From Candidatus Micrarchaeia archaeon (GTDB lineage: Archaea > Micrarchaeota > Micrarchaeia > Anstonellales > Anstonellaceae): a DNA stretch of 64,000 nucleotides. Location of the stretch: positions 30,253-94,252 of the forward strand of contig JBAZYD010000002.1 of NCBI GenBank assembly GCA_041659465.1, read 5' to 3'. The translations under genes were made by a program, and so were the position numbers. This document shows positions 1 through 64,000 of the stretch, piece after piece. A model generated the notes under the pieces. That model was not told where the DNA came from. It made no database searches and saw only the letters and a list, made by a program, of their open reading frames with translations. Numbering within the stretch: position 1 is the stretch's first letter; each line of letters opens with the position of its first letter.

Positions 1-11
1 CATGTACAATA

Positions 12-740
12 GTGGTTATAGGTGTATATTTGTATATTAGCTCATTTGCTCGACAGGCCCAAAAATGCCTGGCCCTGGATTCCACTGCCGCCTTCAGCAA
101 GAGCGCTTCTGCAATGATTGGAGCGGAATCCGCGCAAAATGCAATGCGCCTCACTTTGCAGGCTAGGGGGCTTTTTGGCAATTCCAGCCACACGGCAGCC
201 AATCCTTCATTTGCCAGGAATCCGGAAAACAACGAACAAGCGCGCCATGCCTGCCTTGATGCGCTTAATGCCTGGCTGAAGCTGTTTCCTGTTCTTCAGG
301 GGGGTCCAGAATACCTCAAAGCCAACCTTGCCATAGCCGAGCTTTATTCAAAGTGCGCCATGCTTTTCTTCCGGGAATTCGTGCAAGCTGCCCAATTGGA
401 AACAAAAAAGTTCGAGGGGCTTTCTTTCTTCGAGAAAAAGAAGGCGCTTTGGTGGCTTGCCCTGAAATTCAAGTTCTACGAGCAGGCTTTAACTCATACT
501 CTTTTGGCAAGAGACTGCAAGCAGCAGGAAGGGCTGCACATGCTTGCCGAGCAATCGCTTGACGACCGCACCATGTGGGCATATGAAAACGCGCATCAAA
601 GCGCGCGCGCCTTGCATCAGTACAGCGATGGGGTCATTGGCGAGAAAGCCAGGGGAGTCATTTGGGGCAAAAATACCGCATATAAGGATGAAATGCACGT
701 GTACGAACTCAAGGTAAGGCAAATGAGCGGGCGGGGCTAG
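12..740 (+). CDS. hypothetical alpha-helical protein (start uncertain)
   Basis: Longest ORF here. An in-frame stop at 9-11 places the start inside the window (GTG at 12 or an internal ATG). No motif recognised. Confidence 0.4.
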   Translation: MVIGVYLYISSFARQAQKCLALDSTAAFSKSASAMIGAESAQNAMRLTLQARGLFGNSSHTAANPSFARNPENNEQARHACLDALNAWLKLFPVLQGGPEYLKANLAIAELYSKCAMLFFREFVQAAQLETKKFEGLSFFEKKKALWWLALKFKFYEQALTHTLLARDCKQQEGLHMLAEQSLDDRTMWAYENAHQSARALHQYSDGVIGEKARGVIWGKNTAYKDEMHVYELKVRQMSGRG

Positions 741-1978
741 AACTCCGAAAGCGTCTTCTGCCCGACTTCGCGCTCTTTTTCTTCCTTGTCGAAAATTATT
801 ATGTGCCCGTACTCGCCGTCAAAGCCCGCCACTTTCTTCACCTTGCCTTCTTCCACGCGCCTTATAGCCTCTGCCGCCCGCTCGCCAGCCACTTTCTTCA
901 GGCGCGCGGGGGGAGCGTGCAGCACGGCAAACTCGTTCCCGAAAGCGCGCACGAGCTTGAAGTATTCCTCGTCCACCGCCTTGCTTGCTGCAGGCTTTCC
1001 CATTGCCTCTCCCAGCACTTCCTTCAGGGGCACCAATGACTCGAATGGCGCTGCGCCTTTTGGCTTGAAGCCGTCCGGCCTGTCGGCAAGCGCATCCACC
1101 CTGTTCATCACGCCAATGGTAAGCGGGCGCTTGCAGACAGGGCAAATCCCGTTGTGCTTCTTTGTTTCCTCGGGCGCCATGCTCACCTTGCACAGCCTGT
1201 GCCCGTCATAGTGGTACTTCCCCTCCTCTGGGTAGAATTCATAGGTGCACCCAAGCTTCCCCTTTTCCTTGTGCCTTATTGCCTCGTACATTTCCTCATA
1301 AGTAAGGTGGTCAAGGTCAAACACGTTCGCCTCCCTGCCAATTTTTTCAGGAGAGTGCGAGTCCGAGTTTGAAAGCAGCTGCACCCTGTCCAACTCTGAC
1401 AGGCGCCAGTTCATGGCAGGGTCGGATGACAAGCCCGTTTCAACTGCATAAATATCTCGCGCCTTTTCGCCAAAGCACTCTTTCAAGGAATCAAATCCCG
1501 ACATGGAGCCGAAAACAGAAAACCACGGCGTCCAGATGTGCGCGGGAATCACGAGGTTCTTGTCCGAAATGCCGTGCACGATATCCACAAGCTCAATCGC
1601 GCTTGCGCCTATTATGGGGCGCCCGTCCGACTTTAAATTATATTTTTTGCCAAGCGCCTCGTTTATCTGCGCCACTATCTCAAGCGAGGGCGAAAGCACC
1701 ACGATGTGCACGCGCCTTCCCCTGCCTCCTTGCGTGTATATGCAGGAAATCTCGGATGACAGGCAAAAGTTCACGCCGCCATGCTGCAGGAAGCCGGAGT
1801 CGGACTCGATAGCCTTCTTCTGCAGCTCCTTGTACCATTCAGGGTGCGTGAAGTCGCCAGTTCCCACTATGTCAATGCCCTTTATCTTTGCCCACTTGGA
1901 AAGCGTCTCCAGCTCCATGCCCGGCGACGTCGCGCGCGAGTGCTTGGAGTGGATGTGCAAATCAGCGACTGCCTTCAT
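737..1978 (-). CDS. endoQ: endonuclease Q-like PHP-domain nuclease with Zn ribbon
   Basis: Motifs DLHIHSKHS, GTGD, PAHIWTPW, LSNSDSHSP..IGRE, GKYH, CPVCKRPL and C-terminal GFDGEYG match my memory of the archaeal EndoQ family. Start moved to the ATG giving MKAVADLHIHS; the track's TTG at 2026 is only about 1 nt from its SD. Confidence 0.75.
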   Translation of the reverse strand: MKAVADLHIHSKHSRATSPGMELETLSKWAKIKGIDIVGTGDFTHPEWYKELQKKAIESDSGFLQHGGVNFCLSSEISCIYTQGGRGRRVHIVVLSPSLEIVAQINEALGKKYNLKSDGRPIIGASAIELVDIVHGISDKNLVIPAHIWTPWFSVFGSMSGFDSLKECFGEKARDIYAVETGLSSDPAMNWRLSELDRVQLLSNSDSHSPEKIGREANVFDLDHLTYEEMYEAIRHKEKGKLGCTYEFYPEEGKYHYDGHRLCKVSMAPEETKKHNGICPVCKRPLTIGVMNRVDALADRPDGFKPKGAAPFESLVPLKEVLGEAMGKPAASKAVDEEYFKLVRAFGNEFAVLHAPPARLKKVAGERAAEAIRRVEEGKVKKVAGFDGEYGHIIIFDKEEKEREVGQKTLSEF

Positions 1979-2004
1979 GCCATACAACCCGCCTATCCTG
2001 CCCT

Positions 2005-2700
2005 TCAGCGCGAGAGATTGATGCAATCCTCCCTTGTTTCTGCGTCATATATCAAGCTGCAAAGCGATGCATTTTTTGAATCACGCGCAACACTCCAATA
2101 GCAGTAGTCAACATTCCAGTCGCAGTTGGCAACTGAGCGGTTGCACCATAGTTGCGTGCAAAGCGACGGGTCCTTCGTGCTGCTGGCATACGATATGTAG
2201 CACACATCCCTGCCGCTTGCGTAGTCGTAACCTGGCTGCGGGCTCAGCCTGTTGCAGATTGAAACATTGCCCTTTTCAATGGAAATATTCGATATGCACT
2301 CGAACATGTAACCAGACATCAGGTCGCATAGGCTTTCATTCTGCCTGGCCTCCGCGACATACTCGATACAGCCGTCGCGAAGGCTTGCATCCGAAATCAG
2401 CAGGCAAGTCCCCATGTCCTCCTTTGCCCTGCCCATGCAGTAGTTCCTCCTGTCTGCCCCCGGGATTTTGCTGCAAAATCCGGAATCCCCCGTGTCCAAG
2501 TACTTTGCAAGATAGCAGATATCCGTCTTCAGAGTCGAATTTCCCTTGTATTTCAGGCATTCATCGGAAGGCGGCTGCGGCGCCTGCGCAGGGGGCGTTT
2601 GTTTGCTGCCCCCCTCCTGCGGGCTTGCCTGCCCGGCACAGCCAAACGCAAGGATGGCAATTGTGAACAATGCCGGCATAAGCAAACGTGAAATAGCCAT
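2005..2700 (-). CDS. secreted Cys-rich protein with lipobox-like signal peptide
   Basis: N-terminus MAISRLLMPALFTIAILAFGCAG. Many spaced Cys in the mature part. GGGAGGA SD about 5 nt upstream of the ATG. Confidence 0.55.
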   Translation of the reverse strand: MAISRLLMPALFTIAILAFGCAGQASPQEGGSKQTPPAQAPQPPSDECLKYKGNSTLKTDICYLAKYLDTGDSGFCSKIPGADRRNYCMGRAKEDMGTCLLISDASLRDGCIEYVAEARQNESLCDLMSGYMFECISNISIEKGNVSICNRLSPQPGYDYASGRDVCYISYASSTKDPSLCTQLWCNRSVANCDWNVDYCYWSVARDSKNASLCSLIYDAETREDCINLSR

Positions 2701-2763
2701 TGTGTTCCTCCCATTAGGAATTGGCAGGCTGGAATTAAAAAACTCCCTGCCGCTTTACCATCC

Positions 2764-3183
2764 ATGAAGATAAGGAAGATAACGCGCGCGGACCTGCCGG
2801 CGCTTACCCGCCTTTGCAAGCAGGTTTTCCCTGAGCTTGAGACTCGGCAGATGGGGGTCGCGCTTGCGCACGCGTTTGCCAACCGGGTTGCCGGGGCGTG
2901 CCTTGTGGCAGAGGAAAGCGGCAAACCGATTGGCGCAGTTTTCGGGCAGAAAAAAATCACATACTATCCCAATTCAGCTTATGTCGAAGTGGTTTTTATC
3001 TCAAAAGAGCATCGTGGCAAGGGCATCGGCAAGGCGCTCTTGGCAGCAAGCCTTGCTGCGATGAAAAGGAAAGGCATATCCAACGTTTCAATCACGGTTG
3101 ACGGGGGAAACAAAAAAGCGCGCTCGCTTTACAAAAAAGCCGGCTTCAGGCCCTTCAGGCTGATGCTTCTGAGGAGATTCTGA
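2764..3183 (+). CDS. GNAT family N-acetyltransferase
   Basis: Acetyl-CoA binding motif HRGKGIGKALL plus ARSLYKKAGF; size typical of the family. Confidence 0.8.
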   Translation: MKIRKITRADLPALTRLCKQVFPELETRQMGVALAHAFANRVAGACLVAEESGKPIGAVFGQKKITYYPNSAYVEVVFISKEHRGKGIGKALLAASLAAMKRKGISNVSITVDGGNKKARSLYKKAGFRPFRLMLLRRF

Positions 3184-4280
3184 TGGCACTCACCAACATC
3201 TTCCGCACACCGCGCGGAGAAAACAAGATATTCCGTGATGAGAACGCGCTTTTGCCAGATTACCTGCCGGGCGAGTTGCCTGGGCGCGAGCACGAGGTGA
3301 AGGAGCTGGTCTACTGCCTGCAGCCTGCCTCTGAAAACCGCCAGCCAGAGCATGCGCTGCTGTATGGGCCTCCGGGCACAGGCAAGACAACCTGCGCGCG
3401 CTACGTTCTCAAGCAATTGTCAGAATATTCCGCGCGCCCGCTTCCCATCTACATAAACTGCTGGGAATCGCCAAGCCGCTTTTCCATACTTTCCGCGATT
3501 GCAACCGAGCTTGGCGAAATGCTTCCCCGCAGGGGAATCGCAGCAGACGAAATTCTTGCGCGCGTGTTTGAGATTGCAAAGAAGGACGAGCGCATCCCCA
3601 TCGTGGTGCTGGACGAGGCCGACAGGCTGGAGGCATCTGACGACGGGGTGCAGATACTCTATGACCTGTGCCGCGCAGGTGAAATCCATTCGTTGAAAAC
3701 TGCGGTAATTGCAATTACAAACGACGAGGAATTCCACACCCGGCTTGACGCGCGCGTGCGCTCATCCTTTGTGCAGCATGCTTACAAATTCGCGGCCTAC
3801 TCTGTGCCGCAGCTGAAAGAAATACTGCAGCAGCGCGCTTCCAAGGCATTTTTCGAAGGCGCGCTTGATGTTGAAGTGGTGCCCCTTTGCGCAGCAGTTG
3901 CAGTGAAGCGCGGCGGAGATTGTAGAATCGCCTTTGCACTGCTTCGCGCGGCAGGAAAGGCGGCTGAGCGGGAGAACGCCGCGCGCGTGGAAGTGAAGCA
4001 TGTACGCGCCACGCAGGATGAGGCGCTGGCAGCTTCCGGCAGCAAAGTGGAGCGAAAGCTTCCCACACTTGACGAATTGGACCAGAAAATAGTGGAAAAA
4101 GTGCGCGCGGCAGGGGACGCGGGGATGGAAAGCGGCAAGCTTTACGCAGCACTTAGCAGGGTGTCTGGCGACCGCGCGCTTAGGCAGCGCGTGGACAGGC
4201 TGGAGAAAATCGGCATATTGGCGGTAGAAGCCGTGCAAAGCGGGCAGGGGCGGAGCAGATTAATCCGGATGAAGAGCTAA
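3183..4280 (+). CDS. cdc6: Orc1/Cdc6 replication initiator
   Basis: Walker A GPPGTGKTT, Walker B VVLDEAD, C-terminal winged helix. The ATG overlaps the GNAT stop (TGATG). Confidence 0.9.
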   Translation: MALTNIFRTPRGENKIFRDENALLPDYLPGELPGREHEVKELVYCLQPASENRQPEHALLYGPPGTGKTTCARYVLKQLSEYSARPLPIYINCWESPSRFSILSAIATELGEMLPRRGIAADEILARVFEIAKKDERIPIVVLDEADRLEASDDGVQILYDLCRAGEIHSLKTAVIAITNDEEFHTRLDARVRSSFVQHAYKFAAYSVPQLKEILQQRASKAFFEGALDVEVVPLCAAVAVKRGGDCRIAFALLRAAGKAAERENAARVEVKHVRATQDEALAASGSKVERKLPTLDELDQKIVEKVRAAGDAGMESGKLYAALSRVSGDRALRQRVDRLEKIGILAVEAVQSGQGRSRLIRMKS

Positions 4281-5506
4281 ACTGCTTTCTTAGCAGCCTC
4301 GTCGACTGTAAGCATTTCTTCCTTCCCAGACTCCAAGTCCCTCAGCGTCACTTTCCCTTCCTTTTTCTCGCGCTCGCCCACAACAGCAATGAACCGGCAG
4401 CAGCCTGCGGCATAGTCCATCTGCTTTTTCAGGTTGCGCGCGTTGAGGTCGGTTTGCGCCTCCACGCCTTGCGCGCGGAGCTTTCCAGCCACCTGGAGCG
4501 CGTAAGAATAGAACTCGTCTTTCACGGCTGCAACGAATACACCGCGCTTTTCAGGTGCGCGCGCTCCCATGAGCACCATGAGCCGCTCAAAGCCAAGCGA
4601 GATGCCCACTGCGCTGTCCGCCTGCCCATACATGGAAAGCAGGTTGTCATACCTCCCTCCGCCTGCCACGCTTCCCATTTCCTTTCCAAGTGTTATTTCA
4701 AATATCGCGCCTGTGTAATAATCCAGCCCGCGCACAAGCGACAAGTCGATTCTTACTTCATATTTGCCATACTCCTTCACAAGTGCCAGTATTTCCTTCA
4801 GGCTCTCCGCCCCCTCTTTTGAGTATTTTTCCGCAACTGACAGCGCCTCGGCATTTGTTTTGGCTGCCGTCAGGTCAGACAGGAGTTTTCTTGCATCCTT
4901 TTCCTTTGCGCCTGCAGCCACGAGCTGCTCAACGCAGGCAGCATCGCCTATCTTCTCGCGCTTGTCAAGTATCCGAAGCACAGTGCTTTCCTTGCCTGAA
5001 AGCAATGAGGCTGCAATTGCGGTTATTATGCGCCTGTCATTGAGAAGCACGGTGGCGCCAGAAAAGCCCAGCGCCTCGATGGCGGACACTGCGCACGCAA
5101 TGAGCTCAGCCTCAGCGCGAACTGTAGGGCAGCCTATGATATCCGCATCAGCCTGGTAGAACTCCCGGAACCTTCCCTTCTGCGGCTCCTCGCGGCGCCA
5201 CACGGGCGCAATGCAGTAGCGCTTGAAGGGCTTCTTGAAAGTGTTCAATGATGCCACGCGCGAAAGCGGCACGGTAAGGTCAAAGCGGAGCGCTGTTTTC
5301 CCGTCGTCCACCCTGAAAAGCTGGCCCTTTATCTCCTCCCCGCACTTCCTCTCCAGCACTTCCACGCTCTCAAGCGCAGGCGTGTCCATGGGAACAAAGC
5401 CGAACTTCCGGTAAGTGCGCTTGATGGCTTCGATTGCCGACTCGCGCTTTGCCGCCTCGTCAGGGAGAAAGTCCCTCATCCCCTTTGGTGCAGAGTAGTC
5501 GGCCAT
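4277..5506 (-). CDS. hisS: histidyl-tRNA synthetase
   Basis: Class II HisRS motifs (PKGMRDF, FRYCIAPVWRRE-like, GGGRYD, C-terminal anticodon-binding domain). Start placed at MADYSAPKGMRDF; the track ORF extends to 5542. Confidence 0.9.
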   Translation of the reverse strand: MADYSAPKGMRDFLPDEAAKRESAIEAIKRTYRKFGFVPMDTPALESVEVLERKCGEEIKGQLFRVDDGKTALRFDLTVPLSRVASLNTFKKPFKRYCIAPVWRREEPQKGRFREFYQADADIIGCPTVRAEAELIACAVSAIEALGFSGATVLLNDRRIITAIAASLLSGKESTVLRILDKREKIGDAACVEQLVAAGAKEKDARKLLSDLTAAKTNAEALSVAEKYSKEGAESLKEILALVKEYGKYEVRIDLSLVRGLDYYTGAIFEITLGKEMGSVAGGGRYDNLLSMYGQADSAVGISLGFERLMVLMGARAPEKRGVFVAAVKDEFYSYALQVAGKLRAQGVEAQTDLNARNLKKQMDYAAGCCRFIAVVGEREKKEGKVTLRDLESGKEEMLTVDEAAKKAV

Positions 5507-5514
5507 TTTCCCAC

Positions 5515-5844
5515 TTATCCCTTCAGGCTTGCGCCAATCCATTCCTTGAGCGCATCCTTGTTCGCAGCGCCCACGCGGTTGGCAACCACTTTCCCGTCCT
5601 TGAAAAGAAGCAGGGTGGGGATGGAGGCGACCTCGAATTTCTCGGACAGCTCAGGCTGCTCGTCCACGTTCACCTTGCCCACCTTAAGCGTGCCTTTCAT
5701 CTCGTCCGCCAAGACCTCGACAACAGGCCCGAGCATCCTGCACGGGCCGCACCACGGCGCCCAGAAGTCCACCAAGGTCGCGCCCTTTTTCACTTCGGAG
5801 TCGAAATTCGCGCCAGTCAGCGTAAGAACGTTTGCACCTGCCAT
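5515..5844 (-). CDS. trxA: thioredoxin
   Basis: WAPWCGPCRM active site. GGGAGGT SD before the internal ATG (MAGANVL). Confidence 0.9.
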   Translation of the reverse strand: MAGANVLTLTGANFDSEVKKGATLVDFWAPWCGPCRMLGPVVEVLADEMKGTLKVGKVNVDEQPELSEKFEVASIPTLLLFKDGKVVANRVGAANKDALKEWIGASLKG

Positions 5845-5954
5845 AAGATTACCTCCCATCTCCATTGCCTCAAAAGCAATTTAAATGCGACTACGTTGGC
5901 ATGATGTTTTAGCAAGAAAAAAGAAAAAAGACAGTAGTTGTGCCTGACATTTGC

Positions 5955-6578
5955 CTACATCTGGCCGTTCTTCGAGTAGAGGCCGGATCCAGCTTGGCCG
6001 CGTCTACACCATACCTCGTAGTGCCCATCAAGGCTAGCTTTTTCCAGGATTTTCCGGTTTATTCTCATCAATAGCCGCACCGCTTCTGCATAGTTCGGGG
6101 GGCCGTCCTTTACGTATCGAATGCAGCGGCCGATTAGGGCATCAATTTCCCCGAGTATGGCTTTGGATCTTTTACGGTCGTACTGTCTGACTTCGGAGCT
6201 TTCACGATGGTAATTGTGGCTGAACGATTCCCCCGCCTCTACCCAAACCTGGTCGTCAGTTCTGTCCACCATGTTTTCTTTGGCTAGTTTTTCCCAGATT
6301 TCCCTCGACTCGCTTCCGCCCTGTATTTGCCTCAACGCAATCCAGCGGCTTAAGTATTGGGTTGCACTGTAGGTTAGGAGCTGGGCAAGCCGCGCATCCG
6401 AGATAAGCTTCTCACGCTTCAGGAGCGGCAGTTTTCGGAACTCGCTTAACGTCATGGCGTCCAGCCTGCCCAATACGCCTCTCCGCTGCTTTGCCTTGGG
6501 AATTGCCGTTCCAGGCACGCGCGTCTCGATTTCTCGCCCCCAATGCTTTTCCCCATATCTCTTCATTTTTATTCCCAT
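5955..6578 (-). CDS. hypothetical protein, paralogue A (N-terminal TRVPG..LG.LD.M.L..F..LP.LK module)
   Basis: 26 of 46 N-terminal residues are identical to the ORF at 9031-9690; the rest is unrelated. GGGGGTG SD before the ATG (MGIKMKRY). Confidence 0.55.
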   Translation of the reverse strand: MGIKMKRYGEKHWGREIETRVPGTAIPKAKQRRGVLGRLDAMTLSEFRKLPLLKREKLISDARLAQLLTYSATQYLSRWIALRQIQGGSESREIWEKLAKENMVDRTDDQVWVEAGESFSHNYHRESSEVRQYDRKRSKAILGEIDALIGRCIRYVKDGPPNYAEAVRLLMRINRKILEKASLDGHYEVWCRRGQAGSGLYSKNGQM

Positions 6579-6903
6579 TTCAAACACCCCCTATTTTTTC
6601 ATTTGTCTTTGCTTGCGCTAACTTTCCGTCATGCCATTCTGCCATCGCACAAAGCCGAAGCTGCATTAGTTTCAGCCAGATGGCGCAAGAGGCTTGCGCA
6701 ATTTGCCAGTCACGCTCGCCAGTAACAGTTAGAAGAAAAAGATTTGCTCTGCCTGAGCGGCAGGCGGCGCGCTAATGATTCCCGGAACGGGCCACTTGGG
6801 CTTTTTTCGTTTCGCATTCATTTTCCGCACCTGTCATCCCCATTATGCCGGAGCGCCTTATTAATAGTGTGTAACGAAATGGACGAGTGGGGACTAGGGT
6901 TTA

Positions 6904-7347
6904 CTATGGCTTTTCAATCGTCCTGTAAGAAATCATGGTTATCGACTCCCCTATCCCCTTGTGCTTGCGCAGGTTCGCCACGACGATTTTGTTCAGCTCC
7001 TCCATGTCGCCAATCCTTGCTTTCAGCATGAGGTCAAAGTCGCCAGTCACCATGGCAACCTCGCACACTTGCGGTATTTTTGAGACGTATTCCAGAAGCT
7101 CGTTCTGGTCTGCCTGGTTCACCGCTTTCAGAAGCACGTATGCGGTGAGGGGCTTGCCCAGCTTGTCATGGTTCAGGCGAACCGTGTAGCCTTCTATTAT
7201 TCCCTGCTCGCGCATCTTTTTCGCGCGGTTGTGCACCGTGGTCATGGGTATGCCTGTCTTTTTCGCAATCTTCTGCTCAGACAGGCGCGAGTTCTGCCGC
7301 AGCATGCCCAATATCTGCAAATCCTTGTCATCAATTTTCTCAGACAT
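6904..7347 (-). CDS. lrp: Lrp/AsnC family transcriptional regulator
   Basis: N-terminal HTH (LSEQKIAKKTGIPMTTVHNRAKKM) plus C-terminal RAM domain. GGTGAT SD 4 nt upstream of the ATG at 7347. Confidence 0.85.
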   Translation of the reverse strand: MSEKIDDKDLQILGMLRQNSRLSEQKIAKKTGIPMTTVHNRAKKMREQGIIEGYTVRLNHDKLGKPLTAYVLLKAVNQADQNELLEYVSKIPQVCEVAMVTGDFDLMLKARIGDMEELNKIVVANLRKHKGIGESITMISYRTIEKP

Positions 7348-7444
7348 GGCAATCACCACTTATGGAGTATATGCTCCAATAATCTTTTAAAACAAGCAGT
7401 TTTTTGTGCATACACTGATTTTTTGGAAAAATAATTAAATAAAA
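7341..7444. repeat. promoter/operator module, copy A (lrp / radical-SAM divergent region)
   Basis: Aligns by eye with 9832-9937, including an identical 26-nt core TTTTTTGGAAAAATAATTAAATAAAA (7419-7444 and 9912-9937). Confidence 0.7.
7363..7378. promoter_or_regulatory. TGGAG-N6-CTCCA palindrome (candidate Lrp operator)
   Basis: TGGAGTATATGCTCCA lies just upstream of the lrp SD. The same half-sites and spacing recur at 9854-9869. Confidence 0.4.
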
Positions 7445-7484
7445 GCAATGCCACGAAAAAGCCGTGGAAAATGGAGGTGTAAGG

Positions 7485-8945
7485 ATGTTCATCAAAACAG
7501 CAAAAGCATTCGAAGGCAACGCAGCGCGCGCTGCGCGTCTGGGGCTTAAGGAAGCGCCCACGCTGCGCGGGAATTTCTTCACGCGGCAGGCGTGCCTGGA
7601 GAACCTTGCGGAAAACATGGCGCGCACTGGCAAAGGCGAGCCGCCTCGCTTCCTGCAGATGTGGCTTGAGACCAAGGACGAGTGCAACCTCAAGTGCCCC
7701 ATGTGCTTCACAGCCGCTGCCGGCGCTTTTGGCAGGGCGAAAAACGAGTTTCTTGAATGGGAGCGCGCGCTTAGGGCGGGCAAGGCCGCAGGCATTGGCA
7801 TGGTGGGCATAGCCGGCTGCGGAGAGCCCCTGCTTGACCCAGCATTCCCGCAGCTTGCAAAGGCGGTGAAAGGCAACGGGCTTGACCTGGTTCTGTTCAC
7901 CAACGGCACAAAACTTACAAAGGACAACATCGCGCTCCTGCGCGAGAACTGCGCGGCTGTCGTCACCAAGCTTTTCGCGCTCGAGCCTGCGGCGCATGAC
8001 GTCCTTGTGGGCGTGAAGGGCGAGTATGTGAGGACACGGCGCGCGCTTGCCGACCTGCTCGATGCAGGCTTTAGGGAGCCCAACCTTGCAATCGACGTGG
8101 TGGTGGCAAAGCAGAACAGGGGCGAGCTTGCCACCCTTCTCCGCATGTGCAGGATGCTGGAGGTAATCCCGTATTTTGAAAGGATGGCAATCGAGGGCAA
8201 GGCGAAAAAGCTCAATGGCAGCATGGTGCTTGCGCAGGACGAGGCCGATGCGGCATTCGAGGAGCTGCGGCAGATAGACGAAAAGGAATTCAGCTATACG
8301 TGGGCGCTCACGCCTGGCATGCCTGTGCTTGCGCACGCAGAGACCGACAAGCGCACGGTTGCCTTCCTGCAGGATGCGTTTGGCAATGTCCACCCTGGCG
8401 ACACGCTTGACAAGGTGATGGGCAATATCCGCAACACCGAGGGCGGGATAAATGAAATATTGGGCAATGCTGCTGCGTGGAATGCATATTACAATGAAGT
8501 GGCGCAGGAAGTCGGGCTTGAAAAAGGAAAGGCTGCAAATGAAATGGATGAAGCCGCAAAAATCAATGAAATGACAACGGTGATGAGGCAGACCGCATTC
8601 AACGCGGCAATGGGCATGACGAGCGGAGGGCAGCATGTCCACGAGCACCCTGCGCCAGATGTCAACGGGGGCTTCAAATTGATGGATTTTGCCTTTTGGA
8701 CAACCGAAATAGAAGGGGCGGTAGCGCGCGATGGCAACTACGCAGCCATCCTGCGCACCGTGCACGAGCCTGTGGGCGAGGCGTGCGTGAACTTCCACCT
8801 CAAGCTTTTCAAGGTAATGCCTGACGGGAAAACCGAGCTTCTGCGCCACGACATCCGCCTGAACGACTTTGAGGGCAAGAGGATTGCCGCGGTGGACGGG
8901 GAAGGCATCGCTGTTGACTTTTTCGGCGAGAGGGTGGTGGTGTGA
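7485..8945 (+). CDS. radical SAM enzyme with Cys-poor C-terminal extension, unknown specificity
   Basis: CNLKCPMC (CX3CX2C) cluster motif and a GCGEPLL glycine-rich SAM motif. No Cys-rich SPASM-type tail visible. GGAGGTG SD 5 nt before the ATG at 7485. Confidence 0.8.
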   Translation: MFIKTAKAFEGNAARAARLGLKEAPTLRGNFFTRQACLENLAENMARTGKGEPPRFLQMWLETKDECNLKCPMCFTAAAGAFGRAKNEFLEWERALRAGKAAGIGMVGIAGCGEPLLDPAFPQLAKAVKGNGLDLVLFTNGTKLTKDNIALLRENCAAVVTKLFALEPAAHDVLVGVKGEYVRTRRALADLLDAGFREPNLAIDVVVAKQNRGELATLLRMCRMLEVIPYFERMAIEGKAKKLNGSMVLAQDEADAAFEELRQIDEKEFSYTWALTPGMPVLAHAETDKRTVAFLQDAFGNVHPGDTLDKVMGNIRNTEGGINEILGNAAAWNAYYNEVAQEVGLEKGKAANEMDEAAKINEMTTVMRQTAFNAAMGMTSGGQHVHEHPAPDVNGGFKLMDFAFWTTEIEGAVARDGNYAAILRTVHEPVGEACVNFHLKLFKVMPDGKTELLRHDIRLNDFEGKRIAAVDGEGIAVDFFGERVVV

Positions 8946-9030
8946 GTAAAGTTACATAGGTTTATTATGCGTTATATTTAGAAGTTAAACGTGGCGATTA
9001 ACGCTAGTGTGAAAAATAGAGGTAGTTGAA

Positions 9031-9690
9031 ATGGCATTGATAACAAAGAATGGCGAAGACACGCGTGTGCCGGGCAAGGCACTTCCAAAGGCGCTGCGAA
9101 GGGATGGCGCACTTGGGAAGCTGGACGGCATGGCGCTAAACAAATTCAAAAGGCTCCCGATGCTTAAGCAGGGGGGCCTGCTTGAAGATGCGCGGAATGA
9201 GAAATACGCCCGCATCACATCTCTCATAGCCCGGGTAAAGGATGAGAGCTATGGGAATTTTCAAAACAGATGGGATGCCGTGCCGCTGCTTCTGGCAGAG
9301 GTGCCTGGAAAGCCAAGGCGCGTGCAGAAAGCAATCCTTGCTGCCTTGGCGCCAGTCCTCCTGATAGAAGGCGGAAAATACCGCTGCTTGAAGGCATTCT
9401 ACAAGGTCAAGGGCGATATTCTCGCCGGGCTTCACGGCATCATGGAAAACGACCCCCTGCCAATGAACAAGCGGTTCGCCATAGTCGCCATTGGCAAAAT
9501 TGCGGACTGCGCGTCATACCCGCACATCCTCAAAACAATGAAAATCCACGGGATGAGGGAAGATGTTTACAAATCTTTGGTGGATGTGGTGCCTGTCATT
9601 GCTTTTAGATACATCAACGCCGGCCCGGAATCTACAAAACTTCATGAAGACGCGTGGGGCAAAGCCATCAAGGAAGCAGGCACTGTCTGA
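9031..9690 (+). CDS. hypothetical protein, paralogue B (same N-terminal module; HEAT-like C-terminal part)
   Basis: N-terminus TRVPGKALPKALRRDGALGKLDGMALNKFKRLPMLK matches the ORF at 5955-6578. GAGGTAG SD upstream. Confidence 0.55.
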   Translation: MALITKNGEDTRVPGKALPKALRRDGALGKLDGMALNKFKRLPMLKQGGLLEDARNEKYARITSLIARVKDESYGNFQNRWDAVPLLLAEVPGKPRRVQKAILAALAPVLLIEGGKYRCLKAFYKVKGDILAGLHGIMENDPLPMNKRFAIVAIGKIADCASYPHILKTMKIHGMREDVYKSLVDVVPVIAFRYINAGPESTKLHEDAWGKAIKEAGTV

Positions 9691-9750
9691 CGCCGGGATT
9701 CCAGCACCCGAGTGCGGTTGTCTGCCCTCAAACGCAGAGCGGCAGCAGCC

Positions 9751-9825
9751 TTATTGCTGGCCAAAATACGCCTTGAGCTTCGCGGTGGTGCGCCTTGGTC
9801 TTGGCGGCACCAGCCCTTTCCGCAT
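9751..9825 (-). pseudogene. diverged remnant of an scpB 3' end
   Basis: Translates to MRKGLVPPRPRRTTAKLKAYFGQQ*, versus the true ScpB C-terminus ...ERGFVTTKRAGRTRAVNTTAKFKAYFGQQ* (10953-). The first 40 nt from the stop match at 33 positions. Confidence 0.5.
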
Positions 9826-9831
9826 TGTTTC

Positions 9832-9937
9832 CCGAGATTGGAACCCTCATTTATGGAGCATTCACTCCAAAAAATATAAATTTGGTCGCATTTTTTGAGT
9901 AAATACTCTATTTTTTTGGAAAAATAATTAAATAAAA
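9832..9937. repeat. promoter/operator module, copy B (upstream of SWEET-like gene)
   Basis: Duplicate of 7341-7444, including palindrome TGGAGCATTCACTCCA (9854-9869), the TATA-like core, and similarity to the first ~20 nt of lrp. Confidence 0.7.
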
Positions 9938-9958
9938 CTGGAATTAGAGCAAAAAGAC

Positions 9959-10927
9959 ATGCAAAGAGGCCGCGAGCGTGAGCGCCAGGTGTTGTCCATG
10001 CGCCAAAAAACCATGCAAAAACTGATTGTGCCAGTTGCGTTAGCGGCTGCGCTCACATTCCATTCTCCCTTTATCCGTGCAGGGGAAGGGGCGAGGCTAA
10101 TCGAGGGCAAGGCGCCTATGGGGCTTGCGTCCCAGGAAGCGGCGCATCCGCGCGCGTGCAGCCGGCTTATTGGAAAAACTGCAGGCGTTTGCAAGCGCCA
10201 GCCAGCGCGGATGGGTGGGCGCGCGCTTGAGGTGAAAGCCGAGCCAGCCTTGCATGAGGATGGGGGCAAGGCTGGGGCGCCATGGTGGCTCTCAGCCCTT
10301 GCCAGCCTGTCTGCTCTTGTGAATTTGGGCCTGTTCTACGGAGGCACTGTCTGGAAGGTCTGGAAAACAAAGGGCACGGAGAGCTTTTCCAAGGCATCGC
10401 GAGTGTTAATCTCAGCCGGCGCCCTGCTCTGGGTCGGCTACGGAGTCTGCGTGAACGACTGGGCAGTCATTGCAATGACGGGTCTTGCACTTCCTGGCAG
10501 CATCTATCTGACATGCCTGAAACTGAAGAACAATGACAAGCCAAGGCCCATGGCGCCAAAGGAAAAGAGAATATCCGAGGTTACAACCGGTGCGGCAGTC
10601 CTGGCATTCACTTCGCTTGCAGCCATCGAGTTCCTCTTCGGCAACAGCAGCCTTGGCATTTTGGCCACTGCCCTGGGAGGGGTGGCTGTGATTCTGCGGA
10701 ACCTAAGCCCATGGGCCCAGGCAATCAAGACAATGCTTGACAAATCGACCAAGAACTTTAACTTCTGGGCAACTATACTGGACCCTCCTTCATCGGCAAT
10801 CTGGGTGGCTTATGGCTGGGCGCAGCATGAGATGCCAGTCATGATCTCAAACCTGCTGTCCCTTGCGGCAGGGGCTATTGTTGCAGGCATAATGCTGAAA
10901 AATCGGAAAAAGGACAGGGCAGCGTAG
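9959..10927 (+). CDS. 7-TM SWEET/PQ-loop-like transporter with N-terminal extension
   Basis: Two MtN3-like triple-helix units (VWKTKGTESFSKA...LWVGYG and LSPWAQAIKTMLDKSTKNF...IWVAYGW) joined by a linker TM. The ATG lies ~25 nt after the TATA-like core, so the mRNA may be leaderless. Confidence 0.6.
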   Translation: MQRGRERERQVLSMRQKTMQKLIVPVALAAALTFHSPFIRAGEGARLIEGKAPMGLASQEAAHPRACSRLIGKTAGVCKRQPARMGGRALEVKAEPALHEDGGKAGAPWWLSALASLSALVNLGLFYGGTVWKVWKTKGTESFSKASRVLISAGALLWVGYGVCVNDWAVIAMTGLALPGSIYLTCLKLKNNDKPRPMAPKEKRISEVTTGAAVLAFTSLAAIEFLFGNSSLGILATALGGVAVILRNLSPWAQAIKTMLDKSTKNFNFWATILDPPSSAIWVAYGWAQHEMPVMISNLLSLAAGAIVAGIMLKNRKKDRAA

Positions 10928-10952
10928 GGCAGCTCCGTTCCAGTCTGTTGCC

Positions 10953-11435
10953 TTACTGTTGTCCAAAGTAAGCCTTGAACTTTGCGGTGGTGTTGACTGC
11001 GCGCGTCCTTCCAGCGCGCTTGGTGGTGACAAACCCGCGCTCCACCAGCTCGTTCACGTCCTCATAAATTCCGCCGCCAAGCTTCAGGAAGAGCGCGTGC
11101 TTTGTTATCCCTTCGCTTTTTGCAATGTAAGCAAGTGTCTTTAGCGCGTGCGGCGAGATTTCAGATGCCGAGGCGAATGATTTCACGAAAGGCACGTACT
11201 GCTGGCGCACGCGCATGTAGAATTTCCCGTCCTCCTCAGCTATTTCCACTGCGCCGCCTTTCCCATTGTATGCATCCTGCACCGCGCGCACGCGCTGGCT
11301 GACAAAGCCAGGCGCGGCAACGCCGATGAGCTTTCCCAGCTCCTGCAATGAGAGCGGGCGGCTGGACATGAAAAGAGCCGCCTCGATGATGTGCTGTGCC
11401 TCGATGTCTTCCATAAAATCACTTCTTTTTTTCAT
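10953..11435 (-). CDS. scpB: segregation and condensation protein B
   Basis: IIEAALFMSSRPLSLQELGKLIG and two winged-helix repeats typical of ScpB. An alternative start is at MEDIEAQ. Confidence 0.85.
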   Translation of the reverse strand: MKKRSDFMEDIEAQHIIEAALFMSSRPLSLQELGKLIGVAAPGFVSQRVRAVQDAYNGKGGAVEIAEEDGKFYMRVRQQYVPFVKSFASASEISPHALKTLAYIAKSEGITKHALFLKLGGGIYEDVNELVERGFVTTKRAGRTRAVNTTAKFKAYFGQQ

Positions 11436-11799
11436 TGGTAAATATTTCTTGCAAGTTTTTTACTGATTGCGGAATTATGAGCAGCATCGCAGCAACATAT
11501 GTTGTGGTCAATATCATTCCATTTTCCGCTATTGAGGGTAAAATATCCAATCCCCATTTACAGCCTAGCGCGAATAGAGATATGGTGAGACTTTGCCAAT
11601 AAGTATTTTTCAAAAATATCTGCAAACTCCATGGCAAAAAGAACCCAATAAGCGCTATCACATACGCACCATTCAACGCAAGCTTAAGCATTCCGTTCGG
11701 TATGTAGTTATTAGTTCCAACCATCAATAGAAACAAAACAACTACTGCCCCGAGCAATTTGAGCTGTTGAACCATTGTTGCGTCCACCACGAGCATCAC
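11419..11799 (-). CDS. small 4-TM membrane protein, AT-rich
   Basis: Hydrophobic 126-aa ORF, visibly AT-richer than the flanking scpA/scpB. Its 3' end overlaps the scpB start by 17 nt. Confidence 0.5.
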   Translation of the reverse strand: MMLVVDATMVQQLKLLGAVVVLFLLMVGTNNYIPNGMLKLALNGAYVIALIGFFLPWSLQIFLKNTYWQSLTISLFALGCKWGLDILPSIAENGMILTTTYVAAMLLIIPQSVKNLQEIFTNEKKK

Positions 11800-11811
11800 C
11801 TATCTTTTCAT

Positions 11812-12789
11812 TCACGCCGTCTTTGCTTCAGCTACTTCCTTCACCCTTATGAATATTTCCCCGAACGTCTTTTCCTGGAAGATGGACACGCGCCTGTCCT
11901 GCACGAGGTGCAGCAGGGGGAGAAGGGTGGCAATCATTTCCACCGGCGTCCTCTCGTCAAGGAGCGCGGAGAATGTGGCTAGCCCTTCCGCGTCCTTCTC
12001 GCCCAATATCCTCTTATAGACCGTTTCCATCCTCTCCTCGATGTTGAACTCCGGCATCTGGATGTTTATCACTGTCGGAATCTCAATCCTGTGCGCCTTT
12101 TCCTCGCGCTTCTTCTGGTCGTCAAACACCTTTTCCATGGCGGAAAGCAGCTCGTCCAAAGTCACCATGCGCGTGGGCGGAATCCTTGCCTGAAGCTCAA
12201 GCACAGGTATCACGGATGCTTCCGCATCCTCCTCCACATAGGTCTGCTCCTCCACTACCTGCACTTCCTCCTCGAAGCGAAGCGCCTGGCTCTTGAAGCG
12301 CAAAAGTATGGCTGCCGCGAGTATGAGGTTTGCAGGCACGCGCAGGTCCAGCATCTCCATCTTCTTTATCTTTTCCAGGTAGCCCGTGGCTATCTCCACT
12401 ATGTCAATGTTCCACGGGTCGAGCTTTTTTGTCGCCACCAGGTCAAGCAGCATCTCGCGCCAGGTGGGAAGCGCCACTATCTTCTCAAGCTTCATGTCCT
12501 CTGGAAGCTCCGCAACCGCCGCGCGCCTCTCCTCCGAGTCGTCTATCTCGGCATCCTCGTCGTCGCCCGCGCGCTTGTGCGAGCGCTTGCCCTTCCCGCT
12601 TTCAGGCTGGGGCGTTGGCTTCCTTTTCGCAGATGGCGCCTGCTTTTTTTCCTCTTCTTCAGGATCGTCACCTGACCCTTCAGGTGACGAGTTGCGCCCG
12701 AGCGCATCCTCGCCATTGCCGAATTCTTCCCCTGCCTCAAGCTCGGAATCTTCCTTGGCGTCGCCCATGCGCAAAGTACGGAAGCACAT
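11812..12789 (-). CDS. scpA: segregation and condensation protein A (kleisin) with acidic N-terminal extension
   Basis: WNIDIVEIATGYLEKIKKMEMLDLRVPANLILAAAILLRFKS matches the ScpA N-terminal domain. A C-terminal winged helix is present. Confidence 0.85.
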   Translation of the reverse strand: MCFRTLRMGDAKEDSELEAGEEFGNGEDALGRNSSPEGSGDDPEEEEKKQAPSAKRKPTPQPESGKGKRSHKRAGDDEDAEIDDSEERRAAVAELPEDMKLEKIVALPTWREMLLDLVATKKLDPWNIDIVEIATGYLEKIKKMEMLDLRVPANLILAAAILLRFKSQALRFEEEVQVVEEQTYVEEDAEASVIPVLELQARIPPTRMVTLDELLSAMEKVFDDQKKREEKAHRIEIPTVINIQMPEFNIEERMETVYKRILGEKDAEGLATFSALLDERTPVEMIATLLPLLHLVQDRRVSIFQEKTFGEIFIRVKEVAEAKTA

Positions 12790-12924
12790 CTTTTATTAGT
12801 GTTGCCCAGCGGCAGCCGCCCAACAGCAGGGGATGCAGCAGCGCATTTCCATGCCCGCGCCCGCGCTGAGCGCCAGTAGTGAGGTTAAAAAGCTATTCTC
12901 CTCAATATCGCTTCGGTAATTCAC

Positions 12925-13416
12925 ATGCCAAAGGAAAAGTCAGTGGAAGAAATGACCGACGATGCAGTGCGCGAGGGCGGCTACCTTGCCATGGTGTACT
13001 TCGACCTCCACGGCACCACCGCGGAGGCGGTGAAAAACCTCATGGTGGGGTTCATCGGCAAGCTCACGCGCGAGCCCGGCGTCATATACGCTGTCGGCGA
13101 AATAGACCAGCCCATCGAGAAGGAAGGCATATTCTCTACCTGGGCGGAAGTGAAGTTGCTGGCATCCGATTTCCCCGCGCTTGTGAAAATCGCGGCGCAA
13201 TACTCGCCGATAGGCGTGGAGATACTCCGCCCTGACGAGGTGAAGATGACCTTGGGCGAGGCGCAGGGCTCATTGCTTGACATTTCGCAGACCAGCCAGA
13301 ACTTCACGCGGCTCATAATGGAGAAGATGCTCTCCGCTGACGAAAAAAAGGATTATGCCACCAAGCTGACCCAGCGCATGGAGCTTGGGAAGAAGCTGTT
13401 CGAGAAAAAGAGATAG
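12925..13416 (+). CDS. hypothetical protein
   Basis: 163-aa ORF with coding-like composition, directly upstream of the KaiC-like gene. No motif recognised. Confidence 0.5.
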   Translation: MPKEKSVEEMTDDAVREGGYLAMVYFDLHGTTAEAVKNLMVGFIGKLTREPGVIYAVGEIDQPIEKEGIFSTWAEVKLLASDFPALVKIAAQYSPIGVEILRPDEVKMTLGEAQGSLLDISQTSQNFTRLIMEKMLSADEKKDYATKLTQRMELGKKLFEKKR

Positions 13417-13426
13417 GGGCGGGAAA

Positions 13427-14152
13427 ATGGATGCTCACAAGGCAAAGTCCGGGATTCCAGGGCTTGATGCCATGCTGGGCGGCGGCTTCCTGAGGAACAG
13501 CGTGGTGGCTGTGGCTGGCGGCACAGGAAGCGGCAGGACCATATTCCTCTCGCAGTTCCTTGCGGCAGGCGCGGTTGATTTCGACGAGCCCGGGCTTTAC
13601 CTCTCGCTTGACGCGCAAAAGGAGTCGGTCTATTCAAGCGTAGCCGCCTTCGGCTGGGACATGATGGAGCTTGAGCGCGAGCAGAAGCTCGTCTTCATCG
13701 ACTACCCCCAAAACGAGCTTTCCGCAATCGCTGAGCAGGAAGGCGCGCTTCGCGACCTCATCGGCACGCTTGGCATCAGGCGCGTGGTGATAGATTCCAT
13801 CTCCCCGTACGCGCTCCTCTTTTCCACGCTTGAGGAGCGCAGGATGAACACATTGCGCTTCGTGAACGCGGTGCGCGGCTGGAAAGTGACCGCGCTCATC
13901 TCGGCGGAGACGGTGCCTGCCTCGGAGCAGGAAATCCCCCACACCATCTCCGGTGTGGAATCGTTTGCCGACGGCTTCATCCACCTCTCCTTCCTCAGAC
14001 GGGCGGGCAGGCGCGAGCGCGCGGTGGAAATCGTGAAGATGCGCGGCGCAAGCCACCTGCACGACATCGTCCCCGCGCAGATAACCCCCCACGGGTTCGT
14101 GGTGGGCGCAATCCCGGCGAAGAAGGCGAAAAAGGAGAGCGAGGACGAATAA
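13427..14152 (+). CDS. KaiC/RecA-superfamily ATPase-like protein (Walker A Lys replaced by Arg)
   Basis: GIPGLDAMLGGGF, P-loop AGGTGSGRT, Walker B RRVVIDSIS, and VEIVKMRG near the C-terminus. Confidence 0.75.
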   Translation: MDAHKAKSGIPGLDAMLGGGFLRNSVVAVAGGTGSGRTIFLSQFLAAGAVDFDEPGLYLSLDAQKESVYSSVAAFGWDMMELEREQKLVFIDYPQNELSAIAEQEGALRDLIGTLGIRRVVIDSISPYALLFSTLEERRMNTLRFVNAVRGWKVTALISAETVPASEQEIPHTISGVESFADGFIHLSFLRRAGRRERAVEIVKMRGASHLHDIVPAQITPHGFVVGAIPAKKAKKESEDE

Positions 14153-14169
14153 CTGGCAAGCAAAGGAGA

Positions 14170-15279
14170 ATGTTGACGATGAATAAGCCAACGATTGACC
14201 CCTGGGCGTCAGAGCAGCAGTTCGACATGGGCAAGCTCATTGAGGATTTTGGCATGTCGCCATTCACCACGTCGCTCTCAGAGAGGCTTCCTGGCTTCCT
14301 TCTTGCGAAAAGGGGCGGATTGCTTGCGCACCGCGAGCTGGACCTGTGGCTTTCCGACGCCGAGAAGGGAAAGCCTGTTGCTGCAATGTCTGGCATCAAG
14401 CCGTCATCCGAGTTCCATCTTGGCAGCAAGCTCACGGCGCAGGAGCTCATCTACTACCAAAAGCAGTTCGGCGCCAAAGTTTTCTATGCGATTGCCGACC
14501 TTGAGGCGTTTGCGGACAACGGCCTTTCGCTTGAGCAAAGCCACGAAACAGCCGTGTCAAACGTAGCAGACCTGCTCGCGCTGGGGCTTGACGAGAAAAA
14601 CGCGCACATCTATAAGCAAAGCCAGGAGCGGCGCGTGATGAATGCGGCATTCATCTACAGCAAGCGCGCCACGCCTGCAATGCTCAACGCGATTTACGGA
14701 GAGAGAAACTATTCGCTTTACTTTTCGGCACTCGTCCAGGTGGCCGACATACTCCTTCCCCAGCACAAGGACTTTGGCGGCGCCAAGCGCGTCCTGGTGC
14801 CTGTTGGCATTGACCAGGACCCTCACATACGCTTTGCGCGCGACATCGCCTTCAAGGAAAAGCTCGCCCTCTCATGCGCCACCTACCATGTCACCATGCG
14901 CGGCTTGAGGGGAGAGACGAAAATGAGCAAGCGCGATCCCGCTTCCACACTCTCGCTTTCAGACACGCCCGAGGCTGCAAAAAAGAAGCTCATGTCCGCC
15001 TTCACCGGCGGGCGCGCAACAGCTGAGGAGCAAAAAAGGCTTGGCGGCGAGATAGAAAAGGACGTGCTTTACGAGCTCGCGCGCTTCCACTTCATATCTG
15101 ACGATGCGCTTTTGGAGGAGATGAAGCAGGACATGGTGACCGGGCGCCTTCTTACTGGGGAATACAAGCAGAAGTACATTCCCTATATGCTTGCGTGGCT
15201 CAAGGCGCATCAGGAAAAGAAAAAGGAGATGCTGCCGAAAGCAAGGAAGATACTGGAAAAAGCGCACGCAGAAGGCTGA
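14170..15279 (+). CDS. trpS: tryptophanyl-tRNA synthetase (archaeal type)
   Basis: N-terminal DPW...KLIEDFG, degenerate HIGH (FHLG), KMSKRDP (KMSKS). Length fits archaeal TrpRS rather than TyrRS. The start may be the ATG at 14179. Confidence 0.8.
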   Translation: MLTMNKPTIDPWASEQQFDMGKLIEDFGMSPFTTSLSERLPGFLLAKRGGLLAHRELDLWLSDAEKGKPVAAMSGIKPSSEFHLGSKLTAQELIYYQKQFGAKVFYAIADLEAFADNGLSLEQSHETAVSNVADLLALGLDEKNAHIYKQSQERRVMNAAFIYSKRATPAMLNAIYGERNYSLYFSALVQVADILLPQHKDFGGAKRVLVPVGIDQDPHIRFARDIAFKEKLALSCATYHVTMRGLRGETKMSKRDPASTLSLSDTPEAAKKKLMSAFTGGRATAEEQKRLGGEIEKDVLYELARFHFISDDALLEEMKQDMVTGRLLTGEYKQKYIPYMLAWLKAHQEKKKEMLPKARKILEKAHAEG

Positions 15280-15344
15280 ACCGGTCCGCGCGCGAAAACT
15301 TCTGGAGAAGGCGCAGGCTGACTAGTTTTGAAGGAAAAAGAAAA

Positions 15345-15417
15345 GCAGGAAGAAAAAGGGAAAAAAAATAAAAAGCAGAAGAAAAAGAAAAAATAAAAGA
15401 CGGGCTTAGCCGCCCGT
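15345..15417 (-). terminator. hairpin plus long U/C tract after the S-layer-like gene
   Basis: On the minus strand, ACGGGC-GGCTAA-GCCCGT (15400-15417) is followed by CTTTTATTTTTTCTTTTTCTTCTGCTTTTTATTTTTTTT. Confidence 0.6.
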
Positions 15418-15431
15418 TACACAGGTATCAT

Positions 15432-17573
15432 TCACCTTTTCTTGCCCTCTTTGGCCGGCAGGGCTTCCTTCGCAGGCGCCGCCTCGTCCGATGGCGCGCT
15501 TTCCGTGCCGTCGCCTTCCATGCTGTCAATGGCGGTGATGGGCACAATCCCCACGTTTTGCATAACGCTTATGCCTGCATAGGTCACCGTGAACGCCGGC
15601 TGGCTGGAAAGGAAGTTGAACACCCCCATTCTCGGCGTCTTGTCCGCGAAGCCGTCGATGTTGTAGACCACCATCTCGCGCAGAGAGTCTGCAACCGTGC
15701 TTGAGCTTCCGCCAGTGTAGTCCCTGTTCTTCCACAGGAGCGACACCTTGAAGTTCCTGTCAGGGTCGCTCGTGGAGACAAGGTTGTACCTGTGGTTGTC
15801 CCTGAGGACAATCTCGTCCGAGTATATCCCTGTCTCTGCCCACCTTGCCACGGGCAAGGCGTCGTAGTTGGTCCTATAGGGGTGTATCTTCATGCTTGGG
15901 CCCCCCATCAGCGTGAACGTGTAGGTGTTGCCAGGGCAAATCTGTATCTGTCCAACCACCGCGTTGTTGCTGTCCAATAGGTCGTACACTGCGGGGTATT
16001 CGCCATATTCGCACCCTGGTGCATTCAGCACATCATGCAGGCGCACCGCGAGCGGTGAGCTGTAAAGCGTCTGGTTGATGCCGATGATGCCGTACAGCGT
16101 TTCCTTGGCAAGCCTTATCTGCCCGCCGTTTATTGCCTCTGTGCCGCTGGCAAGCGGCGCTGTGGGCGCGACCATTTCGGAAATTATCCACTGCTGGTTG
16201 AGGAAACGCACATTCAGCCTGTGCCTGTCGGAAAGCGAGTTCGTGCCATAAATCCCGACTGTGGAGTTGTTGGTGCAGGATGTATAGTCGCCAGGCACAT
16301 ATGGGTTGAGGTCGCCTGTGCACACAGGTATGCCAAAGTCATTGCCTTCGAACTTGGCGCTTGCCACCATTGCCGAGTATTTGTTCACAACTATGTCCTT
16401 CAGGCTTGCATCGTAGGCAACGCCTGCTGGCGTGGTGCCAACCCAGTATGCCTGCTTCTCAACATACGAGCCAAGGGATGATTGCTGGTCAATCACTGTG
16501 TAGTCCGCAAACGTCGCGTACTGTTCCGCGCCAATCCTGTACAGGTTCTTTGCAACCGGGCTGCCCTGCTGGACAGAGCGGAGGGGCGAGGTTATCTGCC
16601 CCACGTCAGAATCTGAAAGAAGCGACGGGTACTCGTCCTCGGGCTGCGTGTTGTGCCTGTTCTGCGTTATCCTGTCCACTGTGTCGGTTATCAATGTGCC
16701 AAAAGTGTGCGTGGGCCACGAGCTGCCAAGGGGCGGCATGGGCGGGGTTGCCGTCCTGAAAACGAATGTGGGCGTGGCAAGCTTGCTTGCAACAGATGCG
16801 CTTGCATCCGTTGTTCCAACAAAGAGCCAGCGCGAGCCGCGCTCGGTTATGAAAAGCGTATCAAAGGAATTGGGCGCGCCCTGGCCCACTCCAATGTAAT
16901 AAACAGCCGAAGCCCCTCCGGCCTGCTTGAACCTGTGCGTGCCGTAGCTTGCGTTGCCGGCAATCACAGGCACGAGCGTGCTTACAGGCGTGTTGCTGAC
17001 TGTGCCGGACTTGCCTGCGTCCTCCTTAAGAGCGATGTTCACGTTTGCGCCCGAAAGCGTCGGGTTCTGCGTTGTGGTCGTGAAATAGATGCTGCCCTGC
17101 GCAGCAGAGTTCTGCCCGGCAATGTCAAGCTTTATCGCATTTGAGATGCCAGTGTCGCCGTATGCGAAGTTGTCCCAGTTGAAGCAGTCCCTTCCGGGGG
17201 CTTTCCAGAACACGCGCGGCGCCCATTGCGCGACATTGGCGGATTGGTAATAAGTGCCGTTAAGCGAGGTGGAGCCGTTGCCTGTAAGCCCAATGGGGTC
17301 GAACAGGACCTTGGCAAAATAATAGTTCCCTGAAAGCGCGTCTCCGGGCCCTCCGAGGATAGGATTGTGGGATACAATCTGTATCATCTTTGCATTCTGG
17401 TATGAAAAGTCTCCGGACGAGGTGGCTGCGCACGCAACATCCCCTGCCTGGGTTGCAACGCGGTAAGTGTCTGCAGAAAGCGCGCTATATGTCAACGGGA
17501 CGACCGTATAAGGGCTTGCAAAGGCAAGCGTGAAAGCCAGCATTATCCCAAGCAGCAGTGCGTTATACCTCAT
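15432..17573 (-). CDS. large secreted surface protein, S-layer candidate
   Basis: Signal peptide MRYNALLLGIMLAFTLAFASP. 713 aa rich in T/S/N/G/Y with a charged C-terminal tail. Strong SD GGAGAGGTGG, a TATA box and a strong terminator. Confidence 0.55.
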   Translation of the reverse strand: MRYNALLLGIMLAFTLAFASPYTVVPLTYSALSADTYRVATQAGDVACAATSSGDFSYQNAKMIQIVSHNPILGGPGDALSGNYYFAKVLFDPIGLTGNGSTSLNGTYYQSANVAQWAPRVFWKAPGRDCFNWDNFAYGDTGISNAIKLDIAGQNSAAQGSIYFTTTTQNPTLSGANVNIALKEDAGKSGTVSNTPVSTLVPVIAGNASYGTHRFKQAGGASAVYYIGVGQGAPNSFDTLFITERGSRWLFVGTTDASASVASKLATPTFVFRTATPPMPPLGSSWPTHTFGTLITDTVDRITQNRHNTQPEDEYPSLLSDSDVGQITSPLRSVQQGSPVAKNLYRIGAEQYATFADYTVIDQQSSLGSYVEKQAYWVGTTPAGVAYDASLKDIVVNKYSAMVASAKFEGNDFGIPVCTGDLNPYVPGDYTSCTNNSTVGIYGTNSLSDRHRLNVRFLNQQWIISEMVAPTAPLASGTEAINGGQIRLAKETLYGIIGINQTLYSSPLAVRLHDVLNAPGCEYGEYPAVYDLLDSNNAVVGQIQICPGNTYTFTLMGGPSMKIHPYRTNYDALPVARWAETGIYSDEIVLRDNHRYNLVSTSDPDRNFKVSLLWKNRDYTGGSSSTVADSLREMVVYNIDGFADKTPRMGVFNFLSSQPAFTVTYAGISVMQNVGIVPITAIDSMEGDGTESAPSDEAAPAKEALPAKEGKKR

Positions 17574-17610
17574 ATTTCCACCTCTCCTCTTTTTTCTTGA
17601 CCGAACACTT

Positions 17611-17653
17611 TTTATATATAGTGGTTAATCCTGTTTTCACCATTTGTGAAAAC
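17611..17653 (-). promoter_or_regulatory. TATA box and upstream inverted repeat of the S-layer-like gene
   Basis: TATATATAAA (minus strand, 17611-17620) lies ~40 nt before the ATG. GTTTTCAC-N5-GTGAAAAC spans 17633-17653. Confidence 0.4.
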
Positions 17654-17843
17654 ATGCGTTCCACAATACACTTTGCTGATGCGAGCCTTGCTTAAAAGGA
17701 AGCCCCGGCTCACGCCCGGGACGGATATATAAAGCTTTTGTGGTGCGATGTGGCTTTCACGACGTAAAAACAAGAAGCCACGCTTTGCTGCATATTATGC
17801 TTCCTGGAACATATAATTGCGCACGTTTTTGTTCGGCGCAATA

Positions 17844-18842
17844 TCAGTACCTGATGCCCTTCCTTGCCATCGCAATCCTTGGCACCAGCGCGTTTGCCAC
17901 AGCCTGCTCCACCTGGTCGGCGCGGTGCATTACTCCGCCCGAGAACCATCCCAGCGCGCCCTGGCGCCTGCCAATGCCCTCCACGCCTGCAAGCTTCTCC
18001 ATCACGCGCGACAGGTCGCTTTTCCCGCGTATCTTCCTTGCCATCCAGGCGGGCACGCAAAAGCCCGCGCCTGTGCCGAATGTCGCTGCCTTGCCGTCGA
18101 ACACGCAGCAGATGGTGATGTCGAAGAACTCGCCTTTCCGGATTTCAAACAGGCCGCTCTCTATCCCGAGGGAATAATCGCACTTTCCTTTCGCTCTCTT
18201 CCAAGCTGCGCGCGCACGGTTTTCCGCGCCCCTGAATGTCTCGGCATTGAAAGGGTGGTGGCTCACGAGTGATTTTTCTTTGTGCCCTGACAGGGCAAAC
18301 TTCCTGCCAAATACTCTCGCAAGAGCGGTGCGAGCGCCAGTTAGCTTGGTTGGATTGTCAGTGCCTGCCTGCACGCGAAGCGGGCGCAGCAGTTTTCCCC
18401 GCACATCATACTTTCCGTGGAAAATGTCCGCGCACGAGATTTTCTGCAAGTTATCTGCATATGCCAATGGGACTGATATTATTTTCAGGGCGGGAATGCC
18501 TCGCCTTTTGCGCGCGGCATTTATTTTTTCCGCAGCCGCTTCCGTTTCCCCGCTCACAATTATGGCGTCCGCAGCCAGCCTGTCCGCCACGTCGCTCTCG
18601 CTCTCTATCTTCACAATGGCGGCGCGCGAAAGGAGCCCGTTGTGCGCAAGGTTCCTCTTGAGGTTTGCGAGGCGCTTTTCGTACGGAAATGAAGGGTAAA
18701 TCTTATGCGCGCGCACATACTTGTCCGATGTCAGGCCTATGGTGATTCTCGAGAATTCATTGCATTCGACAAGGAGCCTTGCATGCCCTGCGTGCACGTA
18801 GGTGAAAGTCCCGCCTATTATGCAATGCCCCTTGCCTGCCAT
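17844..18842 (-). CDS. fusion: archaeal phosphopantetheine adenylyltransferase-like cytidylyltransferase + DUF84-type NTPase
   Basis: N-terminal IIGGTFTYVHAGHARLL...IGLTSD (nucleotidyltransferase). C-terminal GTDNPTKL...GIESG...GWFSGG resembles the inosine/xanthosine triphosphatase (YjjX/Mj0226) family. Confidence 0.7.
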   Translation of the reverse strand: MAGKGHCIIGGTFTYVHAGHARLLVECNEFSRITIGLTSDKYVRAHKIYPSFPYEKRLANLKRNLAHNGLLSRAAIVKIESESDVADRLAADAIIVSGETEAAAEKINAARKRRGIPALKIISVPLAYADNLQKISCADIFHGKYDVRGKLLRPLRVQAGTDNPTKLTGARTALARVFGRKFALSGHKEKSLVSHHPFNAETFRGAENRARAAWKRAKGKCDYSLGIESGLFEIRKGEFFDITICCVFDGKAATFGTGAGFCVPAWMARKIRGKSDLSRVMEKLAGVEGIGRRQGALGWFSGGVMHRADQVEQAVANALVPRIAMARKGIRY

Positions 18843-18851
18843 ACCATGCGC

Positions 18852-20204
18852 CTACCAGCTGTATTTCACTCCGAAAAGCTCGTATACGTATGCCACCAGG
18901 AAGACAAAGCCCACGAAGAACGGGTATATCCACAGCATGCATATCAGGGGCAGTATGTGCCTTTGGTGCGGCTTTGTCCTTGATATCTCAAAGCTCATAA
19001 TCAGGAAGTATGTCCAAATCGACAGGGAAAACAGCCCGAGCACCCACGCAGACTGGAACATGAGCATGCCGTTGCCCATGCCCGCGGCGGTGGCGCTCAT
19101 GCCTGCCGCGAAATTGTAGGCGAACGGCGTGGCCCAGTCAAAGAGGTTGCGGCTCCAGGACATCAGGGTCCATGCCATGAAAAGCGCGGCGAAAAAGCCG
19201 CTCCCAAGTGTCGTTGGCAGTATGAACAGACCGAACTCGCCGTATTTCGGGTTGAAGAACAGGTCGATGTACTTGAGTATGTTCATCACGCCGCCGCGGT
19301 ACCAGCGCAGCCTCTGCTTGAAAAGCCGCGGAAGGTCCCCCGGGACTTCGGTAAGCACTGAAGTCTCGTGGCACGCGCGTATCTTGTATCCCTGCTTTTG
19401 CATGCGCAGTGCAATCTCCATGTCCTCGGTGAGGTTCTGCTCGTCAAACCCGCCGAGCTTGTCAAGTATGGACTTGCGGTAGAGCGCTGTGGGGCCGGGC
19501 GTGACATACAAGCCGTCTATGCTCGCAATCGTCCTGAAGAAAAACCCGAAAGATATCCAGTACTCTATCTCCTGTATGCGCTGCAGCATGGTCTTCGGCG
19601 CGTTCACGCACACAAACACCACCACGGAGGCGATTTTCTCGTCCTCGAAAAAGTGCCGCACTGCCTTGGCAAGCACGTCCTTTGCAGGGTAGGTGTCGGA
19701 ATCTATGCAGGCGACTATTTCCCCTTTTGCCTTGCTGATGGCGTAGTTGAGCGCGGACGCCTTGCCCCTGTTCTTGACGTTCCGCATGAGGGTGATGCCG
19801 GGCACCTTTTCCAATTTCTCATACGAGCCGTCGGTTGAGCCGTCGTCAATCACCAGTATGTCAAACGTGCCCGGGTACTCCATCCCCTTGCAGGCGTCAA
19901 GCGCATGGAAGATGGTGTGCCCGGTATTGAAGGAGGGCATCACCACTGTCACGTGCGGGTACTTGTCCGGCTCAGGGGGCAATATCTCCTCCTTTGCCCC
20001 GTCGGTCCACATTATGAGGTATGCCACGAAAATGAAAAGCGAGAAAATGGTGTAGCCTATGAATATTGCCTGGTACGATATGGACAGGAAGAAGAAGACG
20101 GCAAGCGCCACCACCACCATGCCTATTATGGCAAGCTCGCGCCTTTCAGGTATGTGTATTGTGGAGCGCTTGAATTCGGGCTTTTTCTCAGCCAAAAATC
20201 TCAC
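18852..20204 (-). CDS. membrane-embedded processive family 2 glycosyltransferase
   Basis: VVMPSFN, IDDGSTDGS, DSD, TEDME and QRLRWYRGG (QxxRW), flanked by N- and C-terminal TM helices. Confidence 0.8.
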   Translation of the reverse strand: MRFLAEKKPEFKRSTIHIPERRELAIIGMVVVALAVFFFLSISYQAIFIGYTIFSLFIFVAYLIMWTDGAKEEILPPEPDKYPHVTVVMPSFNTGHTIFHALDACKGMEYPGTFDILVIDDGSTDGSYEKLEKVPGITLMRNVKNRGKASALNYAISKAKGEIVACIDSDTYPAKDVLAKAVRHFFEDEKIASVVVFVCVNAPKTMLQRIQEIEYWISFGFFFRTIASIDGLYVTPGPTALYRKSILDKLGGFDEQNLTEDMEIALRMQKQGYKIRACHETSVLTEVPGDLPRLFKQRLRWYRGGVMNILKYIDLFFNPKYGEFGLFILPTTLGSGFFAALFMAWTLMSWSRNLFDWATPFAYNFAAGMSATAAGMGNGMLMFQSAWVLGLFSLSIWTYFLIMSFEISRTKPHQRHILPLICMLWIYPFFVGFVFLVAYVYELFGVKYSW

Positions 20205-20857
20205 CCTGCCTGCCTTGCGGGAAGGTAAGGCTCAATCTCGCTTTCGCTTTTGAGCCCGGACAGCACGTAATTGTCGTCTATCACAAGCGCGGGCGCGGAC
20301 GTCACGTTGTGGCGGCTGGCGAACGCGTTGACAAACGCGTACTGGCTGTCAATGGGAAACGCGAATATGCGCATCTGCGGGCGCCTTGTGCGCAGGCTGT
20401 CCAGCACCCCGCCCTGCGCGCGGCATTCCGGGCAGTCTGTGTTCACGCGGTAGAAGAAAAGCACGGTGGTTTCAGTGGTGTCTGTGCAGTATTTCCTTTC
20501 CGCCATGAGGTTCAGGTAGAACGCGGCGTTTGCGAGGTAGTACCTCCCCTTTATCCTTTCGTACTCGTCGTTCACCACGTTGCTTTTCTCATAGAAGCTT
20601 ATCTTCTGCGAAAGCTCGTACGCCTGGTCGGAGCGCGCGCTTGCAGCCTGCGCGGCATAGCCGCAAAGCTCTGTCCCGTTGCCCATCACCTGGGTGTAGA
20701 GCAGGAGCATGCGCTCGGATTCCGAGGCGAAATTCAGGTCGTCCACGCTCTGCCTAAGCTCGTTCGCCCTCATTGCGTCGAACTGGCTTATGAAAAAAAA
20801 CCCCAGGAGCGTGAGCGCCACTGTGACAATCGCCGCCTTCAGGTAAGTGTTTGCCAT
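20201..20857 (-). CDS. membrane-anchored thioredoxin-fold protein (CPEC)
   Basis: N-terminal TM. C-terminal VLFFYRVNTDCPECRAQGG looks like a CxxC thioredoxin fold. 4-nt overlap with the downstream GT2 gene. Confidence 0.5.
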   Translation of the reverse strand: MANTYLKAAIVTVALTLLGFFFISQFDAMRANELRQSVDDLNFASESERMLLLYTQVMGNGTELCGYAAQAASARSDQAYELSQKISFYEKSNVVNDEYERIKGRYYLANAAFYLNLMAERKYCTDTTETTVLFFYRVNTDCPECRAQGGVLDSLRTRRPQMRIFAFPIDSQYAFVNAFASRHNVTSAPALVIDDNYVLSGLKSESEIEPYLPARQAG

Positions 20858-20912
20858 GGCTAAACCTTCAAATCAAATGGTTAATAATGATGACGGGCTG
20901 GCGGCTTCCTGC

Positions 20913-22403
20913 CTAGGAGCCGCGGCCGCCCTTGCCCTCTTCCCACATCTTCCTGATGAGCGAGCGCAGCTCGTCGCGCTTCCTTTCGAACTCGGCCTCA
21001 TCCTTCTGGGACAGCTTCACCCGCTCCACAAGCGCTGGCGCCGCATCCTCCCCGGCTCCAGCAGCGCCCGTGCCGGGCGATGCAATGCCTCTTGGGGCCC
21101 CAGCGCCCGGCTGCGACTCCATCTTGAGGATTTCCGACTCCTTCACAAGCACCTTCACCTTGTCCTCGAGCATTTCCTGCTCGTGCGAAAGCTCGCGGAG
21201 CAGGAAGGAAACCTTCTGTATCTCCTCAGCCGAAAAGCTGCCGCCCGCCTGCGCGGATTTAGCGGCCTCCAGCGCAGAGACCTGCTCGGCTATCTTCCTC
21301 CCGATGTCCTTCTGGCGCGCCGCAAGCTCCTCGTTCGCGCGGCTCATCTCCTCGGATATCTCGACATACTCCTCGACAAGCGACTTCGAGCTTCCGCCCG
21401 CATCGGAATATTTCCTAAGCGTGCCCTCAATCTTCGCAGCCTGCTTTTTTATCAGCGAAACCGAGTCTGACAGGTGGTTCTGCACCGCCTTCTTCTGCTT
21501 CCTCGCCTCCTCGGCCATCTTCCGGATTTCGGAAAGCTTCCTCTTGGCGGCCGGCAGCGAATTCTCCCCCTCGGACAGGTCGGCAAGCTTTCCTTCCATG
21601 CCGGCAATCTTGCCCTCGAGCGACTGCTGCTCCTCCAGCACCGCCTCCACCGCCTCGGCAAGCTCCTTCTTGTGCGCCTTTGCATCCGCGATTTCCACCC
21701 TGAGCTCCTCGACGGCATTGGAGCTCCTGCCCTCCTCTATCTGCTTCTGCAGGTCGTCCACGCGGGTGCCGAACGCCTCGAAGAACATTTCGGTGTCTGA
21801 CTGCTGCGACTTGAGGGTCTCCTCGAATTTTTTCAGGACGCCAAGCTCGTTTTTCAGGTCGTCGGCCGCGGAGCGCTCGGCCTCGGAAGGCCCGCCCTTC
21901 TCCCCTGCCTTCTGCCCGGCCGCAATCGCCTTTTTCCTAAGCGCGTCAAGCTTTGCGGACGTCGCCTTTATCTTGCCTGCATAGGTCTCCTGGAGGCCTG
22001 ACAGCTCGCGCTTGAGCGATTCGGCCTCGGACGCCGACATGGGCCTTGTGGTGAGGTTGGCGATTTCTTCCTGCATGGCGGCGAGGCTGTTCCCCCCCTC
22101 CTCCACGCGCGACAGGAGCTGCTCTATCTCCTCGCGGGTGCCGGTTGCCTTCTCCTCCAGCTTTTCCCGCTTCTGCTCCACCTCCTTCACTTCGGGGGTG
22201 CGCCATACCAGGTAGACCTTGGTGAGCTTGTATTCGACCGTGATTATGCCCTCCTCCTCAAGGACATGCGCCCAGTCCTCCGTTGTCCTTGCGGGGAGCC
22301 TGAGCTCCTTTGCGGCTGCGCCTATCTCCACCCTGCCCCGTTCCTTGACAAGGCGTATCAGGTTGTCTACGCCTGTTGATATGAGCAAGTCGTCCAGCGC
22401 CAT
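20913..22403 (-). CDS. winged-helix + long coiled-coil protein
   Basis: N-terminal ~70-aa wHTH-like domain (IGAAAKELRLPARTTEDWAHVLEEEGIITVEY), then ~400 aa of E/K/A/L-rich heptad-like sequence. The ATG lies 25-31 nt from the TATA at 22428-22434. Confidence 0.6.
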   Translation of the reverse strand: MALDDLLISTGVDNLIRLVKERGRVEIGAAAKELRLPARTTEDWAHVLEEEGIITVEYKLTKVYLVWRTPEVKEVEQKREKLEEKATGTREEIEQLLSRVEEGGNSLAAMQEEIANLTTRPMSASEAESLKRELSGLQETYAGKIKATSAKLDALRKKAIAAGQKAGEKGGPSEAERSAADDLKNELGVLKKFEETLKSQQSDTEMFFEAFGTRVDDLQKQIEEGRSSNAVEELRVEIADAKAHKKELAEAVEAVLEEQQSLEGKIAGMEGKLADLSEGENSLPAAKRKLSEIRKMAEEARKQKKAVQNHLSDSVSLIKKQAAKIEGTLRKYSDAGGSSKSLVEEYVEISEEMSRANEELAARQKDIGRKIAEQVSALEAAKSAQAGGSFSAEEIQKVSFLLRELSHEQEMLEDKVKVLVKESEILKMESQPGAGAPRGIASPGTGAAGAGEDAAPALVERVKLSQKDEAEFERKRDELRSLIRKMWEEGKGGRGS

Positions 22404-22427
22404 GGCTGTTCCCTGCAAATCCAATCC

Positions 22428-22434
22428 TTATAAA
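22428..22434. promoter_or_regulatory. shared palindromic TATA box (TTATAAA) of a divergent gene pair
   Basis: The only TATA-like element in the 95-bp divergent region 22404-22498. Confidence 0.4.
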
Positions 22435-22498
22435 GATTTGTGCTGAAGGCTATCGTCAGTTGAACGCTTCGCGCGCGTATCGGTTAGTGGGGATATTG

Positions 22499-23872
22499 AT
22501 GGCAGACATGGATTTTGACATGCGGCTGAAGAAGGAGGCAAAGTCCTCGCTCCAGTCATTCCGCGACCAGTCGCTGCTGCGCCGCAAGTTCGGCGACGAG
22601 GCGGTCAAGCTTTACAACCTCATAGACAGCGGAAAGACCGCATCCGGGCTGATGTCCTCCCTTGGCATGAAGGAGGAAACCTTCGTGGAAATCCTGGAAT
22701 TCATGAACAACAATGCCATGGTGAGCATCGTCCCGTCCGAGCCTGCCCCTGTGCAGGATTGGCGCGATGCAGCAGGCGGCGAGCGCGCCACTGAGGGCGC
22801 CGAAGGCGGCGCTGCCGGTGAAGAAGGCGGGCCAGAAGAAAGCGAGCCGGGCGCCCCTGGCGAAAAGCCCCCCATATCCGCCATGCCATCCCCCTCGCCA
22901 TCCGCCCCTGCAGGGAAGGAAATCGACGAGGACTCGCTTTCCCCGCTTGAAAAGGTGCTTTACAGGAAGCACGGCTCCATAGGCGTCAGGATATACAACC
23001 TGATTGACGGGGAAAAGACCGCCGAGGAGATATTGCGCGAGACCGGCGTGTCCGAGGCAAAGCTGGTCGAGATACTGGAGTTCATGGACGAGCAGGGCAT
23101 CATCAAGCTTGAGAAGCCCGAGGAAAAGCAGCCTGCCGAAAGCGGCGATGGCAAGGATGAAGGGAAAGGCGAAAACTTCTCCGAAGGCGGCGAGGGCGGG
23201 GGCAAAGGCGGCGACGACTCCGGCGAAGACAAGGACGGCCTTGACGGGGAAGGCGAGGACAAGCCTGCGCGCGAGCCGCGCTTCAAGCCCATAGTGGAGG
23301 ACGTGCCGGAAGGCAAGCCTTTCCAGGCGCCCGAGGCCCCGAAGAAGGAGGACAGGCAGGCGAAAAAGGAGGAGGTGGACGAGCCGGGCGAGGACATCGT
23401 GATGGTGGACGTGCCTGTGGTTGCGAAGCTTTCCATGCTGCAGCGCGCAATGATGTTCACCGAGCTTTCCACCAAGTTCCCCCCTGCCGCGCGGTCGCTT
23501 TTCGACATGGCCGACGGCAAGCGCGACTTCGTGGGGCTTTCGCTCGCAACGGGCATGCCGCTTTTCGACATAGACTCAGCAATGGCGTACTTCGGCAAGA
23601 AGGGCTTCATCACATTCCGCCAGCTCGACCGGAACGAGATACGCGACAGGTACGGGGAGGACGGATTTGCCATCTACAAGCGCTTCGGCAGGGAAGGGCT
23701 CCTGATATACGAAATGATAGGCAAGGAGGCGTCATTGCGCGACATCATACTCAAGAGCAAGGTGGACCCCGAGCGCGCGATAGAGATATTCTCCTTCATC
23801 CATAAAGTGCTCGGGCTTGACATACCGCTTGACCGCGACCTCATCTATCGGCAGATAGGCTTGAAAAAATAG
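22499..23872 (+). CDS. protein with four winged-helix-like repeats separated by acidic/Gly-rich linkers
   Basis: Repeats of the type KLYNLIDSGKTASGLMSSLGMKEETFVEILEFMNNNAMVSI and RIYNLIDGEKTAEEILRETGVSEAKLVEILEFMDEQGIIKL, plus two more C-terminal copies. GGGGAT SD before the ATG at 22499; a TTG at 22460 is possible. Confidence 0.55.
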   Translation: MADMDFDMRLKKEAKSSLQSFRDQSLLRRKFGDEAVKLYNLIDSGKTASGLMSSLGMKEETFVEILEFMNNNAMVSIVPSEPAPVQDWRDAAGGERATEGAEGGAAGEEGGPEESEPGAPGEKPPISAMPSPSPSAPAGKEIDEDSLSPLEKVLYRKHGSIGVRIYNLIDGEKTAEEILRETGVSEAKLVEILEFMDEQGIIKLEKPEEKQPAESGDGKDEGKGENFSEGGEGGGKGGDDSGEDKDGLDGEGEDKPAREPRFKPIVEDVPEGKPFQAPEAPKKEDRQAKKEEVDEPGEDIVMVDVPVVAKLSMLQRAMMFTELSTKFPPAARSLFDMADGKRDFVGLSLATGMPLFDIDSAMAYFGKKGFITFRQLDRNEIRDRYGEDGFAIYKRFGREGLLIYEMIGKEASLRDIILKSKVDPERAIEIFSFIHKVLGLDIPLDRDLIYRQIGLKK

Positions 23873-24017
23873 CGCGCTATTTTTTCAGAATTCAGCATCG
23901 CCTGCAGGCGAATAAGATGAAGAAATAATCTGCAGCCCTGGCGCCTGATTTTCGGTCTTCTCTAAACTTACATTTTTAAACACTTCCAAGAAGAAAAAAT
24001 CCGTGGAAGGTGCATAA

Positions 24018-24722
24018 ATGAAGATTGCTTATTCTAACGGAGCTGCGAAGGTCAGTTATGGAATCCTAAAAAGGAAAGAATTTGTCCTTGGGGCGCCGCA
24101 TGCCTCTCCACGCCTCAATAATATGCGAACCTGGCAAGTGAAGCGACTGGCGGGCAAGCTTGAAAAGCTTGATTTTGAAGGGAAAATGCCCATCCTGGAA
24201 GGTGTCCGCGCAAACATCTCCCTAAGGGAAAAGATCAGGCACGATGGCTCGGTCTGCACTGTTTCTGACAGCCTTGGAAGCGCTGTAGGGCTGACTACCT
24301 TGAGAAGGGGGCAAATAGTTGAGTTCAAAGTCGACCGTGAAACCGCAAGCCAGCCAAAGCTGAGCAGGATGAACCTATGGGAAATTGTCTTGGAAAAAAA
24401 CGCGGCAAATGGGCTGAAAAACACGGCAAAAGCCGTAATAAAAGCAAGGGAGAAAAAAGAGGAGCGACTCCTCACCGCGGCGATACTTGGCGCCGGAATC
24501 CTGGTCAGCGCGCTTGAGCTTGCCTTCAAGCCAATATTTGCCATTGTTCCAGAGCCTGCATGGATTGGCCGCTTCTTCGATCTTTCCGTGATAATGATTG
24601 GAACGTATGCCCTCTGGTGCCTGCGGGACATTTTCAGGATGCATAGGCACATCGTACGGACCTTTAAACGCAGGCCGGACATGTTTGACAAATGGATGGA
24701 CATGCAGATGGGCGGCAGATAA
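24018..24722 (+). CDS. hypothetical protein with C-terminal 2-TM anchor
   Basis: 234-aa ORF, AT-richer than its neighbours. Hydrophobic segments LLTAAILGAGILVSALELAF and FFDLSVIMIGTYALWCL. Confidence 0.5.
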   Translation: MKIAYSNGAAKVSYGILKRKEFVLGAPHASPRLNNMRTWQVKRLAGKLEKLDFEGKMPILEGVRANISLREKIRHDGSVCTVSDSLGSAVGLTTLRRGQIVEFKVDRETASQPKLSRMNLWEIVLEKNAANGLKNTAKAVIKAREKKEERLLTAAILGAGILVSALELAFKPIFAIVPEPAWIGRFFDLSVIMIGTYALWCLRDIFRMHRHIVRTFKRRPDMFDKWMDMQMGGR

Positions 24723-24745
24723 AATCCTGGCTTTTGCAGGCTCCT

Positions 24746-25279
24746 CTAGTTCCTCGCTCGTGCAAGTGCCATCTGCTCCACAGCAAGCTCTGCCTCGAAA
24801 TAAGCGCCCTTTTTCCTTCCCATCCTTGAAAGCGCGATTTTCTTTGCCTTCACAAGCCCCAGTTCGCGCTTCACTTTCGCAACCGGGATACTTTTTTCGC
24901 AGACGAGCACGAACGCGCGCGCATCCTTTGCGCCAATCCTGCGGAGCGCTGAGGCAAAGTTCATCTCGCGCGCAAGGAACAGCAAAGCTTCGTTTGACAT
25001 CTTTCCGGAGATGTTGCCCTTTTCCTCGAATGCGCGGCTGGCAAGGTAAAAAGCAGCCTCAAGCTCCAGCCCCGTCCGCCCCCGCATCGCCTCAGGCGAA
25101 AGCAGCAGGCAGGGCGTTTGCAGCCCCTCCGCTGCCGTGACTATGGCGCCAAGCGGCCTTTCGGATGAACACGCCAATGCGAGCATGCAGCACTGGGGTG
25201 CCCGAACATTTAAAAACACAACTTCGAATATAGTGCCTGCAAATCCGGTTTTTGATGATTTTGCATTTACGGAGGTCAT
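24746..25279 (-). CDS. cgi121: KEOPS subunit Cgi121-like
   Basis: EALLFLAREMNFASALRRIGAKDARAFVLVCEKS parallels the ...SGQRQIHEAIKIIGAKDGNVCLICE region of archaeal Cgi121 as I recall it. Confidence 0.6.
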   Translation of the reverse strand: MTSVNAKSSKTGFAGTIFEVVFLNVRAPQCCMLALACSSERPLGAIVTAAEGLQTPCLLLSPEAMRGRTGLELEAAFYLASRAFEEKGNISGKMSNEALLFLAREMNFASALRRIGAKDARAFVLVCEKSIPVAKVKRELGLVKAKKIALSRMGRKKGAYFEAELAVEQMALARARN

Positions 25280-25282
25280 TTG

Positions 25283-25663
25283 ATGGAGAACTATCACGGC
25301 GCACGCGGCTCAACCACGAAAGGCACAGGCGGCAAGCGCGGCAAGGCTGCGGACAAGAAGCTCCGCTTCGTAGGCGGGACGTTCACGGCGACCAAGGTGG
25401 GCACAAAGGAGCAGCGCATTGTGAAGCGCGGGCGCGGGAACACCGCGAAGGTGAAGCTGCGCACTGCCAAGTTCGTAAACGTACTGACAAAGGAAGGCAT
25501 GAAGAAAGTGACGCTGAGAACAGTGCTTGAGACGCTGGACAACCGGCACTATGCGCGCCAGAACATCCTCACGCGCGGCGCTGTGGTGGACACTGAAATC
25601 GGGAAGGTCAAGATAACGAACAGGGTTGGACAAGACGGAGTCGTGAACGGACGGTTGCTGTAA
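25283..25663 (+). CDS. rps8e: ribosomal protein S8e
   Basis: HGARGSTTKGTGGKRG...NRHYARQNILTRGAVV is typical of S8e. GGAGGT SD 6 nt upstream. Confidence 0.9.
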   Translation: MENYHGARGSTTKGTGGKRGKAADKKLRFVGGTFTATKVGTKEQRIVKRGRGNTAKVKLRTAKFVNVLTKEGMKKVTLRTVLETLDNRHYARQNILTRGAVVDTEIGKVKITNRVGQDGVVNGRLL

Positions 25664-25677
25664 GTCCGTTCGCGATA

Positions 25678-25760
25678 AGTTGCGCATCAGCGCAACTGTG
25701 TTGTGAACGGCAAGCTTCTCTAAGTTTTCTTTTCCGCTTTTTCTTTTATTTTTTACTCTT
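25678..25760 (+). terminator. hairpin plus T/C-rich tract after rps8e
   Basis: AGTTGCGC-ATCA-GCGCAACT (25678-25697), then TTTTCTTTTCCGCTTTTTCTTTTATTTTTT. Confidence 0.55.
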
Positions 25761-25861
25761 CTTAATGCAAGTGCCGTTAACTTGCTTTATTCTAACCACG
25801 TTTCTCCACAAAAAAAAAACACTTATAAGCTTTGCCCGAGATTTTACTGTTGAGGGATTCC

Positions 25862-26398
25862 ATGGCATTCAAAACCGAAATGGCACCAAACGTAAACATG
25901 GGCACACATGTGATAACATCTGCGGAACGCCTTAACATGGACATGCCGCAAGCACAAAATTTTTTCACGCAGTTCAATAATAAAAAGGCGGAGCCTGGCG
26001 TTGAGAAGTATGCAAGCGGTAAAATCCAACAATTAACCCTCAAAAGTTCTATTGGCGATTCTTTTCCGATTAAATTTGATTCCCGGCAGCCGAGCGATAT
26101 GAATAAGCCCACTGTGTCTGTGGGAGATCACGCTCTGGCTTATGATGCGGTTTCCTCTTTAGAATATAATAAATCCAAAGGCACTCTTACCGTTATTGGC
26201 GAAAGTGAAAAACCTCTCGGAACTTTCCGTGCACCGACTGCTGCTGAAAAAAATGAATTCAAAAAATCGACTGGTGGGATTGAACTTGGCAGCCAGGCTT
26301 TTGTGTTTGAACGTGCCACTGATAATAAAACCATGCTGTTTGATCCAAACCTTCCAAATGGTGCGCTAAAGGACTTTGATGGCAACAAATTCAAGTAA
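25862..26398 (+). CDS. hypothetical soluble protein, AT-rich orphan
   Basis: ORF starting MAFKTEMAPN after GAGGGAT. Composition is clearly AT-richer than the flanks. No motif recognised. Confidence 0.45.
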   Translation: MAFKTEMAPNVNMGTHVITSAERLNMDMPQAQNFFTQFNNKKAEPGVEKYASGKIQQLTLKSSIGDSFPIKFDSRQPSDMNKPTVSVGDHALAYDAVSSLEYNKSKGTLTVIGESEKPLGTFRAPTAAEKNEFKKSTGGIELGSQAFVFERATDNKTMLFDPNLPNGALKDFDGNKFK

Positions 26399-26443
26399 CA
26401 GCAGATTGTCATCCTTTTCTTTTCCTGTTATTTTCTTGTTTCC

Positions 26444-27610
26444 CTACAGCGCAAGCAATATCGACGGCACAATGATGAGCCCCATCACGTGCGTCCTTCT
26501 CACGCCAAGCAACGGAGGCAGCAGCCCCACTGCGGTTGCAGTGGCAAACAGAAGCAATCCCTCCCCTCCTGAAATTATCGCAACCGCTGCCACGAGGTAG
26601 GCAAGCACTCCAAGATTCAGCGCGCGCGTGTCGAACGAGGAAAGCGCGGAGGCGTGGCGGGACAGCCTCATGAGAAGGAATGCGCTTATGCCTGCGGAAA
26701 GGAGGAGAACGCCAAGCAAAACGGGCAAATCCCCCGCAGTCACAGGTTTCACCTCATTAATGATAGCAAGCGCGCCCTCGCGCGCCTTGCCAATGGAAAG
26801 AAGGGAGGAAAAGGCGAACACAGCATGCGATGCCGCAATGGAGGAGACGAGCGCAAGGAACTTGCGCGCATCATCCGTTGCAAAAACAGCAGAGGCAAAC
26901 ACCGCAATCTGCGCAGGCGCGGCAAGGCCCGGGAGCAAGTCGGACAGCATGCCGAAAACCACTCCTGCCGCAACGTATGGCAAAAAGTCAAGCTCCGTCC
27001 TTTCGCTTCTCTGCAAAGGCAGGCGCGTGCGCGAAGTGAATGAGAGAAGGATGCCACTTGCCGCGAACAGGCCTGAGAATGCCGGGAACAGCGGGTCGTT
27101 TATCGCACCGCGGAGCGTGGCAATGCCAAGCGCGCCGGAAAGCAGGAAAACGAATGCCGCAATTGCAATTTTCCCGCGCTCCTTCTCGGACAGCAGCAGA
27201 AAAAGCGAGGCGGCAGCAAGCACGAGGGCCATCTGGGGCTCAATGAACGCATAGGCAACTGGCAGGACGACAAGCGCAACAGGGATGAGCAGCACCGACG
27301 CGCCTGCCCCGGCAAGCGTGGAAAATGCGCACACAGCGACGGCTTCCCTGCCCCTTCCCGCAAGCGCAAGGCGGTGACCTGGCAGCACGGATGCAACTAC
27401 AGTGTCATCCGGTATGGAGAGAAATATTGACGGAAGAAACTGGAAAAGAAGGTGCGCGCCCACCACTGCCACCACGGCAAGTGAAAGCGCCTCGGGCGGG
27501 ATGGGCAAGGTGGCAAGCACCGATGACACTGTGTTTGAGTGGATGCCCGGCAGCAGGCCTGAGAAAATGCCAAGAAGAAGCCCTCCAACAATTGCGATTG
27601 CGGCAATCAC
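26444..27610 (-). CDS. TctA/DUF112-like polytopic membrane protein
   Basis: N-terminal GLLPGIHSNT motif and ~10 hydrophobic helices. Confidence 0.65.
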   Translation of the reverse strand: MIAAIAIVGGLLLGIFSGLLPGIHSNTVSSVLATLPIPPEALSLAVVAVVGAHLLFQFLPSIFLSIPDDTVVASVLPGHRLALAGRGREAVAVCAFSTLAGAGASVLLIPVALVVLPVAYAFIEPQMALVLAAASLFLLLSEKERGKIAIAAFVFLLSGALGIATLRGAINDPLFPAFSGLFAASGILLSFTSRTRLPLQRSERTELDFLPYVAAGVVFGMLSDLLPGLAAPAQIAVFASAVFATDDARKFLALVSSIAASHAVFAFSSLLSIGKAREGALAIINEVKPVTAGDLPVLLGVLLLSAGISAFLLMRLSRHASALSSFDTRALNLGVLAYLVAAVAIISGGEGLLLFATATAVGLLPPLLGVRRTHVMGLIIVPSILLAL

Positions 27611-27658
27611 ACCATCATCTTCATTGGCAGCTGCTTCCCAGCCGCCAATCCATCGTTC

Positions 27659-27997
27659 TCATCCCACGTCTATCCTTTCCGCCTCGAAATACCTGCTTCC
27701 CTTGTACTCCTTCACCCTGCCAAGCACGCGCAAATCGCTGCCATCTGATACCAGCTGCGCGGAAACAAGCCCGCCCTTCTTCATGCTGATGCAAAGCCCG
27801 CGCTGGCAGAGGTAGAACTTGTCCGCAGTGACATTTGCAGCCTCGCCGCTTATCTCAAGGTAGGAATTCGCAGGCGCCACCAGCGCCTCTGCAACCGAAG
27901 ATTCGCGCGGGGTCTCGGACAGGAAGAAAAGGAAGGCTATGCCTGTCACTGCGAAAACGGCAGCGGCAAGCGCGATTTTCCCCTCATCCAGCTCCAT
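27659..27997 (-). CDS. membrane-anchored OB-fold-like protein
   Basis: One N-terminal TM (IALAAAVFAVTGIAFLFF) followed by a beta-rich ~80-aa domain. The ATG closely follows the TATA-like ATTTAAAACAGTATAC. Confidence 0.45.
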   Translation of the reverse strand: MELDEGKIALAAAVFAVTGIAFLFFLSETPRESSVAEALVAPANSYLEISGEAANVTADKFYLCQRGLCISMKKGGLVSAQLVSDGSDLRVLGRVKEYKGSRYFEAERIDVG

Positions 27998-28036
27998 AGT
28001 GTATACTGTTTTAAATCGCAATATTAAAATCCCATC

Positions 28037-29299
28037 ATGTCGCTTCTGGTAAAGGGTGCAACGCTGCTTTCAGGCAAGCGCGCGGACATTCTAATCGAGG
28101 GCAACAGCATTGCCAAAATTGCCCCATCCATAACGGCGCGCGCAGAGGAGAAAATAGACGCAAGCGGCAAAATTGCGCTTCCCGGGCTTGTCAACACACA
28201 CACGCACGCGGCAATGACTCTGTTCCGCGGCATAGGCGAGGATGCTGTGCTTCCTGAGTGGCTGTCCGCAGTGCGCGCGCTCGAAGTGAAAGTAACTCCC
28301 TCGCAAATCCGCGCAGGAAGCTTGCTTGCCGCTGCTGAAATGATAAAGAGCGGCACCACCTGCTTCAATGACATGTACTTCCATATGGACGAGGTTGCAG
28401 CGGCTGTTAAGGAAAGCGGCATGCGCGCGGTGCTTGGCTACTCCACCGTGGACATGGGAGACGAGAAGAAAAGGAAGAGCGAACTTTCGATTTGCGAGCA
28501 ATTCATAAAGGACTGGCATGGAAAAGCTGACGGGCGCATCGGCGCATCAGTGCCGCCGCACTCAATCTATCTGTGCTCCAAGGAGCTTCTTGTGGCAAGC
28601 GAGGCAATGAGCAAGAAATACAACGTGCCGCTCCACATCCATCTTTCCGAGACGCGCAAGGAAGTGTTTGACTGCCTCTCCCTCCACAAGCTCCGTCCAG
28701 TTCCCTATCTTGATTCACTCGGCCTTCTATCTTCGTGCACAGTCGCCGCGCACTGCGTATGGCTCACAAAAGAGGAAGTGCGCCTGCTCGCGCAGCGCAA
28801 AGTGTCCGCCTCGCTGAATCCTGTCTCCAACATGAAGCTAGCTGGCGGCGCAGTCGCGCCTTTGCCTGAGATGCAGCAGTTCGGCATGAATATTTCACTG
28901 GGCACGGACGGAAGCGCAAGCAACGACTCGCTTTCCATGTTTGAGACAATGAAGTTCCTGGCGCTCTCAGTGAAGAACGCGCGCTGGGACGCAACTGCTG
29001 CAGCCGCGCCCCAGGTGCTTTCAGCTGCAACAGAAGGAGGGGCGCGTGCGCTTGGCATCAACGCAGGCGCCATTGCTGAAGGCAAGCTTGCCGACATCAT
29101 ACTCATCGACGCGCGCGCGCCAAACATGGCGCCGCTGCACAACGTTTCCGCAAACCTCGTCTACTCCGCGCACGCAGGAAACGTCACCGATAGCATCATC
29201 AATGGGAAGGTGGTGATGAGAAACAGGAAGCTGCTTTTGCTCGACGAGGAAAACGTCGTGGAGCGCGCGCAGAAAGAGGCGGAGAAGCTGGCAGCGTGA
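28037..29299 (+). CDS. mtaD: amidohydrolase, 5-methylthioadenosine/S-adenosylhomocysteine deaminase-like
   Basis: GLVNTHTHAAMTLFRG metal-binding motif, HLSET, and GTDG near the C-terminal part. Confidence 0.8.
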   Translation: MSLLVKGATLLSGKRADILIEGNSIAKIAPSITARAEEKIDASGKIALPGLVNTHTHAAMTLFRGIGEDAVLPEWLSAVRALEVKVTPSQIRAGSLLAAAEMIKSGTTCFNDMYFHMDEVAAAVKESGMRAVLGYSTVDMGDEKKRKSELSICEQFIKDWHGKADGRIGASVPPHSIYLCSKELLVASEAMSKKYNVPLHIHLSETRKEVFDCLSLHKLRPVPYLDSLGLLSSCTVAAHCVWLTKEEVRLLAQRKVSASLNPVSNMKLAGGAVAPLPEMQQFGMNISLGTDGSASNDSLSMFETMKFLALSVKNARWDATAAAAPQVLSAATEGGARALGINAGAIAEGKLADIILIDARAPNMAPLHNVSANLVYSAHAGNVTDSIINGKVVMRNRKLLLLDEENVVERAQKEAEKLAA

Positions 29300-29374
29300 G
29301 GCGCGCGGGCGTTTTCAGGCAAACCCTTATATTAACTTCATGTTAATACCATATTAATATCAAGTATATTGGGT

Positions 29375-29544
29375 CAACAACCCAAGCCTAAAGGCTTGGG
29401 CTTGCTGACGGATGATGGAAGCTGCATGCGAAAGATAAGCAAGCCTTTACCCATGCCCGAAGGGCACCTGCTTTTTGCCCGCGGGCAAAAAGGGGTCCCT
29501 TTGCGCGTAGCGCAAAGAGGATGGGCTTCGGGCTTGGGTTGTTG
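29375..29544 (+). other. ~170-nt multi-hairpin element (candidate ncRNA, structured leader or MITE)
   Basis: Perfect 14-bp closing stem CAACAACCCAAGCC / GGCTTGGGTTGTTG (29375-88 / 29531-44) encloses four hairpins (29399-29445, 29454-29466, 29471-29492, 29499-29517). Confidence 0.45.
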
Positions 29545-29552
29545 GTGAAAAC

Positions 29553-29789
29553 ATGGTCCAGGCGATAATAAACATCAACGAAGGGACGAACAGGATACTG
29601 AACATAATCAAGGCGAAATACGGCCTGCGCGACAAGTCCCAGTCAATAGATGCGCTGGCAAGCGAGTATGCGCGCGCCATCCTTGAGCCTTCATTGCGCC
29701 CCGAGTATGTGCGAAAGGCAAGGAAGGTGATGAAGGAAAAGCCCATATTCATAGGTTCTGTCGATAGCCTCCGCAAGAGGTATGGATGA
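29553..29789 (+). CDS. antitoxin-like protein (DUF2683-type as recalled), TA pair 1
   Basis: MVQAIININEGTNRILNIIKAKYGLRDKSQSI. 4-nt overlap with the downstream RelE-like gene. Paralogue at 62835. Confidence 0.7.
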   Translation: MVQAIININEGTNRILNIIKAKYGLRDKSQSIDALASEYARAILEPSLRPEYVRKARKVMKEKPIFIGSVDSLRKRYG

Positions 29790-30055
29790 TGTACGCCCTC
29801 TCCATCTCGCCCACCATGGACAGGAAGCTCGGCAAGCTCTTCAAGAAAGACCGCAAGCGCTACGATATCATCATGGGCAAGGCGGACGAGATTGTGGAAA
29901 ACCCGCACCACTACAAGCCGCTTGGCGCGCCTCTCCACGGGTGGAGGCGCGTGCACATCGACTCGAATTTCGTGCTCACTTTTTCAATCGATGAAAAGAA
30001 CAAGACGGTGGTGCTTGAGGATTTCGACCACCATGACAAAATCTACAGAAATTGA
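29786..30055 (+). CDS. relE: RelE/ParE-superfamily toxin, TA pair 1
   Basis: 89 aa. ...WRRVHIDSNFVLTFSIDEKNKTVVLEDFDHHDKIY has a RelE-like C-terminal core. Confidence 0.7.
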   Translation: MMYALSISPTMDRKLGKLFKKDRKRYDIIMGKADEIVENPHHYKPLGAPLHGWRRVHIDSNFVLTFSIDEKNKTVVLEDFDHHDKIYRN

Positions 30056-30160
30056 TGGGCAGGAATTAGTCTTTTCCCTGCCTGGCGCAGGAAGAAGCGG
30101 TGAAGTTGGTTGGCTAATTTTGTGGTCTATTTTTAAGCCTTATGTAAAATAACCTACACT

Positions 30161-31273
30161 ATGCGCATAGTTCAGAATGGAAAGGTGTCAGTCTATCCAA
30201 CAAGCCTCCCGCCACGGGTGAAGCTGCACCACATGCTTTGCAAGGTGGAGGCGGACATTGATAGCCTGGGGAAGACTTACCGGAAGACTAACAGGCTGGA
30301 TTATCCGGCAGTGGATTCACTTTATCAGCGAACAGTTGAAGTGCGGGATGATTTCATATCCGCGCTGAAAGGCTGCGCCGCTCTCATACAGCCCAACACC
30401 GGCACAGACACCCCGTTTTTTCGCGTATACAAGCCTTTCCTGGAAAGCGTATATGAAAACGACCACACCGTGCTGCCCCAATTCAAGTATATGCAGATTT
30501 ATTTCTATTCTCTTGAATACCAGGTTTCCTCGGGGAAGGAGCGTGAAATGGGCCCGACCGGGGGCATGGCAGGCTTGTGGCGATTCATCGGCGAGCGGAC
30601 CGTGCACGCATCCGAGACAATCCGCAGCTACAACTGCATGCTTTCCGAAAGCCTGGACGAATCCATGAAAACTTTCAACCTTGAGCGGATGGTTCAGAGC
30701 ATCCTCAACATCCAAAAGACCAGTTTCATAGTAAATTATGTCAACAGCCATGGCGGCAAGAAAAACAACATGGAAATTTACCGAATGGCAAAAAGAAAAG
30801 TCAACAAGGACGCAACATTCACGAGCAGCTTCAATGGGCAAATCGAGGGCATCCGGTCCATTGTCTACCAGCTTCTCCATTTGCTGCTTTCCAACTCTTT
30901 CAAGGCGACCTTTGCCGCGGAATGGCACTCGCTCGGGCGCATCATCGCAGAGCGAACAGGACTGGCAGAATATTCCTCCCTGCCCGATTTGCCCCCTCCC
31001 AGAATCGCAGTGTCGGTGAGCGAGGCGCAGGGCGACAAAGTGGCCATCAGAATAGCTGACAACGGGATTGGGATGACGAATGCAAGGCTTTACCAGCTTC
31101 TTTCTGCGGAAAAGCCCTTCAGCGCCTTTAGCGCATATGCCATTTCCGGCGGAAGGTCAATGCAGGTTGTGCCTTACATGATGGATTATGTGGGCGACCT
31201 TCACGGCAGTTCCGCAATCGGCGAAGGCACCACATGGGAAATATTAATCCCTAAAAAGCAGGCTTTCAATTAG
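30161..31273 (+). CDS. orphan GHKL (HATPase_c) ATPase-domain protein
   Basis: N box LLLSNSFKAT, G1 IADNGIGM, G2-like ISGGRS, terminal GEGTTWEILIP. No recognisable DHp/H-box and no TM. Confidence 0.6.
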   Translation: MRIVQNGKVSVYPTSLPPRVKLHHMLCKVEADIDSLGKTYRKTNRLDYPAVDSLYQRTVEVRDDFISALKGCAALIQPNTGTDTPFFRVYKPFLESVYENDHTVLPQFKYMQIYFYSLEYQVSSGKEREMGPTGGMAGLWRFIGERTVHASETIRSYNCMLSESLDESMKTFNLERMVQSILNIQKTSFIVNYVNSHGGKKNNMEIYRMAKRKVNKDATFTSSFNGQIEGIRSIVYQLLHLLLSNSFKATFAAEWHSLGRIIAERTGLAEYSSLPDLPPPRIAVSVSEAQGDKVAIRIADNGIGMTNARLYQLLSAEKPFSAFSAYAISGGRSMQVVPYMMDYVGDLHGSSAIGEGTTWEILIPKKQAFN

Positions 31274-31298
31274 TTCCTTCTTTTCCTGCTCACACGCC

Positions 31299-32288
31299 TC
31301 AGCGCTTTTTCGCTTTCGTGTGCTTCAACGCCAATCTCGTGTGCCTCAGCGGTATTCCCGCCCCGAACTTTGCCACCACTTTTGTCGCAAGGTAGCAGCC
31401 TATTTTCGCGCTCGAGTATGGCGTGTAGCCGCGCGCGAGCCCATACAAGGTGCCTGCTGCGTATGCATCCCCCGCGCCAGTGGTATCAAGCACGCGCGCC
31501 TTGATTGCCTTGAGGTGGTACGCGCGCTTGTGGAGGTATAGCGTGGAGCCTTTTCCTCCGCGCTTGAGGTAAACCATCGCGCGCGGCTTTAGGCGCGCAA
31601 GCTTTTTTTCCGCGGCTGTGCCTGCTTTCGCGCCGAGCAGGGCGACAGCTTCGTCTTCATTGAGGAAAAGCACATCCGCGTACTTTTTCACAAGCGCGAG
31701 GAGCGTCTTCCTGTTCTTCTCCACCATGGGAGGGCTTTCAAGCGCAAGCGCGATTCTCTTCCCGCCTTTCCGGAACATCTCCATGTATGCGCGGCATGCG
31801 CGCGAGGCTGCCTGGCCGCCGCAAAGCGTGATTGAGGAAACATAGAGCATGCGCGCGTTTTTTGTCGCAATGCCGTCCACTTCATCGTAGCTTGTGGAAA
31901 CGCCAAGGTCCGCGCAGAATGTCCTTTGCTTGTCAGGGGTCACAAGCGCAAGGATTTTCCCGGTTGCCCCGCGCCTTTCCTGCAGGAAGTTTGCCACTCC
32001 GCACTCCTGCAAATTCGCGGCAAATTCCGCGCCTGCCCTGTCATCGCCCACTGCGCCTGCAAAGCCGCAAAAGCCGCCAAGCGCAGAAAACCCCTCGCAG
32101 GCATTGCGCGCATTGTCGCCTGGGTAGCGGTAGGTTATTTTTCTGCCGAGCCTGCGCTCAATCGCGGCAAGTTCTTTCGCGGAAAAGAAGTTCGTCGCCC
32201 CTTTGATGGCGCCAAGCGCGGAAAGCTCCCTCTCCGAAACGCGCGCAAACAGGTCGATGACCGGGGTGCCCACTGCAAAGAGGTCCAT
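31299..32288 (-). CDS. PfkB-family carbohydrate/nucleoside kinase
   Basis: DTTGAGDAYAAG signature near the C-terminus and an N-terminal GG dipeptide region. Confidence 0.8.
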   Translation of the reverse strand: MDLFAVGTPVIDLFARVSERELSALGAIKGATNFFSAKELAAIERRLGRKITYRYPGDNARNACEGFSALGGFCGFAGAVGDDRAGAEFAANLQECGVANFLQERRGATGKILALVTPDKQRTFCADLGVSTSYDEVDGIATKNARMLYVSSITLCGGQAASRACRAYMEMFRKGGKRIALALESPPMVEKNRKTLLALVKKYADVLFLNEDEAVALLGAKAGTAAEKKLARLKPRAMVYLKRGGKGSTLYLHKRAYHLKAIKARVLDTTGAGDAYAAGTLYGLARGYTPYSSAKIGCYLATKVVAKFGAGIPLRHTRLALKHTKAKKR

Positions 32289-32374
32289 GCCCCTATTGCT
32301 TCGCCAACCCTTTTAAATAATCTCGTCGAATACCGCTTGGTCTTAGCGGCGCGCACGGGCGCGGGGTGTTTCTC

Positions 32375-33889
32375 ATGGCTGATTTGAAAAAGCGTGTGCC
32401 TGAAAAGGAAGGCGTGCTCGACTCCTATGTATATGACAACGAGGGCATCCAGGTGCTCGCAAAGATATTCACCAAAAGCGGGGAATACGTGCCGCAGTAC
32501 GAGGTGAACGTGCGCGAGCTTTCCGAGGGCACGCGCCTTGTCCTCAACACCCTCAAGGGCGAGCTCATCACCACGGTGAAGCTTGACATCACCGACATCA
32601 TAGACCCGAAAAAGCGCGACGAGGTGAGGACCAAGTTCGAATCGCGCGCAAATTTCCTGCTTTCCAAGCACTTCCCCACTCTTTCCGAGGCCGACAAGAA
32701 GGTGCTCACCGCCTATCTTCTCCAGAACAGCCTGGGATTGGGCGACCTGGAGCCGCTCATGCACGACAATGCGCTTGAGGAGGTTGCAATAAACTCCTCC
32801 GCTGAGCCCGTGTGGGTCTACCACAAGAAATACGGCTGGTGCAAGACTAACGTGCACCTCAAGAACGAGGAGTCCATCTACGACATCTCGGCAATGATAG
32901 GGAGAAGGATAGGCAAGCAGATAAACACGCTCAACCCCGTGATGGACGCGCACCTGTCCTCCGGCGACCGTGTGAATGCCACCATGTTCCCCGTATCCAG
33001 TTTCGGCAACACCATCACCATCAGGAAATTCTCCAGGAACCCCTGGACGATACCGTACCTGATAGAGCTCAACTGCATCTCGCCGCAGGTGGCAGGGCTC
33101 ATCTGGCTCTGCATGCAAAACGAGCTGTCCCTTCTCGTCGCAGGAGGCACGGGCTCTGGAAAGACATCCTTCCTCAATGCCATCTCCTGCCTCATACCTG
33201 CAAACCAGCGCATCATTTCCATTGAGGACACGCGCGAACTGACGCTTCCCACCTTCCTGCAATGGGTGCCCATGGTGACGCGCGAGCCCAACGCCGAGGG
33301 CAAGGGCGAAATAACGATGCTCAATCTCCTGGTGAACTCGCTGCGCCAGAGGCCTGACAGGATAATCGTCGGGGAGGTCAGGAAGCAGCGCGAGGCCGAG
33401 ATACTTTTCGAGGCAATGCACACAGGCCACTCGGTCTACGCAACCCTGCACGCGGACAACGCAGCTGAGGCGGTGACACGGCTTACCACCCCTCCCATCT
33501 CAATGCCGCGCGAGTCGCTCTCCGCGCTTGCAGGCGTGGTGGTGCAGTTCCGCCACAGGCGCCTCAACATCCGCCGCACGCTCGAGTTCGCTGAGGTGCA
33601 GAAAGGCGGGGACATAAACTCGCTTTACCGCTGGGACGTAAAGACCGACAAGATTGCCGAAGTGGGCAAGATGGTCTCCCTCTCGGCCACGCTTTCCCTC
33701 TATGCAGGGCTCACCCAGCGCGAGATAGACTCGGACGTATCCGACAAGGCGAAGATTTTCTCCTGGATGGTGAAGAAGGGCTACAAGAGCGTGAACACCG
33801 TGGGGGCGCTGGTGTCGCAGTACTACATGAACCCCGACGCCGTGGTCTCGCTTGCAGCAAAGAACGCCGACTGGAGCGGGCCCGAGTAG
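32375..33889 (+). CDS. type IV pilus/archaellum-family secretion ATPase (PilB/FlaI/GspE-like)
   Basis: Walker A GGTGSGKTS, IEDTRE, Walker B RIIVGEVR, His box ATLHA. Confidence 0.85.
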   Translation: MADLKKRVPEKEGVLDSYVYDNEGIQVLAKIFTKSGEYVPQYEVNVRELSEGTRLVLNTLKGELITTVKLDITDIIDPKKRDEVRTKFESRANFLLSKHFPTLSEADKKVLTAYLLQNSLGLGDLEPLMHDNALEEVAINSSAEPVWVYHKKYGWCKTNVHLKNEESIYDISAMIGRRIGKQINTLNPVMDAHLSSGDRVNATMFPVSSFGNTITIRKFSRNPWTIPYLIELNCISPQVAGLIWLCMQNELSLLVAGGTGSGKTSFLNAISCLIPANQRIISIEDTRELTLPTFLQWVPMVTREPNAEGKGEITMLNLLVNSLRQRPDRIIVGEVRKQREAEILFEAMHTGHSVYATLHADNAAEAVTRLTTPPISMPRESLSALAGVVVQFRHRRLNIRRTLEFAEVQKGGDINSLYRWDVKTDKIAEVGKMVSLSATLSLYAGLTQREIDSDVSDKAKIFSWMVKKGYKSVNTVGALVSQYYMNPDAVVSLAAKNADWSGPE

Positions 33890-33991
33890 GCGCCGCGCAG
33901 GCCTGCACGGCAATCCAAACCGCGCGCCAGCAATCATGCGCTGCATGCCGCATAAAGTGCGGCGGTCCAATACCATTCCCCGGCTGATACA

Positions 33992-36900
33992 ATGGGCGCA
34001 AAAACCGACATATTCCCCACATTCTCCGAGCTTTGCGCAGTCGCCCGCGAGGTGGAAAAAAAGCCGCTTTCCATCCCCCCGCGCCCAATCGACGGCAAGC
34101 TCGTGCTTGACGAGAACTTTGGCATCTTCCCGCGCGAGTTCGACGAATACACCTACAACTTCCTGCTTTTCGAGGCGCAAAAAATTGAGCGCTGGCTCAG
34201 CGCGGACGCGGTTTCAAAGTCAGTCGAGGGGCAAAACGCAGCGCCTGCGCATTACACGCCCGAGGAGCAGATGGAAAGCGACCTCCGCAAGTTCGTCTCG
34301 GCGCAGGAGCAATCCTCTGCCGAAGCCGGGGCGCGCCTTCCGCAGCCGCTTAGGGCAAAAAGCGCGCAAGCGCCGCCTGTGCCCGACGAAGTCACAGATT
34401 ACGAAAAGGAAAATCAAAAATCACGCGAGGCTGCCGGCGAAGACGCCTCTTCATTGCCTGAAAAAGCAACGCCAGCCCCCCCTCTTGCCAGGAAGGCGGA
34501 AATCCCCTCCCTCCCGCAGGCAAGGCCTCGCGTGCTGCCCCCAAAAGCGCCCCTGGGCACCGAGCAAAAAAAACCGCAATTGCCAATCGCGCCCCAGATT
34601 CCGCCTGCAAGGCCTTCAGGGCAGCCCATGCAGCAAGCGCCGGATGCATTGCCATCCAGGCAGGCCCCTGCACAGCCAGGGCAGAAAGCAGCGCCCGCGA
34701 TTCCGGCCGCACCCAAGGTACCGGCTCCAAAGCCATCCGAACAGGATGCTTTTGAACCCATCACGCCGCAGCCATCATCGTCGGAAGCGCCGGAGCCATC
34801 TTCGGGCCCGTCAACAGAAGCTGAAAAAAAGCCGCCGGCAGGCATAACATCCTATTCCAAGCTCTCCCCGCGCCTGCAGGCGATAATAGAGCAGAAGCTC
34901 CGCCGCGAGGAGGAAAAGGCGAAAAAAGCCCGCGAAGATTCTGACATCTTCAAATCTCCCCCGCCCCCTCCTTCCGAGGATGAATCCGGGAAAGGTGCGA
35001 CTGGGCAGGAATTGGAGGATGTGGATGCGCCCAATGCATGGAACCTGCACGATGATGAGGCTGAAGGCAGGGAAGCTGCCAAGCAAAGCCCGCGCAAGGC
35101 GCCGCTTGGCAAAACGGAAGAGGAAGAAGCCCCGGTCCCTGAAGGGGAGGAAAAGCCTTTGCCGCAGGAAGATGCAGGCATTCAGGCTCCAAAAAAGCCC
35201 GCCCCCATATTGCCTATGCGCGAGGAGGGAAGCGAGGGGGAAATCCCTTTGCCTGGCGAAGAGGGGCAGCCTTTGCCCGACGATTCCGCCGGGGCGCCGA
35301 TTCCGCGCAAGGAAAAAGCCAGGATTGCGCCAAGCGAAGCGCCTGAGGGGGCGCCCCCTGAAGAAGAGGAAAAGCAAGAAGAGGAGGAAAAGCAGGCCCA
35401 GCCCGCCGATGCCCCTGCGGAGATGGAAGAGCGCGCTTTGCGCGCGCGAAGCCCTGCCAGGGCCGGGCCAGTCACGATAAAGCCGCTGTTCCCGGATGCC
35501 GACGCTTCCGCGCCTTCGCAGGAAAAGCAGGAGATTTCCCAGGCTGAAGACTCCGACCGCATGCGCCGCATCCAAAGGATAATCGAGGATTTGTCACCGG
35601 ACAGGGTGCGCGCGCAGCCAGGGCAGGAGAGTGTTCCATCAGGGAGCAGGCCCTCTTCCAGGAAATCCGGGCAGCAAGCCGGCGCTGGCGACGGGGAGGA
35701 AAAGGAGCCGGAAGAGGCTGAACCTGTGCAGCCTGCCTCGGCGCCGAAAAAAGCCGGCGCTGGCAAAAAGCAAAAGGCGCTTGCCGCGCCCGTGAAAAAG
35801 GCCGCTGGCGCGCGGGCAAGCAAAGCGGCTGCGGCTGCAGAGGAAAAGGAAGCGCCAAAATTAAAGCAAAAGGCAGCGCCACAAAAAAAGCTGCAAAGCA
35901 TCATGCCTGTGGAGCAAGCCCCTGCTGTGAAAAAGCCAACCCAAGCGCCTGCCCCTGCTGCGGGCGAAGAAGTTCAGTCATCACGATTAAAGCCGCGCCT
36001 GCCAATGCGCGAAGAGGAGCAAGCGCCTGCAGGGTTTGCGCCAAGGAAGATCGCCCCCCGCCTGCCAGTGCGCGAAGAGGAAAGCGAGAATGCTGGCGAG
36101 GAAACAGCGCCTTCGCCGCCTGCATCTGCAGGAGGCGAGCAGTGGCGCAAGAGCGCCACTCAAGCGCCGAGAAAGCTTGCCCCCAGGTTTGCCCCGCGCG
36201 CCGAAGAAAGCGAGAATGCTGGCGAGGAAGCGCCTGCTGCGCCTGAAAGATTCGTGCCAAGGAAGCTTGCCCCCAGGTTCGCTGCGCGCGAGGAAGAGGG
36301 CGAGGCGCCTGCTGCGCCCGCAAGATTAAAGCCGCGCCTGCCAATGCGCGAAGAGGAAAGCGAAGGGCCTGGCGAAGAAGCGCCTGCTGCTCCTGAGCCT
36401 GCCCAAGTCCCATTCCTGAAGCGACGGATTTTGCCTGGCATGGTGCGCACTGCGCCTTTTGCCCCGCAGACATACGTGCCTCCTGCCAGGGAGAAAAAGC
36501 CAATTGCGCAGCCCCAAGGCGAGCCTGAAGCCAATGAAGCGCCTGCGGAGGAAGCCGCGCAGGAGCCTCAGGCGGAAGGGGCACAGGAGCCAACTGAGGA
36601 GCAAGCAAGGGAAATTTCCCCCAATCTCGCGCCCCTGCGGCCAAGGAAGCTTGCCTCGGATGAGGCGCCGCTGGCTTCTGAAAAAACCCCGGAGCAGCTC
36701 CTGCAGGACCAAAAGATGGCGAAAATGGCAGAGCAGCTTGCAAGGCTTGAGGCCGGCAAGGAGAAGGAAGTGGCTGGCACCGCGGCAATGCCCTCGGAGG
36801 AGGACGTTCCGCTCCCCGAGGAGGAAGAGACTGCGCCCAAACCGGGCGAATACGAGCAGGCAAAGGACAACCTTAGGAAGTCGCTTGAGCACGAGGAGAC

Positions 36901-37150
36901 GGCGCGCAAGGTGAAGCAGGAGGACGAGGCAATAGTCGAGCAGTATGCAAAGGACCACCTGGTATGGCTTTACGAGATATACAAGATGGGCGGGATGGGC
37001 AGGGAGGATTTCCTGCAGAAGGCTTCCGAGAAATATTCCGAGGCCGAGCGCAGCAGCCAGCCTGCCGCTGCAGGGGATGGCAAGGATGCGCCCCCGAACC
37101 CGGCGCTTGCCGCGCTTTCAAAGGAGATTGAAAAGAAGGACAGGAAATAG
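33992..37150 (+). CDS. 1052-aa P/E/A/K-rich low-complexity protein with short ordered termini
   Basis: Longest frame in the region. Non-repetitive N-terminus (~70 aa) and C-terminus (IVEQYAKDHLVWLYEIYKMGG). Sits between the ATPase and platform genes on the same strand. Confidence 0.55.
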   Translation: MGAKTDIFPTFSELCAVAREVEKKPLSIPPRPIDGKLVLDENFGIFPREFDEYTYNFLLFEAQKIERWLSADAVSKSVEGQNAAPAHYTPEEQMESDLRKFVSAQEQSSAEAGARLPQPLRAKSAQAPPVPDEVTDYEKENQKSREAAGEDASSLPEKATPAPPLARKAEIPSLPQARPRVLPPKAPLGTEQKKPQLPIAPQIPPARPSGQPMQQAPDALPSRQAPAQPGQKAAPAIPAAPKVPAPKPSEQDAFEPITPQPSSSEAPEPSSGPSTEAEKKPPAGITSYSKLSPRLQAIIEQKLRREEEKAKKAREDSDIFKSPPPPPSEDESGKGATGQELEDVDAPNAWNLHDDEAEGREAAKQSPRKAPLGKTEEEEAPVPEGEEKPLPQEDAGIQAPKKPAPILPMREEGSEGEIPLPGEEGQPLPDDSAGAPIPRKEKARIAPSEAPEGAPPEEEEKQEEEEKQAQPADAPAEMEERALRARSPARAGPVTIKPLFPDADASAPSQEKQEISQAEDSDRMRRIQRIIEDLSPDRVRAQPGQESVPSGSRPSSRKSGQQAGAGDGEEKEPEEAEPVQPASAPKKAGAGKKQKALAAPVKKAAGARASKAAAAAEEKEAPKLKQKAAPQKKLQSIMPVEQAPAVKKPTQAPAPAAGEEVQSSRLKPRLPMREEEQAPAGFAPRKIAPRLPVREEESENAGEETAPSPPASAGGEQWRKSATQAPRKLAPRFAPRAEESENAGEEAPAAPERFVPRKLAPRFAAREEEGEAPAAPARLKPRLPMREEESEGPGEEAPAAPEPAQVPFLKRRILPGMVRTAPFAPQTYVPPAREKKPIAQPQGEPEANEAPAEEAAQEPQAEGAQEPTEEQAREISPNLAPLRPRKLASDEAPLASEKTPEQLLQDQKMAKMAEQLARLEAGKEKEVAGTAAMPSEEDVPLPEEEETAPKPGEYEQAKDNLRKSLEHEETARKVKQEDEAIVEQYAKDHLVWLYEIYKMGGMGREDFLQKASEKYSEAERSSQPAAAGDGKDAPPNPALAALSKEIEKKDRK
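35985..36357 (+). repeat. degenerate tandem coding repeats (R[KL][LIK][AK]PR[LF].[PMVA]REEE.E units)
   Basis: GATTAAAGCCGCGCCTGCCAATGCGCGAAGAGGA occurs at 35985 and 36324. GAAAGCGAGAATGCTGGCGAGGAA and AAGCTTGCCCCCAGGTT each occur twice. Confidence 0.7.
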
Positions 37151-37213
37151 GCATGCGCCAATACGTGCATTTTAATAAATTGCATTGGAATTAAGCCTAA
37201 GCGAGGGAAATGG

Positions 37214-38140
37214 ATGGATCAAAACGACAGGAACGCAGCGCAGGCGCCAAGGTCCCATCACCCGTTCGTGGCGCAGCCCCTGCGCGAAGCCGAGGGCGCG
37301 CAGGACCCCCGCCAGTTCCGCCCGTTTTTCAAGTCAGTCTCGCTCCGATTCCCCCTCCTCAAACGCCAGCTCGTGCAGGCCCAGATGAACTACACTCCCG
37401 CAGGCTTTGTCCGCTACGCCATGTCCGGGGCGGTCTACATCACGGCGGTCCTGCTCCTGGTGGCGTGGCTGTTGCTCCGCTCCACCGAGCTCTCCATGCT
37501 GCTTCTCCTCGCGCTTGCGCCAGTGCTGTATGTGCTCATGTTCCTCTACCTTATGCAGTTCCCGCTCGTGAAGGCAAGGCAGCGCGCAAAGAAAATAGAG
37601 CAGGAGCTTGTGTTCGCAGGCAGGCACATGCTCATCGAGCTCCAGTCCGGCGTGCCGCTCTTCGACGCAATGCTTGGGATAAGCCGCGACTACGGGCCGG
37701 TGTCGGAGGAGTTCAACAAGATAGTGGAGAAAGTCACGCTTGGCGTGCCGCTCGGGGCGGCATTCCACGAGGTCGCGGAGAACAACCCCTCGCCGTACTT
37801 CAACCGCCTCGTGCTCCAGCTTGCAAACTCCCTCTCGTCGGGCGCGGACGTCGCCCTCACGCTCGAGTCGTCGCTTGACCAGATTTCCAAGGAGCAGGTG
37901 CTCGAGCTCAAGGCATACGGGCAGAAGCTCAACCCCCTGGTGATGTTCTTCATGATTTTCGGCATAATCATGCCGTCGCTGGGCGTCGCGTTCATGATAA
38001 TGCTGGTGTCCTTCCTGGGCGGCTCGGGCATATCGTTCGGGCCTTCCGCGCTTTTCGGGATTCTTGCCTGCATAGGCATAATCCAGTTCATCTTCCTCTC
38101 GGTCGTGGAGTCGTCGCGGCCGAAGTTCGACATAGTCTGA
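37214..38140 (+). CDS. T2SSF-domain platform protein (FlaJ/TadB/PilC half-size), 1 of 2
   Basis: Cytoplasmic helical T2SSF-like domain (GRHMLIELQSGVPLFDAMLGI...) flanked by TMs. Confidence 0.75.
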   Translation: MDQNDRNAAQAPRSHHPFVAQPLREAEGAQDPRQFRPFFKSVSLRFPLLKRQLVQAQMNYTPAGFVRYAMSGAVYITAVLLLVAWLLLRSTELSMLLLLALAPVLYVLMFLYLMQFPLVKARQRAKKIEQELVFAGRHMLIELQSGVPLFDAMLGISRDYGPVSEEFNKIVEKVTLGVPLGAAFHEVAENNPSPYFNRLVLQLANSLSSGADVALTLESSLDQISKEQVLELKAYGQKLNPLVMFFMIFGIIMPSLGVAFMIMLVSFLGGSGISFGPSALFGILACIGIIQFIFLSVVESSRPKFDIV

Positions 38141-38150
38141 CGGTGCGCTT

Positions 38151-39218
38151 ATGGCAATAAGGATATACGAAATGGTGGGGCGGATTTTCAGCCGCGACCA
38201 GACGCGGAGGCTAGGGCACCTGCTCGAGTCCGCGGGCATGGACTTTGTCCCCGAGGCATTCGCGGGCTTCATAGTGGTGCTCTGCATGCTCGCCTCGGTG
38301 CTCACCTACCTCCTCTTTATCGGGGCATCGCCATTGCGCAGCGTGCTTTTCAAGCTCGCGCTCATGATATCCCCGAGCCTCACCGCCTCCTCGCCGGCCC
38401 TCCTGTCCGCGTTCACCGCGCTCTTTTCCGTTGCGCTTGCGACAGGCATCATCTGCCTTGCCGCATACGTCTCGCTCCTGCTCATGGCCGACGAGCGCAG
38501 GCGCAGGGTGGAGGACGTGCTCCCGGAATTCCTGTCGCTTTCCGCGGCAAACGTGCGCGCGGGCATGACCATCGACCAGGCCATGTGGTATGCCGCAAAG
38601 CCCGAATTCGGGATATTGTCCGACGAGGTGGCAACTGTCGCGAAAAAGGCGTTCGGCGGCGTGCCCTTCAACACCGCAATCGACCATCTCACCGAGCGCT
38701 TCAGCTCCAAGGCGGTGAGAAGGACGGTCGCGCTCATAAAGCAGGGCATCGCATCGGGCGGCAAGCTGGCTGACATACTGGAGCGGACTGCGGAGGACAC
38801 GCGCCAGATGTCGTCGCTGCGGAAGGAAATCGCGACCTCCCTCATAATGTACGTGATATTCATAGTGTTCGCAGGCGCAATAGGCACGCCTTTCCTGTTC
38901 GCAATCTCCGGCAAGCTCGTGGCCATCATCGAGTCCGTCTTTTCCGCGCACCAGTTCTCGGACATCTCCACCGCCGGCTATTCAGGCTCGTTCATCATGC
39001 CGCAAAAGCCGCTCATCACGTCCTCCGAGTTCTTCATCTTCACCGTGCTCTGCTGCATCATGACCGCAATCTTCTCCTCTCTCATAATAGGCGTGATTTC
39101 CAAGGGGAGCAAGAAGGACGGGATGGTGTACCTCCCTGTGCTGCTGATAGGCTCGCTCCTGATATTCTTCCTGATGGGCTTCCTGCTCGACACCGTACTG
39201 GCAAATATATATATTTAA
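38151..39218 (+). CDS. T2SSF-domain platform protein, 2 of 2
   Basis: Second T2SSF-like domain (LSAANVRAGMTIDQAMWYA...LIKQGIASGGKLADIL) with N- and C-terminal TM clusters. Confidence 0.7.
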   Translation: MAIRIYEMVGRIFSRDQTRRLGHLLESAGMDFVPEAFAGFIVVLCMLASVLTYLLFIGASPLRSVLFKLALMISPSLTASSPALLSAFTALFSVALATGIICLAAYVSLLLMADERRRRVEDVLPEFLSLSAANVRAGMTIDQAMWYAAKPEFGILSDEVATVAKKAFGGVPFNTAIDHLTERFSSKAVRRTVALIKQGIASGGKLADILERTAEDTRQMSSLRKEIATSLIMYVIFIVFAGAIGTPFLFAISGKLVAIIESVFSAHQFSDISTAGYSGSFIMPQKPLITSSEFFIFTVLCCIMTAIFSSLIIGVISKGSKKDGMVYLPVLLIGSLLIFFLMGFLLDTVLANIYI

Positions 39219-39245
39219 CGTGAAAATAGGCAATAAGGTGGTTTG

Positions 39246-39734
39246 ATGATTGGTAAACTCGGCTCAAAAGGCCAAGCTGCTATGGAATACCTGATGACAT
39301 ACGGATGGGCCCTGCTTGTCATCGTCATCGTGATCGCGATACTGCTCATCATGAACCCGTTCTCCGCGCCCCAGAGCTGCAAGTTCGACCAGATCGGCTT
39401 TGCGTGCGACAACCCAGTGGTTCGGGCTGACGGCCTGCTCCTCATGGGAGTCACCAACGGCAACAACAACGCCATCAATGTGACCGGCGTGGTGTGCACA
39501 TCCGCCAAGTCCACCACTCCGCCATCGCCCCAGGCCCCGGCCACCAACATCGTAGTGGCCCGCCAGGGGACGCTTACCATCGGCGTTACGTCCAACGTGG
39601 TGTGCGCAGGCGCGCCGACAACCGCAGGCGGGGACTTCTCCGGCAAAATCTGGATATTCTACAGGAACAGCGAGGACGGCGTCGGCTACCCGGTAAGGAC
39701 TGCAAGCGCAAACCTCGTGACAAAAGTAGCCTGA
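39246..39734 (+). CDS. archaeal type IV pilin (class III signal peptide)
   Basis: MIGKLGSKG/QAAMEYLMTYGWALLVIVIVIAILLI. AAGGTGG SD upstream. Pyrimidine-rich terminator tract at 39735-39780. Confidence 0.8.
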   Translation: MIGKLGSKGQAAMEYLMTYGWALLVIVIVIAILLIMNPFSAPQSCKFDQIGFACDNPVVRADGLLLMGVTNGNNNAINVTGVVCTSAKSTTPPSPQAPATNIVVARQGTLTIGVTSNVVCAGAPTTAGGDFSGKIWIFYRNSEDGVGYPVRTASANLVTKVA

Positions 39735-39867
39735 GTTTTTTCCCCTTTTCTCCTTTCTTTTTCTTTTCCCCCTTTAGCGCAAGCCTGCCGCGCGCCCATC
39801 CACCGCAAACCTTTATAAACCACACTTGGCATATATACAGCCGTACAAACAGGCAAAAGGAGAGAAC

Positions 39868-40917
39868 ATGCAGCACAAGCAATTCCACGGCAGGCGCTTT
39901 TTTGCGAAAGCGGCAATCGCCACAACTGCGGCACTCGTTGGGTGCTGGTTTGCCATCCAGCCGCTCGTTTCCCTTGCGCAGGAAAAGCCGCAGCAGAAAT
40001 CCGCAAGCGCGCCCGCGCCTGCCTCTGCAGATGGGAGCAAGGAAAAGACAGTCTCATTCTCCGATGCGCAGGGGGCGCAGCAAAGTCGCGACACTGCGAA
40101 AGCCGGCGGCAAGCAGCTGCCATCGCAGCCAAGGTACGACAGCACGCATCCGTATGCAGGCGTGAGGCGCATACTTGTCGAGCTTGCAGGCCAGCCCGAT
40201 TCCGCGCAGTTCTATGCGCACAAGTACGTCCTGCTCGTGGACGAAATTGCCGCCGCGCTTCAGGACAGCCTGGGCGCTTCCGGCGTTGTGGAAAACCGCC
40301 AGCTTCTCTCCATGCTTTGGAAAATAATGCAGTCGCGCTTTTACTTTGCAGACGACACGAAGTTCATTTCCAATTCGCTCCTGGCCAATCTTTGGGACTG
40401 CGACAATTCAGCCGCAGTCGCCTATGACGTCCTGAGGAAGTTCGGCTTCTCGCCCGAGACAATATCGCTTGCCGGGCACCTTCTCCTGAAGAACGGGCCG
40501 CTGGACTTCGAGACCAAGACTGGCACTATCTATTCGCACGACAGCATCGGCTTTTACTACCCGCCGCCAGTGTCCGCCTCAGGCGCAGATGCATTCATCG
40601 CGCTTGCACACTTCGAGCTTGGGAACATCGACTTGGACTCGTCCAGGTTCGAAAGCGCCATAAGGAATTACAAGAAGGCAATCTCCATCAACTCCCGCGA
40701 TCCGGATTCCCACAACAACCTCGGATGGGCATACGAGTCCATGGGGAAGTATGAAAATGCCCTTGCCGAGTATTCCATTGCAATAGGCCTATCCCCCAAG
40801 CGCGGCATCGCGCGCCTGAACCGCGCCAACCTATATGAAAAGCTCGGGCGCGAGAACGAAGCCCAGGCCGACCGCGACGAATATTACGGAGTAAAGGGCG
40901 TGAAAGTCATCAAATGA
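39868..40917 (+). CDS. Tat-signal lipoprotein with transglutaminase-like core (SirB1-type) + TPR repeats
   Basis: GRRFFAKAAIATTAALVGC (twin-Arg plus lipobox). WDCDNSAAVAYDVLRKFGF...AGHLLL resembles Transglut_core2. C-terminal TPRs (NNLGWAYESMGKYENALAEY). Confidence 0.65.
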   Translation: MQHKQFHGRRFFAKAAIATTAALVGCWFAIQPLVSLAQEKPQQKSASAPAPASADGSKEKTVSFSDAQGAQQSRDTAKAGGKQLPSQPRYDSTHPYAGVRRILVELAGQPDSAQFYAHKYVLLVDEIAAALQDSLGASGVVENRQLLSMLWKIMQSRFYFADDTKFISNSLLANLWDCDNSAAVAYDVLRKFGFSPETISLAGHLLLKNGPLDFETKTGTIYSHDSIGFYYPPPVSASGADAFIALAHFELGNIDLDSSRFESAIRNYKKAISINSRDPDSHNNLGWAYESMGKYENALAEYSIAIGLSPKRGIARLNRANLYEKLGRENEAQADRDEYYGVKGVKVIK

Positions 40918-40962
40918 TTAAGTGTTATTAATCCTTTCAGGCAAAAACCGTCCGGTGATATC

Positions 40963-42561
40963 TTGGTCTTTATCTTTCAGGTAACCGCAACAGCAGGCAG
41001 CCCTGCGACCGCCACGCAGCAGAATCAGCCAAGCACTGTGCAAAACCAGCAGGCCACGCGCGTGGAAATGCAGAAATGGGTGGCGCAGAACTATTCAGTT
41101 ATAGGGAACGTGTACACGAACAACTGCAAAGGCCTCAAGCCCAACAGTTACGAAATAATGTTTCCAAAGGATGCGACATCCAATGATGCCTTTAGGCTGG
41201 ACTTCTACCGCAAAGACGAGCTTGTAAGCTCGTTCAAAGTGTCCCCGGCAGAAGGAGGCTACAAGGTGATTACACAGGACATTTACGACCAAAAGCTCCA
41301 GCAGGAGAAAGGAAACTATGTTTCCCTATCCGGTCCGCTCAAAAACGTTTCCCTATCCAGTCCGCTCACCAACGACATGCTGGTAGTCATCCCGTTCAAT
41401 TCAACATACACCATAAAAAACGCGGAATTCAACCCAAAAGCCGTTGTTTCCGACCCTAAAGAGGCGGACAGCCGGACCCACTATTACGGAAACACCAAGC
41501 AAAGCGCCGAACTCTACACATACCATTCATTTACCGAAAGCAACCTTTACAAAGGGGGGTTCGACGAGGCATCAAAGACGCTCGGCGACCTCTACAACCA
41601 ACCCCCGGGCAAGCAGACTAATTATTTTGCCGATGATGATGTCGGCTTCAGGCAGAATCAGTATGTCTCCCTGCTGCTTTCCATATCCAGGCAGGCGCCC
41701 AACTCGAACGGGATAATCCTGATGCCATCCAATGTCAACTATGCCTCGCTCATACCCGGGCGCAACCACGAGGGGGTCCAGGAAAACAGGACAAAATACT
41801 ACCTTGTCCCGGCATCCGCCTCAATATCGGACATCTACAAGCTTCCGAGCAGCAATGTGCCTGTAGATGTCAAGATCAGCCCAGATGGGAATACCGTAAA
41901 TTTCACCTATAATGGCAAGACACTCGCTTCGCAGGGTGCAGACGTGGCAGGTGTCCCTGGCGGTGTGATAAACCAGACCATCAAGGCAAAGGACGGAGTT
42001 TCCAATGACGAGTGGAAGCTCGTTTCCGTTATGAACGTCAAGGAATACCAAAACGAAGAAGGGACCTATCTCACCAGGAACATCCGCGAATTTGACGGAA
42101 CCGCCCAGGTCTCGCTTGCGGACGGCACCAAGATGACCCCTAAAAAGGGCGCCCATTGGGTTTATACTGCCTCGGTCACGACTGATGAAGGCGAATCCAA
42201 AACACAAGTCTTCGCCTGCCACCCGCTAAATACCACGCCGCCCAAGGGCATAACCTCGCAATTGACGCCTGTCACGATGGAAGCAATCCAAAACGTGATG
42301 TCCGAGAAGAACATAACTCCTGTACTAATCAATGTGCCCTCCACAAACAAAGTAACTGCAGCAGCGGAGAACGTTGCTCCTTTGCAGGCTTACGTCAAGC
42401 AGGAATTCAACGGGATTACAGCCACCATATCGCCCAACTCAGACAATTTCACTTTTGACAAGCAGAACAACCTGGCTTCCATCAAGCCCGAGGTCCTCTC
42501 GCCCCTTCTGAAGGACATTTCCAACAGGACGGCGTTTTCCCTCTCGATGAAGCAGGAGTAG
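40963..42561 (+). CDS. hypothetical 532-aa protein
   Basis: TTG start 5 nt after GGTGAT. T/N/S/Q-rich and beta-like. Internal duplicate VSLSGPLKNVSLSSPLTN. No motif recognised. Confidence 0.45.
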   Translation: MVFIFQVTATAGSPATATQQNQPSTVQNQQATRVEMQKWVAQNYSVIGNVYTNNCKGLKPNSYEIMFPKDATSNDAFRLDFYRKDELVSSFKVSPAEGGYKVITQDIYDQKLQQEKGNYVSLSGPLKNVSLSSPLTNDMLVVIPFNSTYTIKNAEFNPKAVVSDPKEADSRTHYYGNTKQSAELYTYHSFTESNLYKGGFDEASKTLGDLYNQPPGKQTNYFADDDVGFRQNQYVSLLLSISRQAPNSNGIILMPSNVNYASLIPGRNHEGVQENRTKYYLVPASASISDIYKLPSSNVPVDVKISPDGNTVNFTYNGKTLASQGADVAGVPGGVINQTIKAKDGVSNDEWKLVSVMNVKEYQNEEGTYLTRNIREFDGTAQVSLADGTKMTPKKGAHWVYTASVTTDEGESKTQVFACHPLNTTPPKGITSQLTPVTMEAIQNVMSEKNITPVLINVPSTNKVTAAAENVAPLQAYVKQEFNGITATISPNSDNFTFDKQNNLASIKPEVLSPLLKDISNRTAFSLSMKQE

Positions 42562-42782
42562 CCATAGTGCGCTTTTCCCTTTTTTCCCTCCCGCCAGGCG
42601 TCCCCGCAATCCTTTTAAACCCTCAGCCTTCCAATAGGGGCTGTAAACCAAAACAAAAAAGGAGACAAGCTTTTCCTGTGAAAATCCGCCCCCTTTCCCA
42701 AAAGCGGGAAATAGGGCCAGTTTTGTCTTCTTCAGGACAGCATCAAGACTGTGGAAATACTGCGAATATTGAGGTGAACCCC

Positions 42783-43490
42783 ATGTACCCACCCGCACAG
42801 CAGGCATATGACCGCGCAATCACGGTATTCTCGCCCGACGGACGGCTATTCCAGGTCGAATACGCCAAGGAGGCTGTGAAGCGCGGAGCAACCGCAATAG
42901 GCATGGTCTTCGAGGGAGGCGTGCTTCTCGTTGCATACAAGAACGCAAACTCCAAGCTTCTCGTCCCCGAATCCATGAAAAAGGTCTTCGAGATAGACAA
43001 GCACATCGCCGCAACGGCGTCAGGGCTCATCGCAGACGCGCGCAGGCTTGTGGACCTTGCCCGCATGGAGGCCCAGCGCCACAAGCTGGCATACTCGGAG
43101 CCGGCATCGGTGGAGACGATTTCAAAGGAGCTTTGCGACCTCATGCAGGTGTACACGCAGTACGGCGGCATACGCCCGTTCGGGGTGTCGCTTCTGGTCG
43201 CAGGCGTGGACGACAAGCCCCGCCTCTACGAGGCAGAGCCCTCAGGCGCGCTCACAGGCTACCTTGCCGACGCGGTCGGCTCGGGCAAGAAGGAAGTCGA
43301 GGAATTCTTCGAGAAGGAATACAAGCCCGGCATGAGCCAGGAAGAGGCAATAGCCCTTGCCATGAAGGCGCTCAAGAAGTCCGCTGACCTCAAGGTGACG
43401 CCCGACACGGTCGAAATCGCGGTCGCCACAATGAAGAACAAGGAATTCACCATACTCTCTCCCAAGGAGATAGAGAAGTACATAAAGTAA
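42783..43490 (+). CDS. psmA: proteasome alpha subunit
   Basis: YDRAITVFSPDGRLFQVEYA signature. GAGGTGA SD 5 nt before the ATG at 42783; the track's upstream extension was dropped. Confidence 0.9.
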   Translation: MYPPAQQAYDRAITVFSPDGRLFQVEYAKEAVKRGATAIGMVFEGGVLLVAYKNANSKLLVPESMKKVFEIDKHIAATASGLIADARRLVDLARMEAQRHKLAYSEPASVETISKELCDLMQVYTQYGGIRPFGVSLLVAGVDDKPRLYEAEPSGALTGYLADAVGSGKKEVEEFFEKEYKPGMSQEEAIALAMKALKKSADLKVTPDTVEIAVATMKNKEFTILSPKEIEKYIK

Positions 43491-43572
43491 AGTCCCCGCT
43501 GGAAAGCAGCGGGGGTGAACCATTAGGGGGAGGCAAATGAAAAGCCCCTGCCCCCTAGGGAAAGATGGGAAA

Positions 43573-44265
43573 ATGGCAACCCTTGACAACTCCATAACCG
43601 CGCACATGGAAATTGCGGGCGAGCGCTTCGAGGTGATGGTCGACCCGGACCTCGCGCTTGCATACCGCTTGGGGCAGAAAAAGGAGCTCAACAACGTGCT
43701 CACGGTGGAGGAAGTCTTCAAGAACTTCCGCAAGGGTGAGCGGCACACCACAAGCTCGCTCCAGAAGGCGTTCGGAACCACCGACGTGTTCGCAATCGCG
43801 GAGAGAATAGTGAAGAACGGGGAGCTGGCGCTCACCACCGAGCAGAAAAGGAAGATGCTGGAGGAGAAGCGCAAGCAGATTGTCGCGATACTGATGCGCG
43901 AGTGCATCGACCCGAGGACCGGCGCGCCGCACACGCAGCTCCGTTTGGAGCAGTCCATGGACGCGGCGCGCGTGCACATCGACGGCTTCAAGGACGCCGC
44001 CTCGCAAATCGAGGAAGTGATGAAGGCGCTGCGCCCCATCATCCCGCTGAAAGTGGAGAAGGCCCGCGTGGCGGTGAAGATTCCGCCCGAGCACGCGCAG
44101 AGGGTTTACGGCACCCTCAAGGGATATGGCATACAGAAGGAGGAATGGGCGCGCGACGGCAGCCTCATCGTAGTCCTTGAGATGCCCGCCGGCATGCAGG
44201 GGGAGTTCTACGACAAGATAAACCGCGCAACCGCGGGAGCCGCGGAAACGAAGCTGATGAAGTAA
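43573..44265 (+). CDS. SBDS-family ribosome maturation protein
   Basis: FEVMVDPDLALAYRLG...EEVF..F.KGERHTTSSLQKAFGTTD is typical of archaeal SBDS. Conserved position after psmA. Confidence 0.85.
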   Translation: MATLDNSITAHMEIAGERFEVMVDPDLALAYRLGQKKELNNVLTVEEVFKNFRKGERHTTSSLQKAFGTTDVFAIAERIVKNGELALTTEQKRKMLEEKRKQIVAILMRECIDPRTGAPHTQLRLEQSMDAARVHIDGFKDAASQIEEVMKALRPIIPLKVEKARVAVKIPPEHAQRVYGTLKGYGIQKEEWARDGSLIVVLEMPAGMQGEFYDKINRATAGAAETKLMK

Positions 44266-44322
44266 GCTGCATTGATGAAGCAAATTATGTTGATAGCGCA
44301 ATTCGCATTTACCGGTGATAAA

Positions 44323-44931
44323 ATGGACAAAAGCAGAATAGTGATGCCTGGCGAGATGGTGGCGCCGACCCCCGAGAGGATAAGCTACGCATTCGTGGAC
44401 AAGGGCAAGACCTACTCCACGGTGGTGGGGCTTTACTCGGAAGGGAAGCTGGTGCCGCTCGAGGGCCCGTACGAGCCGCTTCCCGACGACATGATAGTCG
44501 GGATAGTCTCCGAGGTCCGCTTCTCAGGATACAGTGTGGACACCAACTCCGCATACGCGGCATTCCTGTCCTCGCGCGAAATCCGCGAGAGGTATGACAT
44601 GGGCGACGCCATCTTCGCGCGCATACAAAAGACGGACGAGACGAGGAGCATAGAGCTTGGCGAGGCGAAAAAGCTCCCCGAGGGGAGGCTGGTCCGCGTC
44701 TCCGCGGTGAAAATCCCGAGAATCATCGGGAAGAAGAACTCCATGGTGGACATGATACGCGCCAACACCGGCTGCGAGGTAATCGCAGGCAGGAACGGCT
44801 ATGTGTGGATAACTGGCAAGGGCGACTCGAACCTCGCAGAGAAGGCCATACGCATGATTGAGGCGCAGGCGCACACGCACGGGCTTACCGACCGCGTGGC
44901 GGCATACCTCAAGTCGCAGAAGAAGGCTTAG
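44323..44931 (+). CDS. rrp4: exosome complex RNA-binding protein Rrp4
   Basis: N-terminal domain plus S1 and KH (IIGKKNSMVDMIRANTGCEVIAGRNG). GGTGAT SD. Confidence 0.85.
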   Translation: MDKSRIVMPGEMVAPTPERISYAFVDKGKTYSTVVGLYSEGKLVPLEGPYEPLPDDMIVGIVSEVRFSGYSVDTNSAYAAFLSSREIRERYDMGDAIFARIQKTDETRSIELGEAKKLPEGRLVRVSAVKIPRIIGKKNSMVDMIRANTGCEVIAGRNGYVWITGKGDSNLAEKAIRMIEAQAHTHGLTDRVAAYLKSQKKA

Positions 44932-44972
44932 ATGATGCTTGAAAGACTGGATAACATTTAAACGGTGATAAA

Positions 44973-45725
44973 ATGGGTGGACAAGGAGAAAAACCGGCAC
45001 TTTTGGTGAACGGCAAGCGAGTCGACGGCAGGGGCGTGGGGGATGTGCGCCCAATGAAGATAGTCGCGCGCGTGCTCAACGATGCGGAAGGCTCCGCATA
45101 CATCGAATGGGGCAAGAACAAGATACTTGCGGGCGTGTACGGGCCGCGCGAATGCATCCCGCGGCACGACCAGTCGCTTTACCGCGCGGTCGTGAAGTGC
45201 CGCTACAACATGGCGCCCTTCTCAGGGGCGGAGGAGCACGGAAGGAGCGGCCCCAATAGGAGGAGCAAGGAGCTCTCCAAGGTCATCAAGGAAGCATTTG
45301 AAAACGTGATAATCTCCGAGAACTTCCCCAAGACCGAGATTTCGATTTTCGTGGAGGTTCTGCAGTCCGACGGAGGGACGCGCTGCGCGGCTGTCACTGC
45401 AGCGGCAGTGGCGCTTGCGGATGCGGGCATCCCCATGAAGGACCTCATCGGCGCTGTCGCAGTCTGCAAGATAGACGGCCAGATGGCCGTGGACCCTGGC
45501 AAGGAGGAGGACAACTTCGGCGAATCAGACATGCCGATTGCATTCTCCCCGCGAACAGGCGAGGTGCTGCTTTTCCAGATGGACGGAAACCTCACGCGCG
45601 AGGAGCTCGCGCAAGGCCTTGAGCTTGCGAAGAACGCATCGGCCAAGATACGCGAGGTCCAGATGGAGGCAATCAAGAAGGTTTACGACGAGCCGAAGGA
45701 GGACAGGTTCCTCCTTATCGGCTGA
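44973..45725 (+). CDS. rrp41: exosome complex exonuclease Rrp41 (RNase PH)
   Basis: RVDGRGVGDVRPM, EGSAYIEWG and SDGGTRCAAVTAA are RNase PH motifs. GGTGAT SD. Confidence 0.9.
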   Translation: MGGQGEKPALLVNGKRVDGRGVGDVRPMKIVARVLNDAEGSAYIEWGKNKILAGVYGPRECIPRHDQSLYRAVVKCRYNMAPFSGAEEHGRSGPNRRSKELSKVIKEAFENVIISENFPKTEISIFVEVLQSDGGTRCAAVTAAAVALADAGIPMKDLIGAVAVCKIDGQMAVDPGKEEDNFGESDMPIAFSPRTGEVLLFQMDGNLTREELAQGLELAKNASAKIREVQMEAIKKVYDEPKEDRFLLIG

Positions 45726-45737
45726 AAAGGTGCTATT

Positions 45738-46514
45738 ATGGAATCCATGAACGAAATAAAACGCGACACGCTCGGAGCGCTCATCTCGCAGGGCAAGCGC
45801 GGCGACGGGCGCGAGATGATGGAGTACAGGAAAATCAATGTGCAGAGCGGCATATTGCAGAACCCCGAAGGCTCGGCGCTTGTCTCCATCGGCAAGAGCC
45901 AGGTGATGGCGGGCATAAAGTTCGACGTCGCAAAGCCTTTCCCAGACCGGCCCAAGGAGGGCGTGCTTTCCACGTCTGCAGACCTATTGCCGCTTGCATC
46001 CCACCTGTTCGAGACAGGCCCGCCATCCGACGAGGCAATCGAGCTTGCGCGCGTGGTGGACAGGGGAATCCGGAGCGCGAACATCATCGACCTCAACTCG
46101 TTCTATCTTGACGAGGAAAAGGTGCTGGCTGTCTACATCGACATCTTCATCCTCGACCACGACGGCAACCTGATAGACACTGCGGCGCTTGCCGCAATGG
46201 GCGCGCTTTTGTCCGCGCGCATGCCAAAGGTGGAGGAAGGGAAAATCATCCGCGGCGAGTTTACCGGCAAGGTGCCCATAAAGGAAAAGGTGGTCACCTG
46301 CACGTTCGGGAAACTGGGCGACAAGGCGTTCCTCGACCCCTCGCTTGACGAGGAGAAGGGCATGGACTGCCGCCTCACGCTTGCCACCACGCCAAACCAT
46401 CTCTGCGCTGCGCAGAAGGGAGGCTGGGGGTCGGTGAGCGAGAAGGAAATCATGGACCTGTTCGATATTTCGCTTGAGAAGGGCAAGAAGCTTCGCGCCC
46501 TGCTCGGCGACTAA
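45738..46514 (+). CDS. rrp42: exosome complex component Rrp42
   Basis: RGDGREMMEYR, EGSALVSIG and DGNLIDTAALAAM indicate an RNase PH-like inactive subunit. Confidence 0.85.
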   Translation: MESMNEIKRDTLGALISQGKRGDGREMMEYRKINVQSGILQNPEGSALVSIGKSQVMAGIKFDVAKPFPDRPKEGVLSTSADLLPLASHLFETGPPSDEAIELARVVDRGIRSANIIDLNSFYLDEEKVLAVYIDIFILDHDGNLIDTAALAAMGALLSARMPKVEEGKIIRGEFTGKVPIKEKVVTCTFGKLGDKAFLDPSLDEEKGMDCRLTLATTPNHLCAAQKGGWGSVSEKEIMDLFDISLEKGKKLRALLGD

Positions 46515-46525
46515 GGTGATTTTGT

Positions 46526-46765
46526 ATGTCAAAAAGAGACGTAAGATCCGGCGCAGAGCTGCGCAAGCGCGCAGACCGCATGGACACGCTGAAGCGCACG
46601 CTTTTCGAATGCGGCGCGTGCGGCAAGAAGAAGGTGAAGCGCAAGGGCAACTCCCTATGGGAATGCAAGGCCTGCGGCGCTGTTTTCGCCGGCGGCACGT
46701 ATTCGCTTTCCACCCCGTCCGGGGATGTGGCTGCGCGCCTGATAAAGGAATACAAGACGAGGTAA
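46526..46765 (+). CDS. rpl37ae: ribosomal protein L37Ae (eL43)
   Basis: C4 zinc ribbon CGACG...WECKACG. GGTGAT SD. Confidence 0.9.
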   Translation: MSKRDVRSGAELRKRADRMDTLKRTLFECGACGKKKVKRKGNSLWECKACGAVFAGGTYSLSTPSGDVAARLIKEYKTR

Positions 46766-46768
46766 TGG

Positions 46769-46900
46769 AATGTACGTTTGCCCAAAATGCAAGAAAAGGA
46801 TAGAGTCGCTCGACTCCAAGTCCACCCGCTGCCCGCACTGCGCGCACCGCGTGCTCTACAAGGTGCGCGAGCCGCTCGCGCGCGAAGTCAAGACGGACTA
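46769..46900 (+). CDS. rpoP: RNA polymerase subunit P (Rpo12)
   Basis: 43-aa ORF, below the track cutoff: MYVCPKCKKRIESLDSKSTRCPHCAHRVLYKVREP. CxxC...CxxC followed by RVLYK. Conserved position after L37Ae. Confidence 0.8.
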
Positions 46901-46993
46901 GGTTAAGCAAGCAGGAGGCTGGGAAAGTGCGCGCTCCGGCGCGGAAAGGCAGACCGGGAAGCACCCCTGCTTTCGCAATTGGCTGGTGTGCTG

Positions 46994-47248
46994 ATGGAAA
47001 AGGGGAAAGTGTCAGGTAGCGCAGTGCTTTGCCTCACCTTCCCATCCAAAAAGCCCGCCAAGGCGGCGTACGATGCGCTCCTTGCCGAGGCCGACTTTTC
47101 CCACCGGGGGGGCTCGCGCGTCATCCTGGGCGGGAAAACCGTGCGCGTGGAGATACAGGCGGACGACCCGGTGTCGCTTCGCGCCTCGCTCAACTCGTAC
47201 CTGCGGCTCATGCACATTATTAAATCTGTGGAGGAAAACACAGAATGA
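46994..47248 (+). CDS. pcc1: KEOPS subunit Pcc1-like
   Basis: ADDPVSLRASLNSYLRLMHIIKSV matches the Pcc1 C-terminal helix pattern. Conserved superoperon position before prefoldin beta. Confidence 0.65.
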   Translation: MEKGKVSGSAVLCLTFPSKKPAKAAYDALLAEADFSHRGGSRVILGGKTVRVEIQADDPVSLRASLNSYLRLMHIIKSVEENTE

Positions 47249-47279
47249 AACGGCTGACGGATGAAAAGGGGGGATATTT

Positions 47280-47636
47280 ATGGCAGGAGAGCTTCGCAAT
47301 GCTGACGAGCTCCAGAAAAAGCTCGCCGAGTTCCAGGATTTGCAGCGCCAGCTCCAGATGGTGTCGGGGCAAAAGCAGCAGCTCGTCATGCAGGTCGAGG
47401 AAATCAAGATGGCCGAGACCGAGCTTGCAGGCTCGGACAAGACGGTTTACCGCTACGTTGGCCCTCTCCTCATCGAGACAACCAAGACCGACGCCTCCAC
47501 CGACCTGAAGGACAAGCGCGAGCTGTTCGAGATGCGCGTGAGCGTGCTTGAGAAGCAGGAGACGAAGATGCGCCCCAAGTACGACGAATTGAGGAACGAG
47601 CTTGAGAAGGCCCTGAAGGAAGGAAAGCTCAGGTAA
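47280..47636 (+). CDS. pfdB: prefoldin beta subunit
   Basis: 118-aa coiled-coil / beta-hairpin / coiled-coil (VYRYVGPLLIETTK). GGGGGAT SD. Confidence 0.85.
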   Translation: MAGELRNADELQKKLAEFQDLQRQLQMVSGQKQQLVMQVEEIKMAETELAGSDKTVYRYVGPLLIETTKTDASTDLKDKRELFEMRVSVLEKQETKMRPKYDELRNELEKALKEGKLR

Positions 47637-47639
47637 AGC

Positions 47640-49277
47640 TCATCTGCGGCAGCCAACATCAAAAATGCTCAGTGGAACTTCCTTTTTCTTTGCAAGCTGC
47701 CCGTTCGCCCATTCGAGAAGCATTTGCTTTGCCCTGTTGAACTCATCTTTTCCGACCACGGTGTTTCCGATGGCATATGCCAGGTTCTTGGCATTGAAGC
47801 AGAACATGGATGACCGCACGTTTTCGCAATTGTGGAGGTAATACGAGTCGCTGCACGATTTTGAGCTGTCCACCTCGAAGCACCTGTTCAGGTTCTCAGA
47901 GTAATAGCAGTTGATGCAGAAAAAGCATTCGAACGCCATGGACGAGCCGAATATGCAGTCTCCCTTCCTCGGCCAGAACGAGTACGCGGTGTTCTTGGTG
48001 AATGACGCGCCGGGCGAGCGGTAGGCGTTCATGGACTGGTACTGCGTGGAGCATTCCGTGACATTGATGTTTTCCCCGAAGAAAAATTCAGGCGACAGGT
48101 ATGCGATTTTGGAAATTCCCTCTGAAATGGAGGAAAACGACAGCTTTTCCGCCTCTTCGGGCGTCAGGCTTAGGCGGCTGCCCATATATTCCGCCTCGAG
48201 CATGGTGACCAGCCTGTGCCGCGGATAGATGAGGTAATTGGAATAATCCGCAAGCAGCATGTGCTTGCCGCTTATGATGGACTTCCCCACCTCCATCTTC
48301 AGGACGTGCTTCCTCAGCCATGGCGAGTATGCGTCAATCCCTTCCAGCCTCTTTCCAAACAGCATCTCGGTAGTGTTTCCGAAAATCGCCTCTATCTTTG
48401 CCAAGTCAGGCTTGGCTGCTTTTTCCAATTTCTTAAGCTCAGGCAATATCTTCCCGTAGCCATGCCCCTTGCAGCCTCCCACGATTTCCACCAAGGAGGG
48501 CAGCGAATGTTTTTTGGAGAGCCGCTCCGCCATTTCAGCCACCAGCCCCTGCTTTATGGACAAATACTTTTCCTTTGGAAGCTCAAGGTTGCCAATGGCA
48601 TATCTTTTACCCCTCACATTGAAGCAGAACATGCAGTTCGAGGAATCCAGCACGCCGTTGACATAATAGCAGTCCGAGCTTGTCTGGGACTTCCACGCCT
48701 CAAGGCAGCGCATGAGCTTGTAGCATTCAAAGCCCCTTATCAGGAAATTCGAGACGCCTGTCCCGTCCGAGCCAAAGTTGTACTCGCATTCCTTTATCCT
48801 TGCGGAGCTGCAGACATATTTCGAATCGCTTATGGCTCCAGACTCAAGGACATAATGGGAATCCTTGCAGTTCGAGCTTGCCTCTATGAAATTCGAGTTC
48901 CCAAGCACCACGTCCCCGGTGTAATACGCCCTGTCCCTTATGGCCCCCACCAGGGTGTCCACATCCTTGATTTCGTTGATGGAAAGCGCAGGGAACTTCT
49001 TGAGCTTCCAGACCTCGTCCAAAGACGCCCTTTTGGAGCCTTCGCAGTAATCCGTTACGAAATATGTGATGTCCTTGCCCGTAATCGCTGACGGGGCATG
49101 TGCAAGCTTAGGATTCAGGGCAGCCAGCCAATCCTGGAAAAGGCCAAGCTCGCCAACTTCTTTGCCGAACAGCACCTTGCACGTGGTTTTCCACGCCTTG
49201 TCAAGCTCCTTGTATATTGGCGTTTCGGTTTGCACATGTTTGTTTCCCAGGAGAGCAATTTTAAACCTCCTCTCCAT
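47640..49277 (-). CDS. two-module Cys-rich protein of unknown function
   Basis: Two homologous modules, ending SSNCMFCFNVRGKRYAIGN and VRSSMFCFNAKNLAYAIGN, each preceded by short S/C/Y-rich pseudo-repeats. Start placed at MERRFKI; the track's TTG at 49310 would overlap the divergent DHH gene. Confidence 0.55.
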   Translation of the reverse strand: MERRFKIALLGNKHVQTETPIYKELDKAWKTTCKVLFGKEVGELGLFQDWLAALNPKLAHAPSAITGKDITYFVTDYCEGSKRASLDEVWKLKKFPALSINEIKDVDTLVGAIRDRAYYTGDVVLGNSNFIEASSNCKDSHYVLESGAISDSKYVCSSARIKECEYNFGSDGTGVSNFLIRGFECYKLMRCLEAWKSQTSSDCYYVNGVLDSSNCMFCFNVRGKRYAIGNLELPKEKYLSIKQGLVAEMAERLSKKHSLPSLVEIVGGCKGHGYGKILPELKKLEKAAKPDLAKIEAIFGNTTEMLFGKRLEGIDAYSPWLRKHVLKMEVGKSIISGKHMLLADYSNYLIYPRHRLVTMLEAEYMGSRLSLTPEEAEKLSFSSISEGISKIAYLSPEFFFGENINVTECSTQYQSMNAYRSPGASFTKNTAYSFWPRKGDCIFGSSMAFECFFCINCYYSENLNRCFEVDSSKSCSDSYYLHNCENVRSSMFCFNAKNLAYAIGNTVVGKDEFNRAKQMLLEWANGQLAKKKEVPLSIFDVGCRR

Positions 49278-49294
49278 TTCTTTGGCGGGAGAAA

Positions 49295-51569
<2,275 letters not shown>

Positions 51570-51626
51570 AGAATTAAAGTTCGCCAAATCGTGCGCCCAT
51601 TCGCGCGCGAGCCTGGTGATGCTCGC

Positions 51627-51697
51627 CAAATCCTTCGGATTTGTCGATTGGAGTTGTGCTTCGCACAACTGCCGACCATTTTGCCTTCGGGCAAAAT
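51627..51697 (+). other. three consecutive TTC(G)-loop hairpins immediately upstream of tRNA-Thr
   Basis: CAAATCC-TTC-GGATTTG (51627-43), AGTTGTGC-TTC-GCACAACT (51652-70), ATTTTGCC-TTCG-GGCAAAAT (51678-97). Confidence 0.45.
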
Positions 51698-51703
51698 AGT
51701 CGT

Positions 51704-51775
51704 GCCCCTGTAGCTCAGCGGTAGAGCGCGTGCATGGTAAGCACGAGGTCACGAGTTCAATCCTCGTCGGGGGCT
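51704..51775 (+). tRNA. tRNA-Thr (anticodon GGU)
   Basis: Hand-folded cloverleaf. Acceptor GCCCCUG/CGGGGGC, D arm GCUC-AGCGGUA-GAGC, anticodon arm CGUGC-AUGGUAA-GCACG, T arm ACGAG-UUCAAUC-CUCGU, discriminator U. No encoded CCA. Confidence 0.9.
51759..51775 (+). repeat. attL (AATCCTCGTCGGGGGCT, 3' end of tRNA-Thr)
   Basis: Identical to 58165-58181. Confidence 0.85.
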
Positions 51776-51827
51776 TCAAGAATTCAATTCCACTATTTTA
51801 TAAACTTAGTCGTTAAAAGCCCCTTAT

Positions 51828-52922
51828 ATGGGTGCTTTGGAGCAGCTAATCGAGCTAAAGAAGCGCACAGTCGGCGATGTGCGAATATACAAATACCTAA
51901 CTTATGGCAAGATGCTCCAAAGACTTTCGCCTGAGAAGCTTGATGTTTCCTTAAAGGACATGAAGAAAACCGTTGCACTCGCCGATAAGATAAACCGCAG
52001 CCATTATGCGGCATGGACTAAGAAGGACCTGCGCCTTCAGCTTAAGCTCATGTGGAAGCTTGCCAATGGCTATGACTTGGAGGACACCCCGAAAGAAATT
52101 CGATGGGTTAAGTGCAGCCTGGCAAGGAGAGATAGGAAGCTTCCCAAGAACCTTTTTACAGACGAGGAAATTAAGAAGATGCTCAAGGTTGCCAATCTCA
52201 GGAATAGGGCGATAATCTCCCTTCTATATGAAAGCGGGCTTAGGAACTCGGAGCTTTGCGCCCTCAAGAAGAATGATGTGGAATTCATCAAGGAAGGCGC
52301 TCGTATCCATGTGCCGGAAGGCACAAAGACAGGCTCGCGCTCGATTTTGATTATAGACAGCGAGCCGTTGCTTGCATCTTGGCTTGCATCTCATCCAATA
52401 AAGAAAGACGATGCGCCCCTCTTTGTTAGCATCCACAGCAAGAAGATAAAGCCGATGTGCAAGGAAAACATAATCAAGCTACTTAAATTGACGGCGATTG
52501 ATGCAGGGATAACGCACCGTGTTTATCCTCATCTTCTAAGGCACTCAAGCGCAACGAAGTTAGCGAAGCATCTTACAGAGGCACAGATGAAAGCCTATTT
52601 TGGTTGGGGGCAGGATAGCAGCATGGCGGCCACTTATGTGCATCTCTCAGGCAAGGACACTGACGCGGGAATTCTTACCATGCACAATAAGCCTGTGGAA
52701 AAGGAAAAGGCGGAAAATAAGCTTGAGCCTCAGATATGCAAGCGATGCGGCAAGACAAATATGCACGATGTTAAAATGTGCGGCTATTGTGGCTTGAGCT
52801 TTGACAAAAACGAGGCAAAGAGCGATAACCTCTCAATGCAAGAGGAAATGGCGAAAATGAGAAAACAGATAAAACAGCTTCTTGATGCCCAGGTGGATGA
52901 GAAGAAAAAGAAGCGGGGTTAA
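51828..52922 (+). CDS. int: tyrosine recombinase/integrase with C-terminal zinc ribbon
   Basis: ESGLRNSE (Arg I), HLLRHS (His-x-x-Arg-His), ATYVHL (Tyr), CKRC-x10-CGYC. TATA-like CTATTTTATAAAC lies ~25 nt before the ATG, so the mRNA may be leaderless. Confidence 0.9.
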   Translation: MGALEQLIELKKRTVGDVRIYKYLTYGKMLQRLSPEKLDVSLKDMKKTVALADKINRSHYAAWTKKDLRLQLKLMWKLANGYDLEDTPKEIRWVKCSLARRDRKLPKNLFTDEEIKKMLKVANLRNRAIISLLYESGLRNSELCALKKNDVEFIKEGARIHVPEGTKTGSRSILIIDSEPLLASWLASHPIKKDDAPLFVSIHSKKIKPMCKENIIKLLKLTAIDAGITHRVYPHLLRHSSATKLAKHLTEAQMKAYFGWGQDSSMAATYVHLSGKDTDAGILTMHNKPVEKEKAENKLEPQICKRCGKTNMHDVKMCGYCGLSFDKNEAKSDNLSMQEEMAKMRKQIKQLLDAQVDEKKKKRG

Positions 52923-53407
52923 AAAGTAGTTTTCGCTTTCTCCAAAATTTCTTTTTTTACGTTGGCAGGTAGATAATAGAGTGCAATCTCCTTTCCTGCT
53001 GTTTGCTCTCTCCTATTCACCCAACCGAGCATGACAAAATTATTAACAAGCCTGATAACTACGGGAAAAAAGGGGATTTGCTTTCTCTGTTTGCGGAGTT
53101 TATCGAGCGTTGCGAGTGCATCCTTCTTTTTCATTTCCCAAAGAGGGATAGAATACTCACCGACTTCTTTTTTCTTGCTATTAAAGCCGAGAATTCCCTC
53201 ATGAATGATGGTTCGCTCGACTGCGCCCTTCTCCTGGCCGAAATAAACAGCGTTGCAGGTTCGGAGATAAAGCTCGAAGGCGGGCATCGCGCTCTGACTT
53301 TTGGCGAGCTGATAAACAACAGCCTGCTCAAGAAGTGAAAGAGCCTCCCATCTAAAGGGCAATTCCTGTTTTTCCTTCTCCTTTTCTACTTCGGCGAGCC
53401 TTTGCAT
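52919..53407 (-). CDS. hypothetical protein (possible wHTH)
   Basis: 162-aa ORF divergent from the RHH-Rep operon. Its 3' end overlaps the integrase stop by 4 nt. Confidence 0.5.
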   Translation of the reverse strand: MQRLAEVEKEKEKQELPFRWEALSLLEQAVVYQLAKSQSAMPAFELYLRTCNAVYFGQEKGAVERTIIHEGILGFNSKKKEVGEYSIPLWEMKKKDALATLDKLRKQRKQIPFFPVVIRLVNNFVMLGWVNRREQTAGKEIALYYLPANVKKEILEKAKTTF

Positions 53408-53418
53408 GGGTATCTCTT

Positions 53419-53456
53419 GGTATTATGGGTTTATAAAATGTTTGCTCGCTAATACC
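53419..53456. promoter_or_regulatory. TATA box bracketed by a 7-bp inverted repeat
   Basis: GGTATTA (53419-25) ... TTTATAAAA (53430-38) ... TAATACC (53450-56), in the divergent region of the element. Confidence 0.45.
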
Positions 53457-53486
53457 ACACAATAACCAAAAATAACCCTTTGGGGG

Positions 53487-53630
53487 ATGACCATGTTTGT
53501 AGGAACGACGATTGAAGGAACTTTGCTCGAAGCAATCGAGCGCAGGACACGAATGGGCTTCACGAAATCGGCCATAATCAAGGAGGCGCTTAGGCAATAC
53601 CTAGAGCCGAAAGAGGAGGCGAGTGCATGA
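53487..53630 (+). CDS. ribbon-helix-helix (CopG-like) protein, 47 aa
   Basis: Below the track cutoff. MTMFVGTTIEGTLLEAIERRTRMGFTKSAIIKEALRQYL follows a beta-strand / helix / helix pattern. Confidence 0.55.
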   Translation: MTMFVGTTIEGTLLEAIERRTRMGFTKSAIIKEALRQYLEPKEEASA

Positions 53631-53731
53631 GCGTCATGCTTGAAATCCTGGGGGAAATCGCAGAGGAGCGCGGCTTGCAGGTCATCAAGAACGAAGATGG
53701 CACGATAACACTGAAAGAGAAGGCGGAATAA
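53627..53731 (+). CDS. 34-aa ORF overlapping the RHH stop (ATGA)
   Basis: MSVMLEILGEIAEERGLQVIKNEDGTITLKEKAE. Supported only by translational-coupling geometry. Confidence 0.3.
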   Translation: MSVMLEILGEIAEERGLQVIKNEDGTITLKEKAE

Positions 53732-53751
53732 GGAAAACGGCGGGTGGAAAA

Positions 53752-55314
53752 ATGGACACGAAACCAATATGCGAGAAGTGTTTTGCTCCTCTTGAAAAGA
53801 GCAAGTGCATATCACCTGAAACAGGAATAACCTCGGAAAAATGGCTGCATCCTGGCGGCTTTCTAAAGTGCAGTGTTGAGGATGACTTGCTTGCCATCCT
53901 AAAAAATCCGCGCCTTTTCGAGATTATCATAATTGACGAACTTGGAAAAAAAATAGTTGGGGAGAATGAAACAAAACACACCATCTTTCTTTGCGGCTGC
54001 GGTATTTGGGTTGAAAATCACGATGCAACGAGCTACAACCTGATGCAGAGCGCAGAAGGCGGCGCTGGCAAGGACTACACCCTAAACGCAACACTTTCAA
54101 TTTTCCCTAAGGAGCGATATATGAAACGCACCCGCATTAGCGGAAAGGTTATCTCCTATTGGCACAGGTCGGACAAAGAGCCTGAATGGACTTGGAACGG
54201 CATAATCCTATATCTTGAGGATGCCTCTCAAGAGCTAATGAATTCTGAGGTTGTCAAGGTCTTTCTTTCAAGCGGCTCATTCGCAACGATTTTGATTAAC
54301 CAGGTAGCAACCGATTTGGAAATAAAGGGGAAGCCTGTTGTTATGATTTCCTCCGCAACGGCAAAACTGAACAAGGAGCAGGGCCGCAGAGTGCCAATCC
54401 TAAGATGCGATGAGAGCCACACGCAAACAAAAAAGATTATGGGAAAGCAGGCAAGGGCTGCGGCTGAGGGCAAAGTTATCACATACAACCCAAAAATAAC
54501 CGAGGCTCTTTCCCATCTCAAGCGCATAAAAGTAAAAATTCCCTTTGCCGTTGGCATTGAGAAAGCAATACCTGCAAACAACATCATTCTGCGCACACAC
54601 TTCCCGCGCCTGCTGGACTACATCAAGGCAAGCTGCGCCCTGCATCAATATCAGCGCAGGGTTGTTGATGAGTATTACCTGGCCGAGCAGCGCGATTATG
54701 AGCTTGCGGCAATAGCCTTCAGGAAGATAACGAGCAATCCTTTTTCTATTCCGTTGAGCCATCAGGAGCAGAAGCTACTTGAGAAGATTGAGGAGCTGCA
54801 AGCGCCCCTATTTTTGAAACAGGATTTTGATGGTTTTACTGTTGAGGAGATTGCGCAGCACATTCAGTTTTGGGGAGATACTATGCTACGCGATGAGCTG
54901 CGCAAGCTTGCTGATGCTGGACTTTTGATAACAGGAAGCCGCAAGAAGGATGATGGCAAAGGCGGAAGGTCTGCAATTACATATAGAAAACCCGACTTGA
55001 AAAGTATAGACTTGCCATCATGGGAAGCTATCACAAAAACCGAAACAACCAAAACAACCGAAATAACCGAAACTAACGAAACAACCGAAACAACTGATAA
55101 AAGTATAGACAATGCGGAGGTTGTTTCGGTTTCTTCGGTTTATTCGGTGTCAAATCAGGTCAAGAATGTCGCGCTGTCTGGAGGATTTCCACCCGCCAAA
55201 CAGGCAGGAGCTACAATCTGGATACCTCCATTAGTAGCTCCTGCTACTATTCCAAACACGCAGGGAGGGGAGGTTATCTCCCTTTCCTCCCCTCCCTCAA
55301 AAGGTGCTACATGA
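53752..55314 (+). CDS. Rep candidate: Zn ribbon + P-loop-like NTPase + wHTH-like domain + Thr/Glu repeat tail
   Basis: N-terminal CEKC...C. SAEGGAGKDYT (Walker A-like, with Asp instead of Ser/Thr) and IILYLEDAS (Walker B-like). FTVEEIAQHI...LRKLADAGLLITG (wHTH-like). Confidence 0.55.
   Translation: MDTKPICEKCFAPLEKSKCISPETGITSEKWLHPGGFLKCSVEDDLLAILKNPRLFEIIIIDELGKKIVGENETKHTIFLCGCGIWVENHDATSYNLMQSAEGGAGKDYTLNATLSIFPKERYMKRTRISGKVISYWHRSDKEPEWTWNGIILYLEDASQELMNSEVVKVFLSSGSFATILINQVATDLEIKGKPVVMISSATAKLNKEQGRRVPILRCDESHTQTKKIMGKQARAAAEGKVITYNPKITEALSHLKRIKVKIPFAVGIEKAIPANNIILRTHFPRLLDYIKASCALHQYQRRVVDEYYLAEQRDYELAAIAFRKITSNPFSIPLSHQEQKLLEKIEELQAPLFLKQDFDGFTVEEIAQHIQFWGDTMLRDELRKLADAGLLITGSRKKDDGKGGRSAITYRKPDLKSIDLPSWEAITKTETTKTTEITETNETTETTDKSIDNAEVVSVSSVYSVSNQVKNVALSGGFPPAKQAGATIWIPPLVAPATIPNTQGGEVISLSSPPSKGAT
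55038..55149. repeat. iteron-like array: six direct 9-mers (AACCGAAAC type), 31-bp spacer, three inverted 9-mers
   Basis: Direct units at 55038-55091. Spacer AACTGATAAAAGTATAGACAATGCGGAGGTT. GTTTCGGTT, TCTTCGGTT and TATTCGGTG at 55123-55149. Confidence 0.6.
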
Positions 55315-55523
55315 TGGTTAAGCTTTGCCAAGAGTGCGGCGCTCCAATCGTGGGGCGGCCCTGGTGGTTCAGGCATCCAACCATGACCGGGGATAAATCA
55401 TATCCCTTCTGTTCGCACCGATGCCGCGAGTGCTGGCGCTTGGAGTGGAAGGCTACAATAGCGGAGCATCTACTTGAGAAGGCATCCGCAGAGCTGGCAG
55501 CCGCAGAAAAGGAGGCGATATGA
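55311..55523 (+). CDS. FCS-type zinc-finger protein
   Basis: CQEC...FCSHRC pattern. ATGA overlap with the upstream gene. Confidence 0.5.
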   Translation: MMVKLCQECGAPIVGRPWWFRHPTMTGDKSYPFCSHRCRECWRLEWKATIAEHLLEKASAELAAAEKEAI

Positions 55524-55905
55524 GATGAGCCTTAGCGAAAACCATTTAACGCTTGCTAATTGGCAACAACAACACTGTAAGCCTCCCTATATAGGGTTAA
55601 AGATAGACTTGCACGCTTTTTTTTTGAAAAAAGAAAAAACCCCCCCTTGGCAATGTTCCTTAAGCCTCTTTGAGCCGCGCAGCGCGGCCCTGCGCTGCAA
55701 TATACTACTAACTAGATGGTGATGTTATACAAATCAAAATCAAAAAGGAAAAGTATATACGCGGCATTGCCTGCGCGGAGCGCATACTATCAAGGCGCGG
55801 ATGCAGGACACCTGTTAAGCTTGCCACGCTGTTAAGCCGCCTGGGTGAGAAAAACAAAATCGCTGCTTGTATCTACTTGGGAAAAATCGGGGAGGTTGTG
55901 ATTGA

Positions 55906-56085
55906 ATGAGCCTGGATGCCGCACAATCAATTATCCTATTGGCTGCGCTCTTTGCCCTATGCCTCTTTCTTGATGGCATCCTGGGCGCGATGGCTAGCCT
56001 TCTTGGCAAGCTAAGGGCATCTTTGCCTAAGGGGGATGGGCAGGCGATTGAAAAAATAAAGAAGTTGGTTAGTGGCATCACTTGA
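55906..56085 (+). CDS. 59-aa single-TM protein
   Basis: Below the track cutoff. GGAGGT SD 9 nt upstream. MSLDAAQSIILLAALFALCLFLDGILGAMASLLG... Confidence 0.4.
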   Translation: MSLDAAQSIILLAALFALCLFLDGILGAMASLLGKLRASLPKGDGQAIEKIKKLVSGIT

Positions 56086-56094
56086 GGTGATACT

Positions 56095-56385
56095 TTGCAG
56101 GGAAAACTAAAGGAAAAGGGATTAACCCGCGTGAGCGTTTATCTAAACAAGGAGGAGCTATCCTCTATGGCACAGCTTGCGGAGAAGCTCGGTTATAGGA
56201 GGGTGGGGCTACCATTGGAAACCATTAAGCCTCATGGCTTCTCAGGGGAAACCTTCTCTAATACTGATGGCATCAGCCGCGCCTTGAAATATTGCTTTGA
56301 CTTCTATATGCGGGTAAATCCTAAACTGCTTGCAAGGAGGGCCGAGCTTCTAAAAGAGGTTGAGGACCTGGGGGCGAAGATATGA
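56095..56385 (+). CDS. RHH-like protein
   Basis: TTG start after GAGGTGAT. RVSVYLNKEELSSMAQLAEKLG follows a beta-strand / helix pattern. Confidence 0.5.
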   Translation: MQGKLKEKGLTRVSVYLNKEELSSMAQLAEKLGYRRVGLPLETIKPHGFSGETFSNTDGISRALKYCFDFYMRVNPKLLARRAELLKEVEDLGAKI

Positions 56386-56693
56386 AAAAAGTTTTACTCA
56401 GTGATATTGAAAGGGAGCTAATCAAAACCCTGCGGAAGATGAACAGCCGCAAGCTCTCAGAGCCGAAGCCTCCGCGCAGACCGCCCCATATCGGAGATGA
56501 GGAGGAAAGCGAAGATGAGGAGGATGAGGAGGAGGCAAAGAAGCGCACCCCTCAGGGCGGCTCATACATCCACTTATCCTCAGATGGCTCGATTGAGATA
56601 ACTGGCCCTTCTTTGCACCAGGTCAAGAAGGTTGCCCTGGAACTCCATAAGCGGCAAGTGCGGAGATATAGCGGGCTTGACTATTTCAGATAA
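56382..56693 (+). CDS. hypothetical protein with acidic linker
   Basis: ATGA overlap with the upstream gene. Contains a DEEESEDEEDEEE tract. Confidence 0.45.
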   Translation: MKKVLLSDIERELIKTLRKMNSRKLSEPKPPRRPPHIGDEEESEDEEDEEEAKKRTPQGGSYIHLSSDGSIEITGPSLHQVKKVALELHKRQVRRYSGLDYFR

Positions 56694-56806
56694 TTTGCAT
56701 CTTTTTTGAAGGCTCTTTTTTCGGGTTTGTAGCATGCCTTACCTCGGAGGCTGTTAGCAAATCCTTATACGCAACGAAAAATCGAATTTTAGCGGAGGAT
56801 GAGCAA

Positions 56807-57091
56807 ATGAAATACAAAGGACAACTGATGTTTAGGGGCCAGGAGCTTATCATGCTGTTCGTATTCGGCGGCATACTGCTCGGAGCTGGCGCTCTTGCGA
56901 TGGCTGGCATGACACCAACACCAACAGGAGGCTATCAATCAAACGCAACGGCATCGATTTTCGGCAACGGCTCTAACGCATTGGTGCAATTCTCGCAGCA
57001 GCTCCCCACAATCGGTATAATTGGAGGCATATCGCTCCTAATTCTCATGCTTTTCGTCGGGTTCGGAGCGTTCATCGGCGGAAGGAAATAA
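56807..57091 (+). CDS. 2-TM protein with pilin-like N-terminus, paralogue 1
   Basis: MKYKGQLMFRGQELIMLFVFGGILLGAGALA ... LPTIGIIGGISLLILMLFVGFGAFIGG. GGAGGATGAG SD. Confidence 0.6.
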   Translation: MKYKGQLMFRGQELIMLFVFGGILLGAGALAMAGMTPTPTGGYQSNATASIFGNGSNALVQFSQQLPTIGIIGGISLLILMLFVGFGAFIGGRK

Positions 57092-57112
57092 CAATCTTGG
57101 AGGATTGAGAAA

Positions 57113-57385
57113 ATGAAATATAAAGGACAACTATTGGCACGTGGCACGGAGTTGGTTATGTTCTTCGTGTTTATCGGCATCCTGGCGGGAGCTGGTGCGC
57201 TTGCACTTTCGAGCTTTGCGACAGGGCAGACGGGCAGCGCAGCCTCGACCATCAATAACGCATCGAGTGGGCTGGTTTCTTTCAGCACGCAGCTTCCGAC
57301 AATCGGAATTATCGGGGGTATCGCCTTGCTCATACTTGTTTTATTTGTGGGCTTCGGTGCTTTCCTCGGCGGCGGCAAGCGTTAA
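57113..57385 (+). CDS. 2-TM protein with pilin-like N-terminus, paralogue 2
   Basis: MKYKGQLLARGTELVMFFVFIGILAGAGALA ... LPTIGIIGGIALLILVLFVGFGAFLGG. GGAGGATTGAG SD. Confidence 0.6.
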   Translation: MKYKGQLLARGTELVMFFVFIGILAGAGALALSSFATGQTGSAASTINNASSGLVSFSTQLPTIGIIGGIALLILVLFVGFGAFLGGGKR

Positions 57386-57396
57386 GCGGCCTCAGC

Positions 57397-57440
57397 GCGG
57401 GAGTGCAAGCTCCCGCCTTTTTCTTTTTTCTTTTCTATCC
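57397..57440 (+). terminator. hairpin plus T-rich tract after the 2-TM gene pair
   Basis: GCGGGAG-TGCAAG-CTCCCGC followed by CTTTTTCTTTTTTCTTTTC. Confidence 0.6.
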
Positions 57441-57530
57441 TTAGAGGTAAATAGGCGCGGAAAGCGCAAGGGGAAGGGCAACAAAGAGCATATTTATACT
57501 TGTTGCCTAGAAATTTATACGAGGATAAAC

Positions 57531-58097
57531 ATGGGTATTGATAAAATAGTGGGTGCGCTCCCTACTGATAAAGAGATTGAAAAATTCATGCCTGGAATTT
57601 TAAAGCAAATACCTCAAGCAAGTATCTGCACCTCTCGCAGAATTGCCAATGTAATAACTCATAACTGCTTTAGAAATACTGAAATAGAAAATATCCATGT
57701 CAATTATATCTCTGATAAAGAAATGATGAAAACCATGATTGAAGCTTCTGCCAAAGTAGATTTTTTAATCAGAAAAAAGAAAATTTGGGATATGCGACCT
57801 TCCGAAGTGGTGGATTACTGCCTTTTTTCTTCTTTCCATAATATCGGAAAAGAGATGCCCAAAGATGCGCTAAAGAAACTTAGAATGGAGGCAACAAGAA
57901 AAATTTACTCAACTCAGCTTTTGTATCGTGAAAGACCTGCCCTTTTTGATGCATATGTAAAGATGACTTTTTCGAGTGTTCAAGAGTGGGATAAGACAAC
58001 TATATGGAACGGCCAGCAGCTTAAACCTCGTAGGGGGGTTAAACCAAAAGAACCAGGTCATCAATATTTGCAAAAAATAAAGAAAAGAGGCATATGA
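57531..58097 (+). CDS. hypothetical 188-aa protein, most AT-rich gene of the element
   Basis: Internal ATG of track ORF 57141-58097. The upstream part of that ORF overlaps the 2-TM gene and the terminator in another frame. Confidence 0.5.
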   Translation: MGIDKIVGALPTDKEIEKFMPGILKQIPQASICTSRRIANVITHNCFRNTEIENIHVNYISDKEMMKTMIEASAKVDFLIRKKKIWDMRPSEVVDYCLFSSFHNIGKEMPKDALKKLRMEATRKIYSTQLLYRERPALFDAYVKMTFSSVQEWDKTTIWNGQQLKPRRGVKPKEPGHQYLQKIKKRGI

Positions 58098-58164
58098 GGG
58101 CGATAAAGGGCTAAAGATGGGGGCTTTTTACGTCTATCAAAATAAAAAAGTGGAATTAACTGCT

Positions 58165-58181
58165 AATCCTCGTCGGGGGCT
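58165..58181 (+). repeat. attR (AATCCTCGTCGGGGGCT)
   Basis: Identical to 51759-51775. Overlaps the stop codon (58180-58182) of the convergent gene. Confidence 0.85.
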
Positions 58182-59355
58182 AATTTATCCTTCCAATCAG
58201 TTTCAGGATGGAGCCGAAAATCCCTTCTCCTTTTCCGCTTTCCTCTGCCTTTGCAGGCTCTGCCTTCCCATCAAGCACGCTCTCAAGCGCGCGCAGCTCC
58301 TGCAGCTGCTTTTCCAATGCCGCCTTGTCTGAGCCTGAAAGCTCCTCTTTCTTTTGCTTTATCCTTTCCGCGCGCTGCCATTCCGCTTCGTCCGCCTCTT
58401 TTGTTTTCCCAAGCTCGGACAGCCGCCCAACAAGCCTTTGCGCGCCATCATCATGCGCTGAGAGGTAATTGATATCCGGTGCGCGCGAAAACGACATTAT
58501 GCTGAAGAAGAAACCCCTTCTTGCCGCCACTTCCTGCCTAAAAAGCGACAAGTCAATTCCCAGGTGCCGCAGCTTCTGCTCGCTTTCCCCTGCCATTTCA
58601 TGGAGCTCCTGCGCGGTTTTTGCTTCTAGCTTGGATTTCTGCAGAAAAGATGCCAGGGCGTCTGCCTCCTGCGCGCTTATTTCAGGGAAGCCGATTTTGC
58701 CAAGCTCCCCTTCCTTCATTTTCAAAAGGAGCGCGCAAAACGGCATGGATTTCAGGGATTGCACATGAGCTTGCCAAATTTTCGAAAGCTGTTCGTTAAT
58801 CTGCTCTTTCTCGCCATGCCTTTTCACCTTTTCATCATCAATGGGCGGCTCCTTTTCCAGCCATCCGATGCCGGCAAGCTTTGCCTCCACGTCACGCCTT
58901 GCGCGCTCGAGCTGCGCGCGCTTTTTCAGGAGCAAATCGTTCACAATTTCCAGCCGCGCGCCCATTTCGATGAATTCGTAGAATTCGGATGCCTCGCGCC
59001 GCGCCCTGTCCGTGCTTTTCGAGCGCAAAAGCTTGATGATGGAAACCATCCGCTTCCCATGCTCCAGCGTGATGTGCTTGCTCTCGTATTCCGACACCAA
59101 GTGCTGCTCAAAGTTTTTCATGTCCTTTGCCTTGCGCCTTATCTTGCGCGAGAACTTAATCTTCGCCTCAAAAGCCGCATGCTCCTTTTCATGCATCTGG
59201 CCGCTCACATCCTCTATTTCGTCTATAATGTCGGACAGGTCAGCGCAATCCTGGAGCAGGAAATGGAAGTCCTCCCCGCCCGCGCGCGTAAGCTTTTCCT
59301 CAATCCGCCTCTTCTCCAGCACAAGGGAGTGAATCTCCTTTTCATCATTGTACAT
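58180..59355 (-). CDS. coiled-coil protein of unknown function
   Basis: E/K/L/A-rich 391 aa from the ATG (MYNDEKE). No motif recognised. Confidence 0.55.
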   Translation of the reverse strand: MYNDEKEIHSLVLEKRRIEEKLTRAGGEDFHFLLQDCADLSDIIDEIEDVSGQMHEKEHAAFEAKIKFSRKIRRKAKDMKNFEQHLVSEYESKHITLEHGKRMVSIIKLLRSKSTDRARREASEFYEFIEMGARLEIVNDLLLKKRAQLERARRDVEAKLAGIGWLEKEPPIDDEKVKRHGEKEQINEQLSKIWQAHVQSLKSMPFCALLLKMKEGELGKIGFPEISAQEADALASFLQKSKLEAKTAQELHEMAGESEQKLRHLGIDLSLFRQEVAARRGFFFSIMSFSRAPDINYLSAHDDGAQRLVGRLSELGKTKEADEAEWQRAERIKQKKEELSGSDKAALEKQLQELRALESVLDGKAEPAKAEESGKGEGIFGSILKLIGRIN

Positions 59356-59479
59356 ATGGTTACCAGCCTGGATTTTGCCTGGAAGGATTAAAGGGCTTGT
59401 GCGCAAAGAATGGCGCCAAACTGCGCCCTCTGGATAATGCTTTATATCTTGGTGCTCTCAAAGATATCTCGGTGGTTGG

Positions 59480-60142
59480 ATGTTATTGTTTCAAACAACG
59501 CTCCGCAAAACTGCTGTAAAGAAGGAAACAGACCGGCTTGAGGCGCAGCAGCAAGGCACGGACGCCCAGAAGCGCGTGAACAGCGCCTGGAACACGCTTA
59601 TACGCGCCCCGGATGATTGCCTTCTTATCGTCAAAGTAAAATATCCCACGCTCGGATCCGTGCTGTCTCATGCCCTTTGCAAGACAGATAGGTCAGGCAA
59701 ATCCAAAATCTACCTGGCGGGGTACCACACTTCCAACGAGATAAGGGAACTCATGGAGCATAGCAACACAACCGGCGTCCTGCTCTGCGAATATAAAAAG
59801 GCGCCTTCCTCCAGCAATGCCTCTGGCTTTTGGAATGATTCTCACTCTAGTATAATTGGATCGGTAGGATACAAGGTCGTAAAAACAAGGGGCGGATTCG
59901 ATTATGGATACCAGCCATTCATGGAAATAAGCGACGCTGAGATGGTGAAAAAAGGTTCGGGCTTGGTGATAGTCAAGTCGGATGGAACCAAATTGACAGG
60001 GAATTATCTATCCATAGCGCAGAATGAAGACGACGAAAATATCCGGGACATCGCCCTTTTGGTGCGCGTTGCTCCAACCAAGTATGTGCGAGTGGTGGTG
60101 CAAAGCGATGACATCCGCACGATTCACAGCACAGCGAACTAA
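59480..60142 (+). CDS. hypothetical protein
   Basis: 220-aa ORF after a GGTGG SD. No motif recognised. Confidence 0.45.
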   Translation: MLLFQTTLRKTAVKKETDRLEAQQQGTDAQKRVNSAWNTLIRAPDDCLLIVKVKYPTLGSVLSHALCKTDRSGKSKIYLAGYHTSNEIRELMEHSNTTGVLLCEYKKAPSSSNASGFWNDSHSSIIGSVGYKVVKTRGGFDYGYQPFMEISDAEMVKKGSGLVIVKSDGTKLTGNYLSIAQNEDDENIRDIALLVRVAPTKYVRVVVQSDDIRTIHSTAN

Positions 60143-60292
60143 GCCATTTTTGCCAAAGCTGGTTCTGGGAAAGCCTGAACCATATGAAAGCCGGTTTTAG
60201 CTGCAACGCGTCGATTCCTTTCCCTCAAAAAGTGCGGATAGGCACTTTTTTATACACCCTCTTTCCCATCAAGAGAGTACAGAGGTGGGCTT

Positions 60293-61261
60293 ATGGCAGG
60301 AAATGATGTTGGCTTTAATCCAGGGTGGGGCATGCGCATCCGCGTGCTTGTTACAAGCGTGCTGGTATTCGGATTAGTGGCGGCAGTGATAGGGCTGCTC
60401 TTCAACTACCTGGGCTACGGCGGGTCGGGAAGCATCCTGATGTGGATACTTGTCTCGTTTGTGATGATTGGCGTGCAGTGGTACTTCGGCCCAAACATCA
60501 TACGGTGGGCGACCGGCGCCAAGGAACTCACGCGCGAATCAGCGCCTGAGCTTTTCGGGATAGTGCAGCGCCTCACGCAGAAGGCGCACTTGCCCATGCC
60601 GAAACTTTACATTGTGAACAATCCAACTCCTAACGCATTCGCCTTTGGCAGGACGCAGTCAGACTCGGGCATTGCAGTGCACGCAGGCCTGCTCTCCGCC
60701 CTCAACAAGGACGAAATCGAGGGCGTGCTTGCGCACGAAATCGGGCACATAAACAACCGCGACGTCACGGTGATGACGCTTGCATCCGTGCTTCCTGTCA
60801 TGCTCTACTACGGCTTCCTGATATTCGGCAGGGATGAGGACGGCAGGGGCAGCATAATGACCATAATCGGCGCATTCGTGGCGCAGTTCATAGGGCAGCT
60901 CATGGTGATGTGGCTCTCGCGCCAGCGCGAGTATTTTGCCGACGAGTTCTCTGCGCGCCTCACCGGCAACCCCGCGCACCTCATGTCCGCGCTTGCAAAG
61001 ATAACGTATGGGCAGGCTGCAGGGGCAGGAAAGCAAGGCACTGGCAGCATGGCATCCGCGCTTTACATTGCAGAGCCCTCGAACACAAAGATGAGCGTGG
61101 CTGAAATCGCAGGCGCCATCCGCTCGGGCAACGAGGCGGAGCTGACTGCGGCAATAGAGAAGGAGAAGAAAGGAGGCGCAATGGAGTTCCTCATGACGCA
61201 CCCTCTCACATCCAAAAGGCTTGAGAGGCTGATGAGGCTGAAGAAGGGAATTGCAGCCTGA
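60293..61261 (+). CDS. htpX: M48 zinc metalloprotease HtpX
   Basis: HEIGHINNRD zinc motif, four TM helices, EYFADEFSA downstream. GAGGTGGG SD. Confidence 0.9.
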   Translation: MAGNDVGFNPGWGMRIRVLVTSVLVFGLVAAVIGLLFNYLGYGGSGSILMWILVSFVMIGVQWYFGPNIIRWATGAKELTRESAPELFGIVQRLTQKAHLPMPKLYIVNNPTPNAFAFGRTQSDSGIAVHAGLLSALNKDEIEGVLAHEIGHINNRDVTVMTLASVLPVMLYYGFLIFGRDEDGRGSIMTIIGAFVAQFIGQLMVMWLSRQREYFADEFSARLTGNPAHLMSALAKITYGQAAGAGKQGTGSMASALYIAEPSNTKMSVAEIAGAIRSGNEAELTAAIEKEKKGGAMEFLMTHPLTSKRLERLMRLKKGIAA

Positions 61262-61319
61262 ACTGGAATGGCGCTGCTGCCTGAAATGGATGGGGATTGC
61301 GGCTTGAAACGGTGATTAT

Positions 61320-62747
61320 TTGGAAAAAATAAGCGAAGGTATCTGGGAAATGCCGCGCGAGGGCACCATGAGGGTGGCTGCGCGCGTGTTTGCGACCGAC
61401 AAGATGTTTGCAACAATGGGCAAGGACAGGACGTTCGGGCAGCTGAGGAACGTGGCGTCATTGCCTGGCATTGTGGGCAAGGCTTGCCTCATGCCAGACG
61501 GGCACGAGGGATATGGCTTCCCTATTGGCGGCGTTGCGGCATTTGACCCCGAGCAGGGGGGCGTGGTGTCGCCAGGCGGCGTGGGCTATGACATCAATTG
61601 CGGCGTGAGGCTGATTGCCACAGAGCTTCCCGCAGCCGAGGTGCGCGCGAAAATGCGCCAGCTTGTGGACCTGCTTTTCAAGAACGTGCCATCTGGCGTG
61701 GGCTCCAAGGGCAAGCTTCGCGTGACAGACCGCGAGCTTGATGAGGCGCTGACGCGCGGCATTGACTGGGCGATTGACTCAGGATACGGCACGCGCCAGG
61801 ACAAGGAAAGGACAGAGGAAGGCGGCAGGATGGAAGGCGCTGACCCGTCAGCTGTAACGGAAAAGGCGAAGAAGCGCGGCTTGCCGCAATTCGGAACAGT
61901 GGGCGCGGGCAACCATTTTGTGGAGATACAGGACGTGCAGGAAATCATGCTTCCTGAAGTTGCCGAGAAATTCGGCGTGAAGAAAGGCAACGCAGTAGTA
62001 ATGATACACTGCGGCTCGCGCGGATTCGGGCACCAGGTGTGCGACGATTCTTTGCGCGACATGCTTGCAGCCTCCCGAAAGTACGGGATTTCGCTTCCGG
62101 ATCCAGAGCTTTGCTGCGCGCCCATAAACTCCCCTGAGGCGGAAAAATACCTCAAGGGAATGCGCTGCGCTGTGAACTATGCATTCTGCAACAGGCACAT
62201 CATGATGCACTGGGTGCGCGAGACGTTTGACGAGGTGTTCGGCAAGGGCACGTCTGATGGCATGCCCCTCGTATACGACGTCTGCCACAACATCGCAAAA
62301 TTCGAGGAGCACACAGTTGACGGGCAGAGAAAGAAAGTGTGCGTTCACAGGAAGGGCGCCACGCGCGCATTCGCAGCAGGAAGAATCGAAGTGCCTGCAA
62401 TTTACAGGGACATCGGCCAGCCTGTAATCATCCCTGGCAGCATGGGCACATCCTCCTACTTGCTTGTAGGCAAGCAAGGGGCAATGGACAACACGTTCGG
62501 CTCCTCGTGCCACGGCGCAGGCAGGGCAATGAGCCGCTCCAAGGCAATACACACCTGGAAAGGCAATGCCATCTCAGCAGAGCTTTTGAGCAGGGGGATA
62601 TTGGTGAAGTCCACCGAGTCCGAACTTCTCGCAGAAGAGGCGCCGGGCGCGTACAAGGACGTCGACGAGGTCGTGCTTTCGGTAAAAGCCGCGGGAATAA
62701 CCGACATCGTGGCAAAGTTGCTGCCAATGGGCGTGGTGAAGGGATAA
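61320..62747 (+). CDS. rtcB: RNA-splicing ligase RtcB
   Basis: GYDINCGVR, HCGSRGFGHQV, GSMGTSSYLL and SSCHGAGR motifs. TTG start after GGTGAT. Confidence 0.9.
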   Translation: MEKISEGIWEMPREGTMRVAARVFATDKMFATMGKDRTFGQLRNVASLPGIVGKACLMPDGHEGYGFPIGGVAAFDPEQGGVVSPGGVGYDINCGVRLIATELPAAEVRAKMRQLVDLLFKNVPSGVGSKGKLRVTDRELDEALTRGIDWAIDSGYGTRQDKERTEEGGRMEGADPSAVTEKAKKRGLPQFGTVGAGNHFVEIQDVQEIMLPEVAEKFGVKKGNAVVMIHCGSRGFGHQVCDDSLRDMLAASRKYGISLPDPELCCAPINSPEAEKYLKGMRCAVNYAFCNRHIMMHWVRETFDEVFGKGTSDGMPLVYDVCHNIAKFEEHTVDGQRKKVCVHRKGATRAFAAGRIEVPAIYRDIGQPVIIPGSMGTSSYLLVGKQGAMDNTFGSSCHGAGRAMSRSKAIHTWKGNAISAELLSRGILVKSTESELLAEEAPGAYKDVDEVVLSVKAAGITDIVAKLLPMGVVKG

Positions 62748-62834
62748 ACGCTTCAAAAGAACATTCAAATAGCGCGGCTAATGCAAAGCTATATATAGTT
62801 GGTATATACACAAGCTATATATCAAGGTGATATG

Positions 62835-63089
62835 ATGGTATCTGCACAAGTTTACCTGGACGAGTACACGAATCACGTGCTCAACGTGATAAAGGCGAAA
62901 TTCGGGCTTACCGACAAGTCCGGTGCAATAAACAAGCTTGCCGAGATTTACGGCGAGGATTATGTGGAAAAGGATGCCAATGGCGAATATGTGAAAAAAA
63001 TACTCGATATTGAGGAGCGGCACTTCAAGAAATACGGCAATCGCAAGATGTCACTTAAGGAGCTTGATGCGCTTTGCGGTGATGGCTGA
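62835..63089 (+). CDS. antitoxin-like protein, TA pair 2
   Basis: MVSAQVYLDEYTNHVLNVIKAKFGLTDKSGAI is a paralogue of 29553-29789. GGTGA SD 4 nt upstream, the same geometry as pair 1. Confidence 0.7.
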   Translation: MVSAQVYLDEYTNHVLNVIKAKFGLTDKSGAINKLAEIYGEDYVEKDANGEYVKKILDIEERHFKKYGNRKMSLKELDALCGDG

Positions 63090-63361
63090 TGTTCGACTTT
63101 GACTTTTCAGACGAGCTCAAGATCAAGATAAGGAAGCTTGTGAAGAAGGACAGGAAAAAAGTCGAGATAATCAATAACAAGGTTAAGGATATCGTTAAAT
63201 GCAGCCCAACGGAGATAATGCACTACAAGAACTTAAGGCACGATATGAAAGAATACAAGCGCGTGCACATAAACACGCATTTTGTGCTCACTTTCAAGGT
63301 GGATTTGGTGAAGAATTTCGTGCTGTTTGTCGACTTTGACCATCACGACAAGGTGTACTGA
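63089..63361 (+). CDS. relE: RelE/ParE-superfamily toxin, TA pair 2
   Basis: ...YKRVHINTHFVLTFKVDLVKNFVLFVDFDHHDKVY is a paralogue of 29786-30055. TGATG overlap with its antitoxin. Confidence 0.7.
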   Translation: MFDFDFSDELKIKIRKLVKKDRKKVEIINNKVKDIVKCSPTEIMHYKNLRHDMKEYKRVHINTHFVLTFKVDLVKNFVLFVDFDHHDKVY

Positions 63362-63378
63362 CTTGACGATGGGATAAC

Positions 63379-64000
63379 ATGGTTCACTTCGCAGACTTTT
63401 GGGACGAGATATCCGACAAGAAAGCAGCAAGGCAAAGGGCGGCAGTCGTATTGCGGCTTATTGGAAAATATCATCCTGGTGCAAAAACGATACTTGAGCT
63501 TGGCGTGGGCAACGGCACAGTGCTTGCAGCTTTCCCCAAGCGTTTTTCTCTTTACGGGCTGGACATTGAACCCCGCTACCTGAAGCTTGCGAAAAAGAAA
63601 CTCCCGCGCGCGCATCTTTTCTGCGCGAGCATGCACAACTTTACAGCAAGGCGAAAATTCGACGTGATTTACTCAGTCTACGATTCAATGAACTTTCTTT
63701 CCTCATTCAGGCAATGGGCGCAAACATTCGCACGCGTGCGCTCGCACCTTGCAGAAGGCGGGATTTACATTTTCGACTGCTACACAAGCGAAATGCTGCC
63801 TGCGCTTTCAAAGATAAAGGGCGCAAGCGTGTCGGGCAATTCGCTTACCTGGACAATACGTATGGTGCGCAAAGGCAAAAAGCACCGCTTCAAATTCCGC
63901 GAACGCCTTTTCCCTGAGAAAAAAGTGGAGTGCGCGCTTGCCAAGCATCTCATTATACTGGAAAAACGACCTCTTTCAAAAACACGCCTGCTTTTCGTGA
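63379..64000 (+). CDS. class I SAM-dependent methyltransferase (3' end outside the window)
   Basis: Open frame from the ATG at 63379 to the window end; absent from the track, presumably because it has no stop. Motif I ILELGVGNG, motif II FDVIYSVYD. Confidence 0.7.
   Translation, partial: MVHFADFWDEISDKKAARQRAAVVLRLIGKYHPGAKTILELGVGNGTVLAAFPKRFSLYGLDIEPRYLKLAKKKLPRAHLFCASMHNFTARRKFDVIYSVYDSMNFLSSFRQWAQTFARVRSHLAEGGIYIFDCYTSEMLPALSKIKGASVSGNSLTWTIRMVRKGKKHRFKFRERLFPEKKVECALAKHLIILEKRPLSKTRLLFV

Follow-up and report, generated by a model that had tools for sequence, protein, structure and literature searches.

Four genes lie between positions 5955 and 9690 of the window, the 64,000-nucleotide stretch of DNA that was analysed. 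Their open reading frames run in the order paralogue A (5955-6587, minus strand), lrp (6904-7359, minus strand), a radical SAM gene (7464-8945, plus strand) and paralogue B (9031-9690, plus strand), as described in an earlier note on this sequence. Paralogue A, whose frame is open back to GTG 6587, likely starts at ATG 6578 (MGIK...), with GGGGGTG in front, giving a protein of ~207 aa (5955-6578). The likely lrp start, ATG 7347, is conserved across six loci and gives a protein of 147 aa (6904-7347). The radical SAM gene, too, has a likely start, ATG 7485, which GGAGGTG precedes by 6 nt; it encodes 486 aa (7485-8945), the length of the database copy. Paralogue B (219 aa) has an A/T-rich upstream region and a Shine-Dalgarno sequence of its own. 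A occupies the spot between trx and lrp, and B that between the radical SAM gene and scpB. The C-terminal part of A is helical, and A gave no match in Pfam, NCBIfam or PADLOC. That of B resembles HEAT-type repeats by eye, unconfirmed by Pfam for B itself; the family members P0048 and P0059 match HEAT_PBS/HEAT_2. Orthologues were found for A (P0028, P0031, P0064 and L010:4655-5200) and for B (P0032).

The enzyme matches Pfam Radical_SAM (PF04055) at 43.9 bits against a cut-off of 29.5 and carries the expected CX3CX2C motif (CNLKCPMC, nt 7683-7706). It belongs to an uncharacterised Micrarchaeota-restricted subfamily, with only 16 homologues among 5.8 billion proteins, and all NCBIfam equivalogs scored far under their cut-offs. 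The top Foldseek matches were SkfB, BlsE, SuiB, DesII, MoaA, EpeE and viperin. The enzyme shares its CX3CX2C core with the radical SAM maturases (SkfB, SuiB, CteB, PqqE, EpeE, anSME), the branch in which its best structural neighbours lie. Unlike those maturases, it lacks both the SPASM/twitch auxiliary-cluster cysteines and an RRE domain; no SPASM or TRAM match was obtained, as the earlier note had proposed, and Pfam and NCBIfam gave no RRE/PqqD-like domain. It also differs in that no conserved precursor gene adjoins it, its only conserved partner being an Lrp-type regulator. The conserved core covers approximately residues 1-345, to which homologues align before diverging. The C-terminal extension beyond it (8517-8945, plus strand) is real, but measures ~140 aa and not the 170 suggested earlier. 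AlphaFold models it, at low pLDDT, as a long helix (350-377) and then beta strands (385-486). Homologues either lack this extension or have a ~320-aa helical domain in its place.

The lrp product is an Lrp/AsnC-family (FFRP) transcription regulator by its Pfam matches (AsnC_trans_reg 9e-14, HTH_24 2e-11, HTH_AsnC-type 5e-10); its best NCBIfam matches, LysM and Lrp, are both under the equivalog cut-offs. An Lrp-type gene stands divergent to the radical SAM gene in all eight loci examined. Alignment of six loci defined a conserved divergent promoter/operator region (7348-7484) containing a palindrome, TGGAGTATATGCTCCA (7363-7378), a TTTTTTGTGCA..TAC box, an A/T-rich TATA-like box, TTTTTGGAAAAATAATTAAATAAAA (7420-7444; G000:C2:37672), and the GGAGGTG that precedes the radical SAM ATG. 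These blocks are kept across the six loci though the radical SAM proteins are only ~50% identical. A genome-wide pattern scan found just two copies of the operator, one here and one in front of a SWEET-like transporter gene (9959-10927, Pfam MtN3_slv), and none upstream of A or B. The second operator-promoter copy (9845-9945, plus strand) aligns with the first at 75% mean column identity and has an identical 25-nt TATA-like box. The gap between lrp and A (6588-6903) does span 316 bp and hold the two short hairpins reported earlier (6683-6699 and 6750-6764). Its folding energy is no better than that of shuffled sequences (z = +0.65), Rfam gave no match, and it aligns only partly with the shorter syntenic gap of L010, where the first hairpin is not kept. 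The hairpins are nothing special, and the gap gives no sign of structured RNA.

BLASTP of A against B aligned a single N-terminal segment, with 26 of 46 positions identical, 37 positive and E 1e-15, and nothing elsewhere. Both observations of the earlier note, a shared module and unrelated sequence downstream, were thereby reproduced. Judged from the sequences, the similarity far exceeds chance; no DNA repeat links the two genes and protein identity is just 57%. The module of A spans ~66 aa (6381-6578, minus strand; profile match E 3.6e-32), including a 7-aa insertion in its hairpin, and that of B ~58 aa (9031-9204, plus strand). A profile search of 1.84 billion representative proteins returned only 48 carriers, 56-454 aa long, all with the module at the N-terminus. 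By its sequence distribution the module is a small family of its own, confined to a single micrarchaeal genus (Anstonellaceae). Clustering of the C-terminal parts of 45 family proteins plus A and B gave 33 unrelated groups, and the tails include HEAT, TPR and helicase-associated repeats, a Janus/PHPT1-like domain, a membrane segment and coiled coils. Across the module G15, R24 and D32 are invariant and R12 nearly so, and hydrophobic positions are conserved. The translation-start regions of the genes are stereotyped, with an A-rich leader, GGAGGTG and then ATGGCATTG. Some module genes form tandem arrays, and an integrase lies nearby in L040.

AlphaFold, from a 42-sequence alignment, modelled the B module at a mean pLDDT of 90.8 as a beta-hairpin (residues 2-13) followed by helices at 27-32, 36-40 and from 44 onwards. 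The second half of this model resembles the villin headpiece weakly but consistently. The headpiece (VHP, Pfam PF02209) is an F-actin-binding module found at the C-terminus of villin, advillin, dematin, abLIM and supervillin. Headpiece entries ranked first and third in a PDB profile search (abLIM 1ujs and villin 4cz4), VHP was the sole Pfam family matched by more than one module member (3 of 42), and 19 of 27 Foldseek PDB matches were headpiece-containing structures (villin, advillin, dematin), the best-fitting with an rmsd of 0.5-0.6 Å over 18-22 residues at 35-44% identity. Alignment with chicken HP67 by hhalign gave P 1e-4. Each of these matches is non-significant alone (E 0.026 to above 3) and covers ~21 residues, and one sequence motif underlies them all; the many HP35 structures in the training set could also have biased the AlphaFold model. 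What the module shares with the headpiece is a small autonomous unit built of three short helices and the pattern G-M-x-x-S-x-F-x-x-L-P-L-x-x-x-x-x-L (GMSLSEFRKLPLLEREKL in the module); both are also appended to many different architectures. In contrast to the C-terminal headpiece, however, the archaeal module is N-terminal with a beta-hairpin in front, its third helix runs on into the protein without a ...GLF end, the core phenylalanines F47/F51 and the actin-binding residues W64/K65/K70-71 are not conserved, and the host is an archaeon without detectable actin.

In the proposal of the earlier note, the radical SAM enzyme would recognise or modify its protein substrates at the module, and the four genes would form an Lrp-controlled protein-modification cassette. 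The genes are physically adjacent, and RiPP maturases (SkfB, SuiB, EpeE, CteB and PqqE) are among the enzyme's structural neighbours. Co-occurrence across genomes points the other way. Scans of 151 genomes from the phylum detected the module only in G000, G013, G025 and G081, all members of the genus to which the window belongs. The enzyme turned up in G000, in G106 and in G013, where it lies on another contig than the module; G147 gave a weak match. By these scans, the module stands alone in G025 and G081, and the enzyme stands alone in G106. Two of the four module copies in this genome, at the C4 and C14 loci, have no radical SAM gene nearby, as is true of all copies in G081 and G025. Occurrence of the flanking family away from any radical SAM gene is what the earlier note itself had named as counting against its proposal. 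Conversely, the enzyme occurs without the family at L015, L016 and L017, and at L064/L065, where the same subtype, including its beta-rich extension, is part of a Trx-Lrp-rSAM-ScpB-ScpA array that lacks any module ORF. In relatives the position of B is filled by unrelated genes: a 522-aa gene in L010, where the A orthologue is kept, and two other genes in L013. Since module and enzyme occur independently, in both directions, the module is very unlikely to be a target of the enzyme. The enzyme's want of an RRE/PqqD-like domain and of SPASM/twitch cysteines, the predicted compact fold of the module in place of an extended leader, and the operator's absence upstream of A and B also argue against a cassette. 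A and B are insertions flanking a conserved lrp/radical SAM pair. In L010-L012, the closest relatives, the A orthologue has stayed next to the lrp/radical SAM pair, which leaves a slight chance of a lineage-specific link between A and the enzyme.

Other roles for the module were weighed. It might be a small nucleic-acid-binding domain of (co-)regulators acting with adjacent Lrp/TrmB-type factors at common divergent promoters. The constant N-terminal position, as in many one-component regulators, the conserved basic residues R12 and R24 and the striking preference for sites adjoining winged-helix regulator genes, mostly divergent, are consistent with this, as are orthologous double-Lrp genes whose module partner persists with an exchanged tail (L033 versus L042, C14 versus L040). 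However, no DNA-binding family was matched in Pfam, NCBIfam or the PDB, the module carries just a mildly positive net charge, tails made of HEAT or TPR repeats, a membrane segment or coiled coils are atypical as sensor domains and the tail diversity is unusual for a regulator family, so that we regard this role as doubtful. Improbable, in our view, is a targeting or export handle of polymorphic effectors, in which a transport or cell-contact apparatus would recognise the module and the tails would act outside the cell or in a partner cell. The module does resemble the polymorphic families with a constant N-terminal handle (such as LXG and Rhs/PT-type toxins and one-component regulators) in joining more than 30 unrelated tails, and in its several paralogues per genome, patchy distribution among close relatives and tail swapping at orthologous loci; the tandem arrays and the integrase fit as well, as does the host-associated life of many Micrarchaeota (PMC12892359). 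In contrast to those families, the module matches no known handle domain and its loci hold no recognisable toxin/immunity pairs or secretion-system genes. Neither a signal peptide nor a known secretion motif was seen, no toxin or enzyme domains were detected in the tails bar one Janus/PHPT1-like group, and PADLOC matches and conserved transport genes nearby were lacking; moreover, the Anstonellales are described among the metabolically more self-sufficient Micrarchaeota (PMC12892359). Lastly, duplication or gene conversion at the DNA level could have spread a promoter and 5' coding segment without specific protein function. The stereotyped starts, the tail swaps beside orthologous regulators and a 160-nt upstream segment shared by the C4 and C14 loci at 71% identity are compatible with such copying, but the low A/B identity without a DNA repeat, the residue-pattern conservation, the stronger conservation of the module relative to the remaining sequence in eight of nine homologous pairs and the predicted fold (pLDDT 91) make it extremely unlikely.

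We consider it probable that two unrelated units stand side by side, the conserved divergent lrp/radical SAM pair and inserted module genes, with the module serving as a docking domain and not as a substrate tag. A and B would belong to a genus-restricted family whose N-terminal domain (~60 aa) folds autonomously into a beta-hairpin and three short helices, and would have been inserted at two variable spots flanking the pair (trx/lrp and radical SAM/scpB). From the architecture alone, we infer that this docking or adaptor domain recruits varied C-terminal domains to one common partner, the role that we favour. The earlier note's fallback, a common autonomous domain, survives in this form: a small fold, predicted with confidence, that is joined to many unrelated tails.

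Lrp- or TrmB-type regulators encoded next door may usually control the module genes locally. In 10 of 14 loci the module gene adjoins a regulator gene of the Lrp, double-Lrp or TrmB kind, mostly divergently, counts that are not independent events because several of the loci are orthologous; the background is ~12 Lrp-type genes in the 1.36-Mb genome. This adjacency is partly explained by the expanded double-Lrp local regulators, which pair with unrelated genes too. Conservation of both the divergent pairing and the intergenic motifs supports the proposal that Lrp controls the radical SAM gene. Divergent genes with a palindrome overlapping the promoter are the classic layout of autoregulation. 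The HTH_AsnC and RAM domain architecture, the divergent arrangement and the conserved palindrome overlapping the predicted promoter are shared with archaeal FFRP local regulators (LysM, LrpA, Lrs14-type), which are likewise divergent from their targets. The present case differs in that the genus has an expanded tandem double-Lrp family, with seven members in this genome, and in its predicted targets, an uncharacterised radical SAM gene plus, via a duplicated promoter, a SWEET-like transporter gene. Most likely, Lrp autoregulates and controls the divergent radical SAM gene through their common intergenic region, with its palindromic TATA-containing element and second A/T box. In this genome Lrp probably controls the SWEET/PQ-loop-like transporter as well, through the copied promoter module.

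The N-terminal domain of about 60 residues common to paralogues A and B, here called the module, is the conserved and confidently predicted part of a genus-restricted, highly polymorphic protein family. In the window, A and B flank lrp and a radical SAM gene in the ~1.4 Mb genome of a Micrarchaeota (DPANN) archaeon, among archaeal housekeeping genes for Orc1/Cdc6, HisRS, thioredoxin and ScpA/ScpB. A lies at 5955-6587 (-) with its likely true start at ATG 6578, the Lrp/AsnC regulator at 6904-7359 (-) with a likely start at ATG 7347, the radical SAM enzyme at 7464-8945 (+) with a likely start at ATG 7485, and the B open reading frame at 9031-9690 (+). The similarity reported in the earlier note was reproduced, with 26 identities over 46 aligned residues (E 1e-15), and nothing else in the pair aligned. 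The CX3CX2C motif ascribed to the enzyme was found as CNLKCPMC, and Radical_SAM (PF04055) matched with a score of 43.9 bits (cut-off 29.5), placing the protein in the superfamily. The two hairpins described in the gap between A and lrp also exist, but they are unremarkable. The 316-bp gap folds no more stably than shuffled sequences and has no Rfam match, and a relative lacks the first hairpin in its syntenic gap; a structured RNA was rejected on the missing Rfam match and the shuffle-level hairpins. DNA repeats joining A to B were limited to short matches at chance level.

A search of the whole genome found four module proteins, all with the module at the N-terminus: A, B, a protein of 175-180 aa on contig C4 and one of 380 aa on contig C14. 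No radical SAM gene lies near the latter two. A profile built from these four modules matched only 48 of 1.84 billion representative proteins; they are 56-454 aa long, and the module begins within the first 40 residues in every one. When the module was removed from 45 proteins (profile matches plus A and B), the remaining C-terminal portions, or tails, fell into 33 unrelated BLAST clusters. Recognisable tails carry HEAT/PBS-lyase repeats, helicase-associated (HA) repeats or a Janus/Ocnus (PHPT1-like) domain, and TPR-like repeats and a membrane segment were judged by eye in others. The module was more conserved than the tail in eight of nine homologous pairs. Searches of Pfam, NCBIfam and PADLOC with A, B and the module returned nothing over threshold, and a structure search of a viral library gave no meaningful match. 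A word-based homologue search with the module region of B recovered only B itself, and a metagenome scan with one single module sequence yielded two short contigs. The module is an undescribed domain family, confined to one DPANN genus and joined to dozens of unrelated tails.

The earlier note had proposed that the module may be the recognition or modification target of the radical SAM enzyme, within an Lrp-controlled protein-modification cassette. We compared the presence of the two across a phylum-wide sample of 151 genomes, and they do not coincide. The module occurs in the window's genus only (the window's own genome, G000, and G013, G025 and G081), and the enzyme was found in G000, G013 and G106 and matched weakly in G147. 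The module is therefore found without the enzyme in G025 and G081, the enzyme without the module in G106, and the two lie on separate contigs in G013. A module gene is present at two of eight radical SAM loci, namely the window and its closest relatives (L010-L012), and is absent from L015, L016, L017, L029 and L064/L065. At L010-L012 the A orthologue is retained and an unrelated 522-aa gene stands in the place of B, which at L013 is taken by two other genes. L064/L065 is the decisive locus. Its enzyme is 52% identical to that of the window and has the same beta-rich C-terminal extension. The genes run Trx-Lrp-rSAM-ScpB-ScpA; trx and lrp are 46 bp apart, the radical SAM gene runs into scpB, and reading of the locus revealed no module ORF. 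A and B are therefore insertions, one at each of two variable sites on either side of a conserved core. Collectively, these results establish that the module is independent of the radical SAM enzyme. Because the family occurs without the enzyme, an outcome that the earlier note had itself named as refuting its reading, and the enzyme without the family, the module is very unlikely to be its target, despite the adjacency seen in the window. The observation made in the earlier note thus stands, but its headline interpretation does not, and a tempting false lead is removed: there is no evidence here for a new radical-SAM protein-modification cassette.

The enzyme itself belongs to a small family, with 16 homologues in 5.8 billion proteins, in which the cysteine triad is almost invariant (14 homologues). 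SPASM/twitch RiPP maturases possess an auxiliary [4Fe-4S] cysteine motif, a RiPP recognition element and a conserved substrate neighbour, whereas the window's enzyme is without all three. Pfam found no SPASM domain, the homologue alignment has no conserved cysteine past the core, and NCBIfam SPASM equivalogs aligned with core residues 65-235 alone, at 30-64 bits against cut-offs of 265-850. No recognition element (PqqD-like wHTH) was detected in the enzyme or an adjacent gene with Pfam or NCBIfam, and the first 57 residues are predicted to form two helices only. No substrate gene is conserved beside the enzyme across relatives, the module gene being present at just the two loci. No characterised cofactor or nucleotide radical SAM family exceeded its curated NCBIfam equivalog cut-off (score/cut-off: W_rSAM_matur 63.8/380, MoaA 51/284, AhbD 45.7/500, AhbC 36.8/650, viperin 33.6/180). 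The PADLOC pVip model scored 41 bits over the core only, and a prokaryotic viperin was rejected because the similarity is confined to this generic core. An Ahb/NirJ-type tetrapyrrole pathway, in which an Lrp-like decarboxylase accompanies a radical SAM enzyme, was likewise rejected, as no score came near its cut-off and the Lrp is a canonical regulator. A genome-wide search with the model of AhbD, which belongs to the same enzyme branch, returned this enzyme alone, weakly, so that it is the only one of its branch in this small genome. Foldseek neighbours mix peptide maturases and small-molecule enzymes (SkfB, BlsE, SuiB, DesII, MoaA, EpeE and viperin), and the C-terminal extension of homologues is absent, ~140 aa and beta-rich, or ~320 aa and helical. 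As judged from these comparisons, the radical SAM enzyme belongs to an uncharacterised subfamily.

The regulator gene is a more constant partner of the enzyme, as an Lrp-type gene is divergent to the radical SAM gene at each of the eight distinct readable loci; seven have a single Lrp, and G106 has a tandem double-Lrp. The window's Lrp is a member of the FFRP family by its Pfam scores (HTH_AsnC-type 39.5 against a cut-off of 27, HTH_24 43.8 against 21.9, AsnC_trans_reg 51.5 against 25), and the siroheme decarboxylase models AhbA/AhbB/NirDLGH did not claim it (AhbB 21.5 against 125, AhbA 12.5 against 140), nor did NirdL-like_HTH (14.7 against 27). The intergenic region is conserved between loci though the enzymes are just ~50% identical. 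One block is the near-palindrome TGGAGTATATGCTCCA, which lies 16-31 nt before the lrp ATG and is placed like the TATA box of a leaderless transcript; the second is TTTTTTGTGCA..TAC, and the third, on the radical SAM side, is a TTTTTGGAAAAATAATTAAATAAAA box. Together, lrp and the radical SAM gene form a conserved pair with a conserved putative operator. Such a layout is usual for an FFRP regulator that controls its own gene and a divergent target, and Lrp would by analogy regulate itself and the radical SAM gene. A second copy of this operator-promoter, ~100 bp long, lies at 9845-9945 in front of a SWEET/MtN3-like gene (9959-10927), with 75% mean column identity to the first and an identical 25-nt box. 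The TGGAG-N6-CTCCA element stands at 7363-7378 in the first copy and at 9854-9869 in the second. In a genome-wide pattern scan both motifs occurred together in these two copies and no more, pointing to a small Lrp regulon that would comprise lrp, the radical SAM enzyme and the transporter. The motifs are missing upstream of A and B, and B is preceded by an A/T-rich region and a Shine-Dalgarno sequence of its own. The unit, with its defined motifs and a duplicated promoter on a SWEET/PQ-loop-like transporter, offers a handle on the function of the enzyme.

The predicted fold of the module provided a possible structural comparison. An AlphaFold model from a 42-sequence alignment (mean pLDDT 90.8) contains a beta-hairpin (residues 2-13), a conserved loop with the sequence RVPGxAIPExQRRxG and three helices (27-32, 36-40 and 44 onwards). 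Likeness of RRxGALGKLD to an SHP box or Tat motif was dropped by eye, as the segment is predicted helical in a folded domain and no h-region follows. Several searches pointed to the villin headpiece, none significant alone and the four not mutually independent. A profile search of PDB sequences placed the headpiece of abLIM at the top (E 0.45) and a peptide of the villin headpiece in third place (E 0.63). Pfam VHP (PF02209) matched three of 42 family members (best E 0.026) and was the sole family to match more than one. Headpiece-containing proteins (villin, advillin, dematin) made up 19 of 27 Foldseek PDB matches, all with E above 3, the best-fitting superposing at 0.5-0.6 A rmsd over just 18-22 residues with 35-44% identity (HP35/HP67). 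An hhalign comparison with chicken HP67 gave a probability of 57% (P 1e-4) over 21 columns. The pattern in common is GM-x-x-S-x-F-x-x-LPL-x5-L. A and B themselves gave no VHP match, and we report a resemblance to the headpiece rather than membership. In the villin numbering of HP67, the aromatic core is F47, F51 and F58; of these the module retains a counterpart of F58 alone (F39 in B, almost invariant), and its invariant D32 stands opposite F51 and L/M opposite W64. The actin contacts W64, K65, K70/K71 and L75-F76 are absent, the module helix ends without GLF, and the headpiece is C-terminal in villin and its relatives whereas the module is N-terminal. Actin (PF00022) has no match in the 84%-complete genome, and the MreB model has a single match, a 642-aa ORF that is probably Hsp70; an actin partner was rejected, as the genome has no actin family match. 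A literature search for villin headpiece in archaea found VHP reported only as a folding reporter. It is improbable, in our estimate, that the module is an archaeal relative or structural mimic of the headpiece, an N-terminal anchor docking more than 30 polymorphic tails onto one filament or scaffold of the archaeon or a partner cell, with each gene switched by its own Lrp-type regulator. If true, Micrarchaeota would possess a lineage-specific "anchor plus payload" system, and a fold known hitherto from the actin biology of eukaryotes would have a prokaryotic example; the weak likeness does provide a concrete structural hypothesis. The analysis thus leaves two things, a small and undescribed domain family whose headpiece likeness is unproven and the conserved Lrp-radical SAM unit.

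The neighbours of module genes bear on what the module may do. A winged-helix regulator is the immediate neighbour, usually divergent, in 10 of 14 readable module loci, a count in which some loci are orthologous and which includes double-Lrp genes, a type that also pairs with unrelated genes. The neighbour is a double-Lrp at C14, L031 and L033 (both G081), L040, L041 and L042, a TrmB at C4 and at L032 of G081, and a single Lrp in the window and L010. The window's genome has five single and seven double Lrp-type genes, and two of its four module genes adjoin one, well above the ~2% expected by chance. Between orthologous double-Lrp genes (L033 versus L042, C14 versus L040) the module partner persists but its tail differs. 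A constant domain on many unrelated tails is the usual pattern of docking, targeting or DNA-binding handles. We infer that the module is a putative docking or adaptor domain for one common partner, with its genes under local regulation by the neighbouring Lrp/TrmB-type factors. The same adjacency could be read as a nucleic-acid-binding module acting with those regulators, and the diversity of tails as that of polymorphic effectors for which the module is a targeting handle; both are rivals to the docking reading. Anstonellales are comparatively capable in metabolism among Micrarchaeota (PMC12892359), which agrees with an Lrp regulon that responds to amino acids and is mild evidence against a role directed purely at a host.

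Several features of these loci were recorded alongside. The radical SAM-scpB interval is an insertion hot spot (window 8946-9958; L010:7463-9031; L013:2037-4741; L064:3220). It is empty in L064, whereas L010 has one 522-aa gene there, L013 has two genes and the window has B with the SWEET-like gene. The double-Lrp proteins (~320-330 aa, two HTH_AsnC + RAM units each) are an expanded family, with seven copies in G000 (for example C14:27515-28483, C14:30609-31601, C12:32772-33761 and C15:35035-36027), 13 in G153 and nine in G157, mostly divergent to poorly characterised genes. Large Cys-rich proteins with repeated C-x-x-C and "CYFCHN"-type motifs and no Pfam match are encoded near module or double-Lrp loci (G000:C14:23599-25272 (-) and 25208-26785 (-), L042:4456-6042, G000:C12:19959-20981). 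Divergent from another double-Lrp, a 447-aa protein (G000:C12:33845-35188 (+)) has an N-terminus, …VRQAGLDIEKQLPIAERLLLANVQAKQ…, that resembles a degenerate module and gave no match to the module profile. The Janus/Ocnus (PHPT1-like phosphohistidine phosphatase) domain (PF05005, E 1e-7), to our knowledge unusual in an archaeon, is carried by one subgroup of module proteins, P0026, P0035 (G081:C9:2675-3679) and P0036.

Module genes also form tandem arrays. At L040:1353-3228 a gene of 393 aa, its module decayed, comes after a 230-aa member, and the pair is 2.6 kb away from a phage-type integrase; on the P0027 contig, genes of 181, 92 and 224 aa stand in a row adjoining TrmB. Directly upstream of the C4 and C14 module genes are 35-codon ORFs (G000:C4:77524-77631 (-) and G000:C14:30350-30457 (-)), each with its own GGAGGTG Shine-Dalgarno sequence and missing at the orthologous loci in G081 and L040. 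Their peptides, MMKTFGMAADLAARASVWGAKAPIAEGPRIGVCAC and MMGMVAKVAGAAFRASIWGARAPMVEGPRISVCAC, are of equal length, identical at 20 of 35 positions and both end in VCAC, and the DNA is 71% identical across 159 nt. Such an ORF may represent a gene for a small peptide, a leader element or a degenerate copy of the module 5' end.

Follow-up and report, generated by a model that had tools for sequence, protein, structure and literature searches.

The window analysed here is a stretch of 64,000 nucleotides from a Candidatus Micrarchaeia archaeon (contig JBAZYD010000002.1), and all the genes described below lie on its forward strand. At positions 32366–33889 it encodes a secretion ATPase of the FlaI/PilB/TadA type (Pfam T2SSE, E 6.7e-39), which matches the NCBIfam FlaI-like archaellum ATPase with an E value of 2.2e-79, below the equivalog cut-off. 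Further downstream are the two halves of the platform: a first TadB-like T2SSF protein (37214–38140; Pfam T2SSF, E 1.6e-17) that matches the N half of ArlJ, and a second, TadC-like one (38151–39218; Pfam T2SSF, E 3e-16) that matches the C half. These are followed by an ORF (39243–39734) with no match in Pfam or NCBIfam, whose product has a short basic N-terminus and then a hydrophobic helix (KGQAAMEYLMTYGWALLVIVIVIAILLI); read from the sequence, it probably carries a class III signal peptide and is a probable pilin. The locus lacks arlF, arlG and arlH, and the ATPase stays under the ArlI equivalog cut-off; the machine is a pilus and not an archaellum.

The ATPase and the first platform gene are separated by an ORF with an ATG start (33992–37150, stop included) that encodes a mostly disordered protein of 1052 residues. 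The placement of this ORF, with the pilus ATPase gene before it and the platform genes after it, was confirmed as initially described, and the position is fixed in orthologous loci: the order ATPase, disordered ORF, T2SSF1 is found in every genome of the same genus that has the locus on one contig, and it is also kept in other genera of the family. Within the genus the orthologs of the ATPase (83–97% identical) always adjoin the disordered ORF, and those of the first T2SSF protein are invariably downstream of it; the paralogous ATPase/T2SSF loci (45–48% identity) have no intervening gene. A TATA-like box lies between the gene of the disordered protein and the platform genes, and therefore the former may be transcribed separately from the latter. 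In relatives, a winged-helix/coiled-coil protein and a multi-winged-helix protein flank the ATPase. MAG assemblies often break inside the disordered-protein gene.

This ORF is a real, conserved gene of the Micrarchaeia, which are tiny archaea living as symbionts. The preliminary description had remarked that all the other frames are also open, which proved to be wrong: the coding frame has no internal stops, although its composition predicts approx. 30, and is the only one fully open; each of the other five has 9–27 stops, with longest open stretches of 174–323 codons. Because the T content is low (12.9%), long spurious ORFs do occur at this locus in all frames, and there is no database family for the 1052-aa ORF; from this it could be argued that the ORF merely reflects the T-poor composition of non-coding or decayed DNA. 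The probability of this is negligible, and it is refuted by several lines of evidence. Besides the single fully open frame, each genome of the genus with an unbroken locus has an open frame of 640–1154 residues at the same position; in the comparison with the L029 ortholog, 23 of 25 indels are multiples of three, and differences per first, second and third codon position are 0.227, 0.275 and 0.417, the third being the highest. The ends of the protein are conserved throughout a whole class, a profile of the N-terminal module finds matches across the phylum, and confident helical domains are predicted by AF2. The ortholog comparison also revealed that the middle of the protein evolves very fast, and the codon bias is relaxed there, while at both ends of the gene it matches that of the neighbouring genes.

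The protein is rich in alanine (16%), glutamate (14%), proline (14%), lysine (8%) and serine (6%), and its hydrophobic fraction (0.16) is the lowest of the 680 ORFs of at least 300 residues in its own genome. In an AF2 model built with 38 orthologs, 773 of the 1052 residues have pLDDT values below 50 (approx. 75% disordered), and helices with pLDDT of approx. 80–91 lie at residues 11–23, 48–81, 293–319, 512–541, 900–926 and 951–1022. The protein combines low hydrophobicity and complexity, little confident structure, and a drifting composition that spares conserved short motifs, and in this operational sense it is intrinsically disordered. Orthologs, in-frame indels and the AF2 model agree with the long ORF with ordered ends and a disordered middle first described. 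In the alignment of the 38 orthologs (A1), invariant or nearly invariant columns are found in the N-terminal module, four internal islands, the motifs of residues 929–942, the C-terminal domain and the tail.

The N-terminal module (residues 1–81; 33992–34234; alignments A3 and A5) comprises helices 11–23 and 48–81, with pLDDT of up to approx. 80, and contains the motifs FPTFxEL...ARxVEK and IFPxEFxxYTYxxLLxEAQKIER. A further helix follows at residues 90–111 (34259–34324; AF2 block pLDDT 79/67) and is kept in close orthologs as PExQMExxLxKFVSAQE. Within the middle region, the island SSYSKLSPRLQAIIEQKLRREEEKAK (residues 286–312; 34847–34927) overlaps the predicted helix 293–319 (pLDDT 72–81), and its residues S289, K290, S292, P293, R294, L295, K302 and L303 are nearly invariant in the 38 orthologs. 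Another island (35477–35614) is formed by IKPLFPD (residues 496–502) and the helix DSDRMRRIQRIIEDLSPDRVRAQ (residues 512–541, pLDDT approx. 79); here I496, R523, I527, I530 and L534 are invariant, and an IKP-type island is also present in other genera. The linear motif KRRILPGMVRTAPFAPQTYVPPAR (residues 810–833; 36419–36490), for which AF2 predicts no structure, has R812, P815, G816, T827, Y828, P831 and R833 invariant in 38 of 38 orthologs. Closer to the C-terminus (residues 880–942; 36629–36817; A1 and A2 consensus), the motif APLRPRKLASDE is followed by helix 900–926 (pLDDT approx. 80) and by EVAGTAAMP...DVPLP, with P934, P940 and P942 invariant. The C-terminal helical domain (residues 951–1022; 36842–37057; pLDDT 82–91) has the core YAKxxLVWLYEIYKMGGMxREDFLQK and the invariant residues Y954, A957, K958, E983, A986, K987, W992, L993, Y994, E995, Y997, G1000, G1001 and F1007. 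The protein ends in a basic amphipathic tail, PPNPALAALSKEIEKKDRK (residues 1034–1052; 37091–37147; AF2 helix 1037–1051), in which N1036 and A1038 are invariant and which is kept across genera as NPA[LF]ANLxKEIxK[KR]xKK. This tail has a hydrophobic moment of 0.39–0.63 and a net charge of +2 to +4; membrane binding by it was considered, and is unsupported given its low mean hydrophobicity.

Another feature of the middle region is a repeated proline/arginine-acidic motif. Six copies match [RK]xxP[RKI][LIFM][PAS]x[RQ][EDAG], and the looser pattern +xxPxxP is found 10 times, where shuffled sequences give an expectation of 2.8. One copy, KKPAPILPMREEGSEGE, is isolated (residues 401–417; 35192–35242; DNA repeat family D1), and the other five PR[LF][PA]xR[EA]EE repeats are clustered (residues 665–796; 35984–36379; DNA repeat families D1–D4). 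The count agrees with the at least six copies reported beforehand, some of them backed by DNA repeats; the repeat pair at 35982–36018 and 36321–36357 is 37 nt long and 97% identical, and longer families of 66–80 nt have three to four copies each. A check had been proposed of whether orthologous loci retain both a long disordered ORF with conserved ends and the [RK]xxPR[LF]PxREEE motif. The ORF and its ends are retained, but the motif is not: its copy number is 0–6, it is confined to the clade nearest the window, and the more distant orthologs of the same genus lack it. Therefore, multivalent binding of a partner through this lineage-specific motif, as previously suggested, cannot be the core function of the family.

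As judged from profile comparisons, the 1052-residue protein belongs, as its most extreme form, to a newly recognised family that is distributed across the Micrarchaeia in single copy. We define this unnamed family as the N-module plus C-module protein of the Micrarchaeia pilus operon. The window protein carries the N-module signature F..[EL]...A..[VI]E[KR] ... [YF]..[LM]...[AV]QKIE[RK] and, at its end, that of the C-domain, [YL]A[KR]....[LW][LY]..[YF]..GG/G.[IM]..[ED][ED]F, and its single-copy gene has the orthologous FlaI-type ATPase gene on one side and the first T2SSF gene on the other, all on the same strand. At this position other families of the order have versions of 210–245 and of approx. 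500–660 residues, and family f7 has an ortholog of 732 residues with a long coiled coil; the short forms (approx. 210 residues, the two modules) are found throughout the order and beyond. In hhalign comparisons, the N-module matched that of the short orthologs with 93% (E 2.6e-7) and that of the approx. 500-residue orthologs with 88%, and the C-domain matched that of the short orthologs with 79% (E 1.6e-5). The N-module profile A5, which detects the window protein with an E value of 2.3e-31, yields a single match per genome in 112 of the 351 genomes of the phylum; of 1.84 billion cluster representatives, only 78 match the C-domain profile A2, in each case at the C-end of the protein. The 1052-residue protein has no relative in Pfam, NCBIfam, PDB or Foldseek (best Foldseek E 3.3). 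No database family or paper describing it was found, in agreement with the earlier statement that no component of this kind had been described. In family f12 the ATPase and platform genes are adjacent and no homolog is detectable; some related machines, at least, can therefore do without the protein.

The variation of the middle region raises the question of whether it does anything. Since the short orthologs have a middle of only approx. 60–150 residues, the long disordered region may lack a function of its own; only the end modules would matter, and the middle, of approx. 900 residues, would be a non-adaptive product of slippage or duplication whose reading frame is preserved solely so that the C-domain can be translated. 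Its length within the archaeal family of the window ranges from 477 to 1334 residues for the whole protein, its composition drifts completely between lineages (A/E/P/K, S/P/A, S/Q/K or K/E/N), and the relaxed codon bias, the recent DNA duplications and the variable number of PRLPxREEE copies all agree with such a neutral origin. However, these are streamlined genomes (0.8–1.7 Mb), and still the protein has at least 623 residues in five of the six genera in which it was detected (g1, g2, g3, g17 and g18; 477–595 in g16). Moreover, invariant islands and helices predicted with confidence are present in the middle, and other families place a coiled coil or a helical domain there, suggesting that length or reach matters. 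A wholly neutral linker seems fairly unlikely.

Regarding the location of the protein, no signal peptide, class III signal or hydrophobic segment was found in the 38 orthologs; even with alanine counted, the most hydrophobic stretch of 19 residues reaches at most 13/19 among them and 12/19 in the window protein. The N-terminus, MGAKTDIFPTFSELCAVAREVEKK, is hydrophilic and helical and lacks a hydrophobic helix of approx. 20 residues, so that a type IV pilin or other class III substrate was discarded. These results make the envelope-spanning spacer put forward in the preliminary description improbable. More generally, an exported or surface protein, i.e., an envelope spacer, a pilus matrix or adhesin, or a substrate delivered to the host, shaped by host or virus pressure, is very unlikely: Sec, Tat and class III signals and TM segments are all missing from the 38 orthologs, the protein begins with a soluble helical module that is conserved, and the short orthologs are small helical proteins of cytoplasmic type. 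In addition, we know of no type IV pilus machine that threads cytoplasmic proteins. This is to be set against the very fast evolution of the middle with its variable repeat number, the breaks of assemblies inside the gene, reminiscent of strain-variable surface genes, and the host contact that Micrarchaeota pili are thought to mediate (PMC5498576).

It was also considered that the protein could be a regulator, in which the end modules act as an HTH-like or SHOCT-like oligomerising switch for ATPase activity or operon transcription. By eye, the last segment of the short orthologs, of the type G[IL]SxExIxxYF, resembles an HTH recognition helix, and the core of the C-domain, LYEIYKMGGMxREDFLQK, fits the SHOCT (PF09851) pattern L..L...G.[IM]..E[ED]F...K. 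Weak SHOCT/DUF1707-type matches were obtained for orthologs from two other families, a resemblance and not membership; the C-domain core gave sub-threshold Pfam matches to SHOCT (E 0.023), the SHOCT-like DUF1707 (E 0.043) and VbhA (E 6.7e-5). Nevertheless, all these matches are under the curated cut-offs and none is in the window protein. With the Pfam gathering threshold of 27 bits defining SHOCT membership, no match was found in the window protein, G000 or the orthologs of its own family, and only the G033 ortholog matched, at 16.7 bits; genome-wide, the SHOCT HMM finds no ortholog of the window's family. In that family a disordered stretch takes the place of the G[IL]S segment, and Foldseek revealed no HTH or other fold (best E 3.3). 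A regulatory role is clearly unlikely.

Several known proteins offer a comparison. ArlX (FlaX) of the crenarchaeal archaellum is a non-core, ring-forming scaffold with an N-terminal TM anchor, a long helical middle and a conserved C-terminal part that contacts the ATPase. The role that we infer for the window protein, a non-core scaffold of an archaeal type IV filament machine, would be alike; however, it cannot be identified as ArlX, since it has no TM segment, no NCBIfam or Pfam match, and a disordered rather than coiled-coil middle. In bacteria, PopZ and the polar hub proteins FimV/HubP, the latter connected with type IV pili, are large and acidic, with low-complexity or repeat-rich sequence and small folded ends, and they organise or recruit machine components; PopZ consists of an N-helix, a Pro/Glu-rich linker and a C-terminal helical oligomerisation domain. 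The window protein has the same layout as PopZ, but the resemblance to these hubs is only in how they would work, and they belong to a different domain of life. No LysM, TM segment or FimV C-terminal motif (TIGR03504/03505) was detected with Pfam and NCBIfam, nor a DUF2497/PopZ Pfam match (whole protein at E≤0.01, C-domain at E≤1). In archaeal T4P loci, cytoplasmic proteins that are helical or coiled-coil and specific to one lineage form a known but uncharacterised class, presumed to be regulatory or scaffolding; examples are arCOG07564 (haloarchaeal subclade 4F) and arCOG05610/07479 (subclade 4G) (Makarova, Koonin & Albers 2016, PMC4858521). Like the proteins of this class, the protein studied here would be cytoplasmic and alpha-helical, and it lies inside a T4P operon of one lineage; its f7 ortholog shares even the long coiled coil. 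No sequence relationship with the class was detected; none of its described members is a disordered protein of approx. 1000 residues, and the N- and C-modules as well as the strict position between ATPase and platform are particular to the family of the window protein. 'Ca. Mancarchaeum acidiphilum' Mia14, of the same phylum, has pilus loci (MIA14_0170-0177; Golyshina et al. 2017, PMC5498576) with a pilus operon of the same Methanococci-type (Epd-like) kind as in the window; that report gives the loci and does not describe a protein of the disordered family.

Taking these results together, we consider it rather probable that the protein is translated and stays in the cytoplasm as a lineage-specific accessory subunit of the main Micrarchaeia type IV pilus machine (Tad/Epd-like), and that it serves as a flexible two-ended tether or hub, its cytoplasmic location, binding partners and function being deduced from sequence and gene context. 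A flexible tether or scaffold, already suggested in the preliminary description, remains the most plausible role. The working parts would be the N-terminal two-helix module (approx. 80 residues) and the C-terminal helical domain (approx. 70 residues) with its basic amphipathic tail, both of which may dock on the ATPase hexamer, on the cytoplasmic side of the two platform proteins, or on both. The middle would be a linker that grew by in-frame duplication and slippage from approx. 60–150 to 500–1200 residues, an expanded polyampholyte that may have gained short docking elements, i.e., three helical islands and the R.LPG...TY..P.R motif, with the PRLPxREEE repeats as possible additions in the nearest clade only. 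Held at both ends, the protein would tether or organise the pilus motor at its cytoplasmic base. A bolder and fairly unlikely version is that it is a disordered hub, the first such subunit in any type IV filament machine: a length-tunable polyampholyte tether, anchored at its ends to motor and platform, whose islands and motifs draw other factors together as a brush or condensate beneath the base of the pilus. Candidates for such factors include the winged-helix/coiled-coil and multi-winged-helix proteins that flank the ATPase in relatives.

The pilus machines of DPANN archaea have been assumed to be minimal, and a conserved, unnamed extra subunit is now seen in the principal pilus operon of the Micrarchaeia. 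Type IV pili are regarded as the chief means by which DPANN archaea contact their hosts (PMC5498576). Genes of this type break metagenome assemblies and remain 'hypothetical', which calls for caution. The N-module, the C-domain with its tail, the three helical islands and the R.LPG...TY..P.R motif are candidate binding modules, and very large intrinsically disordered proteins such as this one are rarely kept in genomes of approx. 1 Mb. The spacer varies more than 10-fold in length between families, from a middle of approx. 60–150 residues, through a helical domain or a coiled coil, to more than 1000 residues of disorder, and thus provides a natural experiment on linker length and type in a nanomachine. 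If the disordered hub were true, archaea would have evolved their own equivalent of FimV/HubP/PopZ independently, in cells that measure only a few hundred nanometres across.

The open reading frame of the disordered protein (33992..37150, + strand) starts with an ATG codon and encodes 1052 residues. As proposed in the preliminary description, it lies between the pilus ATPase and the platform genes: upstream is a T2SSE/FlaI-like ATPase (32366-33889; Pfam E 6.7e-39, with an NCBIfam FlaI-like score below the equivalog cut-off), and its downstream neighbours, the T2SSF genes 37214-38140 and 38151-39218, match the N and the C half of ArlJ, respectively. It had also been stated that the other frames are open; the other five frames contain 9–27 stops each, and the coding frame contains none versus approx. 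30 expected from its composition. Long spurious ORFs are explained by the low T content (12.9%) and a strong A>T skew. With the disordered protein as query, a match was obtained in 22 of 23 genomes of the same genus, with open frames of up to 1154 residues and no stops; these matches cluster at residues 1–130 and about 870–1052, and in the only genome lacking a match the ATPase is at the end of a contig. The expectation that orthologous loci keep a long ORF with conserved ends was borne out, the ATPase and the first platform gene flanking it wherever the locus is on one contig. In the same-genus orthologs the ATPase is 83–97% identical and the first platform gene 61–89%; the full ortholog sequences examined have 640–1133 residues, and all the homologs found (n = 31) carry hypothetical or unnamed labels.

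Indels and codon positions were tested at the DNA level with one ortholog, L029, from a Lac Pavin Micrarchaeota MAG. Twenty-three of the 25 gaps in this alignment are multiples of three, and the differences at the three codon positions are 0.227/0.275/0.417 for the disordered ORF versus 0.03/0.014/0.243 for the neighbouring ATPase, indicating that the frame is maintained but that the rate of protein evolution is far above that of the neighbours. The codon bias of both gene ends is like that of the neighbours (GAG 82%, AAG 75%), and that of the middle is relaxed (GAA 52%, AAA 42%). The disordered ORF is a real gene, and the alternative that it is not a gene at all is refuted. In at least six related MAGs (G007, G010, G013, G024, G194 and G039) an assembly break occurs inside the gene, leaving the N- and C-terminal parts on different contigs; this is consistent with its repeat content or with strain-level length variation, and implies that MAG annotation will often truncate or miss the gene.

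The composition of the protein is dominated by A (16%), E (14%), P (14%), K (8%) and S (6%), and its hydrophobic fraction (0.16) is the lowest among the 680 ORFs of at least 300 residues that its own genome of 1.36 Mb contains. Alignment A1, which comprises 38 orthologs, and the AlphaFold2 model built on it agree on the anatomy of the protein, and support the early suggestion of a long disordered middle between ordered ends: the mean pLDDT is 44, with 773 of the 1052 residues below 50. The N-module has helices at residues 11–23 and 48–81, and is followed by a helix at 90–111. Within the middle there are a helical island at residues 293–319 (SSYSKLSPRLQAIIEQKLRREEE), an IKPLFPD island followed by a helix at 512–541 (DSDRMRRIQRIIEDLSPD), and an invariant but unstructured motif, R812.LPG816...T827Y..P831.R833. 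Next come the group APLRPRKLxSDE, a helix at 900–926 and EVAGTAxLP...DVPLP, the C-domain (residues 951–1022, pLDDT 82–91) with the core YAKxxLVWLYEIYKMGGMxREDFLQK, and a tail, NPA[LF]ANLxKEIxK[KR]xKK. When the tail was considered for membrane targeting, its mean hydrophobicity proved to be low, though it is basic and amphipathic. The helical islands encoded at 34847-34927 and 35525-35614 share the pattern R[LI]Q.IIE[QED] (SPRLQAIIEQKL and RMRRIQRIIEDL), which may reflect duplication within the protein or the presence of one docking helix in two copies.

None of the 38 orthologs has a hydrophobic segment, and none begins with a signal-like N-terminus, so the protein is probably cytoplasmic. For this reason the envelope-spanning spacer envisaged in the preliminary description is unlikely, and an exported or surface-exposed protein, the form that this idea takes as a general alternative, is very improbable.

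The whole protein has no match in Pfam or NCBIfam, and nothing beyond scattered noise came from a Pfam search with the 13 C-domains at E<=1. Profile searches of the PDB, run for the N- and the C-domain as well as for the short forms of 210–245 residues, yielded no meaningful hit and none with an E-value below 0.028, and the best Foldseek hit of the C-domain model in the PDB (E 3.3) revealed no fold relative. Orthologs from other families gave weak, sub-threshold matches to SHOCT, SHOCT-like and VbhA; membership in the SHOCT family was rejected, as a genome-wide SHOCT HMM search does not find this protein family. One hit among the representative proteins, P0088, was treated as a chance match; it is a Cys-rich repeat protein, not related to this family, in which a THEDFLNKLKEKFGE motif recurs. 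Lineage-specific cytoplasmic helical or coiled-coil proteins have been reported in other archaeal T4P subclades (Makarova et al. 2016, PMC4858521). DPANN archaea, the group that includes Micrarchaeota, receive little space in a 2026 census of archaeal type 4 filaments (PMC13705601), and the Mia14 paper only lists pilus loci (PMC5498576); a description of the disordered protein was not found in these three papers.

The repeated motif of the linker is real, with six copies of a PRLPxRE-type pattern; the looser pattern +xxPxxP occurs 10 times versus 2.8 expected from shuffled sequences. Repeat families are also present in the DNA, and the pair 35982-36018/36321-36357 is 97% identical over 37 nt. 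However, the motif was not kept as had been anticipated: orthologs contain from none to six copies, the more distant orthologs of the genus lack it, and PRLPxREEE is confined to those whose identity to the window protein is about 44% or more. To judge from these sequences, PRLPxREEE was amplified recently in one lineage and does not characterise the family. Multivalent binding through a motif that is not conserved cannot be the core function, which contradicts the role initially assigned to it. The linker of a 571-residue ortholog from family f8 of the same order (L079 177-1892, − strand, genome G372) has short repeats of its own (EKELPEELPRVPEEKELPREKIPQVRELPEEKELPKE), and from this it seems that Pro/Glu-rich 'LPxxxEE'-type repeats arise repeatedly and independently in the linkers of this family. 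The DNA repeats, the variable copy number of PRLPxREEE and the relaxed codon bias of the middle speak for a neutral, runaway expansion of the linker, and its conserved islands speak against it; we consider this explanation unlikely.

In other genera of its own family, Anstonellaceae, the same gene has an entirely different composition, and the C-domain and tail are kept; the form in genome G023 is about 1100 residues long and S/P/A-rich, that in G024 is S/Q/K-rich, and metagenome forms are K/E/N-rich. The C-domain is rare: in a set of 1.84 billion representative proteins its profile, which always matches at the C-terminal end, detects no more than 78 clusters. A search of 301 genomes of the class gave matches in 25, all from six genera of Anstonellaceae bar three, whose fainter matches (E 1e-7 to 5e-4) fall in two other families. 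The gap between the ATPase and the platform genes is 1.7–4.1 kb in Anstonellaceae, 2.4 kb in f7, with a 732-residue protein that has a long coiled-coil middle, and 1.4–1.8 kb in f3, f8 and f9, with proteins of roughly 430–660 residues in which a Pro/Glu/Lys-rich linker and a helical domain separate the N-module from the C-domain. In f2, f4, f5, f6, f10 and f11 the gap is 0.6–0.9 kb and contains the short forms. In profile-profile comparisons the N-ends of these short forms match the window N-module (93%, E 2.6e-7) and their C-ends the window C-domain (79%, E 1.6e-5); hhalign of the whole-length A1 against the ~500-residue forms of f3, f8 and f9 returned the N-module alone (88%), and the DSDRMRRIQRII island gives the impression of matching their KKRMxELTKELF helix. 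Across the phylum, a combined N-module profile has a single match in each of 112 genomes out of 351, other orders included. In the same genomes, the paralogous pilus loci have no such gene. In f12 the gap of about 0.1 kb has no gene. The orthologous ATPase directly adjoins the first platform gene (G035:C9:12513-14894), and no N-module homolog was found anywhere in this genome or in a second one from f12, a case in which the accessory protein has been lost naturally.

A probable pilin (39243-39734) lies 3′ of the second T2SSF gene, followed on the same strand by a TPR protein whose N-terminus carries a hydrophobic anchor or signal (39826-40917) and a 532-residue protein without any family match (40963-42561); the last two may be pilus-associated, as an adhesin or assembly factor. 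The 63-nt spacer between the disordered ORF and the first T2SSF gene contains a TATA-like TTTTAATAAA (37169-37178), approx. 36 nt upstream of the T2SSF start codon, and transcription of the platform and pilin genes may start from a separate promoter. A winged-helix and coiled-coil protein of 503 residues (20913-22424, − strand) and a multi-winged-helix protein of 470 residues with acidic Gly/Pro linkers (22460-23872, + strand) form a divergent pair, orthologous (44% and 39% identity) to that of locus L044 (10674-11852, −; 11887-13431, +), where, in another family of the order, the pair immediately precedes the pilus ATPase gene. In the window this pair is 8.5 kb from the ATPase, and therefore the pilus module appears to be split.

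What stands of the initial interpretation is a real gene with conserved ends, a disordered middle and a fixed position in the operon; the envelope spacer is unlikely, and motif multivalency is not its core. From these properties we infer pilus partners and a tether function, and we lean towards a cytoplasmic protein that serves the pilus machine as a two-ended adaptor or tether and has a flexible, expanded middle. The ATPase and/or the platform would provide docking sites for the end modules and probably for the tail, and the middle would be a flexible spacer that expanded in Anstonellaceae and acquired additional short docking elements. That the protein is a regulator or an oligomerising switch seems improbable. 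The gap survey, the profile homology and the spread of the N-module identify the 1052-residue protein as the extreme case, by linker expansion, of a family that extends across the class, is embedded in the pilus operon and has one copy per genome. This is a new, undescribed family of accessory proteins encoded in the type IV pilus operon of Micrarchaeia, found here in its most extreme disordered form.

Follow-up and report, generated by a model that had tools for sequence, protein, structure and literature searches.

An integrated plasmid-like element of a Candidatus Micrarchaeia archaeon carries a pair of probable homologues of a spindle-shaped-virus capsid protein

Introduction

Among described systems, we liken the element reported here to pSSVi, as an integrative plasmid with a probable capsid-protein pair, and the recently described SRCE satellites provide a precedent for the concept (bioRxiv 10.1101/2025.02.15.638363). 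The element resembles these satellites. Two of its proteins provide further points of reference: PF27228 ('MTBMA_p00010_2nd'), a described Pfam family, is named for plasmid pME2001, and the structure 7RO2 is that of the major capsid protein (MCP) of SMV1 (PMC10866085).

In a 64-kb stretch of DNA from a Candidatus Micrarchaeia archaeon (the window), positions 51776-58164 are an integrated, apparently intact small integrative plasmid-like element. A first-pass annotation, made from the letters of the window, had placed an integrative element at the 3' end of a tRNA gene and had given it an intact integrase and an operon of CopG-like and Rep genes, and this description is supported by the present analysis. 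It had offered plasmid, satellite or minimal provirus as readings, among which the satellite now becomes the most likely.

Results

The element is bounded by an exact 17-bp direct repeat, AATCCTCGTCGGGGGCT (Table 1), the first copy of which is the 3' end of tRNA-Thr(GGU), as claimed earlier and as confirmed by ARAGORN and Rfam. The concern that this 17-mer might be a common sequence was answered in favor of the element: the window holds only these two copies, with no others even when two mismatches were allowed, and shuffles gave 0 expected chance matches. The span between the copies is 6,389 bp, with a G+C content of 0.464 versus 0.557 in the remaining window (0.375 in the orf188 block), in agreement with the AT-richness noted before. 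Likewise, the second copy does overlap by 2 nt the stop codon (58180-58182) of a convergent 408-aa host gene (cc408). We also found an imperfect inverted repeat of 45 nt flanking the core (76% complementary), which the first-pass annotation had not listed. Its left arm, which includes the TATA-like TTTTATAAA upstream of int, contains putative integrase-binding sites.

Table 1. Features of the element and its integration site (window coordinates)
Feature	Position	Strand	Description
Host tRNA-Thr(GGU)	51704..51775	+	Intact, intron-less; integration target, attB side of attL; ARAGORN; Rfam RF00005, 65.9 bits
attL core	51759..51775	+	Exact 17-bp direct repeat, doubles as tRNA-Thr(GGU) 3' end
Left att arm	51779..51823		45 nt; contains AATTCCAC and AAAAGCCC; inverted repeat of right arm
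Tyrosine recombinase (integrase), 364 aa	51828..52922	+	Xer-like catalytic domain, C-terminal CxxC-x10-CxxC ribbon
162-aa backbone ORF (orf162)	52919..53407	-	Unassigned family; conserved position beside int
Promoter/operator candidate	53419..53456		GGTATTA and TAATACC, a 7-bp inverted repeat, flank TTTATAAAA; precedes RHH-rep operon
CopG-like ribbon-helix-helix (RHH) protein, 47 aa	53487..53630	+	PF01402, phrog_7325, L064 homologue
34-aa ORF of rep operon	53627..53731	+	L064 counterpart 88% identical
Rep, 520 aa	53752..55314	+	MCM-like AAA+ ATPase, C-terminal winged helix, disordered TETTE-rich tail
Candidate replication origin	55026..55148		Inside rep 3' end; not in first-pass annotation
FCS-type zinc-finger protein, 70 aa	55311..55523	+	DUF7576 weak (1.4e-4) and YacG
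59-aa ORF (ORF59)	55906..56085	+	Single N-terminal hydrophobic (TM) segment; not in first-pass annotation
96-aa backbone protein	56095..56385	+	L002 homologue 48% identical
103-aa protein, acidic middle	56382..56693	+	C-terminal part conserved in L001
MCP-like protein 1, 94 aa	56807..57091	+	Alpha-helical hairpin membrane protein; AF2, SMV1 MCP profile match
MCP-like protein 2, 90 aa	57113..57385	+	Paralogue, 66% identical to protein 1
AT-rich cargo gene, 188 aa (orf188)	57531..58097	+	G+C 0.375, effectively ORFan
Right att arm	58120..58164		Contains GGGCTTTT and GTGGAATT; 92% identical in attP contig L064
attR core	58165..58181	+	Second 17-bp copy; 2-nt overlap with convergent host gene stop codon

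Looking for an empty attB and for an attP junction had both been proposed. A clean attB, with the tRNA directly followed by AATTTATCC, was not found in the metagenome collection, and pattern searches there gave no attP junction or excised circle of the exact element. The junction was present in a close relative: metagenome contig L064 carries an 80%-identical element whose right end is joined to its left end via the same 17-mer (right end 92% identical, core exact, 80% across int, integrase 84% identical in amino acids), and both att arms are conserved in it. A different element of ~12.5 kb is bounded by the identical exact core. Conserved synteny beside tRNA-Thr had been named as evidence against mobility; synteny of the block is not kept in relatives, and those with a PurA 72-95% identical have differing DNA downstream of tRNA-Thr(GGU). 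In L078, L024, and L043, the three relatives in which both flanks are present, the tRNA and the 408-aa gene are separated by other genes (no cc408 match was found in L038). The present adjacency therefore does not reflect a simple insertion into an ancestral tRNA-gene junction, and the earlier statement that integration preserved that gene end needs revision.

Together with the degenerate core copies and scars that are common at this locus, these intervening genes and the missing empty site would fit a fortuitous or relic repeat within a hypervariable island of the chromosome, now fixed. We consider such a non-mobile block very improbable, given the absence of expected chance matches, the attP junction in L064, the second element with the same core, the intact integrase and symmetric arms, and the circularity of a backbone relative, L001 (7.6 kb), which is deduced from its 25-nt terminal overlap.

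The integrase ATG lies 52 nt past the tRNA, and its motifs (HLLRHS, Tyr, and CKRC-x10-CGYC) and matches to PF00589 (5.2e-21) and phrog_1 integrase (2.8e-25) bear out the intact tyrosine recombinase described at this position. Its closest solved structure is P. abyssi XerA (4a8e, 2.4e-15), and it scores under the XerA equivalog cut-off (92.9 versus 220 bits). The int gene stays whole upon integration, and the exact integrase was not found on other contigs on record. The adjacent orf162 has counterparts with similar motifs at the same position and strand in L001 (146 aa), L002 (190 aa), and L019 (175 aa), and a search of Pfam and PHROG gave no match to this family; it is a presumed regulator, the C-terminal part of which may be a winged helix.

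The ORF list agrees with the gene content given earlier, with orf188 now placed at its true coordinates (Table 1), and with the tight packing of the 47-, 34-, and 520-aa ORFs into one CopG-like/Rep operon. Direct reading of the sequence confirmed GGTATTA (53419-53425) and TAATACC (53450-53456) bracketing the TATA box TTTATAAAA, a candidate promoter/operator. The 47-aa protein matched PF01402 RHH_1 at 1.1e-3, slightly short of the cut-off, and the CopG-like repressor phrog_7325 at 2.5e-3; its L064 homologue is 55% identical. Rep carries Walker A (GAGKD) and Walker B (LYLED) motifs, and its homologues (n = 156) fall in PF27228 by precomputed Pfam assignment. Its AF2 model (pLDDT 81.8, pTM 0.76) was searched against the PDB with Foldseek, where the best 50 listed matches were all MCM (best E 2.2e-10), and residues 339-407 match wHTH. 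Of the earlier Zn-ribbon/P-loop-like/wHTH-like description, the Zn ribbon found no support from any tool. PF27228 Rep proteins occur across several DPANN phyla, frequently in a tRNA-integrase-Rep arrangement, and are in some relatives fused to a PrimPol domain (PF09250). Among 22 Rep loci in genomes labelled Woese-, Pace-, Aenigmatarchaeota and others, 7 have an integrase and 7 a tRNA, with L113 and L125 combining tRNA, integrase, and Rep. Inside the 3' end of rep, 6-7 iterons with the core ACCGAA stand in direct orientation with 9-bp phasing, and after them come 3 copies in inverted orientation (TTCGGT). They are listed as repeats D1 and I1-I7, and 7/8 of these hexamers in the element are located here. 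The layout is equal in L001 (3086-3216) and L002 (11350-11514), and this DNA-level conservation across three elements points to a candidate origin.

The backbone in common with L001 comprises int, an orf162-like gene, RHH, Rep (73%), FCS fingers (two similar proteins after rep), and an orf103-like gene: the 103-aa protein and a 63-aa L001 ORF have the motif SDG..(I/V)...LxKxQxRRxxGLxY(F)R in common. The L001 circle is without the MCP-like pair. No family was found for the 59-aa ORF, and the 96-aa protein, previously taken for a second RHH-like protein, matched nothing in Pfam, PHROG, or NCBIfam. A single homologue of orf188 was found among 5.8 billion clusters (61% identical), on a 2.1-kb contig where it adjoins a VirB4/HerA-like ATPase fragment.

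Strong GGAGGAT ribosome-binding sites precede both MCP-like genes, and the AF2 model of protein 1 consists of two helices (3-34 and 57-93). A profile of the wider family (A6) hit the 'major capsid protein' 7ro2_A in the PDB at E 2.6e-6, with the next match at 0.048, and hhalign aligned A6 with the SMV1 MCP at a probability of 93.5% over 73 columns. The real sequence reached 29.3 bits against a maximum of 14.6 in 4000 shuffles, and the signal climbed steadily as more divergent family members were included; pairwise, protein 2 gave 12 bits against the SMV1 MCP in phmmer. A narrow family profile had no match in the PDB, Foldseek with the AF2 model had none, and SSV1 VP1/VP3 and His1 VP21 gave no signal. 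Membrane proteins with an alpha-hairpin are found among holins and VirB2/CedA1-type pilins as well. We conclude that the pair are probably homologues, through a remote and transitive link, of the MCP of SMV1-type spindle-shaped viruses. The first-pass annotation had recognised no capsid gene and had called the element largely unrecognisable; with these 2-TM paralogues as probable MCP homologues and Rep as an MCM-like AAA+ protein of a described family, both statements need correcting.

The counterparts of protein 2 on contigs L099-L102 share 84-91% identity with it. Homologues of the pair form a conserved module with proteins of 987-1765 aa that have a signal peptide and a C-terminal anchor, on virus-like contigs of 8-29 kb; these giant neighbors are membrane-anchored beta-helix proteins. 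The contigs have no recognisable viral hallmark in Pfam or PHROG, one reached only the low-confidence VirSorter category 3, and neither IMG/VR nor the GTDB species genomes yielded the pair.

Could the element be a minimal or degraded provirus, i.e., a spindle-virus remnant minus its adsorption and terminal genes, or a self-sufficient tiny virus? The MCP-like pair, the integrase with its tRNA target, and the small hydrophobic ORF59 suit this reading, which we nevertheless regard as unlikely. The pair is the only thing the element and the virus-like contigs have in common, and the remaining genes are collinear with the plasmid-like L001. Decay is a poor fit to the intact state of every ORF and to the exact repeats. 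At 6.4 kb, the element is less than half the size of His1 (14.5 kb) and SSV1 (15.5 kb), the two genomes compared, and no protein exceeds 200 aa apart from the integrase and Rep.

Discussion

A plain integrative plasmid, with hairpin proteins that are cell-membrane cargo and never packaged, is a more serious contender, to which we give perhaps one chance in a few. Such cargo might act in superinfection exclusion, hinder the assembly of viruses, or supply pilin-like subunits of the VirB2/CedA1 type. One hairpin-family member has a marginal TrbC/VirB2 match, and the neighbor of the orf188 homologue points the same way; against this, no VirB4-type or PilB-type ATPase adjoins any copy of the pair, and the family profile significantly matches one protein only, the capsid protein of a spindle virus. 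The backbone does exist without the pair in circular L001, small plasmid-like contigs widely carry its Rep family, and the element has neither a spindle-virus AAA+ morphogenesis ATPase nor, in its ORF list, an adhesin or tail candidate. The pair, in turn, always consists of tandem copies that have strong ribosome-binding sites and lie beside giant anchored proteins, and the contigs carrying both are without cellular genes.

With its plasmid-type backbone and two coat-protein-like genes, the element is more probably a virus satellite than a simple plasmid or a complete virus. We lean toward an integrative plasmid that has acquired a capsid-protein pair, i.e., a virus satellite or plasmid-virus hybrid, with packaging and helper putative; the 64-kb window holds no helper genes. 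On this model, the integrase would excise the element and re-integrate it at the 17-bp core, and the excised circle would replicate from the ACCGAA iterons, recognised by the winged helix of Rep. Rep expression would be controlled by the CopG-like protein at the GGTATTA/TAATACC operator, and priming would fall to host enzymes, since Rep here lacks the PrimPol domain that many relatives carry as a fusion. Upon infection by a spindle-shaped helper virus of the type that the virus-like contigs may represent, the excised element would be packaged into particles made of its own capsid protein, that of the helper, or both, borrowing the adsorption and terminal proteins that it lacks. Packaging of the element could, in this way, interfere with assembly of the helper.

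A G+C-poor element bounded by a tRNA-Thr repeat

The core repeat, AATCCTCGTCGGGGGCT, was present as two exact copies in the window, against an expectation of zero from shuffled sequences, and no further copy was found there when two mismatches were allowed. Its first copy forms the 3' end of an intact tRNA-Thr(GGU) gene. Between the copies lie 6,389 bp with a G+C content of 46.4%, compared to 55.7% in the remaining window; it falls to 37.5% in the last gene block of the element. The first-pass annotation had proposed a 17-bp repeat at the tRNA 3' end bounding G+C-poorer DNA, which the exact copies and the composition bear out, and every ORF that it named was recovered in our ORF list. Absent from it were a 45-nt imperfect inverted repeat with one arm beside each core copy, containing perfect boxes (GTGGAATT/AATTCCAC and GGGCTTTT/AAAAGCCC), a 59-aa ORF with a single transmembrane (TM) segment, and an iteron palindrome within rep. 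We consider it almost certain that the block is an integrated mobile element.

A degenerate third core copy (AAACCTCGTAGGGGGGT, 14/17 positions) lies within the 188-aa ORF (orf188), 142 nt ahead of the second exact copy, attR. It was rejected as a real third att core, since the peptide that it encodes recurs in the single orf188 homologue, and the resemblance is therefore probably a coincidence.

The integrase gene (int) is a full-length ORF whose product matched PF00589 at 5.2e-21, contains the HLLRHS motif and the Tyr, and carries a CxxC-x10-CxxC ribbon at its C-terminus. Its nearest solved structure was the archaeal XerA (4a8e, 2e-15), and its score was far under the XerA equivalog threshold. 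A TATA-like sequence for int, TTTTATAAA, sits within the left arm. The intact gene starts 52 nt downstream of the core, so that integration left int unsplit, in contrast to SSV-type integrases, where attP lies inside int and the gene is split on integration. The window's exact integrase was not found on any other contig on record. With exact repeats and every ORF open, this particular copy of the element is intact and may therefore be active.

Coordinates of the features in the window and on contigs of relatives (L-numbers)
Feature	Sequence	Position	Strand
tRNA-Thr(GGU) gene	window	51704-51775	
First core copy (attL)	window	51759-51775	
Element between the core copies	window	51776-58164	
Left arm of the inverted repeat	window	51779-51823	
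int (integrase)	window	51828-52922	
rep (520-aa Rep)	window	53752-55314	
Intergenic stretch, 382 nt	window	55524-55905	
59-aa single-TM ORF	window	55906-56085	
tm94	window	56807-57091	
tm90	window	57113-57385	
orf188, last ORF named in the first-pass annotation	window	57531-58097	
Degenerate third core copy	window	58023-58039	
Right arm of the inverted repeat	window	58120-58164	
Second core copy (attR)	window	58165-58181	
220-aa ORF	window	59480-60142	+
RtcB gene	window	61320-62747	
96-aa and 90-aa gene pair	window	62799-63361	+
Region of the second core copy past tRNA-Thr	L043	405-508	
Region of the second core copy past tRNA-Thr	L094	3095-3190	
Region around the closest integrated Rep relative	L002	6003-19612	
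127-129-aa protein	L099	11106-11495	-
127-129-aa protein	L101	4131-4514	-
127-129-aa protein	L102	4007-4390	-

Mobile relatives and the tRNA-Thr locus

On a 2.75-kb contig, L064, a right end (92% identical to 58121-58164) runs into the exact 17-mer and then into a left end with integrase (80% nucleotide and 84% amino acid identity), followed by an RHH gene (55%) and the 34-aa ORF (88%). Ends joined in this way form an attP, the arrangement of a circular (or tandem) relative; the source metagenome of L064 also contains Micrarchaeia contigs with this tRNA. The ends of a second relative, L001 (7.6 kb), overlap by 25 nt, so that it closes into a circle. Its backbone follows the order of the element (integrase, divergent orf162-like gene, RHH gene and small ORF, Rep, FCS zinc fingers, orf103-like gene), with a Rep 73% identical to that of the element, and it lacks the tm94/tm90 pair. 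Searches with the attP pattern and the exact integrase did not find a circular or attP form of this exact element, such forms being seen for the 80%-identical L064 and for circular L001. The plain 17-mer matched 92 stretches in the metagenome collection, mostly tRNA-Thr genes of relatives or unrelated DNA, among which only L064 was an attP; a combined attB/attP-specific pattern gave zero matches there, the window's own contig included. In IMG/VR, the 17-mer had two unrelated matches, neither with a tRNA.

The order purA then tRNA-Thr is kept in many metagenome contigs (PurA 64-95% identical to the window's), and the DNA 3' of the tRNA varies. It holds other integrases (57% identical in L019/L052, ~40% in L022, L023, L044 and L092), islands of 0.9-3.7 kb closed by a degenerate second core copy (L050, L081, L076, L008/L080), 70-bp scars (L043, L094) or ordinary-looking secreted-protein genes (L078, L043, L024). 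Two overlapping contigs (L015 and L019, 99.8%) carry a different element of ~12.5 kb at the same exact 17-bp core of the same tRNA-Thr, with a 57%-identical integrase, an orf162-like gene, a second integrase, 716-aa and 807-aa proteins, and no MCP-like pair. The varied DNA, together with this second element on the same core, identifies the tRNA end as an integration hot spot. Conserved synteny beside tRNA-Thr across relatives would have spoken for resident DNA; the downstream DNA differs by contig, and the element block is therefore not conserved synteny.

In L043 and L094, a near-exact second core copy lies 79-87 bp past the tRNA and encloses a conserved ~70-bp insert, probably a scar that an earlier round of integration and deletion left at this site.

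The exact empty-site junction, tRNA|AATTTATCC, was not found in the metagenome collection or in the contigs of relatives. L078 has one core copy, at the tRNA, and lacks all of the element's genes, but other genes precede the convergent 408-aa coiled-coil gene (cc408) that lies beyond attR in the window. In the three relatives with both flanks (L078, L024 and L043), a 598-aa secreted phosphoesterase-like gene stands between the tRNA and the 408-aa gene, and L038 has the tRNA and an htpX-like gene with no cc408 match. The present junction therefore also involves loss or rearrangement, and the earlier proposal that integration preserved the end of the 408-aa gene is not established.

Many related Micrarchaeia (L024, L043, L038, L047, L050 and others) carry an intron of ~50-110 nt past the anticodon region of the orthologous tRNA-Thr(GGU), which is intron-less in the window (compared at 51739). 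ARAGORN did not call a tRNA-Thr(GGU) gene on L005, L006 or L002.

An MCM-like replicon with a candidate origin in rep

For Rep, 156 homologues were detected. Precomputed Pfam annotation places PF27228 ("MTBMA_p00010_2nd", named from the large ORF of the Methanothermobacter plasmid pME2001/pMTBMA4) on an identical protein, P0001, and on nearly all of the 120 homologues listed. The AlphaFold model (70 homologues) was confident over residues 44-440 (mean pLDDT 81.8, pTM 0.76), and all of the best 50 PDB matches listed were MCM subunits (top E 2e-10, probability 1.0); the C-terminal part (~337-412) matched winged-helix regulators. MCM helicases encoded by mobile elements exist, including PrimPol-MCM fusions. 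Rep resembles these in its AAA+ core and C-terminal winged helix, and some of its homologues have an N-terminal PrimPol (PF09250) and a DnaG-type zinc finger fused, the PrimPol domain being absent from Rep itself. In contrast to MCM helicases, ~43 poorly modelled residues precede the AAA+ core in place of the canonical N-terminal DNA-binding (OB/Zn) domain, and the Walker A motif is the deviant GAGKD. Because this N-terminal domain is absent, we call Rep, on the basis of the model, a predicted MCM-like protein and not an MCM orthologue. Rep had no match in phage records. Overall, the element is very probably an MCM-like plasmid replicon.

The DNA that encodes the disordered tail of Rep consists of 6-7 direct repeats (period 9 bp, core ACCGAA), with three inverted copies (TTCGGT) after them. 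L001 and L002 have retained this arrangement. Their hexamer and phase stay constant even though the third codon of every unit changes, an indication that selection acts at the DNA level. These iterons at the 3' end of rep would be a candidate replication origin, recognised by Rep. Upstream of rep, a 7-bp inverted repeat brackets the TATA box ahead of a weakly supported CopG-like RHH gene.

Across species-representative genomes, 22 loci carried a Rep of this family; their labels were Woese-, Pace- and Aenigmatarchaeota, Thermoplasmatota and others, the few with bacterial labels being probably mis-binned. An integrase match was present at 7/22 and a tRNA at 7/22; L113 and L125 have tRNA, integrase and Rep together, L113 in the window's order. 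The element has the backbone of an integrative plasmid, and the family of this plasmid is widespread among DPANN archaea. The closest integrated relative of Rep (77% identical) belongs to a larger element of L002, a contig of at least 678 kb. That element encodes an integrase of its own (439 aa), a homologue of orf96 and a 1205-aa protein that carries a signal peptide and has anchors at its C-terminus.

Hairpin membrane proteins as probable capsid-protein homologues

The proteins tm94 and tm90 are 66% identical, with GGAGGAT ahead of each gene, and are modelled as hairpins of two long helices joined by a loop of ~22 residues. They have 17 close homologues, and the pair recurs in a conserved module on L099 (12.5 kb), L100 (29.3 kb, of which 15.7 kb was examined), L101 (8.9 kb), L102 (7.7 kb), L128 and L130, contigs on which no cellular genes are present. 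Its other products are a protein of 64-86 aa, several small proteins with multiple TM segments, and giant proteins of 987, 1593 and 1765 aa, with beta-helix/NosD domains, an N-terminal signal-like segment and C-terminal multi-TM anchors. The element shares the pair alone with contigs of this type, tm90 being 84-91% identical to its counterparts there. On L129, the pair adjoins an integrase fragment, and DNA similarity to the window begins 96 nt upstream of tm94.

An exhaustive profile search gave 85 representative clusters, all short and of the same architecture. A broad profile of 59 of the 85 clusters matched the PDB entry 7ro2_A, "major capsid protein", with an E of 2.6e-6 over both helices and the loop (runner-up E 0.048), and hhalign gave a probability of 93.5% over 73 columns at ~14% identity. 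The real sequence scored 29.3 bits, compared to maxima of 14.6 among 2000 global shuffles and 13.5 among 2000 architecture-preserving shuffles of the target. The score climbs smoothly as more divergent members are added and survives removal of the four closest sequences; the link depends on these divergent intermediates, and a narrow profile of the family had no match in the PDB. The entry 7RO2 represents the capsid protein of a spindle-shaped virus, Sulfolobus monocaudavirus 1 (SMV1; PMC10866085). As in the MCP of this member of the Bicaudaviridae, the hairpin proteins consist of hydrophobic helix, loop and helix; no other SMV1-like gene was seen in the element.

Membership in the SSV-type MCPs was considered and dropped: neither the fusellovirus proteins (SSV1 VP1/VP3) nor His1 VP21 gave a signal, and because hhalign probabilities were only 5% and 1%, respectively, it is not claimed. 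Foldseek of the hairpin model against BFVD and PDB returned no match, and PHROGs and Pfam gave scattered marginal matches to the family. Relatives of the pair were absent from IMG/VR (searched with a single protein and an alignment) and from GTDB species genomes, and tm90 had no match in phage records. Taken together, the pair is likely to represent homologues of spindle-virus capsid proteins.

The N-termini (KGQ/RGQ) were also considered as class III signal peptides of pilins, a reading set aside on the predicted second TM helix at the end and the apparent lack of a globular domain. Near the pair, L099, L101 and L102 encode a protein of 127-129 aa that has 4-5 TM segments and the motif RDYxxxGEVxD and looks like a small version of a prepilin/preflagellin peptidase. 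It may be a protease that the virus encodes to process its capsid protein.

Remaining ORFs and flanking DNA

The backbone genes orf162, orf96 and orf103 are shared with L001, L002 or L019 and belong to no recognisable family. orf188 is an ORFan; its single homologue is on a contig of 2.1 kb, beside a fragment of a VirB4/HerA-like ATPase. For the element's other ORFs, no usable match came from Pfam, PHROGs, NCBIfam or PADLOC, and no defence-system model matched. The intergenic stretch past the FCS-finger gene has a T9/A-rich run and G+C-rich palindromes; Rfam had no match to it, its folding was not in excess (z = -0.54), and its DNA is not conserved in L001 or L002.

Between the 408-aa gene and an HtpX-like protease gene, the window has a 220-aa ORF (G+C 0.50, no Pfam match), where L078 and L024 have ~65 bp and no such ORF; it looks like a separate small insertion. 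Directly past RtcB, a gene pair with a G+C of ~0.42 looks like a type II toxin-antitoxin pair, its 90-aa protein resembling RelE/YoeB-type toxins.

Comparison with known plasmids, satellites and viruses

The plasmids pSSVi and pSSVx are plasmid-type replicons of ~5-6 kb with a copG-like gene upstream of rep, and pSSVi encodes an integrase and inserts into a tRNA gene. Both spread via packaging into a spindle-shaped helper virus, and neither is known to encode capsid-protein homologues. The accessible text of a recent preprint describes them as satellite plasmids of Sulfolobus/Saccharolobus fuselloviruses (bioRxiv 10.1101/2025.02.15.638363). The element has in common with both the small plasmid-type replicon and the copG-like gene upstream of rep, and with pSSVi the integrase and tRNA-gene integration. 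It differs from pSSVi and pRN in having the PF27228 MCM-like AAA+ Rep and no pRN-type RepA (primase-polymerase plus superfamily-3 helicase), and from pSSVx and pSSVi in its probable capsid-protein homologues and its DPANN host.

In the same accessible text, SRCEs are circles of 2.7-9 kb with plasmid Reps plus an MCP and/or ATPase, compared with the bacterial cf-PICI and proposed to be satellites (bioRxiv 10.1101/2025.02.15.638363). Similarly, the element (6.39 kb) combines a plasmid-type Rep with what appears to be an incomplete spindle-virus morphogenetic module. However, it resides in a tRNA gene and encodes its own integrase, whereas that text makes no mention of integration for SRCEs; it has another Rep family and two MCP paralogues, and an AAA+ morphogenesis ATPase was not found in it. 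Its MCP family also differs, having the SMV1 MCP as sole detectable known relative, and its host is a non-halophilic Micrarchaeia archaeon of another phylum, compared to the hypersaline setting of SRCEs. pME2001 is described in the accessible text of a further source as a small cryptic plasmid of Methanothermobacter marburgensis that works as a replicon in shuttle vectors (PMC8609365). The likeness of the element to pME2001/pMTBMA4 is confined to the PF27228 domain of Rep, and its integrase and capsid-like genes have no counterpart mentioned for pME2001 in that text (PMC8609365).

A complete spindle-shaped provirus would be at least ~14 kb, with large terminal or adsorption proteins; the element is 6.4 kb and has no such ORF, whereas L099-L102 carry proteins of 987-1765 aa. 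The capsid-type pair is a module added to a plasmid backbone, with adsorption proteins missing and the same backbone found as a circle without the pair. No helper-virus genes were found within the window. The first-pass interpretation stands as to an integrative element, and is sharpened to an MCM-like replicon with probable capsid homologues. A satellite lifestyle is a plausible but tentative reading. Slightly more tentative still is the full proposal of a tRNA-resident, integrative, capsid-protein-encoding satellite of an undescribed spindle-shaped virus group infecting Micrarchaeia, with an MCM-like replicon whose origin would lie in rep.

Implications

Little is known of the mobile elements and viruses of DPANN archaea, whose cells are very small and whose genomes are reduced. 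A 2026 survey of 1356 Micrarchaeota genomes reported zero proviruses (PMC13573593), so elements of this kind escape standard detection. If the reading holds, the element would be a fully delimited DPANN example, with att sites, integrase, regulator, Rep and candidate origin, and, as the replicon type is spread over several DPANN phyla, it could be the start of a genetic vector. An unannotated family of hairpin membrane proteins would be tied to spindle-virus capsid proteins, which would flag unannotated contigs of 8-29 kb as candidate Micrarchaeia viruses, and spindle-shaped viruses of the L099-L102 type would infect Micrarchaeota. The element would then be an archaeal counterpart of the bacterial capsid-forming PICIs. 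Plasmid-derived, capsid-encoding satellites would reach beyond hypersaline habitats and gain an integrated, lysogen-like state, and the interplay of helper, satellite and host in DPANN archaea would thereby become testable with existing metagenomes.
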